The notes beneath the pieces are model-generated. The model had not been told where the DNA came from. It did not search any database and saw nothing but the letters and a program-made list of their open reading frames with translations. Shown here piece after piece: positions 1 to 32,767 of a DNA stretch of 32,767 bases; position 1 is the stretch's first letter, and each line of letters opens with the position of its first letter. The stretch is from NCBI GenBank assembly GCA_016188205.1, contig JACPIG010000020.1, positions 1-32,767 of the forward strand. The letters are read 5' to 3'. The position numbers and the translations under genes were made by a program. This stretch comes from Candidatus Woesearchaeota archaeon. Its GTDB lineage: Archaea > Nanobdellota > Nanobdellia > Woesearchaeales > UBA10216.

Positions 1-1
1 A

Positions 2-802
2 GCAGAGGCTGCAGCGCTTATCTGGCTCGCTGTGCAGTACGAGCTTTCTGTAATTATTGCAGGCGGCACTGCCAGCGGAAAAACATCAATGCTTAACGTC
101 GTATCCAACTTCTTTCCGCCGAACCAGCGCATCATAACCATTGAGGACACTCATGAGCTTCAGCTGCCAAAATTCCTCCATTGGGTGCCTCTGCTTACAA
201 GGCTTCCGAACGTTGAGGGCAAGGGCGGCGTTTCAATGCTGGATCTCCTTGTCAACTCGCTGAGGATGAGGCCTGACCGCATAATAGTCGGCGAGATTAG
301 GAGAAAAAGGGAGGCAGAGGTTTTGTTTGAGGCAATCCACACAGGCCACAGCGTCTATGCGACCATACACGCAAACAGCGCGAAGGAAACCATAAACCGC
401 ATTGCCAACCCGCCGATAGAGATACCAAAAACGCTTATACCTTCCATTTCGCTTGTGCTTGTCCAGTACAGGAACAGGCGCACAGGGCTGAGGAGGACCT
501 TTCAGATAGCGGAGATTCTTCCTGACTGCACCCCCAACGTGCTTATGCAGCTTGATGTAAAAAGCGACAGGCTTGCGAAGTCCGGCGAATCAACAGCAGT
601 CATGGACAGCCTGCAGATGTACACGGGGATGAGCAGGAAGGAAATAATGGAGGATATTAGCGAGAAGGTGAAAGTGCTTAACTGGCTTGTCAGGCAGAAA
701 ATCAACCTTGTTGACGACGTCGGGGCGGTCATGGCAAGGTACTACACGGAAAAGGATGCTGTGATGAAGGCAGTAAGGGACAACAAGCCTCTTGGTGCCT
801 GA
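2..802 (+). CDS. Type IV pilus/archaellum-family secretion ATPase (PilB/FlaI/VirB11 superfamily), C-terminal part; 5' end lies outside the window
   Basis: The frame is open from base 2. Walker A GGTASGKT, Walker B-like DRIIVGEIR and the HTGHSVYATIHA box are typical of T2SS/T4P ATPases. Two T2SF-type membrane genes follow directly. Confidence 0.85.
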   Translation, partial: AEAAALIWLAVQYELSVIIAGGTASGKTSMLNVVSNFFPPNQRIITIEDTHELQLPKFLHWVPLLTRLPNVEGKGGVSMLDLLVNSLRMRPDRIIVGEIRRKREAEVLFEAIHTGHSVYATIHANSAKETINRIANPPIEIPKTLIPSISLVLVQYRNRRTGLRRTFQIAEILPDCTPNVLMQLDVKSDRLAKSGESTAVMDSLQMYTGMSRKEIMEDISEKVKVLNWLVRQKINLVDDVGAVMARYYTEKDAVMKAVRDNKPLGA

Positions 803-839
803 AGATGCAGATACAAGCTCGCAAGCTTTGGCTGCTGTG

Positions 840-858
840 CCCTTTGCTTTGCAAAGGG
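840..858 (+). other. Perfect 8-bp hairpin (CCCTTTGC-TTT-GCAAAGGG) in the ATPase/membrane-gene spacer
   Basis: Read directly from the sequence. Function unknown; possibly an intra-operon processing or attenuation signal. Confidence 0.4.
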
Positions 859-876
859 TTAATTAGGCTTTGAAAA

Positions 877-1692
877 ATGGCTGCTGCAATATTCAAAAGG
901 ATAAGCGACAACCTGCCAGGGCTCAGAATTAAGCTCCAGCAGGCTGGTTTTCTTGACGAGCCTGTTGAGTTTGTGCAGAAAACCGCAATGTCAGCATTCT
1001 ACATAACGACAGGCATAATGCTCGTTCTCGCCGCTGTTTTCGTGAAGATGAACGTGCTGAAGGGCATTCTTGTCTTTCTGTTTCCGTTGCTGTTCATAAT
1101 AACCTTCCTTTACTTTCTGAAGGCGCCTGAAGTCATAATTCTCAGGAAGGAGAGGGAGATTGAGAGGGAGCTGGTGTTTGCAGGAAGGTTTCTTGTGATA
1201 GAAATGGAATCCGGAGTGCCTATTTATGAGTCCATAAGGAACGTTGCAGGCAATTACGAGACAATAGGGAAGTATTTCAGGGAGATTATAGACAAGGTTG
1301 ACCTTGGCACGCCTCTGGAGGACGCCATAGCAGAGGAGATTGAGCTTACCCCTTCTGCGAATTTCAGGAAGCTGCTGTGGCAGGTCCTTAATTCCCTGAA
1401 GACAGGCTCTGACATATCAAGGTCAATAAACGCAACCATTGACCAGGTTGCAAGGGAGCAGATGATTGAAGTCCGTGAGTACGGAAGGAAGCTTAACCCG
1501 ATTGCGATGTTTTACATGATTATAGCTGTGATTATGCCGTCAATAGGCGTTGTCATGCTGATAATACTTGCGTCCTTCGTTTCGCTGAAGATTGACATTG
1601 CTGCGCTTCTTGCCGTCACCGGCTTTCTGGCTTTTCTCCAGTTCATGTTTTTGGCGATGATAAGGAGCCAGAGGCCTGCTGTGGAGATTTAA
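877..1692 (+). CDS. T2SF-domain pilus platform membrane protein (TadB/FlaJ-like), first of two
   Basis: 271 aa. N-terminal TM pair, a soluble helical domain (GRFLVIEMESGVPIYESIRNVAG) and C-terminal TM helices. Position immediately after the secretion ATPase. Confidence 0.7.
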   Translation: MAAAIFKRISDNLPGLRIKLQQAGFLDEPVEFVQKTAMSAFYITTGIMLVLAAVFVKMNVLKGILVFLFPLLFIITFLYFLKAPEVIILRKEREIERELVFAGRFLVIEMESGVPIYESIRNVAGNYETIGKYFREIIDKVDLGTPLEDAIAEEIELTPSANFRKLLWQVLNSLKTGSDISRSINATIDQVAREQMIEVREYGRKLNPIAMFYMIIAVIMPSIGVVMLIILASFVSLKIDIAALLAVTGFLAFLQFMFLAMIRSQRPAVEI

Positions 1693-1695
1693 AGA

Positions 1696-2805
1696 ATGTG
1701 GTTTCAAATGTTTGGAAGAAAAAAAGGCGAAAAGGGGCTTGCTGAGGAGAAGTTTGGGCACGGCCATCTGAAAAAGGAAGATGTAATGAGGAGGAAGAAG
1801 CTCTTTATGCAGCCAAAGCGGAGCAAAGGGCTGCTTAAGCATTACCTTGAGAAGGCAGGAGTGAATATTGAGGGGGAAAAAGTTTCAAGGCACATATTCA
1901 GGCTGGCTGTTTTCCTTAACCTTCTTCTTTCCGTATACCTGATTTACAGGTTTTCCACTGACCTTAAGATAGGCGTTGTTTACGTTACTCTTGTGATGGT
2001 TCTCATATGGGTTTTTGCGTTTGTCGCTATACTTTTCCTTGTCTGGCTTTTCCTGTTTATTATGCTTGACCTCAGGGTTTTCAAGAGGAGAATAGGCATA
2101 GAAGAGGTTCTTCCGGACTATTTGCAGCTTACATCCGGAAACATAAGGGCAGGCATGCCGGTTGACAGGGCTTTGTGGTATGCTGTCAGGCCAAGGTTTG
2201 GCGTGCTTGCAAACGAGATAGAAATGGTTGCCAAGGAGACTATGAGCGGCTCTGACCTTGACGCTGCGCTCAGGAGGTTTTCTGACAAGTATGACTCTGT
2301 TGTTCTTAAGAGGTCAATAAACCTTCTTATTGAGAGCTATAACGCCGGCGGAGAGGTTGGCGACATACTTAACAAGATTTCCAACAACATAAAGGAAAAT
2401 CAGCTAATGCGGAAGGAGCTCGCTGCCAACGTGACTACTTATGCAATATTCATAGGCTTTGCCACCATCATAGCTTCCCCTTTGCTGTTTGCACTTTCAG
2501 GCCAGCTTCTTGAGGTGATTGGCAGGATAATGTCCACGATTGACATAAAGGATGTTCAGCAGACTGCTGGACTGGGCTTCTCATTTGCGTTCTCAAAGCC
2601 AGGCGTCTCCCTGTCTGACTTCAGGATTTTCGCAGCCATAAGCCTTGCAGTGACGTCTTTCTTCTCCGCAGCGATTATTGCAACCATAAGAAAGGGCGAC
2701 TTGAGGAGCGGAGTAAAGTACTTCCCTGTATTCTTCGCAATAACCCTGATTCTTTACTTCACAAGCTCCTTTGCATTCTCGTATCTTCTGAAGGGGATGT
2801 TTTAG
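1696..2805 (+). CDS. T2SF-domain pilus platform membrane protein (TadC/FlaJ-like), second of two
   Basis: 369 aa with the same TM/soluble/TM layout (LPDYLQLTSGNIRAGMPVDRALWYAV). Only 3 nt separate it from the previous gene. Ends in TAG. Confidence 0.7.
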   Translation: MWFQMFGRKKGEKGLAEEKFGHGHLKKEDVMRRKKLFMQPKRSKGLLKHYLEKAGVNIEGEKVSRHIFRLAVFLNLLLSVYLIYRFSTDLKIGVVYVTLVMVLIWVFAFVAILFLVWLFLFIMLDLRVFKRRIGIEEVLPDYLQLTSGNIRAGMPVDRALWYAVRPRFGVLANEIEMVAKETMSGSDLDAALRRFSDKYDSVVLKRSINLLIESYNAGGEVGDILNKISNNIKENQLMRKELAANVTTYAIFIGFATIIASPLLFALSGQLLEVIGRIMSTIDIKDVQQTAGLGFSFAFSKPGVSLSDFRIFAAISLAVTSFFSAAIIATIRKGDLRSGVKYFPVFFAITLILYFTSSFAFSYLLKGMF

Positions 2806-2806
2806 A

Positions 2807-5389
2807 ATGATAAAATCAAAGGGTTTCACAATCCTCATTTTTTGGTTGCTTCTTTTATCTGTATTCTCCTATGGCACTGAAATGCCCATGGATATTCGAT
2901 CACAAAAAATAGTCGGTGTTGAATTAACTAACTCCTGGCAAGATTACGATATGGACTACCCATATGTTGCATTTAAATCAACATTTAATAATTCGCAAAC
3001 GATATATCTTTACAACATAGAAACTTCTTCTCTTAAGAAAATAGATGAACTCGTAATTGATTGGACTTCATATCAAGAAACAAAAAAAGAGTTAATTGGT
3101 CTTTCTTTTCCAAAAATTAAGAAAAACAAATTAATTTACCTGAGAGAATACAAAAACAAATCATCAGATTTGGTAATTGTTGACTCTAATAAAAATGAAA
3201 TCATTGAGATTATAAGGTTTCCATGGGAAATTCCAAATATAAAAGATTTCGACGAAAATAATCAAAAATATTTATTTAATGGAGATATTTTGATATGGTT
3301 AAGTGACGGCGGCAATACTTATTCCAACTTGTTCAATCCTGATGAAAAATTCATAGTCGGCAGAACATATCCTCGATTACAATTACAGGGAACAAAAATG
3401 TTCTGGAAAGGAGGAGAATGTGAAATGTACGACTTCGCGGGTAATTCAAAAATTTCGATTAAGAGCGGATGTAGAAGTGTCTATGGAGATGTTGCTCTTT
3501 TGGACAATTATGAACTATATAACTTCCGAGAGGATAAAATTGTCAACACTGATTTCAAGAACAAGGATTTAAGTGGTTGCGACAATCAGTTAATACTAAC
3601 AAAAGACGGTATATGGGGTTACAAAGCACCATATGGAGGAGGTTATATCTGTTATTACGATTTAAAAAGTAAATCACTCATAAAAAAGATTGACACCGTT
3701 TCGAGTAATATGAAGTTTTTCACAGCAGATGAAAATCACTCATTAATCGCTTATTTTCAATACCAAAAAGAGCCAACTGAGGAACAAGGGATTTATATTT
3801 ACACTATTGAACGGATGGATTCAGAAAAAATATGCCAAGAATTCAATAGTGAAAGTGACCAAGACACTCTCAAAATGAAAACTTTATGCGGTTTATCAAG
3901 TTCAGAATGTAATTGTAAAACAACTTTGAGTAATAACGGTCAAATCGTAGATGAAGCTTCGACAAGTTTCAGTTTGATTGATTTTGAAAAAGAAAATGCA
4001 ACGAAGAAGATAAACACTCAAAGCAATTCTATTTTGGACAGCTATAATGAAAAATTAGAAACAAAAAAACAACTTATCCAAAGACAAGCTGCCGCTAAAA
4101 TAGTTGCTGAATCTGAAAAAAGAAGAAATCAAACTATAAGCCTCGTATTTTTTATCGTTGTTGCAACAATCTCAGGAATTCTAATAGTGAAAAAAATAAA
4201 TGCGACTATTGTTGAAAGAAAAAGAAACAAACTTGATAAATTATTGAGTAAAATAATTGGGGAGCCGGGACTGGAAGTAATAGCTTTAATGAATGACGCG
4301 GAAAATAATTTTATTAAGAAAAATTATGACTTAAGTCTAATAAATGCTGAAGAAGCATTGAAAAAACATCAATTATCTAAAAAATCATCAAAATCCAGTA
4401 AAAACTTAGTGAAGCTTGAAGGTAAATGGATAACATTTAGCGAAAGCCAAAAAGCTAAGGGGCTTATAAGTTTTGAAGGAAAGTGGATTACTAAAGAAGA
4501 ATTAGAAGAAATTAAACGGAAAAGGTTTGAGAAGTTACAAATTTCTAAAGGACTTGAAAAATACCAAGGGAAATGGGGGTCTCCCAAACAAGTAAAAGAA
4601 TGGAAAGAAATAGATGTAGGAATACAAACTGATTTTCAGCATTTAAATCATTTCCAATTTGAACGTTTTGTATCGATTGTCTTTGAAAAAATGGGTTATC
4701 AAACATATGTTACTAGGAAAACGGGAGATTATGGAATCGATGTAGTTGCAAAAAAAGGCGATGAAATAATTGCGATTCAGGTAAAACAAAACGCTAAAGG
4801 CAACAATGTTGGGAATGTTATTGTTCAAAATGTATTAGGGTCTATGAGGAAGTTCAAAGCAGAAAAAGCAATCATAATTACAACTTCAGATTTTACTATT
4901 CAAGCCAAGGAGCAAGCAAGAGACGAACCCATAGAGCTATGGAATGGAAAGTATTTCAAAACCTTAGTTAGAAAATATTTGATTGATTCGGGATCTGAAA
5001 TAGCTTCAAAGGAAAAAGATGAAAATCCGGATTTAATTTATAAAGCATTAACCAAATTAAAAAATAATGGAGATAGAGATTCAGGCTTTATCACTTTTGA
5101 GATTGATAAAAATAGTTGGCTTCAATGTTTATTATCAGAAAATGGACTAACTTTATACATGCCTTATGAGTTTAGAATAGAGTCCATATTAGTTTCATTT
5201 GGATTCAGTAAAGTAAACAAACCTTATTCCGAATTAACTGAGAAAGAATACATTTCTGATGAAGAGGAAAGCCCAAAAATGATTTACGCCCATTGCAGGC
5301 ACAACGTTGATTTATGTTCTAATATTACTAAGAAAATATTTTTAAATAATGATAAAACTATAAAAATAGAGTATGAATTAAATGGATAA
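2807..5389 (+). CDS. Membrane-spanning protein: N-terminal signal/anchor, repeat-rich extracytoplasmic region, central TM helix, coiled coil, 3x GKW repeats, Mrr_cat-type PD-(D/E)xK nuclease domain, unknown C-terminal domain
   Basis: 860-aa ORF at ~30% GC versus ~45-50% in the flanks. Central TM helix LVFFIVVATISGILIV. The nuclease block FERFVSIVFEKMGYQTYVTRKTGDYGIDVVAKKGDEIIAIQVKQ...IIITTSDFTIQAKEQA...IELWNGKYF matches the Mrr catalytic-domain pattern. Confidence 0.75.
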   Translation: MIKSKGFTILIFWLLLLSVFSYGTEMPMDIRSQKIVGVELTNSWQDYDMDYPYVAFKSTFNNSQTIYLYNIETSSLKKIDELVIDWTSYQETKKELIGLSFPKIKKNKLIYLREYKNKSSDLVIVDSNKNEIIEIIRFPWEIPNIKDFDENNQKYLFNGDILIWLSDGGNTYSNLFNPDEKFIVGRTYPRLQLQGTKMFWKGGECEMYDFAGNSKISIKSGCRSVYGDVALLDNYELYNFREDKIVNTDFKNKDLSGCDNQLILTKDGIWGYKAPYGGGYICYYDLKSKSLIKKIDTVSSNMKFFTADENHSLIAYFQYQKEPTEEQGIYIYTIERMDSEKICQEFNSESDQDTLKMKTLCGLSSSECNCKTTLSNNGQIVDEASTSFSLIDFEKENATKKINTQSNSILDSYNEKLETKKQLIQRQAAAKIVAESEKRRNQTISLVFFIVVATISGILIVKKINATIVERKRNKLDKLLSKIIGEPGLEVIALMNDAENNFIKKNYDLSLINAEEALKKHQLSKKSSKSSKNLVKLEGKWITFSESQKAKGLISFEGKWITKEELEEIKRKRFEKLQISKGLEKYQGKWGSPKQVKEWKEIDVGIQTDFQHLNHFQFERFVSIVFEKMGYQTYVTRKTGDYGIDVVAKKGDEIIAIQVKQNAKGNNVGNVIVQNVLGSMRKFKAEKAIIITTSDFTIQAKEQARDEPIELWNGKYFKTLVRKYLIDSGSEIASKEKDENPDLIYKALTKLKNNGDRDSGFITFEIDKNSWLQCLLSENGLTLYMPYEFRIESILVSFGFSKVNKPYSELTEKEYISDEEESPKMIYAHCRHNVDLCSNITKKIFLNNDKTIKIEYELNG

Positions 5390-5487
5390 TTTTTCATCTC
5401 GTTTTATTCTTTGCCCACAAATTTTATAACCTGGAAAGAAATTAATCGCTCATCAGACATAACAAATAGCGCTTTGCGTGATTCGCC

Positions 5488-6333
5488 CTACTTCAGTATC
5501 TCATAGAACGCGTCAAATATGGGGGTGTCTGTAGTTACGACATGGAACCCTGACCTCAGGGCTATGCTTACCTTTTCAAGCTCGTGCATATGCGCCTCAA
5601 GCTTTTTTAGGTAGTCTGACTTGAGCTTGGGGCTTATGTACGTGTGCATGAGCTCGCTTGTTTCAAGGTCGCGAAGCTTGACGTCGCCGTCAATGGCAAG
5701 CTTCCTTTCTGATGGGTCAAGGACCTGTATCAGCTTGATTTCGTTGTTTCCGAGCATGCGCATGCCTTCCTTTATGTTTTCCGGGTCAAACAGGCAGTCT
5801 GATATTGCGATTATTATGGCTCTTGTTCCGAGCGCTTTCCTGTAGCTCGCCATTGCCTTTGCGAAATCTGATATTCCTGAGGGCTTTGTGGTGTTGAGCA
5901 CTTCCACCATGCCTGCCAAATGGCTCATGCCCCTTTTCGGCTGGAAGACCCTGAGAGCGTCGGAAAAAGTCGCATATTGAAACTTTTCGTTGCCGCGCAT
6001 CGCTATGTATGCGAACCCCGCGCCAAGCATTGATGCGTAGTCAAACTTCGTTGGCTTGCCGTAGTTCATGCTTGCGCTGCTGTCTATTATTATGTGCACG
6101 ACAAGGTTTCTTTCCTCCTCATACCTTTTGACATAAAGGTTGTCAGTTCGCGCGTACACCTTCCAGTCTATCAGCCTGAAGTCGTCCCCTTCTGCGTACA
6201 TCCTGTGGTCCTTTATCGTGGCTCCTCTTCCTGTCATTATGCTCGGCCTTGAGCCCGCATACTTGGACGTAACTCTTTTCCTCATTATCAGGTTAAACCT
6301 GTCCAGGCTTGACAAATACTCCGTTGTTATCAT
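5488..6333 (-). CDS. DUF58 family protein (vWA-like fold, MoxR partner)
   Basis: RGATIKDHRMYAEGDDFRLIDWKVYARTDNLYVKRYEEE and VHIIIDSSASM match the DUF58 signature. It lies downstream of moxR. Confidence 0.85.
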   Translation of the reverse strand: MITTEYLSSLDRFNLIMRKRVTSKYAGSRPSIMTGRGATIKDHRMYAEGDDFRLIDWKVYARTDNLYVKRYEEERNLVVHIIIDSSASMNYGKPTKFDYASMLGAGFAYIAMRGNEKFQYATFSDALRVFQPKRGMSHLAGMVEVLNTTKPSGISDFAKAMASYRKALGTRAIIIAISDCLFDPENIKEGMRMLGNNEIKLIQVLDPSERKLAIDGDVKLRDLETSELMHTYISPKLKSDYLKKLEAHMHELEKVSIALRSGFHVVTTDTPIFDAFYEILK

Positions 6334-6393
6334 TTTCTGTTGCCGTTTGTATGTATGTGTTTGTGTTGGTGCTTGTGTGTGTTTTCCTCTTAA

Positions 6394-6423
6394 GCGGAAC
6401 TCCAGTAGTCAGCCCGCTATTAT
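6394..6423. repeat. Copy 1 of a perfect 30-bp direct repeat GCGGAACTCCAGTAGTCAGCCCGCTATTAT
   Basis: Exact match to 6607..6636, read directly from the sequence. Confidence 0.95.
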
Positions 6424-6466
6424 ATTAAATCGCATTAATTTTCGAACTTTTGATATGCGATTTAAT
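6424..6466. repeat. Hairpin a: 12-bp perfect inverted repeat ATTAAATCGCAT / ATGCGATTTAAT with a 19-nt loop containing TTTTCGA
   Basis: Read directly. Related in stem and loop sequence to hairpin b. Confidence 0.9.
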
Positions 6467-6469
6467 GTT

Positions 6470-6513
6470 TAGCAATTCGCACAAGATTTTTCGATAATTT
6501 ATGCGAATTGCTA
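6470..6513. repeat. Hairpin b: 12-bp perfect inverted repeat TAGCAATTCGCA / TGCGAATTGCTA with a 20-nt loop containing TTTTCGA
   Basis: Read directly. It forms a tandem pair with hairpin a. Confidence 0.9.
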
Positions 6514-6606
6514 TTAATTAGTTTTTAAATAGTATTTTGCATCAGGGGATTAATGCAGGTTTTGTTGTTCTGGGTTTTTCCTAATGCTTCTTTCTCGTCT
6601 CTTTTG

Positions 6607-6636
6607 GCGGAACTCCAGTAGTCAGCCCGCTATTAT
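6607..6636. repeat. Copy 2 of the perfect 30-bp direct repeat
   Basis: Exact match to 6394..6423. It lies 30 nt downstream of the moxR stop. Confidence 0.95.
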
Positions 6637-6665
6637 TTTTAGTCTGTTATTCAAACATTTCTATA

Positions 6666-7607
6666 CTACTTTGTCTTCTCAATCAGCTGTGTTATCGCGT
6701 CATCGGTTGTCATTCCTTTTCTTTCTGCCTCAAAGTTCAGTATGACCCTGTGCCTCAGTATGGGGTATGCCATCTTTGCAATATCTTCAGACGCAACGTG
6801 ATTCCTTCCGTTTATCAGCGCCCTTGCCTTTGCCGCGAGTATCAGCCCGATTGTTGCTCTTGGTGATGCTCCGTACTGTATGAGGTCAAAGTTCCTTGTC
6901 TTCGTCACCAGCTTCAAAATCTTCTCTTTAAGGTCTGAAGCTATCGGCACCTGCCTCGCATATCCTTGCAGCGCGAGCAGCTGTGTTTTGTCAAGCACTA
7001 TCTTCAGCCTTCTGTCTTTCAGCTCTGCGCCGTATCTGTTGACTATTTCCATTTCTTCCTGGTAGGTTGGGTAGCCGATCTTTATTTTCAAAAGAAATCT
7101 GTCTGCCTGTGCCTCAGGTAACGGATACGTTCCTTCCTGCTCAATGGGGTTTTGTGTTGCAAGCACGAAGAACGGCGCGTCCAGCTTGTATGTTGAGTTT
7201 CCTACTGTGACCTGCTTTTCCTGCATCGCTTCAAGAAGGGCGGATTGGGTTTTTGGCGTTGCCCTGTTTATCTCGTCAGCCAGCACTATGTTGGCGAATA
7301 TTGGGCCGGGGTGGAAGCGGAACTCCCTTTTGCCGCTTATCTCCTCTATGACGTATGTGCCTATTATGTCAGAGGGCATCAGGTCTGGCGTGTTCTGTAT
7401 CCTGCTGAACTTCAGGTCCATTATCCTTGCTATCGTCCTGACCATCATTGTCTTGGCCAGCCCGGGGTAGCCTTCAAGCAGCACGTTGCTGTCGCACAGC
7501 AGCGACACAAGTATCTGCTCTATGGCTTCCTGCTGCCCGACTATTATCTTGCTTATCTCTGCCTGCACGTCCTCAAATGTCTTTTTGTAAGCCTGCATTT
7601 CCATCAC
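6666..7607 (-). CDS. moxR: MoxR-family AAA+ ATPase
   Basis: 313 aa. Walker A GYPGLAKT, Walker B LADEINRA, and the whole sequence is collinear with MoxR/RavA-type ATPases. DUF58 and vWA genes sit in the same operon. Confidence 0.9.
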   Translation of the reverse strand: MMEMQAYKKTFEDVQAEISKIIVGQQEAIEQILVSLLCDSNVLLEGYPGLAKTMMVRTIARIMDLKFSRIQNTPDLMPSDIIGTYVIEEISGKREFRFHPGPIFANIVLADEINRATPKTQSALLEAMQEKQVTVGNSTYKLDAPFFVLATQNPIEQEGTYPLPEAQADRFLLKIKIGYPTYQEEMEIVNRYGAELKDRRLKIVLDKTQLLALQGYARQVPIASDLKEKILKLVTKTRNFDLIQYGASPRATIGLILAAKARALINGRNHVASEDIAKMAYPILRHRVILNFEAERKGMTTDDAITQLIEKTK

Positions 7608-7629
7608 CTTTTTGTTTTGTGTTTTTGTT

Positions 7630-8445
7630 CTATGTTCCCTTGGCTATCGCTGTGAAGTAGTTTTTCACTATTTCCTGCTGCTCCCTCGGTATCTTTTCCT
7701 CGTAAGCGGCTGCTGAAACCGCGAATGCCTCTTTCGGCTCGCTGTCGGCAAACTCACTTTCCTCAGCGTCTTTTATCTGCCTTATGTTTATGGAGTCGCC
7801 TGCCGGCTTTATGACCAGTTTAAGTTCTTCTTCGCCGAGCTTTGCTATGCTTGGAGCGCCGAATATGTCGTCCTCGCTTGCCAGCTTCGCGCCCCCTTTT
7901 TTGCCGCCGCCTGCGCCGCCGGGTGTTGGCTCGCCTTTTCCCAGCTCAAAGCTCACGTTTATTTCTGTAGCTGCCTTCACTTTTTCCACTGCCGCGTCTA
8001 TGGGGTCAAGCTTTATTGACACTGGTGCGAGCAGAAGCACGAGGAAGCACAAAAGCGTTATTATGCCTGCTTTTGCAAATGATTTCCTGTCATCCAGGAA
8101 CTCTGCTTCCTCAACGTTTCTGAGTTCTGTCAGGACTTCCTGGTGAAGCTCGTTCACCACCGGGTTTTCCGCGTTTATGTACTCTGCTGAAGTCCTCAGC
8201 CTTTCGTTCAGCCTTGGGTAGTATTCCTCAACCTTTCTTATCTTGCTTATGCTTGCCCTTTTTGCAGTTTCAACTATGAGGTATGCCATGGTTATGGAAA
8301 ACGCGAGTATTGCAGGTATGTTGAATATTGAGAGCACAAGGTATGCTGCAAGGAAAACTATGAGGGCGTCAAGCATTACTGTGAATATTAGTGCCTTGTT
8401 AAGCCCTGCTCTGAGCTCCTTTAGCGCGGTTGCGAGTATTTTCAT
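7630..8445 (-). CDS. Membrane protein of the MoxR/vWA operon with a Gly-rich linker
   Basis: 271 aa. Three predicted TM helices and a PTPGGAGGGKKGGAKL tract. Tightly packed between neighbouring operon genes. Confidence 0.6.
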   Translation of the reverse strand: MKILATALKELRAGLNKALIFTVMLDALIVFLAAYLVLSIFNIPAILAFSITMAYLIVETAKRASISKIRKVEEYYPRLNERLRTSAEYINAENPVVNELHQEVLTELRNVEEAEFLDDRKSFAKAGIITLLCFLVLLLAPVSIKLDPIDAAVEKVKAATEINVSFELGKGEPTPGGAGGGKKGGAKLASEDDIFGAPSIAKLGEEELKLVIKPAGDSINIRQIKDAEESEFADSEPKEAFAVSAAAYEEKIPREQQEIVKNYFTAIAKGT

Positions 8446-8446
8446 T

Positions 8447-8953
8447 TTAGCATGCTTCGTTAAGCCGCTGCCTTAGTGCGCACACCTCTGCTCTCAGGCT
8501 TGATACCCTGGCTTCAAGCTCTGCTGCGTATTGCTGCTGCGTTTTAAGTGCTGATTCGGATGTTGACAGTTCTGATTTTGTTGATGACAGGTCTGCTTCT
8601 GCTGCCTTGAGCTTTGTAAGGGTGTCTATAAGCTCGCTTCTTGTCCGGGCAAGCTCGTCTGCCAGCTTTTCATTGTAGTCGCTTATGTTTGTGTAGAGCG
8701 TGTCAAACTGCTCCTTTGCCTTGGTTTTGAGCTTCAGCTCCTCGTTTACATTGCCAAGCTGGGCTTTTTGCTGCGAGAGGTTGTAGTTGAGCTTGTTTAG
8801 CTGGTTCAGCTTGTCGCCGTAGCTCAGGGACAGGTTCTTGTATGTTACCTGGTAGTAGGTTGTGAGCCCTGCCATCACTCCCAATACGACTATTACGAGC
8901 AGTAGCAGGAACAGGTTTACGTTCCTTCTTATATACGCCATGGCTCTTTTCAC
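8447..8953 (-). CDS. N-terminally anchored coiled-coil protein
   Basis: 168 aa with one TM helix followed by heptad-like sequence. The GTG start at 8953 overlaps the upstream stop (GTGA). An alternative ATG lies at 8941. Confidence 0.6.
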   Translation of the reverse strand: MKRAMAYIRRNVNLFLLLLVIVVLGVMAGLTTYYQVTYKNLSLSYGDKLNQLNKLNYNLSQQKAQLGNVNEELKLKTKAKEQFDTLYTNISDYNEKLADELARTRSELIDTLTKLKAAEADLSSTKSELSTSESALKTQQQYAAELEARVSSLRAEVCALRQRLNEAC

Positions 8954-11346
8954 CTCAATTGCTTATTTATTCTTTTTGTTTCCATGATTCTGCGGACAGC
9001 TATCTCAAAGAGGAATATGCAGAGGGCTGCAAGCGCAAATGCCCATGAGTAGCTCTTGCTGTCTGTCTTAACCCTTCTTGAGTCCTGCTTCACCTTGTTT
9101 ATTATGCCTTGAACGTCGTCTGGTGCAAACATGTCCCCGTTTGTTATGGCAACTAATTCGCTCAGGCTGGGGTTCATTCCTGTCCTGCTGAGCTCCTTGT
9201 CATGGTTTACCGCGGTTATTGCGTCAAAGAAGCTGTAAAACCCTGCCTCTTTTGGGGTGTAAGAAGCTGTATACAGCTTTTCGCCTTCTTTTGAGAAGTT
9301 AAGGTTTGGAGCCGCAGGCGGCTTTCTTGATATGACTCTTATCTCAAGCTCTTCGCCAAGGTATATGTCGTCCATGTCAACGTCAAAGTCCTTGTTCCTG
9401 CTCAGGTCGCCTATCACCCAGTTTGCTGTTCTTGACAGCAGGATGGAGTTCTGCCTGCCGAGCATCTGGCCGTTCCACGCTGAGCCGTCGTCTGTTGAGA
9501 GAGCAGCTATCCTTCCCAGCCCGAAGCGCCATGTCGTGAGTATTGGCACATTGTTTGCTGTTGTGACAAGAAGCTGCGCCTGTGACTTTGGTATGACGAA
9601 GTTGTAGCCTGTAACAGATGCCTTCAGCTTTACGTTTCTGGTTATGAAGTGATAATTGTTTACTGCCTCAAGCCCGTATGTGTCGTTTGCCTTCTCTGAC
9701 TCGCCGAGAACGATTTTGATTTTTTCTGTTTCCTTCGGCTCAAAATATGCCCCTTTTCCTGCATTTGCAATGTCCAGCATGTGCTGTGTGTCTGTCCTTT
9801 CTCCAACCCCGACCGCGTACACCTTTGCGCCTGTAGATGCAGCCACTCCTGCCGCTCTTATATCATCTGCCTGAGGCCCTCCTGCTATGCCGTCTGATAT
9901 CAGTATTATGTTTTTGCTGCCGTGGGCTGATGAGAGCATGTCTGTTGCTGCAGAAATCCCTGAGGCTATGTCTGTGCCCCTGCCATAGGTTATTCTTTCT
10001 ATCTTTTCGCCCAGGTCAGGGTTGTCAGAGAGCTTGGCAATGTCAGAGACTTTGTGGGGGACTGACTCAAATGCTATCACGCCCACGTTGTCTGTTTTCT
10101 TCAGGTCGTTTAGTATTGAGAGTGCAAGCGCCTTCTCAACATCTTTTACGCTATACCTGCTTGCCTTGTTGAATGTGCTGCCTGTGCTTCCTGACACGTC
10201 TATGAGGAGCACAACATTTACTTCTTTCTTCGGCTCTTCCTTGCCTGTACCGACAACAACAGGAAGCAGAGCCTCATAGCTCTTGTAGTAAGGCGACTTG
10301 TAGCTGTCCCTGTCAAAGGAATTCTTTCCTCCTATAACAAACAGCCCGTTGCCTTCAAGCACGTAATTGCTTAATGTGTCAAGAGGCAGTTTCTCTGCCT
10401 TTATGTCGTTTATTATGACTGCTGCATATCCTTCTATGTCTTCCGGAAGCGCGCTTGCTGTCTTTACATCGTATATGCTCGTGAATATCTGTGCTGCAGG
10501 AGAGTTCTTCTCCGTTACGAGCAGAACCTTTGGCTTTGGCTGAACCTTGACTGTCTTTATGAAATGATTGTTCTGCGGGAAATAATCTTCTGAGCTTATA
10601 TCTGCCGTAATCCTGTGGTATCCTTCAGCGAGGCTTTTTGTGAACTCCAGCTTTATGCTGCCGCTTACCGGCTGGTCTATTGCAAGCTCATTGTCCACTA
10701 TGACTCGCAGCTTGTACGGCACTATTGTGCCGGTCTGCCTTACAGTGACTTCAAAGGTGTTTTCAGCGTCTGCTGTTGTTTCAGAAGGGCCTTCAACTGT
10801 GACGTAGGCGTCTTTTTTCTCAGGGCTCAGCTTGACAGCGCTTATTGTTGTGTTAAGGGATGAGGCAAAAAGCATCATGTCTCCCAGCGACCTTCCATAG
10901 TTGCTGTTGCCGTCTGTTATGAGAAGGACGCTGTCGTCGCCCTGTATGTTTGCCAGTATTGCATCGCCTATTGCTGACCTGTTTCCTTCAGCCAGAGTCC
11001 TGACATTCACCGGGATTGAGCTGCTCAGCTTGGAAGCAAGCTGAGCTGCTGTTTTGTTGTCAAAAATTTCCATGGAAGCTGATTTGTCAACAAATATGTT
11101 CAGTTCAGGTTTTCCCTGTATGGCTTCCTGCCTGAGCTCAAACGGCTGCGCAAGTGCCATTATGAGCAGCGAGAGGGCTGCCAGCCTTGATGTGTAAAGG
11201 AACATCCTTTTCCATTTCTTGCCCTTGTTGAATGCCTGCTGTTCCCTGTAGTCTTTGAACCTGATAAAGTCGTGCTTTATTATGAAGAACAGGATTATTG
11301 CCAGGGGAATTATTGAGTACAGGAGCTGGGGGTTTTTGAAGTCCAT
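8950..11346 (-). CDS. BatA-type N-terminal anchor plus double vWA-domain membrane protein
   Basis: MDFKNPQLLYSIIPLAIILFF resembles a BatA N-terminal region. Two MIDAS-like motifs (FVDKSASM, LLIDVSGSTGS) and a C-terminal TM helix. The preferred start is ATG 11346, overlapping the upstream TGA (TGATG). The ORF track extends it to 11364. Confidence 0.8.
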   Translation of the reverse strand: MDFKNPQLLYSIIPLAIILFFIIKHDFIRFKDYREQQAFNKGKKWKRMFLYTSRLAALSLLIMALAQPFELRQEAIQGKPELNIFVDKSASMEIFDNKTAAQLASKLSSSIPVNVRTLAEGNRSAIGDAILANIQGDDSVLLITDGNSNYGRSLGDMMLFASSLNTTISAVKLSPEKKDAYVTVEGPSETTADAENTFEVTVRQTGTIVPYKLRVIVDNELAIDQPVSGSIKLEFTKSLAEGYHRITADISSEDYFPQNNHFIKTVKVQPKPKVLLVTEKNSPAAQIFTSIYDVKTASALPEDIEGYAAVIINDIKAEKLPLDTLSNYVLEGNGLFVIGGKNSFDRDSYKSPYYKSYEALLPVVVGTGKEEPKKEVNVVLLIDVSGSTGSTFNKASRYSVKDVEKALALSILNDLKKTDNVGVIAFESVPHKVSDIAKLSDNPDLGEKIERITYGRGTDIASGISAATDMLSSAHGSKNIILISDGIAGGPQADDIRAAGVAASTGAKVYAVGVGERTDTQHMLDIANAGKGAYFEPKETEKIKIVLGESEKANDTYGLEAVNNYHFITRNVKLKASVTGYNFVIPKSQAQLLVTTANNVPILTTWRFGLGRIAALSTDDGSAWNGQMLGRQNSILLSRTANWVIGDLSRNKDFDVDMDDIYLGEELEIRVISRKPPAAPNLNFSKEGEKLYTASYTPKEAGFYSFFDAITAVNHDKELSRTGMNPSLSELVAITNGDMFAPDDVQGIINKVKQDSRRVKTDSKSYSWAFALAALCIFLFEIAVRRIMETKRINKQLR

Positions 11347-13106
11347 CAGAAGTCGCCCCTCCATTTGACGTAAAGCAGCTCCGCAAGCAGCAGCAGGAAT
11401 CCTGCTATCAATAAGTATTCTTCAAGCTTCACGTCCCTTTTTTCCTGCCCTTCTTTTGCTGCAAGCCGCTTTTCCTCGTCAAGCAGCTTGTCTGCCTCTT
11501 TGCCCACGTCAGACTCTTTCTCGCTGAGCAGGCTCGCAGCTGCTTTTTTTGTGCCAAACGTGTAGAATCCTGCCTTGTCCATGTATTGCCTGTTTGCATC
11601 TGCAATAATTCTTCCTGTCCTGAAGTTGTAGTCGTTCAGTTCTTCTGTCTCTGTGAGGAATCCTATGAGCTTGTTCCAGAATATAGGATACGAAACTGTT
11701 GTCTTGAAGTCGCTGAAGTCGTCAAGTATCCCGTAATACACTATTTTGCCGAATCCTTCGTCCTTAACTGCGAGCATTGCTGCGCCGTCTGCGTCGGCCA
11801 CTACTGCTGTTCCTGCTTTTGGTGTTGAGTTGTAGTAGCGGAATGCAGTGCCGAAGTCAACGTCTGAAGTGAACTTGTTTATTATCCTTGCCGTGACTTT
11901 TGTGTTGTTGAGGCTGCCTCCAATTTGCACAGGCAGAAGCCCGCTGTCTATTGCCCCTGCGTTTTCCTGTGCAGTTATTATGAGCGAGCTTCCGTTCCTT
12001 ACCTTTTTCAGTGCCTCCTGATAGAAGTCAGGCAGTATGAGCCCTGGGGAAGCTTTGTGAATTATCAGTATGTCATAGTCAAGGCTTGGTATTACTGGCG
12101 GCTCTGCTGTGGCGAGCTGTATGTCCCGGGATGCCTGCAGGGCTGTTTTCAGGCTGCTTTTCTCTGAGTTGGTTATCAGAAGGACTTTTATTTTCTTGGA
12201 TGAAGGAGCGCTTATGTATGCGCGGTTGTCCGGGTCAAAATCATCCTTCTCCATTATCCTGAGCTCTGTTGAGCCGGAAGGCGTTGCAAAGTCAAAGGTT
12301 TCCACTGACTTTGGAAGGATTTTTTTTATAATCTGCTGTGTGCCCTGCTCGCTTATTATGCCTAATGTAAGTGTTTTCTGCTCGCTGTCATAGTTCTTTA
12401 CAACTGCTTTTGTAGCGGACTTGCCGAGGAAAAGGTCTATTATGCCCGCATTGCCTGCCCTGCCGCCAACATTTACAAACTCAACAGGTATGCCTTTTGA
12501 CAAAAGAACGCGCTTGGCAACATTCGGGTCAGGCCCTTCTGTGGCTATGAAGTCGCTTATGACAACCACCTTGCCTGTCTTTCCCTTCATGACGTCGCCT
12601 GCAAGCAGCATTGCGTCGCCTATGTTTGATGTTGTGTCGCTTGGCTTTGCTAAGGAAAGGATTTTTTCTGCTTCCTCGCGGTTTCCAGCCTCAAGAACAA
12701 GCAGGGGCATGTTCTGTGCAAGCACTATTGCTGCATCGCCGTGTATGCTTTTCCTCGCAGCATCGACAGCGTTTTGGAAGCGGTTGCCTGTCTGCATGCT
12801 TGCAGAGGTGTCAAGGACTATTGCTGTCTTCTCGATGGCATGTGAGCCGAAGACGGTTGTGTAAGGGGCTGTGAGGGCAAATGACAGGGCGGCAAGGCCG
12901 AGCAGTTGTATGAGGAAAAGGAGATTATTGAGAAGCCGCTTGAAAAAAGCCGCTTTTTTTGCGAATCCCTTTTCCCGCATGAAGAACATCAATGAGGGCA
13001 TGTTCCTCTCAACAGGCCTCGGCCTCATCAGGTATAGCAGGACCAGTATCAGCAGGCTGCCAAACGCATACCATCCAAGCTGGTTAGCAAACTGAATATC
13101 TGCCAT
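11346..13106 (-). CDS. BatA-type N-terminal anchor plus vWA-domain membrane protein
   Basis: 586 aa. MADIQFANQLGWYAFGSLLILVLLYLMRPRP, vWA MIDAS motif VLDTSASM, and a C-terminal TM helix. Confidence 0.8.
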   Translation of the reverse strand: MADIQFANQLGWYAFGSLLILVLLYLMRPRPVERNMPSLMFFMREKGFAKKAAFFKRLLNNLLFLIQLLGLAALSFALTAPYTTVFGSHAIEKTAIVLDTSASMQTGNRFQNAVDAARKSIHGDAAIVLAQNMPLLVLEAGNREEAEKILSLAKPSDTTSNIGDAMLLAGDVMKGKTGKVVVISDFIATEGPDPNVAKRVLLSKGIPVEFVNVGGRAGNAGIIDLFLGKSATKAVVKNYDSEQKTLTLGIISEQGTQQIIKKILPKSVETFDFATPSGSTELRIMEKDDFDPDNRAYISAPSSKKIKVLLITNSEKSSLKTALQASRDIQLATAEPPVIPSLDYDILIIHKASPGLILPDFYQEALKKVRNGSSLIITAQENAGAIDSGLLPVQIGGSLNNTKVTARIINKFTSDVDFGTAFRYYNSTPKAGTAVVADADGAAMLAVKDEGFGKIVYYGILDDFSDFKTTVSYPIFWNKLIGFLTETEELNDYNFRTGRIIADANRQYMDKAGFYTFGTKKAAASLLSEKESDVGKEADKLLDEEKRLAAKEGQEKRDVKLEEYLLIAGFLLLLAELLYVKWRGDF

Positions 13107-13138
13107 TCAATGTTATCCTCTTTTTGGCTTTGAGCGCG

Positions 13139-13420
13139 TTATTTATTTACTTTCTTATAAGACTCGGCGCAATGATTGGAGCAGAACCTGTACACTTCGC
13201 CTTTTATCTCTTTTTCAACAAAGTCCTCAACAATTGCCTTGCCGCATTTCGCACAGCGGGACATCTTGCTGCCTTCCTCGTAGCCCTTCATGAATCCCTC
13301 TTCACCGGGAGTTATCTCGTCTTCTTCCTCTTCCAGCTTCTCCCGCTCTTCCTCTTCATAGATGTCTTCCTCGTGCTCCTCTCCTGTGAATTCTTCTCCA
13401 TTCTTGTTATCATTCTGCAT
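13139..13420 (-). CDS. Small acidic protein with a C-terminal TRASH/YHS-like zinc ribbon
   Basis: CAKC-x20-CSNHC fits C-x2-C-x19-22-C-x3-C. GAGGTGG lies upstream of the ATG. Confidence 0.6.
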   Translation of the reverse strand: MQNDNKNGEEFTGEEHEEDIYEEEEREKLEEEEDEITPGEEGFMKGYEEGSKMSRCAKCGKAIVEDFVEKEIKGEVYRFCSNHCAESYKKVNK

Positions 13421-13487
13421 GAAACCACCTCAAATACGTGTTAAGGTGTAATTACGCCTGCGGGTGTTTTTATTGTTTTGCATTTGC

Positions 13488-14174
13488 TCAGAACTCGCCA
13501 ATCTTTTTTTGCCCCCTGCTCCCCGCAACTCTCTTGTATGGCATCCAGCTCTTCCTGAATATCTCCGGGTGCCTGCTGAAGTTTTTTTCAAGGAATGCCT
13601 TTGTGAGTGGGTCTGAAGGGTATCCTGAGCCAAAGTTGCTGCCAATCTTCTTTTTGATTTTCTCTATTTCGTCCTCGCGCGTCACTTTTGCAAGTATTGA
13701 TGCTGCGCCGCACTCCACATGGTTCAAATCAGCTTTATGCTCCACAGCAACCTCAATGCCCTTGTTGTCAAGCAGCTTCATCAGATAGCGCTTGTAATTG
13801 ACCACGTTGTTGCTTGGGCTGTCAATTATCGCCTTTTCCGGCTTCAACGCGTTTATTATCTCGGCTGACTTGTGCGCCTCCAGCCAGTTCAGGTTCAGGC
13901 TGTCTGACTCAAGCGCAGCATCAATCTCAGCAGGCTGTATAACCACAATCTTGTGCCTTATGGCGATGCCTTTTATCCTGTCAAACAGCTTCCTCATCCT
14001 TCCGATTGTCAGCAGCTTTGAGTCCTTCACGCCTATGGCTTTAAGGCTCTCGCTGCCTTCCTCATCAACGAGGACTCCTGCCATTACCATTGGACCGATG
14101 ATGGGCCCTTTCGGAGAACTAAGGAAACCCTATAGTTCACTTCCGCTCTCATCAATTCCGCAGGTAATGCTCAT
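13488..14174 (-). CDS. rnhB: Ribonuclease HII, interrupted by a 30-nt in-frame insert containing TAG; proposed exons 14174..14140 and 14109..13488 (218 aa after splicing)
   Basis: The upstream in-frame reading is MSITCGIDESG-SEL*GFLSSP-KGPIIGPMVMAGV. Without the insert, the canonical RNase HII N-terminus GIDE(A/S)GRGPxIGP is restored. The rest of the ORF (DSKLLT, IDSPSNN, HKAD, ASILAKV, GSGYPSD) is typical RNase HII. Confidence 0.85.
14110..14139 (-). other. Putative bulge-helix-bulge (BHB) mini-intron in rnhB mRNA
   Basis: On the mRNA: central helix CGGA(14145-14142)/UCCG(14115-14112); 3-nt bulges AGU(14141-14139) and AAA(14111-14109); inner helix GAACU/AGUUC; a 13-nt loop carrying the UAG. 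Cleavage after the second nt of each bulge removes exactly 30 nt. Confidence 0.6.
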
Positions 14175-15205
14175 ATTGAAATAACCTCAAAATTTGTAGG
14201 GGTGAGTTCCCACATTTTGTCCTCTCTCCTTTTTACCAAGCCAAGCCTCTCCAATTCTTTTAATCTTCTGAACGCAGCCGTCCAGCAAACACCAGCCTCA
14301 GAGGCAAGATCTTTGGTTCTTTGTGCATCATTGAGCAGCATATTTAAATATTTATACTTTATATGAGAAACAGGCACGAGTTTGCTATCCGCCAAGCCCC
14401 AATAATCAATGCTTCTGACCCTGTGGTTTTTCACAAGTCCTTCTTTTTTAAGTTCTACTAGTATGTCTGATATTCTTGCATTAGATCGATTAAACTGACT
14501 GGCCAGGGATTCACTGGTTGAGAAATCATTTCCTCTTAAGTTGTTGATTATTTTGTTCCTAAGTGAGAATTTCGTATAATGCATTTGCTTATACTCGGAA
14601 AGCATTAATTGGAACCGCGCTCTTTTTTCGGGATGCAAATCGGCTATTACGATGGCGGCAAGCTTGTCGAAATTCTCTTTGCCACTTATAATATACCCTT
14701 CTCTATGGCGATCGGAAAAAGTATAGTCTACTCCAAATAATTCCAAGGATTTCTCGATAGATCCGACTCTTTTGGATTGCGCCATTCTAATCACCCTGCA
14801 ATTATGTGAGCCGCATTTAATATTCCCTTCTCCTGCAAAAAACCCCCGCAGAATTCCTGGATAAGAATCGGCATCAAATTGAGTTGAATTGACTATTTCT
14901 TTCCATTTTTTAACAACCTCAACAGATGCCAATCGCCAAATGAAATATGGCTTACGCGCCCTCTTATCTATATAGTTCCTGATTTGAACATTTGAAAGAG
15001 GAATTTTTTGGAACTGTCCTGTAGAATTATACACATATATTCGAATCTTTAGATCGGCTACATTGAAAATTTCCACTATTGTTTTATGAAATAGTTCAAC
15101 TAACTCCCAGCAGCTATTTGTGAAAGTAATTTCTGCTTTTGTTTTATTGTCACCTTCTGCCAGCCACAATCCAACACATTCAGCTAATTTCTTGTCACGC
15201 GTCAT
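14171..15205 (-). CDS. Free-standing double-motif LAGLIDADG homing-endonuclease-like protein fused to two winged-helix DNA-binding modules
   Basis: Motif 1 is VGLWLAEGD and motif 2 is LRGFFAGEGN, about 100 aa apart. The C-terminal region has SLASQFNRSNARISDILVELKKEGLV and DLASEAGVCWTAAFRRLKELERLGLV. GC is lower than in the neighbours. Its stop overlaps the rnhB ATG (ATGA). Confidence 0.75.
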   Translation of the reverse strand: MTRDKKLAECVGLWLAEGDNKTKAEITFTNSCWELVELFHKTIVEIFNVADLKIRIYVYNSTGQFQKIPLSNVQIRNYIDKRARKPYFIWRLASVEVVKKWKEIVNSTQFDADSYPGILRGFFAGEGNIKCGSHNCRVIRMAQSKRVGSIEKSLELFGVDYTFSDRHREGYIISGKENFDKLAAIVIADLHPEKRARFQLMLSEYKQMHYTKFSLRNKIINNLRGNDFSTSESLASQFNRSNARISDILVELKKEGLVKNHRVRSIDYWGLADSKLVPVSHIKYKYLNMLLNDAQRTKDLASEAGVCWTAAFRRLKELERLGLVKRREDKMWELTPTNFEVISI

Positions 15206-15365
15206 TTTTATAACCGCCAGAACACCAGCTTAAATGGCAGAGCTTCTTTTGGTGCCGAAAGAACTGAGCCAGCAGTTTAAATACTTTAGGCTGGCGTCTG
15301 TCCAGTGTCCAGTGAAACTTCCGAAAAAAGTGAAAGAATTCCGGTTAAAAGTGCATTTTATGAAA

Positions 15366-15454
15366 GGTAGCTGGGCTGGATTTGAGCCAACAGCCTATGG
15401 GTGCCTCAGAACGCTTACGAGTCCATCGGGCACTCCCGGCTACCCTACCCCGCT
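15366..15454 (-). tRNA. Intron-containing tRNA-like gene with an initiator-tRNA-like body and a CGU anticodon (possible pseudogene or diverged tRNA)
   Basis: Minus strand: AGCGGGG-TA-GGGT-AGCCGGGAGT-GCCC-G-ATGGA-CTCGTA[AGCGTTCTGAGGC]A-CCCAT-AGGCT-GTTGG-CTCAAAT-CCAG-CCCAGCT-A-CC. The 13-nt intron (15403..15415) sits at position 37/38 with a 4-bp helix CUCG/UGAG and bulges UAA and GCA. Defects: G4.A69 and A31.C39 mismatches, and the T-stem/acceptor region is 1 nt short. Confidence 0.5.
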
Positions 15455-15490
15455 ATACTGTTCAGGATAACGCCCCCACAGCATCAAAAC

Positions 15491-15502
15491 ATTTATATAT
15501 AA
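15491..15502. promoter_or_regulatory. TATA-like box ATTTATATATAA in the spacer between the tRNA-like gene (-) and the PRC-barrel gene (+)
   Basis: A/T-rich box about 40 nt upstream of the tRNA-like 5' end on the minus strand. Assignment is tentative. Confidence 0.35.
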
Positions 15503-15575
15503 CTGTATACCATAAATCACCACAAATCATTACTACTTAAAAAAGAAAAATATTTCAGGGACTTTTTGTGAGCAG

Positions 15576-15848
15576 GTGGGGACGATGGCGGAAGAGGAAA
15601 CAAAATTCTCAAAGCAGATAATAGGAAAGACTGTTGTCAGCAAGACAGGCAAAAGGTTTGGGGAAGTTGGCGACCTTGTGTTTGAGGCGAAGTCAGGGGA
15701 GCTGATACACATGGTTCTGTCAAAGCCAACTCCGTACACGTCAAAGCTTGAGCTTGAAAAAGACAAGGACGGGAACCTTCTTATCCCTTACAGCGCAGTC
15801 CTCGCCATAGGAGACTTCATGGTCGTGGCAGAAGAAGACATGGTTTAA
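15576..15848 (+). CDS. PRC-barrel domain protein
   Basis: IIGKTVVSKTGKRFGEVGDLVFEAKSGELIHMVL...IPYSAVLAIGDFMVV fits the PRC-barrel pattern. The likely true start is ATG 15585, preceded by AGGTGGGG. Confidence 0.7.
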   Translation: MGTMAEEETKFSKQIIGKTVVSKTGKRFGEVGDLVFEAKSGELIHMVLSKPTPYTSKLELEKDKDGNLLIPYSAVLAIGDFMVVAEEDMV

Positions 15849-15860
15849 GCGTGTAGAAAC

Positions 15861-15871
15861 CTTTATATTAA
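15861..15871 (+). promoter_or_regulatory. TATA box CTTTATATTAA for rfcS (leaderless-type spacing)
   Basis: Centred about 26 nt upstream of ATG 15892. Confidence 0.5.
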
Positions 15872-15891
15872 TTCTCAGGTTATCTTCAGGC

Positions 15892-16848
15892 ATGGACATT
15901 GGCGCGGTATGGGCTGAGAAATACAGGCCTTCTGACTTCAGCGAGCTTAAAGGCCAGGAAGAAACTGTGAAGAGGGTAAAGGCGTTTATAGAGCAGCGCA
16001 ACATCCCGCACCTTATGTTCTCAGGGCACGCAGGAACAGGAAAGACGAGCCTTGCAATACTCATGGCAAAGAAGCTCTTCGGACCGGAATGGAGGCAGAA
16101 CTTCCTTGAGCTTAATGCCAGCGACGAAAGGGGGATAGATGTAGTGAGAGTGAAGGTCAAGGACTTCGCAAGGACAAGGGCGATAAGCAACGCGCCTTTC
16201 AAGATAATCTGCCTTGACGAGTCAGACTCCCTGACAAAAGAAGCGCAGCAGGCTCTGAGGAGGACGATGGAGAACTACACAGCCACCTGCAGGTTCATAC
16301 TGATAAACAACTACTCAAGCAAGATAATAGAGCCTATACAGTCAAGGTGCGCAATCTTCAGGTTCAGGCCGCTTGAGGAGGGCGAGCTTGGAGCCATAGT
16401 TGACAGGATAGCGCAAAACGAAGGGCTTAGTATCAGTGGGAATGCAAAAAAAGCCCTGATAGAAGCCAGCGAAGGCGATTGCAGGAAATTGGCCAACATA
16501 ATGCAGAGCTGCGCAGCAAGCTCCAGAACAATAACCGAAGAGCTTATATACTCGGCAGCGTCTATGGCAAAGCCAAAAGAGATAAAAGAAATACTTGTGC
16601 TGTCCATGGGCAAGGGGTTCATAGAGGCAAGGGATAAGCTGCTCAATGCCATGCTGTCACAGGGGCTTTCAGGGCTTGACGTCGTAAAGCAGATACAAAA
16701 GGAGCTGCCCGGGCTTGACATAGGCACTGCAAAAAAGATGCGGCTCATAGACAAGTGCGGGGAAATAGAATTCAGGATGGTTGAGGGCTCTGATGAGTTT
16801 GTCCAGCTTGAGGCTCTTTTAAGCAACTTTGCCATGGCAGAGGATTAG
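15892..16848 (+). CDS. rfcS: Replication factor C small subunit
   Basis: WAEKYRPSDFSELKGQ, Walker A GHAGTGKTS, DEAD-like LDESDSLT and the SRC motif QSRCAIFRF. 318 aa with no intein. Confidence 0.92.
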   Translation: MDIGAVWAEKYRPSDFSELKGQEETVKRVKAFIEQRNIPHLMFSGHAGTGKTSLAILMAKKLFGPEWRQNFLELNASDERGIDVVRVKVKDFARTRAISNAPFKIICLDESDSLTKEAQQALRRTMENYTATCRFILINNYSSKIIEPIQSRCAIFRFRPLEEGELGAIVDRIAQNEGLSISGNAKKALIEASEGDCRKLANIMQSCAASSRTITEELIYSAASMAKPKEIKEILVLSMGKGFIEARDKLLNAMLSQGLSGLDVVKQIQKELPGLDIGTAKKMRLIDKCGEIEFRMVEGSDEFVQLEALLSNFAMAED

Positions 16849-16869
16849 GCAGGAAACAAAGGCTGCAGA

Positions 16870-19356
16870 ATGGAAAAAGAGGAGACATTCAGGCAGGAAG
16901 TTCAGGGAAAAAACTCGGGCAAAGGCATAAATGCCCCTGTCAGTTCTTTAGGTGAGGAGCTTGTCCTTGCAAAATCCGGCCTTTCAGTTTCGCGCGCAGA
17001 GATAAACTCCCTCGCCAGGCGGATTTCTGAGTTGGAAGAGCTCAACACCAAGCTAAGGGAACACATACTTCTGAGGGATTCCTTTGAGAGGAACCTGGAC
17101 AAGGAATACAAAAGGCAGCTCAGCCAGAAAGACGAGGTGATAAGAAGGCTTGCAGCACTCAGCACAAAAGATGCTCAGGCAGGAATATCAAACAGCACTT
17201 TGGCAGAAGCAAAGCCCGAGCCAGCCCAGGCAGATAGCCAGATTCAAACAAGCAGGGAAGAAGAGCTGAGAAGGCTTGGCGACCACTACAGGCAGAGAAG
17301 CGAAGCGCAGGAAAAGCTCTCCGCACAGCTGGCAGAGCAGCTCAACGACAAAAACACAGCCATACAGAGGCTCAAAGAGTTCGTTTCTGAGAGGGAAAAG
17401 CTGTCGCAGCAGATAGAGGAACAGCTGCAGAAGGAACTTGCTGAAAAGGAAGAAGAACTGAACAGCCTAAAGAGGGCTGGCAGCACAAGAACCGGCAGGG
17501 CTGCAACTTGGCTCAGGGAGCTTGAGCAGGCAAGACAGGAACTGAAGTTAAAGGAAGCAGAAGGCAGGAAGACTGTGCTTGAGCTTGTTGGCCTTAAGGA
17601 AACCGGGGCGATACTCGAAAGGAAGCTCAGGGACAGCGAACAGCAACTGCAGAAGCTGAAGGCAGAGAAAGAAAACCCCGTAGAGGACGAAAAAGCCAGC
17701 CAGCTGGCAAATAAGCTTCATGAGAAGGAAGAGGAAATCCGCCGCCTTACGAATTATTATGCTGACAAGGAACAGGCATACGAGGCAATACAGTTACAGC
17801 TTTCAGACCGCCTCAAGGAGAAAAACCGCGAAACAGAAAGGCTCAAAACATTCCTGGCAGAGAGGGAAGAGCTGTCGCAGAAGGTTGAAGAGCAGCTTCA
17901 AAAGGAAATAGCCGCAAAAGAGTCAGAGTTAAGTGAGCTCAGGCACACAAAAAGCCACGGAAAGGCGCTTATTCTCCAAAGGCAGCTTGAGCACGCATCA
18001 CAGGTCATCAGGCTGAAGGACTCAGCCAACAAAAAAATCCTGCTGGAGCTTGCCTCAGCCAAAGAAACAGGAGCCATACTCTCAAGAAAGCTGAAAGACG
18101 GGCAAGAGCACTCAGAAAGCCTGAAGGCGCAATATGAGAAGATAATTGGCACGATAAAGGCTGACAATGAAAGGATAATGAAAGGGCTCATAGGGGACTA
18201 CAACGCAAGGCTCGCGGCTGCAAAAACAGAAGCAGAGCGCACAAAGGCAGAGCTGTCGGCAAAGGAATCAGAGCTTCAAGTGCATAAGCAGCGCATAGAC
18301 GAGGCCATAAGGGAATTCGGCATAAGGGCGCAGACAGTCATATCCATGAGGGAAAGCATAGAGCCGCTTGAAAAAGCAGCAACACAGGCAGCAACGACAG
18401 CGGCAATCCAGGCAACGCAAGCTGCTCAGCAGGCAACACAGCAACAAGCAATCCCCACACAGGCTCCTGAATCCGGGCACGCAGAAACAATAACAAAAGA
18501 CGAGCTTGAGCAGTACGCCAGCAAGGCAAAGGTGCTGAGAGAAGCGCTCTACAGGAAGGACAGGGAGCTTACAAAAAGAGAAGCTGAGATGAGGCAGAAA
18601 GAGGAAGGGCTTTTATCAAGGGAAAAAGAAGTAAAGGCCATGATAACCACAGCAGAGCAGCGCCTCAAAGAGCTTGAAAGAAGAGAAGACTCAGGAGACA
18701 GAAAAGAGCAGATACTGCTAAAGCAGCAGGAGGCATTCAACCGCGAACTCCAAGCGCTTGAAGCAGCAGGAAGCAGGCTGACAATTGTGGAGTCAGAGCT
18801 GGAATCCCAGCTTACAGTCGCGGCAAGGCAGGCAGCCCCTTCAGTGACTCTGCCCACCCCATTCGCATCAGAACCTATCCAAATTCCCTCTGCGGCAAGA
18901 GAAGCGCCGCAGCAGCCGGAAAGCATAGCTGTAATGGAGCCTGTGCAGCAGAAAACCATTGAAGCAGGAGAAATAAAGGAAATAAAGCAGGAGAAGACGC
19001 TGTTGCAGAAGACAGAGCCAAAGCAGACAATGCCAAAGCCAGCACCAGCAACCGCAATACCCGCGATTAAAGCGCCAGCGATTAAGACATACACGCCAGA
19101 GCAGGCAGCCCCTATGCAAGCCAAGCCAAAGCAGCAACAGGCTTATCCGGCAACAGCACCAGAAAAACTTGCTGGCGGCTTAACCATCAACCTTGAAGAG
19201 CAAACCCTCGGCTACTCAGAAGTTGAAGAGGTAATGTCAATGATAGACGTTGCTATGCAGCACAAAGAAAGCATTGAGCAGATAAAGAACTCTCTTCTCG
19301 CATCAGGCTACTCAAAGGAAAACGTGGACAAGGCATTGAAAAAGATGAATCTTTAG
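16870..19356 (+). CDS. Long coiled-coil protein with an internal tandem duplication, Q/A/P-rich linker and a small C-terminal helical (UBA-like) domain
   Basis: 828 aa, rich in E/K/Q/L heptads. Two ~140-aa units align (RRLGDHYRQ...LKETGAILERKLRDSEQ vs RRLTNYYADKEQ...AKETGAILSRKLKDGQE). The C-terminal IKNSLLASGYSKENVDKALKKM is UBA-like by pattern only. Confidence 0.7.
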   Translation: MEKEETFRQEVQGKNSGKGINAPVSSLGEELVLAKSGLSVSRAEINSLARRISELEELNTKLREHILLRDSFERNLDKEYKRQLSQKDEVIRRLAALSTKDAQAGISNSTLAEAKPEPAQADSQIQTSREEELRRLGDHYRQRSEAQEKLSAQLAEQLNDKNTAIQRLKEFVSEREKLSQQIEEQLQKELAEKEEELNSLKRAGSTRTGRAATWLRELEQARQELKLKEAEGRKTVLELVGLKETGAILERKLRDSEQQLQKLKAEKENPVEDEKASQLANKLHEKEEEIRRLTNYYADKEQAYEAIQLQLSDRLKEKNRETERLKTFLAEREELSQKVEEQLQKEIAAKESELSELRHTKSHGKALILQRQLEHASQVIRLKDSANKKILLELASAKETGAILSRKLKDGQEHSESLKAQYEKIIGTIKADNERIMKGLIGDYNARLAAAKTEAERTKAELSAKESELQVHKQRIDEAIREFGIRAQTVISMRESIEPLEKAATQAATTAAIQATQAAQQATQQQAIPTQAPESGHAETITKDELEQYASKAKVLREALYRKDRELTKREAEMRQKEEGLLSREKEVKAMITTAEQRLKELERREDSGDRKEQILLKQQEAFNRELQALEAAGSRLTIVESELESQLTVAARQAAPSVTLPTPFASEPIQIPSAAREAPQQPESIAVMEPVQQKTIEAGEIKEIKQEKTLLQKTEPKQTMPKPAPATAIPAIKAPAIKTYTPEQAAPMQAKPKQQQAYPATAPEKLAGGLTINLEEQTLGYSEVEEVMSMIDVAMQHKESIEQIKNSLLASGYSKENVDKALKKMNL
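17266..18150 (+). repeat. Tandem ~435-nt (~140-aa) intragenic duplication within the coiled-coil gene
   Basis: Unit 1 is ~17266-17700 and unit 2 is ~17740-18150. They share the blocks ERLK.F..ERE.LSQ..EEQLQKE.A.KE.EL and L.ELV/A..KETGAIL.RKL.D. Confidence 0.75.
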
Positions 19357-19361
19357 GTTTT

Positions 19362-20309
19362 CTATCCAAGATGCTTGACAAGTATTGTGGCGTCCTCGTG
19401 CTGCTTGTAGTTGAAGCCGAGTTCTATGTTTATGGGAGTCTCAAACTCCCTTCCTGTTGTGCCTGCTGTGCCGAGAACGCAGTTTACAACCCTCTTGTTG
19501 TCAACAATGATCAAGTCTCCCTCATTGCCGCCATTCAGGCTTGTGCAGGCAACGCTGCCAACCCTTGACGAAACCTTGACATGCACGCGATTCCTGTTCT
19601 GGAAGCTTGAGTCGCACAACGCGCCTGAGTGCACAGCTCCAGTGCCCTTTTGCACTATTGAAAACGTGAACGCAATCCTGTCCTGGCCTCCAGGGCTCTG
19701 CTTGAAGTCCTCAATGTGAAGCGGCGAGCCGGAGTTTGAAACACTCTTTGCCTCGTCAACCTTGCACGTCGGCTCCTGCCCGAACCTGGGCAGCTCTTTC
19801 TGCACGCAGAACTGGACAGTTGAGTTGGTCTGATAGCGGTAGCAGATGTCAGCCCTCAAAGTGAACTGTGTGTTGCCGGGCAACGAATGCCTGTATTTGA
19901 AGGGCTCCTCGCCAGCGCCCCCGAAAGTTATGTGCACAGGGTCGCCATTGACGCACTTGCCTTCTTGGTCCTTGTGCGTGCTTGTAAGCCGCTCACTAAT
20001 CACCTTTGCATAATCAGGGCCGCCGAAATCAACAGGGCTTATGCCGGAAAGCTCAATCCTTGCCTCATTAGCCTCAATCGGGTGCTCGCCCTTGTTGAAC
20101 AGGCGCAGAGTTACATCAAAAGGGAACTGGGCGCCGTCAAAAACCTCGGAAGGCGGGCTGCCCTCAACAAACTTCATCTCCAAGCCGTCAAGCCCGCCGC
20201 AGAAAGGGGTTGTTCTTGAAGCAGGCTGCTTGTTGCCAGTGCAGCCATACAGAAAAACAAGAGCCACAACTGCAAGCGCAAGATACACCCTTTTTGAAGC
20301 CATAAGCAA
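19362..20309 (-). CDS. Secreted lipoprotein, paralog family member 1 (unknown function)
   Basis: Lipobox-like LVFLYGC. Shares the blocks F.EG.PP.E, L.N.G, CYRY..N...FC, SNSGSP and the terminal FNYK with 20341..21285 and 22446..23462. An alternative start MASKRV lies at 20303. Confidence 0.65.
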   Translation of the reverse strand: MLMASKRVYLALAVVALVFLYGCTGNKQPASRTTPFCGGLDGLEMKFVEGSPPSEVFDGAQFPFDVTLRLFNKGEHPIEANEARIELSGISPVDFGGPDYAKVISERLTSTHKDQEGKCVNGDPVHITFGGAGEEPFKYRHSLPGNTQFTLRADICYRYQTNSTVQFCVQKELPRFGQEPTCKVDEAKSVSNSGSPLHIEDFKQSPGGQDRIAFTFSIVQKGTGAVHSGALCDSSFQNRNRVHVKVSSRVGSVACTSLNGGNEGDLIIVDNKRVVNCVLGTAGTTGREFETPINIELGFNYKQHEDATILVKHLG

Positions 20310-20340
20310 AAAACAGGGAAACGGTTATATAAATTTTTCC

Positions 20341-21285
20341 CTAAGAAGGCGCTCTTACAATCTCAACAGTCTTTGAAATTGAGTCCCTGTAGCCGTACCT
20401 GAGCTTTACGCTCAGGGGCGTGTTGAATGCTGGCGTGTTCTTGAACCCTGCCATGTCCAGCTCGCAGAATACGCTGCGCTTTCCGCTGATAAGCTTAATC
20501 CTGCCGCTGGTAAGCGGCTTGCAGGTTGAGGTTATGTCGCGGTCAGCAACCCTGACTTCCTGCAGGCTTATCTCGTCAATCTCCTTGAAAGAAAGCCCTG
20601 CGCTGTAAGGATTGCAGTTCTGGCTGCCCTGCTCGTACACAGTTCCGCCGCCAGCATTTGAAACGCTGATAACAAACCTGAGCTTGTCCGTAGTGGGGTT
20701 AAGCTCAATCTTCGTGACTGCAACAGGAGCGCCCTGGCCTCCGGAAAGAGAAACGTCCTTTGTAGAGCAGACCTTCTGCTTTGAAGTCACGCCGAACGGG
20801 TCAGAATCAATGCACACAAGAGCAACAGCAAGAGTCTCGTAAGAATAGCACGAAGTCACCTGGATTGTCGGCTTGTAAGTGTCAATCCCCGGCTTGAGCG
20901 CAACATCCCCTGGAAACTCCTTAATCTCAAACTCGCCCTCAGGGTCAAAAGTGCCCCTGCCGCCAAGAGCGCCAATGCCGTCAGAAGTCTTCATGCCTGT
21001 AATTATGTTTGGGTCAAAGCCGGAAAGATAAACGTTTCCGCCGAACGTGCTGCCGTCAATGGTTGTTGCGCCGGCATTCTTGAGCTGCACAGCCACAGTG
21101 AACTTGCCCTCGCCCAGAAACCTCGCCGGAGGAGTTCCAGGCACAAAGCTCAGCACAAGTCCCTTTGTCCCTGTCCTGAACTTCTCAACGCCGCTCTTGG
21201 AATCCTTGATACCGACTTGACCCGTGCAGCCTGCAAACGCAACCATCAGCACCACAAGCAAAACAAAAACCAGCCTTTTATCCAT
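20341..21285 (-). CDS. Secreted lipoprotein, paralog family member 2
   Basis: Lipobox VAFAGC. SCYSYETLAVALVCIDSDP...KVCSTKDVSLSGGQGAPVAVTKIE is nearly collinear with member 3. Confidence 0.7.
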   Translation of the reverse strand: MDKRLVFVLLVVLMVAFAGCTGQVGIKDSKSGVEKFRTGTKGLVLSFVPGTPPARFLGEGKFTVAVQLKNAGATTIDGSTFGGNVYLSGFDPNIITGMKTSDGIGALGGRGTFDPEGEFEIKEFPGDVALKPGIDTYKPTIQVTSCYSYETLAVALVCIDSDPFGVTSKQKVCSTKDVSLSGGQGAPVAVTKIELNPTTDKLRFVISVSNAGGGTVYEQGSQNCNPYSAGLSFKEIDEISLQEVRVADRDITSTCKPLTSGRIKLISGKRSVFCELDMAGFKNTPAFNTPLSVKLRYGYRDSISKTVEIVRAPS

Positions 21286-21355
21286 TTTGAGAATTAATTA
21301 TCGGCTGCTTATTTAAATATTGCTGTTGAAAAGCGCAGAATCCAAAGATATAGAT

Positions 21356-22405
21356 TTATGCATCCGGAAAATTCCTCATCGACATCACACGAGGTCTTGG
21401 TGTAAGGTCAGTTAAAACCTTTATCGGGCCTGAGGCAAAGTAATTGGCCAACCCTGCCATGGTCGCGTCCCTGTCAACGGTGGGATGATAAGGAAATGTT
21501 CCCCTGATTCTCACAGCGCCGTCAGGATTCTTTTCAATGGCAACAAAAGCAAAATCGAGCAAGCCATGCACGCGTTCTGAATAAACAAATCCGTCCATTG
21601 TATGTGCGTTACCGCAGTAAACAATGGAATCCCTTGGGTCTTTTATCATATCACTAATCCAGCGCTCGCGCAGATTCTCCTCTCTGCGGGCGTTAAGAAG
21701 TTGAACCACGCCAGCAGCCCCATTAGAGCCGGTAATAGCTGCGAGTCTCTCTGTCTGAACTCCGGTCAATTTCAGGTAAATGTCCTGTTCAAACGGGCAT
21801 AAACGCACGTCTACCCGGGTTTTTGCCGCTTCGTGGCTATAAGCCTGGACTGCAAGCATTGCGGCAAGCATCTCGTCATCCACGTTTCCAAGATCAACAA
21901 AAAACTCAGGAACAATGGCCATTTCAGCACGTTGTTCCTCCAGCATGTCGGGCTCATTCACGCCATATTGTGATAAGATTTTTCTTTCAGCTCTGCGAAC
22001 TTTCTTTTCGCCAAGGATTGAGACCATGCCTTCCAAATCTTCTCTTGTGTGGGTAAATGAGGATAGGGTTCGCCAGCCTATGTCTATAGGCGGCATGGGT
22101 GGAACGCTGCCATGCGAAGATCGCTTTAATTCCTTCAGATACCCACCAACCAAGCCTCTCATCAGCCCGCAGTCATTTTCTGTCCAGCCGTCGGCATACA
22201 GGTTAACAGGGCTATATATGGCAGAAGCAATTGTCAGAAACAGGTTTCTGACATAAACTACGTCATGAAGTTCCCTGAGTTGAGAATAAGCGGATTGCAT
22301 GCTTTCAGCCATCTGAAAATGCGGGCTTTGGACAACCAAAACCAAGGGCATTAATCCAGCTGGAGTTTCTGTCGCCGATGGATTTGCTGTTGCCATTAAT
22401 CCCAA
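21356..22405 (-). CDS. Hypothetical soluble protein (349 aa) embedded among the lipoprotein paralogs
   Basis: Long ORF with no TM helix or signal peptide. Weak motif-level resemblance only (LVLVVQSPHFQMAESMQS ... VYCGNAHT) to TraB/ChaN/Tiki-type folds. Confidence 0.55.
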   Translation of the reverse strand: MGLMATANPSATETPAGLMPLVLVVQSPHFQMAESMQSAYSQLRELHDVVYVRNLFLTIASAIYSPVNLYADGWTENDCGLMRGLVGGYLKELKRSSHGSVPPMPPIDIGWRTLSSFTHTREDLEGMVSILGEKKVRRAERKILSQYGVNEPDMLEEQRAEMAIVPEFFVDLGNVDDEMLAAMLAVQAYSHEAAKTRVDVRLCPFEQDIYLKLTGVQTERLAAITGSNGAAGVVQLLNARREENLRERWISDMIKDPRDSIVYCGNAHTMDGFVYSERVHGLLDFAFVAIEKNPDGAVRIRGTFPYHPTVDRDATMAGLANYFASGPIKVLTDLTPRPRVMSMRNFPDA

Positions 22406-22445
22406 TGGTATTCTTGAACTTTATATTTTTTGTGCTAAACACCGC

Positions 22446-23462
22446 TTAATACCCAACCTCCCTTGTAACAGTTACTTCTTTGGAAATCGTTGTTGTGTAC
22501 CCGTAATTAAAGGTTATTGTGAGCGGGGATGTGTAGCTTGGGATTGATGCGTCAATCTTGTCCTCGTCTTTTAGGCTGCACCGAACAAAATCCTCCTTGG
22601 AGCGAAGCCTTATGGGGTTCGGGGAGCAAACAAGCTCCTTGCCTGAGAGGGAAGCGGAAACTGTTGCGATGTTCCAAATCCTCTTGAAAGCCTCTGAGTC
22701 TCGGTTTGAGACAAGTTCGGAAGAGCATGCAGAGCTCATGTCAGCCGAAGGGTTGAGCACTTCGCCGTCGCCAGTGTTCTTGATGTAAATAACATATTGT
22801 GGCTTTACAAACGCAATCCTTTCCCCGCTGCCCTCAGGAAAAATCTTTGCTTCAATCTTGGTAACAGCCAAAGGAGCGCCCTGGCCTCCTGAGAGAGAAG
22901 CGTCCTTCACAGAGCAGACCTTCTTTTTCTGGGACAAGCCAAGCACGTCAGTGTCTATGCACACATCAGTCTTTACGTCTGTCCTGTACTTGTAGCACAA
23001 TGTAGCGAGAACTATTGACTTGTGCTTTTCAGACTGCCCCTCCCTGAATGGCTTTGTGGAGCCGTCAAAAACCTCGATGCCGCTGTCGCCTCCGGGGTTG
23101 AAGATGCTTTTGCCCTTAAGCGAAAAAGCGGTTTTGAAGCTGTCAAGCTTCATGTAGTCCTCCTCAGACGTCAGCACAACCCACCCGTCCTCAACGTCAA
23201 AAGCGCCCTTGTTGCTGAGCTTCAGAGCTGCCTTGAAAGGATAGCTTCCCCCACTCTTGAAAGGCGCAAGAAGCTCTGCAGGAGGCGCATTGGGAAGAAA
23301 CTCAACCTTCACTCCCTCAGTTCCGCTGTGCACAGCAGCATAAGTAAATGGCAGCTTTGCGCTTACATCCTTGTCACCCCCTTTTCCAGGGCTGCCTGAG
23401 CAGCCTGATATAAACACCGCCAGCACTACCAAAAACACAATAGTTAGGCTCTTCATCATCAC
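22446..23462 (-). CDS. Secreted lipoprotein, paralog family member 3
   Basis: Lipobox VFISGC. Contains LCYKYRTDVKTDVCIDTDV...KVCSVKDASLSGGQGAPLAVTKIE and the terminal FNYGYTTTISKEVTV. Confidence 0.7.
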   Translation of the reverse strand: MMMKSLTIVFLVVLAVFISGCSGSPGKGGDKDVSAKLPFTYAAVHSGTEGVKVEFLPNAPPAELLAPFKSGGSYPFKAALKLSNKGAFDVEDGWVVLTSEEDYMKLDSFKTAFSLKGKSIFNPGGDSGIEVFDGSTKPFREGQSEKHKSIVLATLCYKYRTDVKTDVCIDTDVLGLSQKKKVCSVKDASLSGGQGAPLAVTKIEAKIFPEGSGERIAFVKPQYVIYIKNTGDGEVLNPSADMSSACSSELVSNRDSEAFKRIWNIATVSASLSGKELVCSPNPIRLRSKEDFVRCSLKDEDKIDASIPSYTSPLTITFNYGYTTTISKEVTVTREVGY

Positions 23463-25546
23463 ACCAGATATTGATCCACGTCTTGACCCTTGACAAGCTT
23501 AACATAATCATTTCCACAACTGCAGCCATTATAATATTTTAAAGCATAGTCCCAGCCGGAATATTCTCCACACGAACAATCCTGAGAGTTGACTGTTTGC
23601 CAATGTATATAGCCATTCTTCAGATGCCTTATGCCTGCTTCTATGTTGCAGTTTATGTCGTTAACATCTGTGCCTGCACAGGACAAGGCACCTCTGCACA
23701 TGTCGCCACTGTTTGGGTCATATCTTACCTTGCCAATACATTGCTTATGAGCGCAGGTATTGATTTGCATCACGCCAAATGAGCAACCACCATCGCCACG
23801 TTTTACCGTTTTCCCATCTGAGCCGTAATGCTGCAAGCGCCCCTCAGCCAAAGCAACCTGAAGAGCCAATTTCTTCGGGACGCCGTACTTGTCTGCCCAG
23901 TATTTTATTGTCGCAACAGCATCGCTGCCTCTTATTGGCTTTTCATACTTTACTGATATTGGCGTGCCTCCAAGAATCTCATTTATCTGATCATCCTTTA
24001 CCTTCAGCAGGCACCTGAAGCTCTGGAACTTCTCTATGTCTGTAAAAGCTTCCGGGTCAGAAACCCTTTCCTTATCAATGTCAAGACCATACACATTATA
24101 GCCATCATCTCCAGTCTCCACAAATTTAAATGCGTGGCTGCAGCTGTCAGGGTTTTCTGCATCTATCTCAAAGCCCTTTGGCAGCTCAATTCTTAACTCA
24201 GTCAGGCTCTCAATCCTTCCCTGCCAGTTGTTACTCAGGGTAACCCCTATAAACGGCTGCGTGAAGTCGCCCTGTTTCAAGCCGACAGGAGGCTCAGGGA
24301 CACTCATCCCAATCATCACAGGACCATTAGTAAATACAGCAACAGGCTTCTTGTCAGTTATCTTATAGAAGTCAAGCGGGTCAATCTGCTCGCGCCTCAG
24401 ACTCCTAATCTTGTCTTTGTCCATAAAGTAAGTCTTTTGATAAGCCTTTGTGTTGAAGTTGAATGTTGCAGCAGTCTTAATCCTCCGGCTGCCTGCCTTC
24501 AGAAGCTCAAACCTGCAGTTGAATATGTCACTCTCATAGCTGTCTACCTCTATCTGCGGGGGCAATATAAAGCCCTGTAATTCATCCCTTCTTCCCTTGT
24601 CAGACCAGCACTTCGGAATTATCGTTATTGGCTCATCCAAAGTCCTCGCTTTGAGCGTTGTCCACACAGTGACCTTCTCACCCTCAAAATAAGCAGGGTC
24701 AGCAGGCTCAAGCTTCTCAATAGAAACTCCAAGAGGCTCCTTCACGTTCTTGTCAACCTCTCCCGTATAGAAGTCTCCTGCGGCAAGCTTAATCTGCTGC
24801 CGGAAGCCCTTGCTTATGGATTCTGGTATTTGCGCAGCCCTTTTCATCGACACCTTCCAGCCCTCTTCAAGCGCCTTGAATCCTTGACCCGGGTCAACTT
24901 TAGGCACGTATTGGTCTAAGCCGGCAGTCTTTGCAGTGGTTTCCATCACAGGCCATACAGTACCTAACCCGAGAAGCACTATGAGTGCTATACGGGCAGC
25001 TTCCCCTAAAAAGCTTCCTGGCTTGTAATTAAAGGCAGCCCACCAGCCCCATACAGGAGAAGCTATAAACAAAACAGAGTTTACAGGAACAAACCAGGGG
25101 TTATCCTTTGGCACAAACTGCCACCCATAAGGAAGAAGAAAAGAAAGCACTGCCAAAAACATAACCTGCCTCCAGTTCTTTATGATCGCCAAAGCAACCA
25201 ATGAAATTAAGAAATATGCAAAGAGCCTTGTAGTGGGCTCAGTGACGTATTTAGTGAACAAGTCGAAAGCCTGAACAGCCACAACTACAAGCACAAAATA
25301 GAAAGGCACATTTGCTTGAGGGCGCAAGAAGTCAAACCCCTTTACAGCAACACTCCTCCCACCACTTACCCCGGCTGTAGCAGCCGCTCCAACAGCTGCG
25401 GCAGTTGCGGCTGCTTTCGAAGGCGCGTTTCTGGCAAGTGCTCCAGCTAAGCTTTTCGTAGTTGATGCTGTAGTCTTAAGCCCTTCAAAGGTCCTGCTTC
25501 CAACTTCGGATGCAAGCCGTTTCAAAATAGGGTCATCATCAGGCAT
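23459..25546 (-). CDS. Polytopic membrane protein with two extracytoplasmic modules and a C-terminal Cys-rich VirB1/SLT-like lytic transglycosylase domain
   Basis: 695 aa with about 6 TM helices in aa 80-215. The C-terminal LALQVALAEGRLQHYGSDGKTVKRGDGGCSFGVMQINTCAH fits E-x(20-25)-G(L/V)MQIN of specialised lytic transglycosylases. Its stop overlaps the next gene's start. Confidence 0.7.
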   Translation of the reverse strand: MPDDDPILKRLASEVGSRTFEGLKTTASTTKSLAGALARNAPSKAAATAAAVGAAATAGVSGGRSVAVKGFDFLRPQANVPFYFVLVVVAVQAFDLFTKYVTEPTTRLFAYFLISLVALAIIKNWRQVMFLAVLSFLLPYGWQFVPKDNPWFVPVNSVLFIASPVWGWWAAFNYKPGSFLGEAARIALIVLLGLGTVWPVMETTAKTAGLDQYVPKVDPGQGFKALEEGWKVSMKRAAQIPESISKGFRQQIKLAAGDFYTGEVDKNVKEPLGVSIEKLEPADPAYFEGEKVTVWTTLKARTLDEPITIIPKCWSDKGRRDELQGFILPPQIEVDSYESDIFNCRFELLKAGSRRIKTAATFNFNTKAYQKTYFMDKDKIRSLRREQIDPLDFYKITDKKPVAVFTNGPVMIGMSVPEPPVGLKQGDFTQPFIGVTLSNNWQGRIESLTELRIELPKGFEIDAENPDSCSHAFKFVETGDDGYNVYGLDIDKERVSDPEAFTDIEKFQSFRCLLKVKDDQINEILGGTPISVKYEKPIRGSDAVATIKYWADKYGVPKKLALQVALAEGRLQHYGSDGKTVKRGDGGCSFGVMQINTCAHKQCIGKVRYDPNSGDMCRGALSCAGTDVNDINCNIEAGIRHLKNGYIHWQTVNSQDCSCGEYSGWDYALKYYNGCSCGNDYVKLVKGQDVDQYLV

Positions 25547-25590
25547 ACCAAATACCTCTTTTTTAATGCGGCTGCTTTAAGAAGGCGGCA

Positions 25591-25598
25591 TTATAAAT
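25591..25598. promoter_or_regulatory. TATA-like box TTATAAAT between the 695-aa gene start (-) and cloverleaf element A (+)
   Basis: ~48 nt upstream of ATG 25546 on the minus strand and ~40 nt upstream of element A on the plus strand. Confidence 0.35.
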
Positions 25599-25634
25599 CT
25601 TTCTTTTGAGAGACAAAGTCAACTAACGAGTGAT

Positions 25635-25737
25635 AGCCAAGCTGAGCCCTTGTCAATAACAAGGGTTACTTTGTTTCCCCCTCGCTTACCGTGGGGGAGA
25701 CAAAGTAAGTTCAGCATTACTGAACCTCAGCTTGGCT
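25635..25737 (+). ncRNA. Cloverleaf/four-way-junction element, copy A (unclassified)
   Basis: Closing stem AGCCAAGCTGAG/CTCAGCTTGGCT (12 bp). H1 is CCCTTG-TCAATAA-CAAGGG. H2 is TTACTTTGTTTCCCCC-TCGCTTACCGT-GGGGGAGACAAAGTAA (16 bp with one T.G). H3 is GTTCAG-CATTA-CTGAAC. There are no unpaired junction nucleotides. The strand was chosen because the single wobble is G.U only on the plus strand. Confidence 0.55.
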
Positions 25738-25805
25738 TTAATCAACAGTTTTGCCAATCAACTTGACTTCACCCTTTTAAGAACCAGCCCGGCATTCGTG
25801 ATTGA

Positions 25806-26066
25806 TTAGTTATTGTTTTTCAGCAGAGCACCAATAACTGACATTTTTTGGCCCAGATCGCCTATTCTGCTGGCGGAACTATTTGCAAATTTAACTGCAT
25901 GTACAACGTCTTGTGTTCTTGGGGTTTGAACTTTCGCAAGCAGGACTGTAGCGGTCGTCAATTCACAAATGCACGCCTCCATCTGCGCTAATACCGCAAG
26001 TAACTCTTTCCGTTCTATCTCAGACAGCCCTCTTTCTTTTCTTTCGTTCGCTCCATTGTCAGCCAT
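25806..26066 (-). CDS. Small hypothetical protein (86 aa), co-oriented with and 9 nt downstream of the pilin-like gene
   Basis: ORF only, with a helical and charged N-terminus. No recognisable motif. Confidence 0.4.
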   Translation of the reverse strand: MADNGANERKERGLSEIERKELLAVLAQMEACICELTTATVLLAKVQTPRTQDVVHAVKFANSSASRIGDLGQKMSVIGALLKNNN

Positions 26067-26075
26067 TTTTACAGC

Positions 26076-27239
26076 CTATTCAAGCCTTATCCTGAGCTCA
26101 ATTATGTTGAGCTGCGTGTCTGGAACTATTTTGATGAAGTTGTTGCCCTCAACTATGAAGCTGTCAATGTTCTTTGTGAAGTTGGCTGTGCGCTTGGTGT
26201 CCATGAATGTCTTGAGGTTGTTTATGTTAAGCTCAGCGCGCTTCTCTTCTTTATCATCCACGAATTTCATCCTCAGGATTGCGTCAAATGTGTTGTTCTT
26301 CACCCAGCTGAATTGGGTCGCGTTGACTTCAAAGAAGTACACAGGCTCAACAGGCTCCTTAAGCCGGGTTTTGACAAAGACCTGGTCAACGAGGAAGCTG
26401 CCCTGGTCTGCTGCAAAGCGCAGCGTGTTCTGCCCCCTCGCAATAAGGGCAGGGTCAGCCTCAATCTTCACAGGGCTTCCGCAGTCAGGAACGTTGGAGA
26501 TAAGCTGGGCGTCGTTGAGATAAACCTTCAACGTTCCGGAGTCACTCGGCTTGCAGTCAACAAAATAAATGAGGGAAGCCCTCTCGATGTTGTTCGCTTC
26601 CTCACCGCCGATTATGAATGACTGCTTTGATTCAAGATTCTCAAGAATCTTCACTGTGCCGGTTATCTTGAAGTCCCTTATCTCGTAAAAGTTCTTCTGC
26701 CAGAACTGGAAGCCCACTTCCTCTGTCATCATCTCAATAACGTTGTCCTCATTCAGCTTGTCAAGCTTGACAACAACCTGGCCTTTTGCCTCGCCGTTAA
26801 ACACCTCGTCATCATTCACCTTCACTATAAGCCTGCCGTTATGCGCCTTTGCATCAAAGCTCATCTGCAGATTAGACGTCTTTGAGGGGTCAATGGATAC
26901 TGCCATGGACTTCCTCTTGATGTTGCCCCTTGTTGACTCAATATATATTGATTCAGCTGACTTTATGATTCTGTCTTCGCTCTTTGCAAAGAGGTTGAAT
27001 GAATTTATGTGGTGCTCAAATTCATCCTGGCTGGATTTGAACAATGTTCCCGGCTTTTCAAGCAGCAAAGTCCTTGCGTCCTCACCGATTCCTTTTGAAA
27101 CATTAGGGCCTGTGGTGTTCTCGCCGAGCAGCGCAGCCCTTTCGTCAGGAGGAAGAAAAAGTATGTAAAGCAGCATAAGCCCCACTATTGCCGCAACGAG
27201 AACCGCAGCGCCACCAGCCTGCCCTTTCCTGCCTATCAT
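26076..27239 (-). CDS. Secreted/anchored protein with an archaeal class III (type IV pilin-like) signal peptide
   Basis: MIGRKGQAGGAAVLVAAIVGLMLLYILFL has a basic residue plus G followed by Q/A and then a ~20-aa hydrophobic stretch. It is followed by a ~350-aa beta-rich domain. Confidence 0.6.
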   Translation of the reverse strand: MIGRKGQAGGAAVLVAAIVGLMLLYILFLPPDERAALLGENTTGPNVSKGIGEDARTLLLEKPGTLFKSSQDEFEHHINSFNLFAKSEDRIIKSAESIYIESTRGNIKRKSMAVSIDPSKTSNLQMSFDAKAHNGRLIVKVNDDEVFNGEAKGQVVVKLDKLNEDNVIEMMTEEVGFQFWQKNFYEIRDFKITGTVKILENLESKQSFIIGGEEANNIERASLIYFVDCKPSDSGTLKVYLNDAQLISNVPDCGSPVKIEADPALIARGQNTLRFAADQGSFLVDQVFVKTRLKEPVEPVYFFEVNATQFSWVKNNTFDAILRMKFVDDKEEKRAELNINNLKTFMDTKRTANFTKNIDSFIVEGNNFIKIVPDTQLNIIELRIRLE

Positions 27240-27261
27240 GACACCTGAAAAACAGGAATAC

Positions 27262-27273
27262 CTTTATATAAAT
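27262..27273. promoter_or_regulatory. Shared bidirectional TATA box CTTTATATAAAT
   Basis: Its centre (~27267) is 28 nt from both the minus-strand ATG at 27239 and the plus-strand ATG at 27295. Confidence 0.55.
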
Positions 27274-27294
27274 CTTTTGATGAGGAGCTTTAAG

Positions 27295-28350
27295 ATGAAA
27301 ATACTGAAAACAAACCTGAACAAAGGCGAAGTCACAATAGCTGTCCAGACAGCTGATGACCTGTGGCACCTGAGCCAGATAATGGAAAAAGGGGACTATA
27401 TCAAAGGCAAGACTCTCAGGAAGATACAGATAAAAGGAAAGGAGGAAAGAAGCACTGAGGCAGTAAAAAAGCCTATTTGGATAAAGCTGCTTGTTGAAAG
27501 CGTTGAGTTCCACAAATATACAAACATGCTCAGGGCAGGCGGCACAATAGTTGAAGGGCCTGAAGAAGTGCCTAAGGCACACCACACATTCAGCTTTGAA
27601 GAAGGAACAATCGCCACAATAATTAAGGAGAAATGGTACAGCTACCAGCTTAAAAGGCTTAGGGAAGCGAGCGAGAAGAAAACCGGCAGGATAATCATAT
27701 GTGCTTTTGACAGGGAGGAAGCTGTGTTCGCCCTGCTCAAGGAGCAGGGATACGAAATCCTTGCGGAGCTGAAAGGGCAGGTTGAGAAGAAGCTGCAGAA
27801 AACAGAGACAAGGAACTTCTACAGGGAAATAATACATGCTTTGCAGGAATACGACAGGCGCTACAGCCCTGAGCACGTAATTCTGGCAAGCCCGTCATTC
27901 TGGAAAGAGGAGCTGCTGAAAGAGCTGAATGACTCAAAGCTAAAGCAAAAGCTTGTGCTCTCGGCGTGCAGCAACGTCCAGGGCGGCGTAAAGGAAGTCC
28001 TGAACAGGCCTGAGCTTCAGGAAGTGCTGAAACAGGAAAGGGCGTCAATGGAGGCGCAGGCTGTTGAAAAATTGTTTGCCGAGATATCAAAGTCAGGGCT
28101 TTCTGCTTATGGCAGCAAGGAAGTCGGTGAAGCGGCAAACGCAGGAGCGGTCAAGACTCTGCTTGTCACAGACGGGCTGATACACAGGACAAGGCAGCAG
28201 GGCAGCTTTGCCGAAATAGACGGGCTGATGAAAAGCACTGACAGGACAGGCGGGGAGGTGTTCATAATAAACTCTGAGAACGAGCCAGGGCAGAAGCTGG
28301 ACGCTCTCGGAGGAATAGGAGCTCTGCTGAGATACAAGATTCACTGGTAA
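27295..28350 (+). CDS. pelA: Pelota (Dom34) ribosome rescue factor
   Basis: MKILKTNLNKGEVTIAVQTADDLWHLSQIM... is collinear with archaeal Pelota, including the eRF1-like domains 2 and 3. Start moved to ATG 27295 from the ORF-track 27238. Confidence 0.88.
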   Translation: MKILKTNLNKGEVTIAVQTADDLWHLSQIMEKGDYIKGKTLRKIQIKGKEERSTEAVKKPIWIKLLVESVEFHKYTNMLRAGGTIVEGPEEVPKAHHTFSFEEGTIATIIKEKWYSYQLKRLREASEKKTGRIIICAFDREEAVFALLKEQGYEILAELKGQVEKKLQKTETRNFYREIIHALQEYDRRYSPEHVILASPSFWKEELLKELNDSKLKQKLVLSACSNVQGGVKEVLNRPELQEVLKQERASMEAQAVEKLFAEISKSGLSAYGSKEVGEAANAGAVKTLLVTDGLIHRTRQQGSFAEIDGLMKSTDRTGGEVFIINSENEPGQKLDALGGIGALLRYKIHW

Positions 28351-28382
28351 AAATTATAAATCAAAGCTAATTACCATAAACA

Positions 28383-28757
28383 ATGAGTCTTGATGTCATC
28401 GCAGGCATACTTACACGCTATGGGGCTGTTGCGACTGCAAATCACGACCTGCCGCCGTTCTGCGCTGTTTACCAATTAAGCGAAGAAGGGAGCATATGGG
28501 CTATCCAGACAGCACTTTCAGGAGCAGGCTACAGGTTTTCCTCATGGGAACCAGCAGGATTTTACAGGGAGATGCTCGTGGACAGGCACATTAGTCAAGT
28601 CCCGCAATTAGTAATACCCGTCATCAGACCGATGCAAACGCCAGGGGAAACTGAGAAAGTCCATGTGCTGAAGCAGAGGGCAGCATTCCTCAATTGGCTC
28701 GTCACGCCGAATGTATACGGCCTGATAACGCCGGTGACACCAATTATAATTCTATAA
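28383..28757 (+). CDS. Hypothetical protein (124 aa)
   Basis: ORF fills the pelota/MBL spacer and has no recognisable motif. Its 3' end overlaps the convergent MBL gene by 14 nt. Confidence 0.35.
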   Translation: MSLDVIAGILTRYGAVATANHDLPPFCAVYQLSEEGSIWAIQTALSGAGYRFSSWEPAGFYREMLVDRHISQVPQLVIPVIRPMQTPGETEKVHVLKQRAAFLNWLVTPNVYGLITPVTPIIIL

Positions 28758-29394
28758 CAGAATTCTTGCCCATAACCTCAACCTTGGCGTGTGCGACAGT
28801 CCTCCTGAAAACCTCGGCATCTTCTTTGCTGCCGACAATGCTTCCGTAATGCATTGGGATTGCGACCTTTGGCCTTATCATGGCAACAGCCTGTGCTGCC
28901 TCGCGGGCATTCATGGTGTAAGTTCCGCCAACAGGAAGCAAAGCTATATCAATCCCCATTGAGGCAAGCCCTGTCATCTCCTGGATAAAGTCAGTATCGC
29001 CTGCATGATAAAGCTTTTTGCCGTTCACCTCAAAGACATAGCCAGCCCACTCATCAGTTTTGTTGTGAAAATGCTTGTTTGTGTTGTATGCCGGAACAGC
29101 CCTTATTGAGCAGCCATAGATGCTTACGCTGCTTCCGGGAGAAACGTTTTTGAACTCCGCATAATGAAGCTTGGCTGAAGCAATCTTGCTCTGGCAGTCA
29201 ATTGGGGCAACAATTACCGTGTCAAGCTTCACAATCTTCCTTAAGTCTTCAATGCTGCAGTGGTCGTAATGGGGGTGTGTAATGAGGACTATGTCTGCCT
29301 TTTCACCAGGCTGTATCTGAAACGGGTCCACATAGATTACTTTTTCGCCTGAAACCCTGAATCCGGCGTGGCCAAGCCACTCAAGCCCTGCCAT
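28744..29394 (-). CDS. Metallo-beta-lactamase fold hydrolase (UPF0173-like)
   Basis: MAGLEWLGHAGFRV..., HxHxDH motif THPHYDH, HAGDTD and PMHYG. Start set at ATG 29394, which is preceded by GGTGGAGG. The ORF-track extension to 29580 overlaps gatA. Confidence 0.8.
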   Translation of the reverse strand: MAGLEWLGHAGFRVSGEKVIYVDPFQIQPGEKADIVLITHPHYDHCSIEDLRKIVKLDTVIVAPIDCQSKIASAKLHYAEFKNVSPGSSVSIYGCSIRAVPAYNTNKHFHNKTDEWAGYVFEVNGKKLYHAGDTDFIQEMTGLASMGIDIALLPVGGTYTMNAREAAQAVAMIRPKVAIPMHYGSIVGSKEDAEVFRRTVAHAKVEVMGKNSVIEL

Positions 29395-30799
29395 TTTCGC
29401 CTCCACCATCACTGCCACCGGGCTTTTCGCAGGCAGCCATGACCTGCAGAAGAAGCTCCTCCCTGAAAGCAGGAGCCATAATCTGCAATCCAACAGGCAC
29501 GCCGCCAATCCTTCCAGCCCCAACAACGCCAGCGCATATGCCGGCGAGGTTTGCAGGAATGGTAAATGCGTCATACGCATACACAGTCCTCAGGTCAGTT
29601 ATCTTTGCGCCGAGCTTGTGCGGCAGCACAGGGGTTGTAGGAAGCAGGATTACGTCAGCCTTTTTGAACGCGTCCTCAAAATCCCTTGTTATAAGCCGCT
29701 TAGCCATCAGCGCCTTCCTGTAATAAGTGCCTTGATATTCTGCCTTGGAAATCTCCATGCCGCCAAGAATGCGCCTTAATACCTCTTCTCCGCAGCTGTC
29801 CTCTATCCTCTTCCCATACCTCCTGCCGTCAAACTTGCGCGTGCCGGAGAAAAACTCAACATACTGGATTGGGTAATACGCCTGCACAGACAGGTCAACA
29901 TACTTCAGGTCCACATTAACGATTTTAGAGCTTGTTTTGGCAGCAATGCTTTTGGCAGCTCCGGATATCATGCCGTATATCCTTTTGTCTGTGCACAGCC
30001 TCTCAAAATCTCTGCTCAGACCAATGCGGAGATTGCCAATGCTTTGCCCTGTTTTCTTTGCATGCGCCGTATATTCCGGTACAGCAGCGTTAACAGACGT
30101 TGCATCATAATCACTCCTGCCTGCCATTACTTCCATAAGCAGGGCGCAGCCGTACGCATCCTTTGCCATTGCGCCTATCTGGTCAAAGCTCATGGCAGAG
30201 TCTATAAGCCCGAACCTTGAAACGCGGCCATAGCTCGGCTTTATGCCAACAACGCCGCAGTGAGAGGCAGGGTTCCTTATTGAACCGCCGGTATCAGAGC
30301 CCAAAGCCAAATCACACATCCCCGCAGCGAGTGCAGCAGCGCTGCCTGAGCTTGTGCCGCCAGGAATCATTCCTGGAGCAGAAGGGTTATCTGTTGAGCC
30401 GAAAGCAGAAGTCTCGCCAGAGTTCCCGCACGCAAACTCATCCATGTTTGTCATGCCTATAATTATGCCATCCTCAGCCCTGATTTTCCGTATGGCATCA
30501 GCATCATAGGAACCGTAGTATTCCTCAAGTGTCTTTGACGCGCACGTTATGGGCAGGCCTGTCACATTGATGTTTGACTTTACGGCTATTGCAAGCCCTG
30601 CAAGCCTTCCAGAAGCCCCTTTCTTCAGTTTTTTGTCAACATTCTCTGCGTCTTCAACAGCAGCCTCATTAACGTGCAGAAACGCGTTTATCGCCTTGTT
30701 TTTGTGACTTATCACTTTCAGAAACCCTTCAACATTCTCAACAGCAGAAATTCTGCGCTTCTTCAAGCTCCCAATCTTTCCTTTCAGCGCTTCTTCCAT
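29381..30799 (-). CDS. gatA: Glu-tRNA(Gln)/Asp-tRNA(Asn) amidotransferase subunit A
   Basis: Amidase signature GGTSSGSAAALAAG...GSDTGGSIRNPAS. 472 aa, immediately downstream of gatC. Confidence 0.88.
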   Translation of the reverse strand: MEEALKGKIGSLKKRRISAVENVEGFLKVISHKNKAINAFLHVNEAAVEDAENVDKKLKKGASGRLAGLAIAVKSNINVTGLPITCASKTLEEYYGSYDADAIRKIRAEDGIIIGMTNMDEFACGNSGETSAFGSTDNPSAPGMIPGGTSSGSAAALAAGMCDLALGSDTGGSIRNPASHCGVVGIKPSYGRVSRFGLIDSAMSFDQIGAMAKDAYGCALLMEVMAGRSDYDATSVNAAVPEYTAHAKKTGQSIGNLRIGLSRDFERLCTDKRIYGMISGAAKSIAAKTSSKIVNVDLKYVDLSVQAYYPIQYVEFFSGTRKFDGRRYGKRIEDSCGEEVLRRILGGMEISKAEYQGTYYRKALMAKRLITRDFEDAFKKADVILLPTTPVLPHKLGAKITDLRTVYAYDAFTIPANLAGICAGVVGAGRIGGVPVGLQIMAPAFREELLLQVMAACEKPGGSDGGGENGRA

Positions 30800-30801
30800 G
30801 G

Positions 30802-31026
30802 CTACCAGCTCTTCCTCTCGGCAATTATGTATTCCTCATTCTTTTTGGGCGCATTCATGAAAAAGCGCTGCCTGAAACCGGGAAAAGAGGGCTTTCCCGG
30901 AACACGGGTTTCATCATGCCTCTCAACCCCATACTCTTCCCTGATTTTGCCAACCCTGTCAAGGGCATTTACAAACTCGTCCATTATCTGCTTTGCCTGA
31001 GCCCTTATCTTCTCCCGGTCTGCCAT
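30802..31026 (-). CDS. gatC: Amidotransferase subunit C
   Basis: 74 aa. The pattern ...RHDETR...NAP...IIAE is GatC-like and the gene sits directly upstream of gatA. Start at MADREK, preceded by AGGAGG. Confidence 0.6.
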   Translation of the reverse strand: MADREKIRAQAKQIMDEFVNALDRVGKIREEYGVERHDETRVPGKPSFPGFRQRFFMNAPKKNEEYIIAERKSW

Positions 31027-31033
31027 TTTCCAG

Positions 31034-31603
31034 CTATTTCCTCCTGCTAAGCTCAAAAGCAAGGCTTTCAAGTTTCTGCAGGTCATACTTGATTCCGTCA
31101 AATTTTCTTCTTAACTCGCCGTTGCGGTAATCAAACCTGAGAAGCTCTCCGTAAATCTCCTGCAGGAAGCCCTTTATGAAAAGAGCTTCCTTGCTGTTGC
31201 CTTTTGTCGCGGCATTTATGGCGCGCCTTACAAGCTCGCCTGACAGGTCGCAAATGCCAAGAAGATAATGCTCAGCGCAAACACCCAAAGAAGCCCTTCT
31301 CGGCAGGGCGCTTTCCCTTACAACGCTGAAAAGGCATGCTGCCTCAACGTATTCCTGCATCGCAGTCCTGAAATGGCCCTCCTCAGTGTAGCCCACGGAT
31401 TCCAGCCTCTTCACAGAAGCTTTCAGCTCGTCAAGAAGCTTTTCAGCTTCCTTAAGCCCGTCCCTGTGGACAGAATAAATAACCCTCTTGGAAAGCCTGA
31501 TAATTTCCCTTGACAAAGCTATGGACTTTTCCCTTTTCGCATCAAGGGCTTCCATCTCTTTCCTCATTCCTGAGAAGTCTTTGCTGTCAATCATTCCGGA
31601 CAC
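31034..31603 (-). CDS. Translin-family protein
   Basis: 189 aa, all-helical. EHYLLGICDLSGELVRRAI matches the translin Y-L-x-G-x-x-D-x-x-GE-L-x-R motif. TTTATAAA lies just upstream. Confidence 0.7.
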   Translation of the reverse strand: MSGMIDSKDFSGMRKEMEALDAKREKSIALSREIIRLSKRVIYSVHRDGLKEAEKLLDELKASVKRLESVGYTEEGHFRTAMQEYVEAACLFSVVRESALPRRASLGVCAEHYLLGICDLSGELVRRAINAATKGNSKEALFIKGFLQEIYGELLRFDYRNGELRRKFDGIKYDLQKLESLAFELSRRK

Positions 31604-31678
31604 AAAAGAAGCCAGGGGCGTTTATAAATGTTTTTGCAGCGTGACACTGTAAAGTGTACGTGATATTGATAAACGATG

Positions 31679-31779
31679 TTGTCGGCTGCGGTTAGCTCAA
31701 AGCTAACTTATTTTCTCTCCCCCACGGTAAGCGAGGGGGAGAGAAAATAACCTGAGCATTGCTCAGGCGCAGCCGACAA
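31679..31779 (-). ncRNA. Cloverleaf/four-way-junction element, copy B (inverted relative to copy A)
   Basis: Plus-strand reading: TTGTCGGCTGCG | GTTAGC-TCAAA-GCTAAC | TTATTTTCTCTCCCCC-ACGGTAAGCGA-GGGGGAGAGAAAATAA | CCTGAGC-ATT-GCTCAGG | CGCAGCCGACAA. All stems are perfect. The apical 21-mer is the exact reverse complement of that in copy A. Confidence 0.55.
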
Positions 31780-31877
31780 ATCCGAAGTGGCATATCACGA
31801 AAAGGTGACAATGCCGCATAAAGGAAAAATTATTAAACAATACTCCACCCTGATAGAAGCAGCCAAGACTGTAAGCG

Positions 31878-32183
31878 TTGGAAAGGCAAATGAAAAAGTT
31901 AGAAGAACTTCAAAAGAAGCTCTCTCAAAACAAGAATATGCTAAGGGAGAAGTATTATGTCAAAAGCATAGGCATATTCGGCTCTTTTGCAAGAGGGGAG
32001 CAGAAAAAGGGCAGCGATATAGATGTGTTAATAGAATTCAACAGGCCCATAAGTTTTTTCAAGTTTATTGAACTGGAAAATTGTCTTGGCGAACTTTTGG
32101 GCGCAAAGGTTGATTTAGTTTCAAAGAAGGCGCTTAGGCCATATATAGGCGGGCGAATATTGAAAGAAGTTGTAAATGTATGA
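31878..32183 (+). CDS. MNT-type nucleotidyltransferase (antitoxin-like partner of HEPN)
   Basis: GIFGSFARGEQKKGSDIDVLIEF matches the minimal NTase motif G-S-x-A-R-G-x(n)-D-x-D. Confidence 0.85.
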   Translation: MERQMKKLEELQKKLSQNKNMLREKYYVKSIGIFGSFARGEQKKGSDIDVLIEFNRPISFFKFIELENCLGELLGAKVDLVSKKALRPYIGGRILKEVVNV

Positions 32184-32189
32184 GGGGAG

Positions 32190-32531
32190 ATGAGAGATTA
32201 CAGGGATTACATCAGCGACATTTGGGAATCCATAAGCGACATAGAGAATTTTGCAGCCGGTCTGAACTTCAATGATTTTCTAAAGGATAAAAAAACAATA
32301 AACGCCACCATAAGAAGCCTCGAAATAATCGGTGAAGCGGCAAAGAAAATACCGAACAGAATAAGGGCAAAATACCCCGAAATTCCATGGCAAGAAATTG
32401 CTGGCATGAGGGACAAACTCATTCACGAATATCATGGAGTGGACTTGGAAATTGTCTGGACAGTTATAAAGGAGGACTTGCTCCCTTTAAAGTCCAATAT
32501 TAAAAGGCTTGTTAAGGATTACGGTGTGTAA
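32190..32531 (+). CDS. HEPN domain protein (DUF86 type, toxin-like)
   Basis: R-x4-H motif in MRDKLIHEYHGVD. Lies 6 nt downstream of the NTase gene. Confidence 0.85.
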   Translation: MRDYRDYISDIWESISDIENFAAGLNFNDFLKDKKTINATIRSLEIIGEAAKKIPNRIRAKYPEIPWQEIAGMRDKLIHEYHGVDLEIVWTVIKEDLLPLKSNIKRLVKDYGV

Positions 32532-32533
32532 TC

Positions 32534-32767
32534 ATGTACGAAATAATAGTGGGCAGGGATGATACAGACAGGAAAAGGTTCGGAGATAAAGGCACTTTCC
32601 TTCTTGGAAAGCACTATGTCAAGATGGGGCAGACAACATCCCTTTCCACAAACATATTCATGGACGCTGTGAGGCCGCATGTAGTGTTCGTCGTCGGCAA
32701 ACGCGGGAGCGGTAAAAGCTATTCGAGCTCGGCAATAGCAGAAGGCATGATGACGATGCCGCCTGAA
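32534..32767 (+). CDS. HerA/DUF87-like P-loop ATPase, N-terminal 78 aa only (runs off the window)
   Basis: MYEIIVGRDDTDRKRFGDKGTFLLGKHYVKMGQ...HVVFVVGKRGSGKSYS has the N-terminal barrel-like region followed by Walker A GKRGSGKS. Confidence 0.6.
   Translation, partial: MYEIIVGRDDTDRKRFGDKGTFLLGKHYVKMGQTTSLSTNIFMDAVRPHVVFVVGKRGSGKSYSSSAIAEGMMTMPPE

Follow-up and report, generated by a model that had tools for sequence, protein, structure and literature searches.

The locus raises the question of why a gene for a predicted membrane-bound nuclease, with a base composition of its own, sits at the end of a pilus-like operon in a DPANN archaeon. DPANN archaea, whose defence is poorly charted, combine tiny genomes with a life attached to other cells, with which they exchange material. 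We analysed the whole stretch of 32,767 nt that contains the gene (hereafter the window), for which a preliminary description had proposed a horizontally acquired, membrane-tethered nuclease of unusual layout. The locus is arranged as follows:

32-802: T2SSE gene of a type IV pilus-like operon
877-1692: T2SSF gene of the same operon
1696-2805, plus strand: left flank, the second T2SSF (TadC/PilC-like) gene of the operon
2806-5487, plus strand: low-GC cargo block of 2,682 nt, bounded by the stop codons of two convergent genes, T2SSF and DUF58
2807-5389, plus strand: ORF for 860 aa, stop codon included; AGGGGAT, some 9 nt before the ATG, may be its ribosome-binding site
5390-5487, plus strand: AT-rich 3' spacer with T-runs, part of the cargo
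5488-6333, minus strand: right flank, the DUF58 gene
6666-7607: MoxR AAA+ gene, followed by VWA/BatA genes

The 860-aa frame was confirmed, and its ATG at 2807 does lie one nucleotide past the TAG of the upstream T2SSF gene (2803-2805), as had been claimed. The reported sharp fall in GC at the start codon and its recovery near 5480 also held. GC in the block is 0.311 as against 0.479 in the remainder of the window (z = -9.0 relative to 248 windows of the same size, the lowest of which has 0.434), and it rises again at 5488, where the convergent DUF58 gene stops. Codon usage shifts as well, GC3 being 0.26 in the 860-aa ORF and 0.46-0.63 in most other long ORFs of the window. A second low-GC ORF in the window lies at 14171-15205 (GC3 0.37), and the low-GC ORFs outside the block include a LAGLIDADG-type gene. 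Neither a tRNA nor an integrase borders the block, and terminal repeats, whether direct or inverted, were not found.

An abrupt change of composition within a metagenomic contig may also arise when a low-GC segment is misjoined during assembly. Such a chimera is refuted by independent Logan contigs from four runs, which span both junctions without mismatch (X3, 2643-2987; X4, 2698-3249; X1, 4027-5515; X4, 5303-5515), and we give it virtually no credence. Comparison with other strains further showed how the site varies. Both flanking genes are present in a related Woesearchaeota MAG (L004) only 6 nt apart, constituting an empty site. At a second locus (L026), whose flanking proteins are 91-96% identical to those of the window, three unrelated genes occupy the identical site, and homology with the window stops exactly at both flanking stop codons. 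Contigs carrying the island, the L026-like cargo and the empty site occur together in the source groundwater runs, at depths of 34, 15 and 11, respectively, in X1 and of 6, 5 and 7 in X3. There are four junction types at one site within one aquifer community, the fourth being 'CACAATCC...GAATTT', whose 30-mer had no match in the metagenome contigs or in L026. A joint of 2804 to 5495 was considered as a precise deletion extending DUF58 and rejected; it comes from a 145-nt contig of a related strain and represents a compact empty site with overlapping stop codons. In two relatives at 66-68% (L001 and L006) the downstream context differs and the site is not comparable, and an exact lookup of the 860-aa protein returned no identical match among public contig records.

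The block is a genuine insertion, and the horizontal acquisition proposed at the outset is borne out by the empty site, the alternative cargo and the presence/absence alleles in the source metagenomes. It represents an accessory cassette of one gene, lodged in a hotspot whose content varies between strains and which lies at the 3' end of the type IV pilus-like operon of a groundwater Woesearchaeota-like (DPANN) archaeon. Turnover of such cassettes is seen here in a clean natural case. One could ask whether the cassette is selfish or addictive, with a nuclease that works mainly for the cassette's own spread or retention and not for the host, be it by cutting empty sites in a homing-like manner or by post-segregational killing: single-gene low-GC insertions without integrase recur in several genomes, the borders fall exactly at stop codons, and the LAGLIDADG-type gene lies in the same window. 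However, a membrane tether and a 420-aa ectodomain would make no sense for a homing enzyme, and the block contains neither a cognate immunity or antitoxin gene nor terminal repeats, which leaves this explanation very improbable.

Having established the insertion, we sought to assess what its product may do. The protein is divided into the following parts, all on the plus strand:

2807-2875: signal peptide, aa 1-23, with a MIKSKG n-region, a hydrophobic core and S-Y-G at -3 to -1
2876-4132: ectodomain, aa 24-442, beta-rich in a low-confidence model, with 8 Cys and 5 N-x-S/T sequons
4133-4189: transmembrane (TM) helix, aa 443-461, followed by the residues KKINATIVERKRNK
4190-4399: cytoplasmic helical linker, aa 462-531, with AF2 helices at aa 466-483 and 489-526 (pLDDT 54-79)
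4400-4612: three GKW repeats, aa 532-550, 551-580 and 581-602, with a net charge of about +7
4640-4966: Mrr_cat PD-(D/E)xK nuclease domain, aa 612-720 (Pfam E 1.3e-27)
4991-5386: orphan C-terminal domain, aa 729-860, 132 aa

Both hydrophobic elements of the preliminary description, an N-terminal anchor or signal and a central TM helix, were recovered (aa 6-24 and aa 443-461). The signal peptide was recognised from the hydropathy peak and by eye, and the topology was derived from rules. The central helix has a Kyte-Doolittle value of 2.68 and is followed by 6 positive charges within 15 residues (KK..RKRNK). Given the signal peptide, the positive-inside rule, five conserved Cys and the extracellular-type CBM96 and lectin-like domains found N-terminally in relatives, the nuclease is placed on the cytoplasmic side. 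We therefore predict a type I membrane protein, ectodomain outside and Mrr_cat inside, in line with the tethered, cytoplasmic nuclease suggested previously. An equivalent signal peptide is present in the ORF upstream of the homologue at locus L021. Of the coiled coil assigned to the cytoplasmic part, two long predicted helices (aa 466-526) were retained, and the coiled coil as such was not.

A long helix at the end of the ectodomain connects it to the TM segment. Its AF2 model contains about 29 strands at a pLDDT of 53.6, and all Foldseek matches listed for it are beta-propellers, but with TM-scores of about 0.2 on this low-confidence model; Pfam gave no PD40 or WD40 match. A beta-propeller is thus suggested by modelling, and the propeller blades described earlier can be kept at that strength, as can the beta-rich character of the roughly 420-aa region, which appears in the low-confidence model only. 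The claim of repeated strand-like units did not survive, since the best pair of 14-mers in the ectodomain scores 35 and shuffled sequences also reach 35. Searches of Pfam, NCBIfam, PHROGs and PDB sequences with the ectodomain, the linker and the C-terminal tail returned no match. An exhaustive phmmer search with aa 1-610 against 1.84 billion representatives found a sole ectodomain homologue, P0075, which shares five of the ectodomain Cys.

The matches of the same search were located at aa 520-610, the region of the GKW repeats. As described before, there are three of these, with G-K-W at aa 539, 558 and 588, and each is modelled by AF2 as a beta-hairpin plus a helix. The family consensus is QxAKGLVkYxGkWvTPEEk with a modal period of 23 aa, and the third repeat, which adjoins the nuclease, is kept across the family. 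One protein without a nuclease (P0068) carries GKW repeats behind a plain signal peptide, indicating that the repeat is not compartment-specific. GKW is a widespread short motif without a dedicated Pfam family, and whether it serves in binding to DNA, in binding to membranes or in oligomerisation can now be put to the test.

The nuclease assignment, originally placed at about 4630-4985, was upheld by a match to Mrr_cat (PF04471) of 96.7 bits against a cutoff of 21, covering profile positions 3-114 of 115. In the AF2 model the domain has a pLDDT above 90 and a restriction-endonuclease-like alpha/beta fold, and its best Foldseek matches are MspJI, AspBHI, AF1548 and Hjc (E 6e-7 to 1e-3), with 4f0p, 4oc8 and 1y88 among the top structures. 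Pfam also gave a secondary match, to NA-iREase1, a family of 'inactive' REases (E 2.2e-8), which would suit a catalytically silent Mrr-like fold in a surface or adhesion protein, where it would bind DNA or a ligand, hold DNA or a partner at the membrane and not cut. The chance of this appears very small to us: the Mrr_cat match is far stronger, and E619, D641, D645 and the Q658-V-K660 motif are invariant across 60 aligned homologues. This pattern of E, D and Q-x-K is that of active Mrr enzymes of the PD-(D/E)xK superfamily, and the domain is accordingly predicted to be catalytically intact. No Mrr_N or SRA-type DNA reader was matched by Pfam in the 860 aa, even at E <=5 on sub-regions. The further C-terminal domain noted earlier is present as aa ~729-860, a stretch missing from all homologues found, whose coverage stops at the nuclease; most of them end 1-20 aa past Mrr_cat. 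Its AF2 model has a pLDDT of 33-60.

To place the protein among its relatives, homologues of the nuclease half were collected by a search with aa 601-860. The closest are 59-69% identical in Mrr_cat and are themselves proteins with TM, coiled-coil, GKW and Mrr_cat parts, and the MAGs named as their sources are Nanoarchaeota, Woesearchaeota or Aenigmatarchaeota. A TM segment occurs in 19 of the 20 best matches and a GKW unit in nearly all. The layout is consequently less unusual than first supposed, as many DPANN proteins share the TM, GKW and Mrr_cat core and differ in their N-terminal membrane or ectodomain parts. Likewise, the view that Mrr_cat domains are normally soluble needs qualifying in the light of these TM-bearing matches and of Epona, a reported defence protein with TM segments and Mrr_cat. 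Most of the closest relatives have just 1-4 TM segments and no ectodomain; the orientation of short homologues with 2-3 TM segments is ambiguous. Others are elaborate: P0075, at locus L021, is collinear with the query from ectodomain to nuclease (aa 207-728); P0079 combines a signal peptide, CBM96, TM, three GKW repeats and Mrr_cat; and P0114 and P0140 have a signal peptide, a lectin-like domain, TM, three GKW repeats, Mrr_cat and TPR. In P0071, a repeat matches the 'FNG domain' PF24424, a name that we did not trace in the literature. On sequence grounds, the 860-aa protein belongs to an undescribed clade, mostly from DPANN, with a constant GKW and Mrr_cat part and a variable N-terminal part. 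Viral contigs yielded just distant Mrr_cat domains (25-42% identity), and a viral origin of the clade is therefore not supported.

The homologues in loci L021-L024 are each low in GC (GC3 0.17-0.31 vs. about 0.5-0.6 for most neighbours), and the one in L023 is the sole low-GC gene of its locus. Their neighbourhoods are unrelated, with glycosyltransferases, FtsZ and a helicase next to them in three loci, and no conserved defence-island neighbourhood was seen in those three. These contexts bear on the idea that the nuclease, co-transcribed with the pilus-like system, cuts host or environmental DNA for uptake or nucleotide scavenging, a role like that of EndA and NucA in competent bacteria. The gene follows the last gene of the pilus operon with no space for a promoter of its own, the host is a DPANN archaeon and the clade is enriched in DPANN, which are generally believed to rely on nucleotide import. 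Yet conservation of the neighbourhood, a check proposed for the preliminary description, failed: the pilus linkage is strain-specific, close relatives have the same site empty or filled with unrelated cargo, and homologues lie in unrelated contexts. Presence/absence polymorphism and foreign GC are not expected of a nutritional core function either. Finally, EndA and NucA, which are membrane nucleases, act outside, unlike the present nuclease, which is predicted to lie inside the cell. We consider this explanation unlikely.

The variable outer part invites explanations in which the nuclease is switched on from outside. In a suicide or abortive-infection effector, the ectodomain would bind a virus or a foreign surface and the signal would pass through the single TM helix and the linker, for instance by clustering, upon which the nuclease would degrade all of the cell's DNA. 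A large, fast-evolving ectodomain joined to a conserved effector speaks for this, as do the carbohydrate-binding ectodomains of other family members; single-pass receptors also commonly oligomerise to signal, which the GKW repeats could mediate. But most of the closest relatives consist of the core with 1-4 TM segments, from which it follows that an outside sensor is not needed for the core function. We hold this form of gating to be rather improbable. A similarly low probability attaches to a one-component transmembrane immune receptor, in which a propeller-like ectodomain would sense a virus or cell and the Mrr nuclease would be turned on through the TM helix as the GKW repeats cluster. Were it correct, the family would represent modular outside-in sensing with interchangeable propeller-like, CBM96 and lectin-like ectodomains, and sensing modules would be traded as cassettes among DPANN archaea.

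The explanation that we prefer, at about an even chance, is that of a defence nuclease sequestered at the membrane, an analogue and not a homologue of the bacterial SNIPE and Epona. The nuclease would be anchored at the inner face of the membrane, kept from the chromosome, and would cut DNA as it crosses the envelope, for instance that of a virus or of some other mobile element. The basic GKW repeats may serve for DNA binding or for oligomerisation, and the location of the protein, or what it recognises, may depend on the variable part outside or in the membrane. Such logic would be that shown experimentally for SNIPE, implemented through unrelated domains.

Among known systems, the sole PADLOC matches are to the Mrr-type effector parts of ZorD, PDC-S02 and type IV REases. 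The modification-dependent type IV enzymes E. coli Mrr, MspJI and AspBHI have the same catalytic fold and motif, but they are soluble and have an N-terminal Mrr_N or SRA-like reader, none of which was detected in the 860-aa protein. PDC-S02, the best PADLOC match (E 2e-18), is likewise a single-gene defence candidate ending in Mrr_cat; the match covers only the nuclease (profile ~189-309 of 334), the N-terminal parts are unmatched, and PDC-S02 is itself an unvalidated candidate. Zorya type I, with its ZorAB sensor and ZorD nuclease, similarly couples an envelope-associated sensor to local DNA degradation, and the Mrr-like C-terminal module of ZorD was matched in PADLOC at E 2e-17, for the nuclease module only. 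Zorya differs in comprising several proteins, among them a MotAB-like channel and an SNF2 helicase, neither of which occurs in or near the cassette.

Epona, from a Vibrio cholerae integron cassette, is a protein with reported anti-phage activity in which a 2TM holin-like domain is fused to Mrr_cat (bioRxiv 10.1101/2024.07.02.601686). Compared by description and not by sequence, it shares with our protein the combination of TM segments and Mrr_cat and the setting in a promoter-poor cassette of a variable array. It is bacterial and has two TM segments and no large ectodomain; its 2TM holin-like N-terminus is absent from the 860-aa protein, whose single TM helix follows a signal peptide and a 420-aa ectodomain.

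[quoted passage not shown] Like SNIPE, the cassette is a single-gene system with a membrane anchor N-terminal to the nuclease, predicted here to keep it in the cytoplasm. In both, conservation is highest in the nuclease, the N-terminal region differs greatly between members in length and content, and a basic module lies between anchor and nuclease (DUF4041 in SNIPE, the GKW repeats here). There is no homology, as the GIY-YIG and DUF4041 domains of SNIPE were not matched by Pfam in the 860-aa protein; moreover, about 420 aa precede its TM helix, and SNIPE is bacterial and experimentally tested, whereas our protein is archaeal and known from sequence. If the preferred explanation is true, the clade would represent an independent archaeal invention of self/non-self discrimination by position, built on an Mrr nuclease, and its large exchangeable ectodomains would be a feature beyond SNIPE.

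The low-GC island that had been read from the sequence alone is real. GC is 0.311 in the block at 2806-5487 against 0.479 in the remaining window, 9 standard deviations under 248 windows of equal size (minimum 0.434), and GC3 is 0.26 in the 860-aa ORF versus 0.46-0.63 in most other long ORFs. These statistics therefore establish a genuine composition shift with sharp edges at both flanking stop codons. The block and its borders are laid out as follows.

2803-2805: TAG stop codon of the gene upstream, a T2SSF/TadC-like gene that is the second of a pair preceded by a T2SSE ATPase; the ATG of the 860-aa ORF lies one base past it
2807-5389, + strand: intact ORF of 860 aa
3' of the 860-aa ORF and before the DUF58 stop: AT-rich spacer of 98 nt
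5488-5490, - strand: stop codon of the convergent DUF58 gene, which heads a MoxR / DUF7502 / VWA / BatA cluster

The cluster at 5488-13106 (- strand), convergent to the pilus operon, is a complete MoxR / DUF58 / DUF7502 / coiled-coil / VWA (804 aa) / BatA-VWA-DUF7408 set of the Bat/aerotolerance-like type, and many relatives retain its pairing of MoxR with DUF58. Further along, a second low-GC ORF (14171-15205, - strand, 344 aa, GC 0.384, GC3 0.37) gave weak LAGLIDADG_3 and winged-helix (TrmB/MarR/HTH_24) matches and is probably another foreign gene. Four long ORFs without any Pfam match occupy 16870-22405: one of 828 aa (+), on an A-rich strand with AT skew up to 0.53, then 314, 313 and 348 aa (-).

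Related loci revealed alternative states of the insertion site. In locus L004, from a Woesearchaeota MAG with a T2SSF 71% identical to that of the window, the site is empty: 6 nt separate the same pair of T2SSF genes from the convergent DUF58 and MoxR genes. The 100-kb contig L026 matches the window at 91-96% identity in its T2SSE, T2SSF, DUF58 and MoxR proteins, and the equivalent of 2806-5487 is 1.88 kb of other cargo (L026:8847-10722): a 155-aa ORF with a retropepsin-like LVDSGA motif but no Pfam match, a 73-aa DUF5678 protein and a 274-aa orphan. DNA homology between the window and L026 ends exactly at the two stop codons. An assembly chimera is refuted, because Logan contigs from four groundwater-metagenome runs (X1-X4) cross both island junctions without mismatch. 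Other contigs of these runs are 91-94% identical over the T2SSF 3' end but diverge past it, some into L026-type cargo and others into a compact empty site with overlapping stop codons; measured where all share the T2SSF end, depth was 34 (island), 15 (other cargo) and 11 (empty site) in X3 and, in the same order, 6, 5 and 7 in X1. A fourth junction (window 5486-5520), present in all four runs, has the DUF58 3' end exactly as in the window with unrelated sequence before it, continuing upstream as ...CACAATCCAGTTGCATTGTGGTCCGAATTT; this sequence was not found in metagenome_contigs or in L026, and marks a fourth allele at the hotspot.

The block is inserted cargo at a hotspot with presence/absence polymorphism, and its suggested horizontal acquisition is directly supported by the empty site, the alternative cargo and the coexistence of alleles in the metagenome runs. 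No terminal repeats, tRNA or integrase were found at its flanks. In both cargo types the first gene is co-oriented with the pilus operon and starts directly past the T2SSF stop codon, and we therefore infer that the cargo is likely transcribed by read-through from that operon.

The host is most likely a mid-GC, Woesearchaeota-like archaeon of the DPANN group from an aquifer, since the best relatives of the flanking T2SSF (at most 71%) come from groundwater MAGs that bear the label Candidatus Woesearchaeota or Nanoarchaeota, named best matches of the window's RFC small subunit (67-73%) all belong to these same two groups, and 75-88% of sampled words of the region are present in four groundwater-metagenome runs of one study. 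Loci L001 and L006 are near-identical, with an identical 271-aa T2SSF, and are labelled "uncultured Methanosarcinales archaeon" and "Candidatus Woesearchaeota archaeon"; we take this as a labelling conflict in which one of the two must be wrong.

The encoded product is predicted to be a membrane protein with an intact Mrr-type nuclease inside. Hydropathy supports the proposed N-terminal anchor or signal and single central TM helix, with hydrophobic segments at aa 6-24 and aa 443-461; the first, judged from its sequence, is built like a Sec signal with n, h and c regions (MIKSKG-FTILIFWLLLLSVF-SYG|TE), and the second is followed by KKINATIVERKRNK. The predicted N-out/nuclease-in topology is supported because relatives carry extracellular-type domains N-terminal of the TM helix. 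Of the protein's 11 cysteines and 6 N-x-S/T sequons, 8 and 5 lie in the ectodomain (aa 24-442), for which Pfam, PHROG and PDB-sequence searches found no relative. The AF2 model of the ectodomain, built on an alignment of two sequences, is of poor quality (mean pLDDT 53.6; below 50 over the first 183 residues, 60-89 thereafter), and is all-beta with about 29 strands and a terminal long helix running into the TM segment. The preliminary description had likened this part to propeller blades on the basis of sequence repeats. The repeats proved no better than shuffles; all 50 listed Foldseek matches of the model are beta-propellers (TolB, BtuK1, clathrin terminal domain, DCAF1 and others), but at TM-scores of only about 0.2 and the low pLDDT noted, so that a propeller would be no more than a reasonable guess.

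On the cytoplasmic side, AF2 places two long linker helices (aa 466-526). The three GKW repeats described earlier are indeed present, each a beta-hairpin plus helix, with G-K-W centres at aa 539, 558 and 588. The Mrr_cat PD-(D/E)xK assignment also stands (Pfam E 1.3e-27), with E619, D641, D645, Q658 and K660 invariant among 60 aligned homologues and pLDDT above 90 over about aa 555-730, including this domain; Foldseek ranks the catalytic domains of MspJI and AspBHI closest to it in structure, followed by AF1548 and Hjc. From residues and model the nuclease looks active, and an inactive nuclease fold is very improbable. The C-terminal tail (aa 729-860), as anticipated, found no relative in sequence or family searches, and its AF2 model was unusable.

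An exhaustive phmmer search with aa 1-610 as query, run on 1.84 billion representative proteins, gave 80 matches, 79 of them restricted to aa ~520-610, the GKW region. The sole exception, P0075, is collinear with aa 207-728 of the query (31% identity, E 6e-60). This public protein (545 aa) is N-terminally truncated by a scaffold gap, a run of N at L021:~540-552 that splits the homologue into two called genes. Because the ORF before the gap matches the query signal peptide and first ~120 ectodomain residues, we consider P0075/L021 one full-length homologue lacking the C-terminal tail; five ectodomain cysteines are shared.

The nuclease itself has many close relatives (59-69% identity; proteins of 260-430 aa), in MAGs assigned, where named, to Nanoarchaeota, Woesearchaeota or Aenigmatarchaeota. 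All follow one layout (1-4 hydrophobic segments at the N-terminus, a K/E-rich helix, a single GKW unit, Mrr_cat), and a TM segment is present in 19 of the top 20 nuclease matches. Other GKW + Mrr_cat proteins differ in large N-terminal parts ahead of the TM helix, some also bearing C-terminal TPRs: P0079 has a signal peptide, CBM96 and further beta domains, while P0114 and P0140 have a signal peptide, a legume-lectin-like domain and, past the TM helix, a module that looks PH-like by eye. The clade combines a constant nuclease with a variable anchor. The GKW repeat (consensus QxAKGLVkYxGkWvTPEEk, modal period 23 aa; 241 units counted in 102 retrieved proteins) also occurs in nuclease-free proteins (P0068, P0071, P0107 and about 50 others among the phmmer matches, many with 2-7 copies), usually behind a hydrophobic segment at the N-terminus; the planctomycete Candidatus Uabimicrobium amorphum contributes one of them. 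A Pfam search found no dedicated family for it, and single repeats weakly match PF24424 (FNG) and PF12419 (DUF3670 of SNF2 helicases).

At four loci of nuclease homologues the gene is low in GC (GC3 0.17-0.31) relative to most neighbours.

GC3 of nuclease homologues and their neighbours
L021: homologue 0.17-0.20; neighbours mostly ~0.5-0.6, with one further low-GC ORF (0.20)
L022: homologue 0.26; neighbours mixed, mostly 0.49-0.62, with several other low-GC ORFs (0.21-0.34)
L023: homologue 0.25, the only low-GC gene among 13; 12 of 12 neighbours 0.53-0.61
L024: homologue 0.31; neighbours 0.37-0.56

A LAGLIDADG_3 gene lies ~1.3 kb from the homologue in L024. The low GC reflects either frequent transfer from low-GC donors or a persistent AT bias of the family. 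The TM + GKW + Mrr_cat family behaves as mobile cargo; that the block is a selfish cassette seems to us highly unlikely. Homologue neighbourhoods are mutually unrelated (a helicase; glycosyltransferases; FtsZ with HicAB). A pilus-linked role in DNA uptake or nucleotide scavenging is doubtful, as adjacency to pilus genes is specific to this strain. IMG/VR viral contigs yielded distant Mrr_cat domains only, without the GKW part.

By analogy, we favor with middling confidence a SNIPE-like, membrane-held nuclease acting against incoming DNA. The enzyme would be kept at the membrane, where it would meet DNA entering the cell, and tethering would keep it off the chromosome. Suicide gated by the ectodomain is an unlikely alternative. 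PADLOC matches were limited to Mrr-type effector modules (ZorD, PDC-S02, type IV REases).

Escherichia coli SNIPE consists of TM, DUF4041 and GIY-YIG nuclease parts; its membrane retention near incoming DNA and off the chromosome has been demonstrated, once its TM part is deleted it attacks the nucleoid, and no part of it varies more than the N-terminal region (PMC13190303). The 860-aa protein may work alike. The TM + Mrr_cat fusion Epona is reported to be an integron cassette active against phage (bioRxiv 10.1101/2024.07.02.601686). The protein can be classed as an Mrr_cat member by domain; identity with canonical Mrr, MspJI, SNIPE, Epona or a Zorya component was rejected in each case because tests showed defining features of each to be lacking. 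The literature searched describes neither the TM + GKW + Mrr_cat clade nor the GKW repeat. Membrane-tethered defence nucleases are already a known kind, to which this protein, with its predicted defence role, would add an archaeal (DPANN) setting, large exchangeable ectodomains and a well-documented cargo hotspot, making a concrete, testable case of putative function.

What the first reader, a model, noticed from the sequence alone, without database searches (positions are those of the whole stretch)
14109..14145. 30-nt BHB-type mini-intron candidate inside the catalytic motif of RNase HII
Seen in the sequence: reading upstream in frame from the annotated rnhB ORF gives MSITCGIDESG SEL*GFLSSP KGPIIGPMVMAGV. 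A 10-codon insert with an in-frame TAG therefore splits the conserved GIDE(A/S)GRGPxIGP block that carries the catalytic Asp and Glu.

The insert and its borders fold as a bulge-helix-bulge motif:
- central 4-bp helix CGGA/UCCG
- 3-nt bulges AGU (5' side) and AAA (3' side)
- inner 5-bp helix GAACU/AGUUC
- a 13-nt loop that holds the UAG.

Cleavage after the second nucleotide of each bulge is the geometry that also gives the canonical 37/38 tRNA intron. It removes exactly 30 nt (14139..14110) and joins GGA-AG|A-GGG. The result is GIDESGRGPIIGP, the consensus Arg-Gly-Pro, rather than the Lys obtained by simply deleting the ten codons.

Established knowledge: the archaeal tRNA splicing endonuclease recognises BHB motifs in any RNA context. 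mRNA BHB introns are known for very few genes (cbf5 in Crenarchaeota). Some DPANN/ARMAN lineages carry broad-specificity endonucleases.

Inference: rnhB expression here depends on endonuclease splicing. A 30-nt protein-gene intron would be unusually small. The outer exon-exon helix is weak: only GAUG/CAUC across an asymmetric internal loop.
Basis: partly seen in the sequence, partly recalled or inferred. Interest (0 to 1): 0.85.

Follow-up and report, generated by a model that had tools for sequence, protein, structure and literature searches.

The report
Mini-intron in RNase HII, linked endonuclease gene
A 30-base insert that breaks the catalytic motif of the RNase HII gene of a tiny (DPANN) archaeon is very probably a real RNA intron cut out by the tRNA-splicing enzyme, it recurs at the same codon in dozens of related genomes, and it travels with a neighbouring homing-endonuclease gene, which suggests how such tiny introns spread.

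Summary
On the minus strand, rnhB starts at 14174 and is interrupted by 30 nt (14139..14110) carrying an in-frame TAG. Removing them restores GIDESGRGPIIGP and a gapless match to solved RNase HII structures.

Comparative data support a bulge-helix-bulge (BHB) intron:
- 12 of 80 related Woesearchaeota/Nanoarchaeota genomes and 48 metagenome contigs carry 20-45 nt inserts at the same codon.
- Only 15 of 54 distinct inserts are multiples of three, and all 54 give a stop if retained.
- The exon-intron 4-bp helix and the inner hairpin covary (96.9% paired against 71.7% shuffled; 0/500 shuffles).
- The 3' site lacks a closing helix, so this is a relaxed motif.
- The size is not unusual: cbf5 introns are 16-44 bp.

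New here: the upstream ORF (15205..14171), whose stop overlaps the rnhB start, is an I-DmoI-like double-motif LAGLIDADG endonuclease with two winged helices.
- Its family is found only beside insert-bearing rnhB (14/42 against 0/50 loci).
- Its distribution is patchy and several copies are decayed.

I read this as a mobile cassette resembling phage "collaborative homing". No RNA-level evidence was available. I found no prior report of either feature.

The parts
14140..14174 (-). rnhB exon 1. It runs from ATG 14174-14172 through the first two bases (AG) of the split Arg codon and encodes MSITCGIDESG plus AG.
   Evidence: The catalytic Asp and Glu of RNase HII lie here. Exon 1 is intact in all 13 insert-bearing loci that were found by exon-2 similarity only.
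14110..14139 (-). 30-nt BHB-type mini-intron (U GAACUAUAGGGUUUCCUUAGUUC UCCG AA) with an in-frame UAG at 14132-14130.
   Evidence: Homologous inserts of 20-45 nt lie at the same codon in 60 loci, with covariation.
13488..14109 (-). rnhB exon 2. It carries the third base (A) of the Arg codon, then GPIIGPMVMAGV... through to the stop codon.
   Evidence: DNA homology to the nearest intronless relative L129 (88.8%) starts at 14108.
14142..14145 (-). Central-helix 5' strand, CGGA. It is exonic: the last base of the Ser codon plus the Gly codon.
   Evidence: It pairs with 14115-14112. Positions 1 and 4 of this helix covary across 54 alleles.
14139..14141 (-). 5' three-nucleotide bulge, AGU. The predicted cleavage is between 14140 and 14139.
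   Evidence: Across the family this bulge is AGA 41, AGU 9, CGA 2 and AGC 2.
14116..14138 (-). Inner hairpin (h'): GAACU(A) ... (U)AGUUC, with a loop that holds the UAG.
   Evidence: The basal 4 bp are paired in 210 of 216 cells, and all four pairs show changes on both sides.
14112..14115 (-). Central-helix 3' strand, UCCG (intronic).
14109..14111 (-). 3' trinucleotide AAA. The predicted cleavage is between 14110 and 14109. It is not closed by an adjacent outer helix, so the site is relaxed.
   Evidence: One search shows a 3 x 10 internal loop. Across the family this trinucleotide is UAA, AAA, UUA, AUA or AGA.
14171..15205 (-). Free-standing LAGLIDADG homing-endonuclease-like gene (344 aa). 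It has two LAGLIDADG motifs (VGLWLAEGD, LRGFFAGEGN) followed by two winged-helix domains. Its TGA stop (14173-14171) overlaps the rnhB ATG.
   Evidence: - Pfam LAGLIDADG_3: 22.4 bits in the window protein, and matched by 52 of 53 family members, best E 3.5e-8.
- Acidic residues: E17 invariant, E126 at least 90% conserved.
- Structure: AF2 model pLDDT 93.4, best PDB match I-DmoI.
- Distribution: found only next to insert-bearing rnhB.
15366..15455 (-). Context: a tRNA-Thr(CGU) gene with a 13-nt BHB-type intron (15415..15403) at position 37/38. It is a second substrate in this genome that needs the splicing endonuclease.
   Evidence: ARAGORN with intron search and a relaxed threshold. Default ARAGORN and Rfam miss it.

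Best explanation
The 30 nt at 14139..14110 are an archaeal bulge-helix-bulge (BHB) mini-intron in the rnhB messenger RNA.

**How it folds.** In the transcript, four exon bases (CGGA) pair with the last four structured intron bases (UCCG). This presents AGU as a 3-nt bulge next to an inner hairpin.

**How it is spliced (inferred).** The tRNA-splicing endonuclease (EndA) cuts after the second base of AGU and after the second A of AAA. An RtcB-type ligase joins the exons. This recreates an AGA Arg codon and the catalytic block GIDESGRGPIIGP. Unspliced RNA gives only a 14-residue peptide, so active RNase HII requires splicing. The 3' site lacks a closing helix, so a broad-specificity EndA is implied.

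**Larger element (probable, about 0.5).** The intron is probably one half of a mobile cassette.
- The gene directly upstream is translationally coupled to rnhB through an ATGA overlap. It encodes an I-DmoI-like monomeric LAGLIDADG endonuclease with extra winged-helix domains.
- I propose that this enzyme cleaves intronless rnhB alleles at or near the highly conserved GIDEAG|RGP coding sequence.
- The intron would split that site and protect the carrier.
- Repair of a cut allele from a carrier would copy the endonuclease gene, exon 1 and the intron together.
- This resembles the 'collaborative homing' described for a cyanophage group I intron.

**Status of each step.**
- Shown: the sequence, the conservation, the covariation, the reading-frame logic, the endonuclease fold and motif conservation, and the exclusive co-occurrence.
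- Inferred: actual splicing, the enzyme responsible, the DNA target of the LAGLIDADG protein, and the immunity role of the intron.
For: **The insert is removed from the mRNA.**
- Exact in-silico restoration of the motif and a gapless match to solved RNase HII structures.
- Inserts at the same codon in 12 of 80 species-level genomes.
- All 48 hits of a metagenome pattern that only insert-bearing alleles can match are RNase HII genes with the same architecture.
- Among 54 distinct alleles, lengths are 20-45 nt, only 15 are multiples of three, and all 54 give an in-frame stop if retained.

**The structure is selected.**
- Central helix paired in 209 of 216 cells; inner helix base paired in 210 of 216.
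- Pair-count tool: 96.9% paired against 71.7% in shuffles and 30-48% in slid registers. Covariation score is 0.741 against 0.21, and 0 of 500 shuffles reach it.

**Context.**
- A tRNA-Thr with a 13-nt intron lies 1.2 kb away, so this genome needs EndA.
- DPANN alpha4-type EndAs with an L3 loop are associated with disrupted tRNA genes (PMC5829648).

**The cassette.**
- The 344-aa ORF family is present in 14 of 42 insert-bearing loci and 0 of 50 intronless loci with at least 1.2 kb of upstream sequence (Fisher p = 4e-6).
- Three further family members picked from long contigs all sit directly upstream of an insert-bearing rnhB, in otherwise unrelated neighbourhoods.
- The stop/start overlap is conserved.
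- Pfam LAGLIDADG_3 matches 52 of 53 members, and both motif acidic residues are conserved.
- The AF2 model (pLDDT 93.4) best matches I-DmoI, with I-Tsp061I and PI-SceI also hit.
- Some copies are decayed: internal stop, frameshift, 93-aa remnant, lost motif.
- Distribution is very patchy. On the RNase HII tree, 15 endonuclease-bearing tips need 14 state changes and the intron needs at least 24.
- The closest relative (93% aa identity) lacks both the intron and this ORF.
- There is a mosaic identity profile around the insertion site.
- The rnhB 5' flank is a hotspot for LAGLIDADG genes: 31 of 90 loci upstream against 4 of 88 downstream.
Against: - There is no RNA-level evidence for splicing, and no EndA or RtcB gene lies in this 32-kb window.
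- The 3' splice site is not a canonical closed 3-nt bulge, and the fold is not more stable than shuffled sequence.
- Part of the sample was collected with a pattern that fixed exon 1 and the MG...R junction. For those 48 loci, these features are true by construction.
- The pseudo-alignment register was chosen by me.

For the homing part:
- Two thirds of insert-bearing loci have no endonuclease gene.
- Other LAGLIDADG subfamilies lie near intronless rnhB too (11 of 51 loci).
- Upstream flanks differ between genomes, so simple two-sided homologous repair cannot explain transfer between species.
- The mosaic signal rests on about 70 nt of a highly constrained region.
- The protein also has regulator-like winged helices and is fused in frame to exon 1 in two loci.
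Confidence: 0.8

Rival explanations
1. The intron is real, but the upstream LAGLIDADG/winged-helix protein is not a homing endonuclease for this site. It could be:
- a domesticated DNA-binding regulator;
- a maturase-like cofactor that helps the relaxed BHB fold;
- a selfish gene that merely prefers to insert at the rnhB 5' end.

In this reading the intron's distribution has a separate cause, for example ancient gain followed by many losses.
For: - The protein has two winged-helix domains, and sources annotate family members as transcriptional regulators.
- The bI3 maturase is among the top structural matches.
- The ORF is translationally coupled to rnhB, and in L099 and L120 it is fused in frame to exon 1.
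- 28 of 42 insert-bearing loci lack the ORF.
- Other LAGLIDADG subfamilies lie near intronless rnhB.
Against: - Both catalytic acidic residues of the two LAGLIDADG motifs are conserved across 53 members.
- The family is found only beside insert-bearing alleles (0 of 50 intronless loci; 3 of 3 further look-ups).
- Decayed copies and a patchy distribution are typical of selfish endonuclease genes rather than of a needed cofactor.
- A cofactor needed for splicing would not be absent from two thirds of intron-bearing loci.
Confidence: 0.3
2. The insert stays in the mRNA and the ribosome hops over it. This would be programmed translational bypassing, as in phage T4 gene 60 or the mitochondrial 'byp' elements.
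For: - The insert is short (20-45 nt) and AT-rich (35% GC against 59% in the flanks).
- It forms a hairpin.
- It has an in-frame stop a few codons after a GGN codon.
Against: - The flanking GGN codons match in only 24 of 54 alleles. The trinucleotide before exon 2 equals the B1 codon in 2 of 54.
- A GGN-to-GGN hop would delete the invariant Arg-Gly of GRGP.
- Bypassing does not explain covariation between exon bases and the intron 3' end.
- It does not explain the fixed 4-bp/3-nt geometry, or the Arg codon split 2+1 across the insert in all 13 loci found without that constraint.
Confidence: 0.03
3. rnhB is a pseudogene here, or it is expressed only as the N-terminally truncated 200-aa ORF starting at 14090. 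That product lacks the catalytic Asp and Glu.
For: Gene callers annotate exactly this truncated product here and in relatives (P0004, P0010, P0017, P0088 and others).
Against: - Exon 1, with its start codon and GIDE(A/S)G, is intact in all 13 insert-bearing loci found through exon 2 only.
- Exon 2 is a full-length open frame everywhere.
- The inserts keep a covarying structure.
- None of this is expected for decaying sequence.
- No second rnhB was seen in the window.
Confidence: 0.03
4. The insert is translated, either by stop-codon read-through or by reassignment of UAG, giving a 10-residue loop inside the motif.
For: In this window the insert happens to be 30 nt, which is in frame, with a single UAG.
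Against: - 39 of 54 homologous inserts are not multiples of three.
- Their stops are UAA, UAG or UGA at varying positions.
- Solved RNase HII structures have no insertion at this point.
Confidence: 0.01

Closest known systems
BHB introns in cbf5 pre-mRNA of Crenarchaeota (Watanabe 2002; Yoshinari 2006; Yokobori 2009, PMC2738675)
   Same: - It is a short intron (16-44 bp there, 20-45 nt here) inside a protein-coding gene.
- It has a BHB-type structure at the exon-intron boundaries.
- Removal is by the tRNA-splicing endonuclease, not a spliceosome.
- Presence is sporadic among relatives, which implies gain and loss.
   Different: - The host gene is different: rnhB, inside its catalytic motif, 35 nt from the start codon.
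- The lineage is different: DPANN Woesearchaeota/Nanoarchaeota rather than Crenarchaeota.
- The 3' site is relaxed.
- The cbf5 intron was noted to be too short to encode a nuclease and has no known mobility partner. Here a LAGLIDADG gene sits next to the intron-bearing gene.
Mobile archaeal rRNA BHB introns that encode LAGLIDADG homing endonucleases (I-DmoI, I-PorI, I-Tsp061I)
   Same: - The splicing chemistry is BHB-type.
- There is an I-DmoI-like monomeric double-motif LAGLIDADG protein.
- The insertion is in a very conserved part of an essential gene.
   Different: - The endonuclease gene is outside the intron, upstream of exon 1. It is translationally coupled to the host gene and carries two extra winged-helix domains.
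- The intron is only 20-45 nt.
- The host is an mRNA rather than an rRNA.
Collaborative homing: free-standing F-CphI next to the ORF-less group I intron of cyanophage S-PM2 psbA (Zeng, Bonocora and Shub 2009, as described in PMC6083498)
   Same: - A free-standing endonuclease gene is adjacent to a gene with an ORF-less intron.
- The endonuclease gene and the intron co-occur.
- In the proposed logic, the intron interrupts the endonuclease target and protects the carrier, while the endonuclease gives the intron mobility.
   Different: - The intron here is protein-spliced BHB-type, not a self-splicing group I ribozyme.
- The endonuclease is LAGLIDADG-type, not Endo VII-like.
- The host is a cellular archaeon, not a phage.
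- Cleavage specificity and protection are untested here.
Unconventional cytoplasmic splicing of HAC1/XBP1 mRNA by IRE1 and RtcB (own knowledge)
   Same: - A very short mRNA intron (26 nt in XBP1) is defined by RNA stem-loops.
- A protein endonuclease cuts it and an RtcB-type ligase rejoins the exons.
- Splicing changes the reading frame of the product.
   Different: - It is eukaryotic and stress-regulated.
- The nuclease and the recognition motif are different.
- It is not linked to a mobile element.
Translational bypass elements (T4 gene 60; mitochondrial byps)
   Same: They are short, hairpin-forming, stop-containing inserts inside coding sequence that do not appear in the protein.
   Different: - They require matched take-off and landing codons, which are not found here.
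- There is no exon-insert covariation requirement in bypassing.
- The rnhB geometry fits BHB cleavage instead.

Membership tests
Archaeal BHB intron (substrate of the tRNA-splicing endonuclease EndA) | A 4-bp central helix with a 3-nt bulge immediately 3' of each of its strands (5'-H-B-...-H'-B-3') | tested here: met
   In the window the elements are CGGA/UCCG with AGU and AAA. Across 54 alleles the helix is paired in 209 of 216 cells with the spacing fixed.
Archaeal BHB intron (substrate of the tRNA-splicing endonuclease EndA) | Strict hBHBh' form: an outer helix that closes the 3' bulge | tested here: not met
   The MFE fold gives a 3 x 10 nt internal loop, and only the distant GAUGA/UCAUC pairing is available. 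The motif is therefore the relaxed HBh' form, which the literature says needs a broad-specificity EndA (PMC5829648).
Archaeal BHB intron (substrate of the tRNA-splicing endonuclease EndA) | An inner helix h' that closes the 5' bulge | tested here: met
   The inner helix is 5-6 bp in the window. Its basal 4 bp are paired in 210 of 216 cells, and all four pairs show changes on both sides.
Archaeal BHB intron (substrate of the tRNA-splicing endonuclease EndA) | The structure is maintained by compensatory changes | tested here: met
   Covariation score is 0.741 against 0.21 in shuffles, with 0 of 500 shuffles reaching it. Slid registers give 30-48% paired against 96.9%.
Archaeal BHB intron (substrate of the tRNA-splicing endonuclease EndA) | Cleavage after the second bulge nucleotide on each side gives a functional product | tested here: met
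   Tested in silico only. The Arg codon is restored and the product aligns without a gap to RNase HII structures. The same rule holds in all 13 loci found without constraining the junction.
Archaeal BHB intron (substrate of the tRNA-splicing endonuclease EndA) | Actual excision by EndA and ligation by RtcB, with spliced RNA and a circular or linear intron detectable | not testable with these tools
   No transcriptome data are available. EndA and RtcB are not encoded in the 32-kb window. A tRNA-Thr with a 13-nt intron in the window implies the machinery exists.
cbf5-type archaeal pre-mRNA intron | A short BHB intron (16-44 bp) within a protein-coding ORF | tested here: met
   The intron is 30 nt here and 20-45 nt in the family. 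The size range of cbf5 introns comes from PMC2738675.
cbf5-type archaeal pre-mRNA intron | The host gene is cbf5 and the host lineage is Crenarchaeota | tested here: not met
   The host gene is RNase HII. The hosts are Woesearchaeota/Nanoarchaeota.
LAGLIDADG homing endonuclease (monomeric, double-motif, I-DmoI type) | Two LAGLIDADG motifs, each ending in a conserved acidic residue | tested here: met
   In the first motif, G12 L13 W14 A16 E17 G18 are invariant. In the second, L119 G121 F123 A124 G125 G127 are invariant and E126 is at least 90% conserved. This is across 53 sequences.
LAGLIDADG homing endonuclease (monomeric, double-motif, I-DmoI type) | Family profile match and LAGLIDADG fold | tested here: met
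   Pfam LAGLIDADG_3 matches 52 of 53 members (best E 3.5e-8). The window protein scores 22.4 bits against a cutoff of 22.5. The AF2 model has pLDDT 93.4, and its top PDB hits are I-DmoI (E 1.9e-6, TM 0.66 to target), I-Tsp061I and PI-SceI. A sequence profile against PDB finds only the winged helix.
LAGLIDADG homing endonuclease (monomeric, double-motif, I-DmoI type) | Site-specific double-strand cleavage of the allele that lacks the element | not testable with these tools
   This needs biochemistry.
Collaborative homing (free-standing endonuclease plus ORF-less intron) | The endonuclease gene is adjacent to the intron-bearing gene and co-occurs with the intron | tested here: met
   The ORF is present in 14 of 42 insert-bearing loci against 0 of 50 intronless loci. 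Three of three extra family members sit next to an insert-bearing rnhB. The stop/start overlap is conserved.
Collaborative homing (free-standing endonuclease plus ORF-less intron) | The endonuclease cuts the intronless allele at the intron insertion site, and the intron blocks cutting | not testable with these tools
   This is inference only.
Collaborative homing (free-standing endonuclease plus ORF-less intron) | Co-conversion of flanking exon sequence with the element | tested here: inconclusive
   Window against the nearest relative L129 is 70-78% identical in the 24 codons around the site and 85-97% beyond. Window against the cassette-bearing L013 is 78-81%, falling to 47% in codons 25-36. 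The segment is short and constrained.
Collaborative homing (free-standing endonuclease plus ORF-less intron) | The intron is a self-splicing group I intron | tested here: not met
   The insert is 20-45 nt and of BHB type. No Rfam family matches in the window.
Programmed translational bypass | Matched take-off and landing codons flank the gap | tested here: not met
   The flanking GGN codons are identical in 24 of 54 alleles, and an alternative pairing holds in 2 of 54. A bypass product would also lack the invariant Arg-Gly.

The most novel reading that the evidence does not exclude
The rnhB mini-intron and the upstream I-DmoI-like gene would form a composite selfish element. This would be the first 'collaborative homing' system built on a protein-spliced archaeal BHB intron.
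- The endonuclease would attack the conserved catalytic-motif coding sequence of intronless rnhB alleles.
- The 20-45 nt intron would exist mainly as an immunity insert that splits that target.
- The cassette of endonuclease gene, exon 1 and intron would spread by break repair.

This would give a general mechanism for how ORF-less BHB introns, including cbf5 and non-canonical tRNA introns, are gained. It would also make DPANN rnhB an arena for several competing LAGLIDADG lineages.
Probability: 0.45. Interest if true: 0.9.

Novelty: new variant of a known kind. Interest (0 to 1): 0.8.

Why it matters
**A second case of archaeal mRNA splicing.** In archaea, splicing of protein-coding RNA has so far rested on a single gene, cbf5, in Crenarchaeota. 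EndA papers up to 2025 cite only those three studies. A second host gene, in a different superphylum and recurring in about one in six sampled Woesearchaeota/Nanoarchaeota species, shows that endonuclease-mediated mRNA splicing is not a one-off.

**Public annotation is wrong for this gene.**
- Gene callers give these genomes a truncated RNase HII that lacks its catalytic residues.
- The partner gene is labelled a transcriptional regulator.

**A testable route for intron spread.** The link to a free-standing LAGLIDADG gene offers a route by which tiny, ORF-less BHB introns could be gained and spread. The cbf5 work explicitly left this question open.

**Possible practical uses.**
- It points to a family of at least 379 compact LAGLIDADG-plus-winged-helix proteins with a predictable target. 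These may interest people who engineer meganucleases.
- It gives a natural mRNA substrate for studying relaxed-BHB recognition by DPANN splicing endonucleases.

Tried and rejected
1. **Folding energy as evidence.** The 86-nt context is not more stable than shuffles (z = -0.86), so I dropped this line.
2. **Generic BHB-shape scan of the window, with an ORF-rescue filter, to find further split genes.** It recovers the rnhB element but also about 150 chance candidates, so it does not discriminate. Pfam scans of the other window genes showed no truncated or split domain matches, and no EndA or RtcB.
3. **Rfam.** The gathering-threshold search of the whole window and the E<=1 search of 15200-15580 both found nothing. 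The tRNA-Thr was only found by ARAGORN with intron search and a lowered threshold.
4. **Sequence-profile search of the upstream ORF family against PDB.** It found only the C-terminal winged helix. The LAGLIDADG core needed Pfam run over the whole family and a structure search.
5. **The same insert pattern in viral contigs.** There were no matches, so nothing points to a viral vector.
6. **First regex for the catalogue.** It was wrong (bad Ile/Val codon) and returned one locus. I corrected it.
7. **Using L129 to define the left boundary of the cassette.** This failed. Everything upstream of exon 2 differs, and L129 has a different, divergently oriented LAGLIDADG gene there.
8. **Literature searches** for an rnhB or DPANN mRNA BHB intron found none. 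Subscription-only papers are not covered.
9. **Considered and rejected:** translational bypass, read-through, pseudogene, and assembly artefact. The last is excluded because 60 independent assemblies show the feature.
Full report
**1. The observation**

On the minus strand the window reads ATG(14174) AGC ATT ACC TGC GGA ATT GAT GAG AGC GGA AGT GAA CTA TAG GGT TTC CTT AGT TCT CCG AAA GGG CCC ATC ATC GGT CCA ATG....

The annotated-style ORF starts only at 14090, with MVMAGV. The ATG at 14174 overlaps the TGA of the upstream ORF (ATGA).

CGGA (14145-14142) is complementary to UCCG (14115-14112). AGU follows the first and AAA follows the second. GAACU(A)/(U)AGUUC forms an inner hairpin whose loop holds the UAG. 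The MFE fold of the 86-nt context reproduces the central helix, the 5' bulge and the hairpin.

Removing 14139..14110 gives a 218-aa protein.
- It matches Pfam RNase_HII from profile position 1. The truncated ORF matches from position 15.
- It aligns without a gap to the Pyrococcus and Thermococcus RNase HII structures, with GIDEsGRGPiIGP against GvDEAGRGPvIGP.

Two caveats apply.
- The AAA is not closed by an adjacent helix. It sits in a 3 x 10 internal loop.
- The fold is no more stable than shuffles (z = -0.86). A shape-only scan of the window returns about 150 chance BHB-like candidates.

On its own, the structure is therefore not statistically remarkable. The exact repair of the motif is.

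**2. Comparative evidence that the insert is removed from the RNA**

The organism is a Woesearchaeote (DPANN). The nearest RNase HII proteins, at 78-93% identity, are uninterrupted 217-aa proteins. About 12 of the 120 nearest protein clusters are N-terminally truncated or begin inside an insert.

In 80 loci from species-representative genomes, fetched by similarity to exon 2 only, 12 have extra DNA between GIDE(A/S)G and (R)GP. The lengths are 22, 27, 31, 31, 33, 34, 35, 35, 38, 39, 45 and 45 nt.

I then ran a metagenome pattern that only insert-bearing alleles can satisfy. It returned 48 contigs. Every one is an RNase HII gene with a 20-42 nt insert at this codon.

For 54 non-redundant alleles:
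- Only 15 insert lengths are multiples of three. That is about the one third expected without coding constraint.
- All 54 give an in-frame stop if the insert is kept.
- The 5' trinucleotide is AGA, AGU, CGA or AGC.
- The 3' trinucleotide ends in A, or once in G. The canonical cleavage rule therefore always rebuilds an Arg codon. For the 13 loci found without constraining the junction, this is a genuine result. For the 48 pattern-derived loci it is true by construction.

**3. The structure is under selection**

The four exon bases preceding the insert are the third base of the Ala/Ser codon plus GGN. They covary with the four bases before the 3' trinucleotide. Observed pairs include CGGA/UCCG, AGGC/GCCU, UGGC/GCCA, CGGU/ACCG, GGGC/GCCC and AGGA/UCCU.

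Pairing counts:
- The central helix is fully paired in 47 of 54 alleles, against a shuffle mean of 14 and a maximum of 26.
- The central helix is paired in 209 of 216 cells.
- The inner helix base is paired in 210 of 216 cells.

On a fixed-register pseudo-alignment (A1), the pair-count tool gives:
- 96.9% paired cells against 71.7% in shuffles;
- 108 cells changed on both sides against 24;
- a covariation score of 0.741 against 0.21, with 0 of 500 shuffles as high;
- 30-48% pairing when the 3' partners are slid by 1-3 columns.

Synonymous exon positions that track intron bases cannot be explained by protein coding. This is the strongest single argument for an RNA structure of exactly the BHB layout (5'-H-bulge-hairpin-H'-bulge-3').

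**4. What kind of BHB**

The 5' site is canonical: H, then a 3-nt bulge, then h'. The 3' site has no closing outer helix next to it. The only exon-exon pairing is GAUGA/UCAUC, and that is dictated by the Asp-Glu and Ile-Ile codons.

This is the relaxed HBh' form. According to PMC5829648, relaxed forms are cut only by broad-specificity endonucleases. That paper also reports that DPANN alpha4 enzymes carry an L3 loop associated with disrupted tRNA genes.

EndA and RtcB are not in the 32-kb window. However, 1.2 kb away there is a tRNA-Thr(CGU) gene (15455..15366) with a 13-nt intron at 37/38. Default ARAGORN and Rfam miss it. By my reading its motif lacks the inner helix, which is the complementary relaxation. 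This is a hint that the resident enzyme tolerates both.

**5. The upstream gene**

The ORF at 15205..14171 (344 aa) gave a borderline LAGLIDADG_3 hit plus winged-helix hits.

*Association with the insert.*
- A tblastn of this protein against all fetched loci hit only insert-bearing loci, always directly upstream and on the same strand.
- Among loci with at least 1.2 kb of upstream sequence, the ORF is present in 14 of 42 insert-bearing and 0 of 50 intronless loci (Fisher p = 4e-6).
- In most copies the stop overlaps the rnhB start as ATGA or GTGA.
- In L099 and L120 the ORF runs in frame through exon 1 and stops inside the intron.
- Several copies are damaged: an internal stop in L013, a frameshift in L100, a 93-aa remnant in L003, a lost first motif in L061 and a deletion in L115.

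*The family.*
- It has at least 379 members of about 340 aa, annotated as hypothetical or as winged-helix regulators.
- 52 of 53 aligned members match LAGLIDADG_3, best E 3.5e-8.
- Both motifs are conserved, including E17 (invariant) and E126 (at least 90%).
- An AF2 model (pLDDT 93.4) best matches I-DmoI, the endonuclease of an archaeal rRNA BHB intron. Further matches are E-DreI, the bI3 maturase, I-Tsp061I and PI-SceI.
- Three further members chosen for lying on long contigs each sit directly upstream of an rnhB with a 29-, 38- or 22-nt insert. All other neighbouring genes differ.

*Distribution and nearest relative.*
- On an NJ tree of 110 RNase HII sequences, the 15 endonuclease-bearing tips need 14 state changes. 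The 45 intron-bearing tips need at least 24, against a random expectation of about 35.
- The closest relative, L129 (93% aa identity), has neither the intron nor this ORF. It keeps the downstream TRASH and BatA genes.
- DNA homology to L129 (88.8%) begins at 14108.
- Around the insertion site the window is 70-78% identical to L129 and 78-81% identical to the distant, cassette-bearing L013. From codon 25 onward it is 85-97% identical to L129 and 47-77% to L013. This looks like a co-conversion tract, but it rests on about 70 constrained nucleotides.

**6. Interpretation**

The intron reading is well supported; I put it at about 0.85-0.9 short of RNA data.

For the larger element I favour, at about 0.5, a cassette analogous to 'collaborative homing' (PMC6083498). 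[quoted passage not shown] The intron splits that site, and the two are inherited together.

Points against, or unexplained:
- Two thirds of intron-bearing loci lack the ORF. This is expected if endonuclease genes decay after fixation, but it is also compatible with independence.
- Upstream flanks differ between genomes, so transfer between species cannot rely on homology on both sides.
- LAGLIDADG_3 genes of other subfamilies, mostly divergently oriented, lie within 1.5 kb upstream of 11 of 51 intronless rnhB genes. Downstream the figure is 2 of 54. For insert-bearing loci the figures are 20 of 39 upstream and 2 of 34 downstream.

The last point shows that the rnhB 5' end is a general LAGLIDADG hotspot. 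That fits rnhB being a favoured homing target. It also means that adjacency alone is weaker evidence than it first seemed. What is exclusive to intron-bearing alleles is this particular family in the start-codon-overlapping arrangement.

**7. Rivals**

- *Translational bypass.* The flanking GGN codons match in only 24 of 54 alleles. A hop would delete the invariant Arg-Gly. Bypassing does not predict exon-intron covariation.
- *Read-through.* Excluded by the frame-shifting relatives.
- *Pseudogene or truncated protein.* Excluded by the intact exon 1 and exon 2 and by the maintained structure in independent lineages.
- *Assembly artefact.* Excluded by 60 independent assemblies.

**8. Comparison with what is known, and novelty**

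The element works like the cbf5 pre-mRNA introns of Crenarchaeota and is the same size (16-44 bp there). The host gene, the lineage, the relaxed 3' site and the neighbouring endonuclease gene are all different.

EndA papers up to 2025 still cite only the three cbf5 studies for mRNA. Targeted searches found no report of an rnhB or DPANN mRNA BHB intron, and none of a LAGLIDADG partner for one. The library does not cover subscription-only papers.

I class the finding as a new variant of a known kind. I score interest at 0.8. It is a second, widespread case of archaeal mRNA splicing. It also offers a concrete, testable mobility mechanism and has immediate consequences for annotation.

Noticed in passing
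window 15366-15455 (-), intron 15403-15415: A tRNA-Thr(CGU) gene with a 13-nt intron at 37/38. It has a G.A mismatch in the acceptor stem and an A.C pair at 31-39. Default ARAGORN and Rfam miss it even at E<=1. ARAGORN finds it only with -i -ps80. It lies between the LAGLIDADG ORF and the divergent PRC-barrel/RFC genes. The intronless relative L020 has a normal tRNA directly upstream of rnhB.
   Followed up: partly
L129:2977-3783 (-); L002:1480-2646 (-); L024:1558-2295 (-); L012:1180-1797 (-); L111:931-2145 (-); L009:2063-2632 (-): LAGLIDADG_3-type ORFs of other subfamilies lie close to the 5' end of rnhB in many loci, including intronless ones. Some also carry winged-helix domains. They occur upstream in 31 of 90 loci against 4 of 88 downstream. 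The rnhB 5' flank looks like a hotspot for several LAGLIDADG lineages.
   Followed up: partly
L099 and L120 (oriented coordinates as): In these two loci the LAGLIDADG ORF has no stop before rnhB. It reads in frame through exon 1 (...LAGIDESGR...IAGIDEAGRF) and terminates inside the intron, and rnhB has no start codon of its own. Spliced RNA would therefore encode an endonuclease-RNase HII fusion, and unspliced RNA would encode the endonuclease alone.
   Followed up: no
public protein clusters P0004, P0010, P0017, P0031, P0043, P0060, P0061, P0064, P0066, P0074, P0088, P0115: Gene callers annotate insert-bearing rnhB as N-terminally truncated RNase HII that lacks the catalytic Asp and Glu, or start the protein inside the intron. 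The partner endonuclease family is annotated as hypothetical, 'transposase' or 'winged helix-turn-helix transcriptional regulator'.
   Followed up: partly
L007 and L011 (both from isolate NC_groundwater_435, JACPIH01): One metagenome-assembled genome holds two rnhB loci, one intronless (L007) and one with a 45-nt insert (L011, identical to L010 from another bin). This may be a mixed-strain or contaminated bin, or a real polymorphism.
   Followed up: no
window 16870-19356 (+) and 19362-27239 (-): An 828-aa ORF lies directly after the RFC small-subunit gene, where an RFC large subunit might be expected. It has no Pfam match at E<=0.01. A run of six large minus-strand ORFs also has no Pfam match at E<=0.001: 19362-20309, 20341-21285, 21356-22405, 22446-23462, 23459-25546 and 26076-27239.
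   Followed up: no
window 5488-13106 (-): A MoxR (AAA_3) / DUF58 / DUF7502 / VWA / BatA-DUF7407-DUF7408 gene cluster lies downstream of rnhB and a small TRASH zinc-finger gene (13139-13420). The TRASH-BatA part is syntenic in the nearest relative L129 at 83% DNA identity.
   Followed up: no
window 32-5389 (+): A type IV pilus/archaellum-like ATPase (T2SSE, cut by the window edge) and two T2SSF membrane proteins are followed by an 860-aa protein with a C-terminal Mrr_cat restriction-endonuclease domain.
   Followed up: no

Follow-up and report, generated by a model that had tools for sequence, protein, structure and literature searches.

The tRNA cloverleaf combines an acceptor stem of 7 bp with linker nucleotides, a 7-nt anticodon loop, and D and T loops that contain conserved bases. 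The hairpin ribozyme and junction ribozymes carry conserved internal loops or unpaired core nucleotides beside the junction, riboswitches and attenuators that employ an alternative fold have a conserved competing helix together with a conserved unpaired ligand-binding core, and retron ncRNAs are found with an adjacent reverse-transcriptase gene and an msr/msd region closed by a1/a2 repeats. An independent archaeal ncRNA gene has its own BRE/TATA promoter at a constant spacing and gives rise to a detectable transcript whose 3' end is defined, and very stable hairpins are typical protectors of RNA ends.

Among structured DNA sites, integron attC consists of one imperfect hairpin that contains extrahelical bases and carries conserved R/L boxes (R''/R': RYYYAAC/GTTRRRY) at its base. 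attC sites form arrays near the IntI tyrosine recombinase, keep their structure despite sequence drift and act on one strand. MITEs and REP-type repeats occur in many copies with shared sequence or terminal inverted repeats and a target-site duplication, and the hairpins of IS200/IS605 ends, PATEs and REP/RAYT elements are recognised by a Y1 HUH transposase (TnpA/RAYT) or TnpB. DPANN archaea are uncultured and, to our knowledge, almost nothing is known of their ncRNAs or of DNA exchange in their small genomes.

The window analyzed here, meaning the whole 32.8-kb stretch of DNA, derives from the chromosome of a Woesearchaeota (DPANN) archaeon. It encodes Pelota, whose best matches were Woesearchaeota MAG proteins, along with GatA, translin, RFC, RNase HII and type IV pilus-like genes. 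It also contains two copies, A and B, of an intergenic cloverleaf which fails the defining features of each of the families tested. The finding is real and robust and is backed by covariation in independent genomes.

Results

Fold of copy A

Copy A (25635-25737 on the plus strand, 103 nt) had been described in a sequence-only reading as a gap-free cloverleaf, and both its sequence and its RNAfold structure reproduced that description. Every base was placed in a helix or a hairpin loop, with zero unpaired bases between the closing stem and the three hairpins at the junction. In the minimum free energy (MFE) structure, the 12-bp closing stem (5' strand 25635-25646, 3' strand 25726-25737) encloses the H1 hairpin (25647-25665, 7 bp with a 5-nt loop), the long arm H2 (25666-25708) and the H3 hairpin (25709-25725, 6 bp with a 5-nt loop). 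H2 and H3 agreed with the earlier description, and H1, given there as 6 bp with a 7-nt loop, differed trivially. H2 has a pyrimidine-rich 5' strand and is composed of 16 bp, a U.U mismatch, two C-G pairs and a CUUAC pentaloop. The two additional C-G pairs, which enclose CTTAC within the loop TCGCTTACCGT (25682-25692), had been anticipated in that reading, as had a single non-Watson-Crick T.G pair on the plus strand, which was located at T25675.G25699.

With RNA parameters the MFE of copy A was -66 kcal/mol, compared to -30.5 +/- 3.5 kcal/mol for dinucleotide shuffles (z = -10.2, 0 of 200 shuffles reaching it). The complementary minus strand folded as RNA with a z-score of -8.5, and DNA parameters returned the identical plus-strand fold at -41.1 kcal/mol (z = -12). 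Sliding-window folding across the entire 32.8 kb ranked copies A and B, by a wide margin, as the two most stable 120-nt segments. We also scanned both strands of 561 kb of fetched DNA with a structure scanner that looks for a closing stem and three directly abutting hairpins. Copies A (41 bp) and B (42 bp) and the locus L002 described below were alone in reaching 41-42 bp, the top background match had 29 bp, and this structure-only scan found no gap-free four-way junctions of other sequence. Copy A is a genuine and statistically robust structured element.

Copy B and homologues in other genomes

Copy B, which the earlier reading had named, was confirmed at 31679-31779 (101 nt). A repeat finder and a motif search placed it on the minus strand, inverted relative to copy A, an orientation that had previously been missed. 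It forms the same gap-free junction with z-scores of -11 to -13. Of 185,579 GTDB representative genomes, only two had an exact match to the 19-nt core of the H2 tip. They are groundwater Woesearchaeota MAGs with one tip match each (loci L001 and L002), and they bring the known copies to four in three genomes from one kind of habitat. The L002 element (5211-5309) is a full gap-free cloverleaf with an additional 10-bp outer helix past a 7-nt bulge. A perfect tandem duplication of 49 nt begins within the H2 3' strand of this locus, and the duplicated region folds into an enlarged, branched H3 resembling that of L001. L001 itself has retained H1 and H2 but carries an enlarged, branched H3 and closes more loosely, lacking a gap-free closing stem.

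Further copies were sought with a covariance model (R1) built from A, B and L002; the sequence-only reading had suggested such a model from A and B. The model recovered copies A (113.5 bits) and B (108.9 bits) and detected nothing new in approximately 0.85 Mb of fetched sequence. Part of this sequence came from five relative lineages, whose syntenic regions (19 loci, several samples) lacked the element. A 17-mer search of JGI metagenome contigs gave 35 matches and a degenerate 17-mer search of IMG/VR gave 20, all of which were chance matches without the fold, and blastn against phage and plasmid collections produced zero matches to the element. In the literature the loop sequence appeared only as an unrelated primer, and a keyword search returned nothing pertinent. 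The distribution of the element thus appears to be extremely narrow in the sequence collections covered.

Small ORFs that run across the element are by-products of the conserved tip. Large protein collections were searched for the tip-encoded peptide PPRLPWGR, with the aim of detecting miscalled ORFs over element copies, and yielded no candidates for a protein family sharing it. The single match in the representative library (P0241) proved to be the translation of a CRISPR array with a repeat of unrelated DNA sequence, and was attributed to chance.

Conserved features and covariation

When the four loci and 500 nt on either side were compared pairwise by BLAST, homology was limited to H2 and a few junction-proximal bases, the flanks being unrelated. 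The 25-nt tip of H2 (TCCCCCTCGCTTACCGTGGGGGAGA) was invariant in A, B and L002, and in L001 the invariant H2 core comprised the 22-nt CCCCTCGCTTACCGTGGGGGAG. In a hand-curated, ungapped alignment of A, B and L002, 98.4% of the cells formed standard pairs, and changes on both sides were observed in 20 of the 43 pairs, compared to 7.3 +/- 2.1 after shuffling and 0-4 when the partners were slid by 1-3 columns. The closing stem, in which pairing is kept and sequence is not, had both-sided changes in 9 of its 12 pairs. When L001 was added for H1 and H2, 98% of the cells in the resulting four-sequence alignment were paired and 10 of 25 pairs were compensatory. Homologues with compensatory stem changes, a check proposed in the sequence-only reading, were thus present in L001 and L002.

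Helix lengths were kept as well, with 12, 12 and 10 bp for the closing stem, 7 bp for H1, 16+2 bp for H2 and 6-7 bp for H3. The pairs next to the junction were conserved in the order G-C, CC/GG, UU/AA and GUU/AAC; in H1 the junction-proximal CC/GG was the only conserved part, and in H3 it was the junction-proximal GTT/AAC that was conserved. The order H1-H2-H3 agreed with the orientation of the loop in all four copies. These alignments point to selection on the pairing, on a fixed geometry and on one specific hairpin tip. Template switching in quasi-palindromes is another process that could yield paired changes.

Wobble pairs were rare, with four in the roughly 170 pairs of the four copies. 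All four are U.G on the strand that carries the loop TCGCTTACCGT and correspond to A.C mismatches on the other strand, a one-sidedness with a probability of roughly p = 0.06 under a strand-neutral model. The top strand was the better folder in A and L001. An earlier hint at a plus-strand RNA, drawn from the single T.G pair, is weakly favoured by this pattern, which is compatible with an RNA and fits a single-stranded DNA equally well. In either case selection probably acts on one strand.

Genomic setting

BLAST against a relative with an 86% identical Pelota (L039) revealed collinear blocks of 83-86% identity from position 15986 to the end of the window. Only three lineage-specific segments interrupt these 17 kb of collinear DNA. 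The first (21323-22450) contains an extra 349-aa gene, the second (25608-25775) contains copy A between flanks that are approximately 84-86% identical to L038/L039, and the third (31641-32532, about 890 bp) contains copy B together with a toxin-antitoxin pair consisting of MNT (31878-32183) and HEPN (32190-32531). The copy B segment takes the place of the 44-nt promoter region that the DUF87 gene has in the relatives; where the fetched DNA of relatives reached translin, DUF87 followed directly, or LemA in one of them. The closest homologues of the HEPN protein are 70% identical and scattered over archaeal phyla, a spread that would be expected for a mobile cassette. Since both copies reside within lineage-specific segments, A and B lie in recently exchanged DNA, a setting of inserted or replaced sequence that the sequence-only reading had missed and that emerged from the comparison with the relative.

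Site A is not empty in L038/L039 and holds a different structured repeat of 145-150 nt, which had no Rfam match and of which a second, inverted copy (88% identical) was found 8 kb away in L038. Given this different repeated element at the same position, site A is a hot spot for small structured elements. Copies A and B are separated by 6 kb with housekeeping genes. A Pfam search of the 32-kb window and of the neighbours of L001 and L002 found no gene for a recombinase, transposase, Rep protein or reverse transcriptase, and neither a target-site duplication at site A or B nor shared termini or flanks were detected. A general association with toxin-antitoxin genes was rejected, as A, L001 and L002 have no MNT/HEPN neighbours and the HEPN homologues are too distant for tracing the cassette.

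All four copies are intergenic, and their orientation relative to the neighbouring genes is inconsistent. A and B are located just downstream of divergent promoter regions, and copy A read on the minus strand is just downstream of an operon ending at 25806. The L001 element lies 50 nt past a co-oriented ORF and ahead of the Rpo11 TATA box, and that of L002 is downstream of a co-oriented ORF.

Sequences upstream of the element

The TATA-like box TTATAAAT, which had been noted upstream of copy A, is present at 25591-25598 but is conserved, along with adjoining bases, in L038/L039 where the element is absent, and is not attributable to the element as a promoter of its own. It lies 45-52 nt upstream of the ATG (25546, minus strand) of a divergent 695-aa gene, and this position, together with the conservation in relatives without the element, suggests that it serves at least that gene; bidirectional use is possible. 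AT-rich boxes were seen 35-60 nt upstream of three of the four copies at varying distances, L001 having none, and no promoter-like motif, U-tract or oligo-T terminator at a fixed distance was common to the four copies. Shared leader or trailer motifs, C/D-box-like motifs and GAAATCC-type outer helices were considered and dismissed as chance-level coincidences of 6-8-mers.

The 10-mer GAGACAAAGT at 25610-25619, 15 nt upstream of copy A, is indeed an exact repeat of 25697-25706 in the H2 3' strand, as reported earlier, with a chance expectation of approximately 1.3%. The role of a competitor that had been proposed for it did not hold: a structure with the 10-mer pairing forced had -24.3 instead of -66 kcal/mol and was 42 kcal/mol less stable, and no counterpart of the repeat was found near B, L002 or L001. 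The 10-mer is best viewed as incidental or as a remnant.

Tests of membership in known families

Rfam 15 gave no match at the gathering threshold for the window or the element and none that was meaningful at E <= 10; the best sub-threshold matches were at chance level (MIR167 with 23.8 bits against a threshold of 100, snoRNAs with 14-17 bits). ARAGORN predicted zero tRNA genes in the window and the Rfam tRNA model was negative, in line with the earlier impression that the element resembles no recognised RNA family. A tRNA or tRNA-like identity was rejected on the arms of 12, 7, 18 and 6-7 bp without linkers and without D, anticodon or T loop signatures. The hairpin ribozyme and junction ribozymes were likewise rejected, as the sole internal loop in the helices of the element is one U.U close to the H2 tip and Rfam was negative. 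For a riboswitch or attenuator, the competitor occurs in copy A only, the alternative fold is 42 kcal/mol worse and there are no unpaired core nucleotides; for a retron ncRNA, the neighbouring ORFs have no RT domain. Mimicry of or antisense pairing to rRNA was also discarded, the loop being unmatched in the 16S and the partial 23S of L002.

Among the DNA elements, an integron attC identity was set aside on the grounds that the closing stems differ between copies, R boxes and extrahelical bases are lacking and the conserved part is the tip. An attC array with IntI was equally rejected, with just two copies in the window, 6 kb apart, and no integrase among the window ORFs in Pfam. A MITE or REP-type repeat does not match homology confined to H2, differing closing stems, a missing target duplication and one tip match per genome, and Pfam detected no Y1 HUH transposase (TnpA/RAYT) or TnpB in the 32-kb window, L001 or L002.

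Discussion

Our tentative explanation, which we place ahead of a single-stranded DNA site of recombination or mobility with the latter close behind, is that the element was horizontally acquired, is lineage-restricted and strand-specific, and is most likely a small ncRNA that presents an invariant hairpin on a rigid junction scaffold. The element would work as a folded single strand, the acting strand being the one on which the H2 loop reads UCGCUUACCGU. A small transcript of about 100-170 nt would form two coaxial helical stacks joined by a perfectly paired four-helix junction. We propose that the closing stem, H1 and H3 provide no more than a fixed-length scaffold, and that this is why their sequences are free to drift but pairing and lengths are kept. 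The scaffold would display the invariant apical hairpin of H2, made up of five C-G pairs, the U.U mismatch, two C-G pairs and the CUUAC loop, about 18 bp away from the conserved junction, where it could meet a sequence-specific partner, most likely a protein. Of these features, we infer transcription, the protein partner and the scaffold role of the junction.

Several observations favour an ncRNA. Both window copies have RNA z-scores of -10 to -12, and no other structure of this kind occurs in the window or, apart from the L002 copy, in 561 kb of related DNA. Pairing and helix lengths appear to be under selection, with sequence constraint at H2 and the junction, and the architecture is oriented with all four wobbles being U.G on one strand. 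The element is not coding, the small ORFs crossing it being incidental, and the gene layout makes transcription of the top strand plausible at all four loci. Against an ncRNA, no promoter or terminator motif common to the four copies was found, and the structure is almost too perfect for a typical functional RNA, as tertiary contacts would find neither internal loops and bulges nor junction nucleotides to use. DNA parameters and the complementary strand give a fold of equal strength, and the perfect junction is not universal, as L001 is without a gap-free closing stem. The distribution is extremely narrow, with absence from the syntenic regions of five relative lineages. The location of the window copies in indel segments, one of them beside a toxin-antitoxin cassette, would rather be expected of a mobile or recombination element at the DNA level.

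Such a DNA-level element is possible, if on the unlikely side. A folded single-stranded DNA or an extruded cruciform would then be a structure-specific site of recombination, transposition or priming. An enzyme encoded elsewhere, a recombinase or one of the HUH type, would recognise its invariant, imperfect hairpin tip, and small cassettes would be carried into intergenic hot spots, similar to what is seen for integron attC, IS200/IS605 ends, REP/RAYT and the single-strand origins of rolling-circle plasmids. The positions of A and B fit well, as they occupy two of only three lineage-specific segments in 17 kb at 83-86% identity, and copy B came with an MNT/HEPN pair whose HEPN homologues, at 70% identity, are scattered over archaeal phyla. 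Site A is an insertion hot spot with another repeated structured element in L038, L002 has a 49-nt tandem duplication from inside the H2 3' strand, and the Watson-Crick complementarity is nearly perfect with an equally good fold under DNA parameters. However, the 32-kb window and the surroundings of L001 and L002 encode no recombinase, transposase, Rep protein or reverse transcriptase, and target-site duplications, shared termini and shared flanks are absent. The copy number is low (two in the window, one exact-tip match per representative genome), conservation affects the tip and not the base where attC- or TIR-type elements are cut, and A and B, although they share a genome, differ too much in three of their helices for recent transposition to have produced them. 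A more specific version, which we consider doubtful, takes the cloverleaf as the recombination site of a hitherto undescribed structure-specific cassette-exchange system of DPANN archaea, attC-like in function with unrelated architecture. The folded strand with its perfect four-way junction and invariant tip would be recognised by an enzyme encoded elsewhere, which would deliver small cassettes (empty at site A, MNT/HEPN at site B) into promoter-proximal hot spots.

It is improbable that the element is a cis-acting part of longer transcripts, that is, a structure at a 3' end, an insulator or a stabiliser serving to stop read-through or exonucleases between closely packed genes. Its consistently intergenic location, the L001 element 50 nt past a co-oriented ORF and ahead of the Rpo11 TATA box, the minus strand of copy A just downstream of the operon ending at 25806 and the resemblance of its very stable hairpins to RNA-end protectors all suit such a role. 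Yet the orientation of the four copies relative to neighbouring genes is inconsistent, a U-tract is not consistently found 3' of the element, and relatives do without the element at the same sites. A simple protector would also need no invariant 25-nt tip, fixed helix lengths or conserved junction.

We give still less credence to selfish or neutral palindromic DNA without cellular function, in which complementarity would be renewed by template switching or fold-back synthesis and not by selection. In its favour are the near-perfect palindromes with zero spacer bases between hairpins, their confinement to flexible intergenic spots and the tandem duplication in L002; the H3 of L001, enlarged and branched, resembles the product of such a duplication. 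Against it, the tip (25 nt, with a 22-nt core in L001) is invariant, and the junction-proximal pairs and the helix lengths are conserved, in three genomes when the rest has diverged, the order of the arms is oriented and consistent, and the wobbles are all on one strand. The plus-strand RNA switch of the sequence-only reading, in which the upstream 10-mer would compete with the H2 3' strand in an alternative fold, is very improbable in spite of the exact 10-nt repeat 15 nt from copy A (chance approximately 1.3%), as that fold is 42 kcal/mol weaker and comparable repeats are absent near B, L002 and L001.

Taken together, a gap-free junction, helices of conserved length and an invariant apical hairpin make for an unusual design. 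As an RNA, the element would represent a new family with a very clean logic of scaffold plus recognition hairpin; as a DNA site, it would provide a new structure-specific entry route for toxin-antitoxin and other cassettes into archaeal chromosomes. Its narrow distribution in three genomes from one kind of habitat limits the general importance, and we consider it to be of moderate to high relevance to specialists in RNA motifs and archaeal mobile DNA.

Comparison with known systems

The likenesses discussed here derive from established knowledge of the respective families and not from database matches. The element shares with the tRNA cloverleaf its four helices, a closing stem and three hairpins. 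The hairpin ribozyme, the U1 snRNA junction and HCV IRES IIIabc likewise have perfectly paired four-helix junctions, which implies pairwise coaxial stacking, but these RNAs need internal loops or conserved unpaired bases, of which the element has none, and it has no sequence similarity to them.

The T-shaped parvovirus ITRs and the single-strand origins of rolling-circle plasmids are alike in having nested palindromes with a long closing stem and abutting arms, a conserved apical motif on variable stems, and an orientation-dependent function in single-stranded DNA. Those elements are found at the ends of virus genomes or on plasmids beside Rep genes, whereas the three-armed cloverleaf occupies chromosomal intergenic DNA flanked by housekeeping genes, with no Rep gene in view. 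REP/BIME, ERIC, Correia, bcr1 and the IS200/IS605-derived PATEs are also intergenic palindromes of approximately 100-150 nt with a patchy distribution in close relatives and insertion hot spots. In contrast to these multi-copy repeats, the element is low-copy, its outer stems differ fully but compensate, and no transposase was seen.

The likeness to attC lies in a structure that is kept as the stem sequence drifts, in action on one strand and in small mobile cassettes that often carry toxin-antitoxin genes, and one of the window copies (B) borders such a cassette. Unlike attC, the element is a flawless four-way junction with a conserved tip, forms no arrays and has no integrase in view. Within the broad known kind of structured non-coding and palindromic sequences, and with some chance that it is something categorically new, the element is best regarded as founding a new family of structured intergenic elements.

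Structured and repeated elements

In the closest relative, the site orthologous to site A, the lineage-specific segment carrying cloverleaf copy A in the window, was filled by a structured repeat of ~145-150 nt (L038 8333-8477) that is unlike the cloverleaf and is built from a pair of hairpin modules, with 11-13 bp closing each one. A second copy (L038 16617-16759), inverted and 88% identical, was located 8 kb off between a radical-SAM gene and a topoisomerase, and the repeat was also present in L039, from the same relative, and in L040. A search of Rfam returned no match for this repeat.

The 3' part of the cloverleaf in L002, a groundwater Woesearchaeota locus, exhibited a perfect 49-nt tandem duplication with 2.0 copies (5276-5374), the unit of which runs from the last part of the 3' strand of H2 through hairpin H3 and the closing and outer strands to a further 8 nt. 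Upon folding of the duplicated region H3 became enlarged and branched, resembling H3 of the looser cloverleaf in L001. The duplication could be either genuine or an assembly artefact.

Within the window, a 38-nt direct repeat (GCGGAACTCCAGTAGTCAGCCCGC, followed by a TATA-like run) was observed in the AT-rich and, at ~330 nt, unusually long spacer separating the DUF58 and MoxR genes. Its two copies (6394-6431 and 6607-6644) are 92% identical and lie 213 nt apart. The repeat may have arisen by duplication of a promoter or may mark a locus for a small RNA.

The only match to PPRLPWGR, the would-be translation of the conserved H2 tip, was a 225-aa "protein" in a public collection, which was rejected as a chance match to a translated CRISPR array (L068 342-1053; repeat ATTTCAATCCCCGCCTTCCGTGAGGAAGGCGAC, period 67). 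This protein was apparently called with a genetic code taking TGA as sense.

Protein-coding and foreign segments

In the window, three paralogous genes encoding cysteine-rich secreted proteins or lipoproteins of ~315-340 aa (19362-23462) share DNA repeats D2 and D15 and, together with the gene for an 828-aa coiled-coil protein with internal repeats at 471-nt spacing (16870-19356), are syntenic across relatives. Inserted amid these paralogues is a lineage-specific 1.1-kb segment (21323-22450), missing in L039, with a 349-aa ORF on the minus strand (21356-22405). Neither the paralogues nor the coiled-coil protein nor this ORF had a match in Pfam. A low-GC island of the window (2807-5389; GC 31% versus ~47-50%) codes for a protein of 860 aa that contains an Mrr-type restriction endonuclease domain. 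It is probably a defence gene or DNA of foreign origin.

tRNA in the rRNA spacer

The 16S-23S spacer of L002 contains a 109-nt tRNA (1446-1554) that was detected by the Rfam model but overlooked by ARAGORN. It presumably carries an intron; tRNA introns are typical of DPANN archaea.

Follow-up and report, generated by a model that had tools for sequence, protein, structure and literature searches.

A cloverleaf-shaped intergenic repeat of a Woesearchaeota genome is probably an insertion of a small, non-coding MITE

The question raised by this locus is whether a cloverleaf, found once at positions 31679-31779 and again at 25635-25737 of the same contig, is an RNA gene, a DNA site used by the host, or a piece of mobile DNA. 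The stretch analysed, referred to below as the window, comprises 32,767 nucleotides of a Candidatus Woesearchaeota archaeon (contig JACPIG010000020.1). Its gene content is archaeal and includes pelota/eRF1, GatA, translin, RFC, RNase HII and an MNT/HepT toxin-antitoxin pair. An earlier note on this DNA had preferred selection on the fold, acting on a structured RNA or on a protein-recognised DNA cruciform, to an ordinary MITE. The fold has indeed been kept through compensated changes, but the contrast with a MITE fails: the copy at 31679-31779 (copy B) is probably one insertion of a low-copy, non-coding, non-autonomous MITE that occurs in some Woesearchaeota (DPANN archaea).

All the sequence details that had been claimed for 31679-31779 are present, including the arm-for-arm match with the second cloverleaf, copy A. 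The features needed to follow the structure are these:

31679-31779, minus strand: cloverleaf core of copy B, as given by folds and covariance model; its arms are a 12-bp closing stem, a 7-bp hairpin, a 16-bp long arm and a 7-bp hairpin
31719-31739, minus strand: apical 21-mer CCCCC-T-CG-CTTAC-CG-T-GGGGG, identical in copies A, B and L006; its inner loop is inverted in L001-L003
25635-25737, plus strand: cloverleaf core of copy A, with its tip at 25677-25697

Read on the minus strand, the closing stem of copy B is formed by TTGTCGGCTGCG pairing with CGCAGCCGACAA. The CC hairpin is CCTGAGC-AAT-GCTCAGG, the long arm is TTATTTTCTCTCCCCC-TCGCTTACCGT-GGGGGAGAGAAAATAA, and the GTT hairpin is GTTAGC-TTTGA-GCTAAC. 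Both copies fold into a four-way junction with zero unpaired junction bases, on either strand and with RNA or DNA parameters. The MFE of copy B is -67.9/-69.0 kcal/mol with RNA parameters and about -46 with DNA parameters, corresponding to z-scores of -12 to -14; for copy A it is -63.6/-62.0 kcal/mol (RNA parameters), with z-scores of -10 to -12. Not one of 200 shuffles was equally stable in either case. An RNAfold scan of ~100 kb returned the known element copies as the most stable 130-nt windows. With a junction scanner written for the purpose, which seeks three abutting hairpins closed by a stem, A and B were the sole matches in 185 kb, and 3 shuffles gave 0.

The two cloverleaves agree in plan and differ in much of their sequence. 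Their closing stems, previously described as unrelated, are identical at 5 of 12 positions and differ otherwise, and the stem of copy A has a clear homologue in a copy from another genome. The two compensated substitutions reported for the long arm (C:G in A to T:A in B, and G:C to C:G) are real; at a third position, A has T.G where B has C:G. The identity of the 21-nt tip in A and B also stands, as the window contains exactly two occurrences of the 21-mer CCCCCTCGCTTACCGTGGGGG, where 0 would be expected. This tip is kept between genomes whose GatA proteins are only about 71% identical.

Relatives of the element were sought by pattern and by structure. A scan for CCCCCNCGCTTACCGNGGGGG in one genome per species gave four true matches, all of them in Woesearchaeota MAGs; two of the six genome matches to the tip pattern were due to chance and lacked the cloverleaf architecture. 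Metagenome matches to the tip, at six loci, were likewise all chance, lying in bacterial DNA of 61-70% GC without the architecture. A viral scan for the tip gave no match, and blastn against phage and plasmid collections gave no match to the element. The covariance-model search that the earlier note had proposed was carried out with a single-sequence model built from B. This model was used because MAFFT misaligned the closing stems, and it also supplied the structural alignment. It found exactly six copies in three Woesearchaeota genomes, at 67-119 bits and on both strands, and nothing beyond these six in ~177 kb of DNA from Woesearchaeota, even when the search filters were switched off for the window. 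The score of copy B itself is 119.5 bits when read on the minus strand and falls to 95.4 bits on the plus strand.

The six copies lie at six unrelated loci. Copy numbers are low in the DNA examined: two in the window, three in JACPTE01 (assembly GCA_016192945.1; L001-L003) and one in JACPIJ01 (L006). The same five-helix plan recurs in all of them, in the order closing stem (10-12 bp), CC hairpin, long arm, GTT hairpin and other half of the closing stem, the long arm being a 16-bp pyrimidine/purine helix that ends in the apical sequence listed above. Identity among the three JACPTE01 copies is 96-100% over 121-163 nt; two are truncated, at opposite ends. They adjoin genes for OMP decarboxylase, class I LysRS and a P-type ATPase. 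The full-length one (L024 3934-4124, equivalent to L003 7553-7743) lies within an OGG_N glycosylase gene, three codons ahead of the stop.

Some details of these loci deserve a record of their own. In the OGG_N glycosylase gene, the reading frame stays open across the entire element, which adds ~70 aa of foreign sequence to the protein; the native end would be ...PKQKPPQTI(stop). At L002 880-985, Rfam finds a 106-nt tRNA that ARAGORN misses and that presumably contains an intron; it ends ~16 nt from the element, which in turn lies ~45 nt upstream of the class I LysRS start. The copy in JACPIJ01 (L006 5185-5376) has ~49 nt of its 3' part duplicated internally in tandem, a segment covering GTT hairpin, closing stem and outer repeat, and is located 1.3 kb upstream of a 16S-tRNA-23S operon.

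The structural alignment allows the covariation to be judged across the family. Two-sided changes affect 22 of 44 pairs, a thin statistic in that only four independent copies enter it; the covariation claimed between A and B is nonetheless real and extensive, and the view that they are not two recent copies of one sequence holds. RNAalifold counts 10 compensated pairs, even on a poor alignment. Among the pair cells, 168 are Watson-Crick versus 2 that are G.T, and the few remaining non-pairs are positions beyond the shorter stem. The wobbles, one G.T each in the long arms of A and L006, make up ~1% of pairs. L003 carries a fresh uncompensated G.A mismatch, which implies that single copies decay. 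In all three JACPTE01 copies, with the CC and GTT hairpins taken as reference, the 5-nt loop reads GTAAG in place of CTTAC. This inversion spans the 5-9-nt apex and leaves the flanking T...T mismatch unmoved. A lineage that multiplied after such an inversion speaks against a strand-specific RNA and for a DNA-level constraint on the element, with the reservation that only L003 among the flipped-loop copies has verifiable duplications. Together, the scarcity of wobbles, the two-sided changes, the conserved tip and the flipped loop point to a DNA-level constraint in the element lineage and not to a host RNA.

The limits of the element provide the next piece of evidence. The interval 31679-31779 is correct for the core; the element itself is wider and includes an outer 8-bp inverted repeat, with 9-bp direct repeats around it.

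31650-31804, minus strand: full copy B, 155 nt, in the orientation CC-hairpin, long arm, GTT-hairpin; bounded by direct repeats
31641-31649, no strand: left target-site duplication of B, GTGACACTG; 8/9 match to 31805-31813, 9 nt outside the outer inverted repeat
31805-31813, no strand: right target-site duplication of B, GTGACAATG; direct repeat of 31641-31649
31659-31666, no strand: left arm of the outer (subterminal) inverted repeat of B, CGTGATAT; perfect complement of 31792-31799
31792-31799, no strand: right arm of the outer inverted repeat of B, ATATCACG; pairs with 31659-31666
25612-25773, plus strand: full copy A, 162 nt, delimited by fold, covariance model, direct repeats and excision
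25616-25622 and 25763-25769: outer inverted repeat of A, AAGTCAA and TTGACTT
25603-25611, no strand: left target-site duplication of A, CTTTTGAGA; 8/9 match to 25774-25782
25774-25782, no strand: right target-site duplication of A, CTTTTAAGA, identified by direct repeat and excision

Corresponding direct repeats flank L003 (CGGTGGCTT, twice) and L006 (CATTCCAAAC, twice). The repeats of A, B, L003 and L006 measure 9, 9, 9 and 10 bp, each copy has a different one, and in these four independent copies they sit 4-9 nt outside the outer inverted repeat. Compared with shuffles, the per-copy p values are 0.011 (A), 0.030 (B), 0.006 (L003) and 0.0002 (L006), or 8e-7 when combined by Fisher's method; these tests were confined to 22 nt on each side, with boundaries picked after inspection and, for L006, the choice between two ends also made after looking. 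The repeats of A and B match at 8/9 positions only, with a single-copy p of about 0.01-0.03.

Inside these boundaries, every copy has a perfect inverted repeat of 7-11 bp located 4-9 nt from the element ends (AAGTCAA in A, CGTGATAT in B, TTGAAAACCTC in L003 and TGAAATCCTCG in L006), and an internal loop lies between it and the core. Imperfect pairing reaches the ends in L003 (about 14/17) and L006 (about 15/19). The inverted repeats of A, B and L003/L006 have no common motif; those of L003 and L006 are alike (TGAAA[A/T]CCTC). The idea of a "molecular ruler", with ends at a fixed distance from the core, was rejected, as the core-end distances are 22-37 and 18-36 nt. The element is described as about 145-175 bp in size, and the copies examined for coding capacity measure 155-192 bp. 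No reading frame is open in all copies, so the element lacks coding capacity, and a coding-compatible insertion of the Rickettsia-palindromic-element type was rejected for the same reason.

The orthologous sites in related genomes bear directly on mobility. The region of the window is syntenic in five relatives, all Woesearchaeota, with GatA identities of 69-82%, the best being 82%. The HerA-translin spacer, which harbours copy B in the window, is 78-103 bp long in all five and lacks the element. The orthologous sites without the element comprise four plain short spacers and one with an unrelated MITE. JACPTE01, although it owns three copies elsewhere, is syntenic with the window and has the element at neither window site. 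For copy A, the deletion of 25603-25773 (the element plus one repeat) leaves the 42-nt sequence ATTATAAATCTTTCTTTTAAGAACCAGCCCGGCATTCGTGAT, which is identical to the relative L013 minus the MITE that L013 itself carries. This A site in L013 is occupied by the other MITE at the same spot, so the exact match requires that MITE to be removed. A naturally unoccupied A site exists in L025, which is more diverged than L013. The presence of a different MITE at the exact spot of copy A marks this spacer as an insertion hotspot. No unoccupied counterpart of the L003 site was found among P-type ATPase relatives, the next of which is only 63% identical.

The MITE of L013 belongs to a second, unrelated multi-hairpin family (TTCAAnAGAAATCCGAC...GGAATATTTTTATTAAA), with three copies in 21 kb (1804-2008; 6721-6873, reverse; 15003-15154), one of which has a larger nested insert. 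DPANN genomes, a Woesearchaeon included, are reported to have the highest MITE densities among archaea (PMC11602168), and the three copies of this second family in L013 are in keeping with this.

Other repeats and insertions occur in the window. The MNT/HepT pair (31890-32531) stands between translin and HerA in this genome only, where the five syntenic relatives have just their short spacer; HerA follows 3 nt after HepT, and the promoter seen in the relatives is lost. The DUF58-MoxR intergenic region (6334-6665) contains a 38-nt direct repeat (6394-6431 and 6607-6644, 92% identical) that brackets two perfect palindromes, TTAAATCGCAT...ATGCGATTTAA and TAGCAATTCGCA...TGCGAATTGCTA, and may represent a pair of operators or a further small repeat element. 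Diverged internal repeats are present at 17325-17921 (126 nt, 72% identical, 471 nt apart), within an ORF of 828 aa that has no match in Pfam. Finally, two neighbouring ORFs of about 314-338 aa at 20705-22965 share a 114-nt similarity (77%), which suggests from sequence that they are paralogues.

MITEs are defined as short (<500 bp) elements without coding capacity and with TIRs of about 4-30 bp; they are flanked by direct repeats that vary among the copies, are dispersed in several copies whose presence differs from one related genome to another, and share their ends with a related autonomous element or transposase (PMC10969869). It had been held that near-identical copies with target-site duplications would mean an ordinary MITE, and this is largely what was found: four copies have duplications of their own, the orthologous sites are free of the element, and the near-identical JACPTE01 copies occupy unrelated loci. 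The family is new; the kind of element is already known. Neither the window nor any of the annotated loci yielded a transposase or a parent insertion sequence. Target duplications of 8-10 bp are made by the IS4, IS5/IS903, IS1, IS256 and ISAs1 families.

It is quite unlikely that the cloverleaf is instead the functional fold of a small structured RNA gene, or of a cis-acting RNA element, present in several copies. The loop CUUAC would then be a recognition site, and the flanking repeats would be incidental or the RNA would be MITE-borne. The strong covariation would suit such an RNA, as would the fact that both wobbles fall on one strand, namely that reading from CC-hairpin to GTT-hairpin, and the TATA-like boxes found 40-55 nt upstream of A, B and L006 in this same orientation. 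A mobile repeat that is transcribed and has a compensated structure is known in bcr1, as PMC3184786 describes it. Yet a wobble share of ~1% is far below what is usual for structured RNAs, and two wobbles on the same strand have a chance of 0.5. Both strands fold equally well. The TATA boxes lie 16, 22 and 30 nt from the outer stem and, where checked, are promoters of neighbouring genes transcribed in the direction away from the element; on account of this and the inconsistent spacing, a promoter belonging to the element itself was rejected. No consistent oligo-T terminator follows the element, one copy is inside a coding region, and positions are not conserved between genomes. In JACPTE01, moreover, the apical loop is switched to the other strand with respect to the side hairpins, so one strand cannot yield the same RNA in all genomes. 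The variable promoter distance, missing terminator, strand symmetry, flipped loop and unconserved positions speak against an independent small-RNA gene. Rfam 15 has no family matching at the gathering threshold and, at E<=10, only a chance miRNA match of 23.8 bits against a gathering score of 100. A tRNA or tRNA-like structure was rejected as well, since neither ARAGORN nor Rfam reports one and the arms measure 12, 7, 16 and 7 bp without junction bases. Nothing here shows the cloverleaf to be a structured-RNA gene.

A DNA site in the service of the host is also unlikely. A host protein would bind the cruciform or the 21-bp tip and host selection would keep it, for example to insulate or tune the divergent promoters flanking copy B; a regulator, a chromatin protein or a recombination protein would be candidate binders. 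Copy B is placed exactly between the promoters of translin and of MNT/HepT/HerA, and the TATA box of a neighbouring gene lies 17-30 nt away from A, L001 and L003. The tip does not vary between genomes in which the surrounding intergenic DNA is unalignable, the element is symmetric on both strands, and its tolerance of the loop flip fits recognition as duplex or cruciform. On the other hand, the element is absent at these sites in all close relatives, which implies that the host thrives in its absence. No feature is shared by the neighbouring genes, one copy truncates the C-terminus of a gene, and single copies gather uncompensated defects and truncations. The proximity to promoters loses weight in compact genomes, which tolerate insertions in few places besides promoter-containing spacers. 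Very improbable, and largely refuted, is a substrate of site-specific recombination, such as an integron attC-like or attachment site, coupled to the MNT/HepT cassette. Integrons often carry toxin-antitoxin cassettes, and B and MNT/HepT are both missing from the translin-HerA spacer of the relatives, so that together they look like one insertion of ~900 bp. The closest relative of the MNT protein (72% identity), however, has the MNT/HepT pair with no cloverleaf upstream, more distant MNT relatives have unrelated upstream DNA, and copy A and the four copies elsewhere have no such cassette alongside. Copy B has its own 9-bp duplication, and the flanking repeats differ from copy to copy, which makes them target-derived and not an att core. 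The base of the structure has no RYYYAAC/GTTRRRY core sites, no AAC...GTT and no extrahelical bases; a cassette array and an integrase are lacking too. A likeness to archaeal origins (the ORB G-string) was dismissed, as it amounts to a common G5 run, with no orc1/cdc6 gene nearby.

The reading of copy B as a MITE insertion still has to account for the preservation of its fold. As nested perfect palindromes, the centre of the element would form a four-way junction on cruciform extrusion or in a single-stranded copy. A transposase acting in trans may make 9-bp staggered cuts in the target, giving each copy its direct repeat of 9-10 bp. The fold and the 21-mer would be kept within the element lineage and not by the host, since only intact copies would be propagated. 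The tip is most plausibly a binding site of a mobilising or architectural protein, and would be read on duplex or cruciform DNA, given that the flipped-loop lineage still multiplied. The "protein-recognised DNA" half of the earlier proposal may hold. Template switching turns quasi-palindromes perfect and inverts hairpin loops. Such switching within a strand, between the arms of the palindrome, may have added to the two-sided changes.

A conserved centre with differing ends is the reverse of the usual MITE pattern. The unlike ends, the lack of a fixed end-core distance and the missing transposase leave room for a centrally recognised core. It is thus conceivable, if unlikely, that the cloverleaf core and the 21-mer constitute the functional unit, a four-way junction of DNA (or RNA) that a protein recognises at its centre and that travels between ends of unrelated sequence. 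If this were true, a structured site in the middle, and not the terminal repeats, would be what mobilisation or a host function relies on, and DPANN archaea would possess an unusual transposition substrate or a functional module borne by a MITE.

Several known systems resemble the element in part. One of the closest analogues is bcr1, a MITE-like repeat of about 155 bp in the Bacillus cereus group, which according to the account in PMC3184786 (after Klevan et al. 2007) shares its size, its non-conserved distribution and its flanking repeats. In that account, compensatory changes keep a cruciform-like structure in bcr1 while single copies lose stability, as here; bcr1 differs in having 5-bp repeats, in being bacterial and in having been shown to be transcribed (PMC3184786). 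The element described here has 9-10-bp repeats, a DPANN host, a perfect four-way junction and an invariant 21-mer. The Chunjie MITE of Geobacter uraniireducens measures 178-235 bp, with 21-bp TIRs and 9-bp direct repeats (PMC3184786). It resembles our element in its 9-bp duplications, similar length, very stable predicted fold and the overlap of some copies with protein genes. In contrast, Chunjie has long conserved TIRs, whereas here the ends vary and the centre is conserved, and there is no sequence similarity between the two. The Correia elements of Neisseria and the ERIC elements of enterobacteria are also small palindromic intergenic MITEs near promoters, but they fold as single long hairpins, duplicate a TA target, reach hundreds of copies and have conserved TIRs. 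Correia elements carry a central site for the architectural protein IHF, so that conservation of the centre has a precedent. PMC3184786 makes mention of IHF.

REP/REPIN elements (RAYT) and derivatives of IS200/IS605 are likewise extragenic palindromes in which the enzyme recognises a conserved hairpin and not a terminal repeat. They depend on single-strand HUH transposases and leave no target duplication, for which reason membership in either group fails here. The loop of our element contains TTAC, the target tetranucleotide of IS608, and this is only a lead. REPs carry a GTAG or CGTC head (PMC3733652). The element has no such head and does have target duplications, which argues further against a place in the REP/REPIN-RAYT group.

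What appeared to be a novel cloverleaf RNA thus becomes a mobile-element annotation, and a false RNA-gene call in a poorly known archaeal group is avoided. A MITE family of Woesearchaeota is documented with precise boundaries, target duplications and reconstructed pre-insertion sites. Its conserved centre, variable ends and flipped loop pose a small but genuine puzzle as to what the mobilising machinery recognises. More generally, perfect compensatory covariation can arise in a lineage of selfish DNA palindromes, so covariation alone is no proof of a host RNA.
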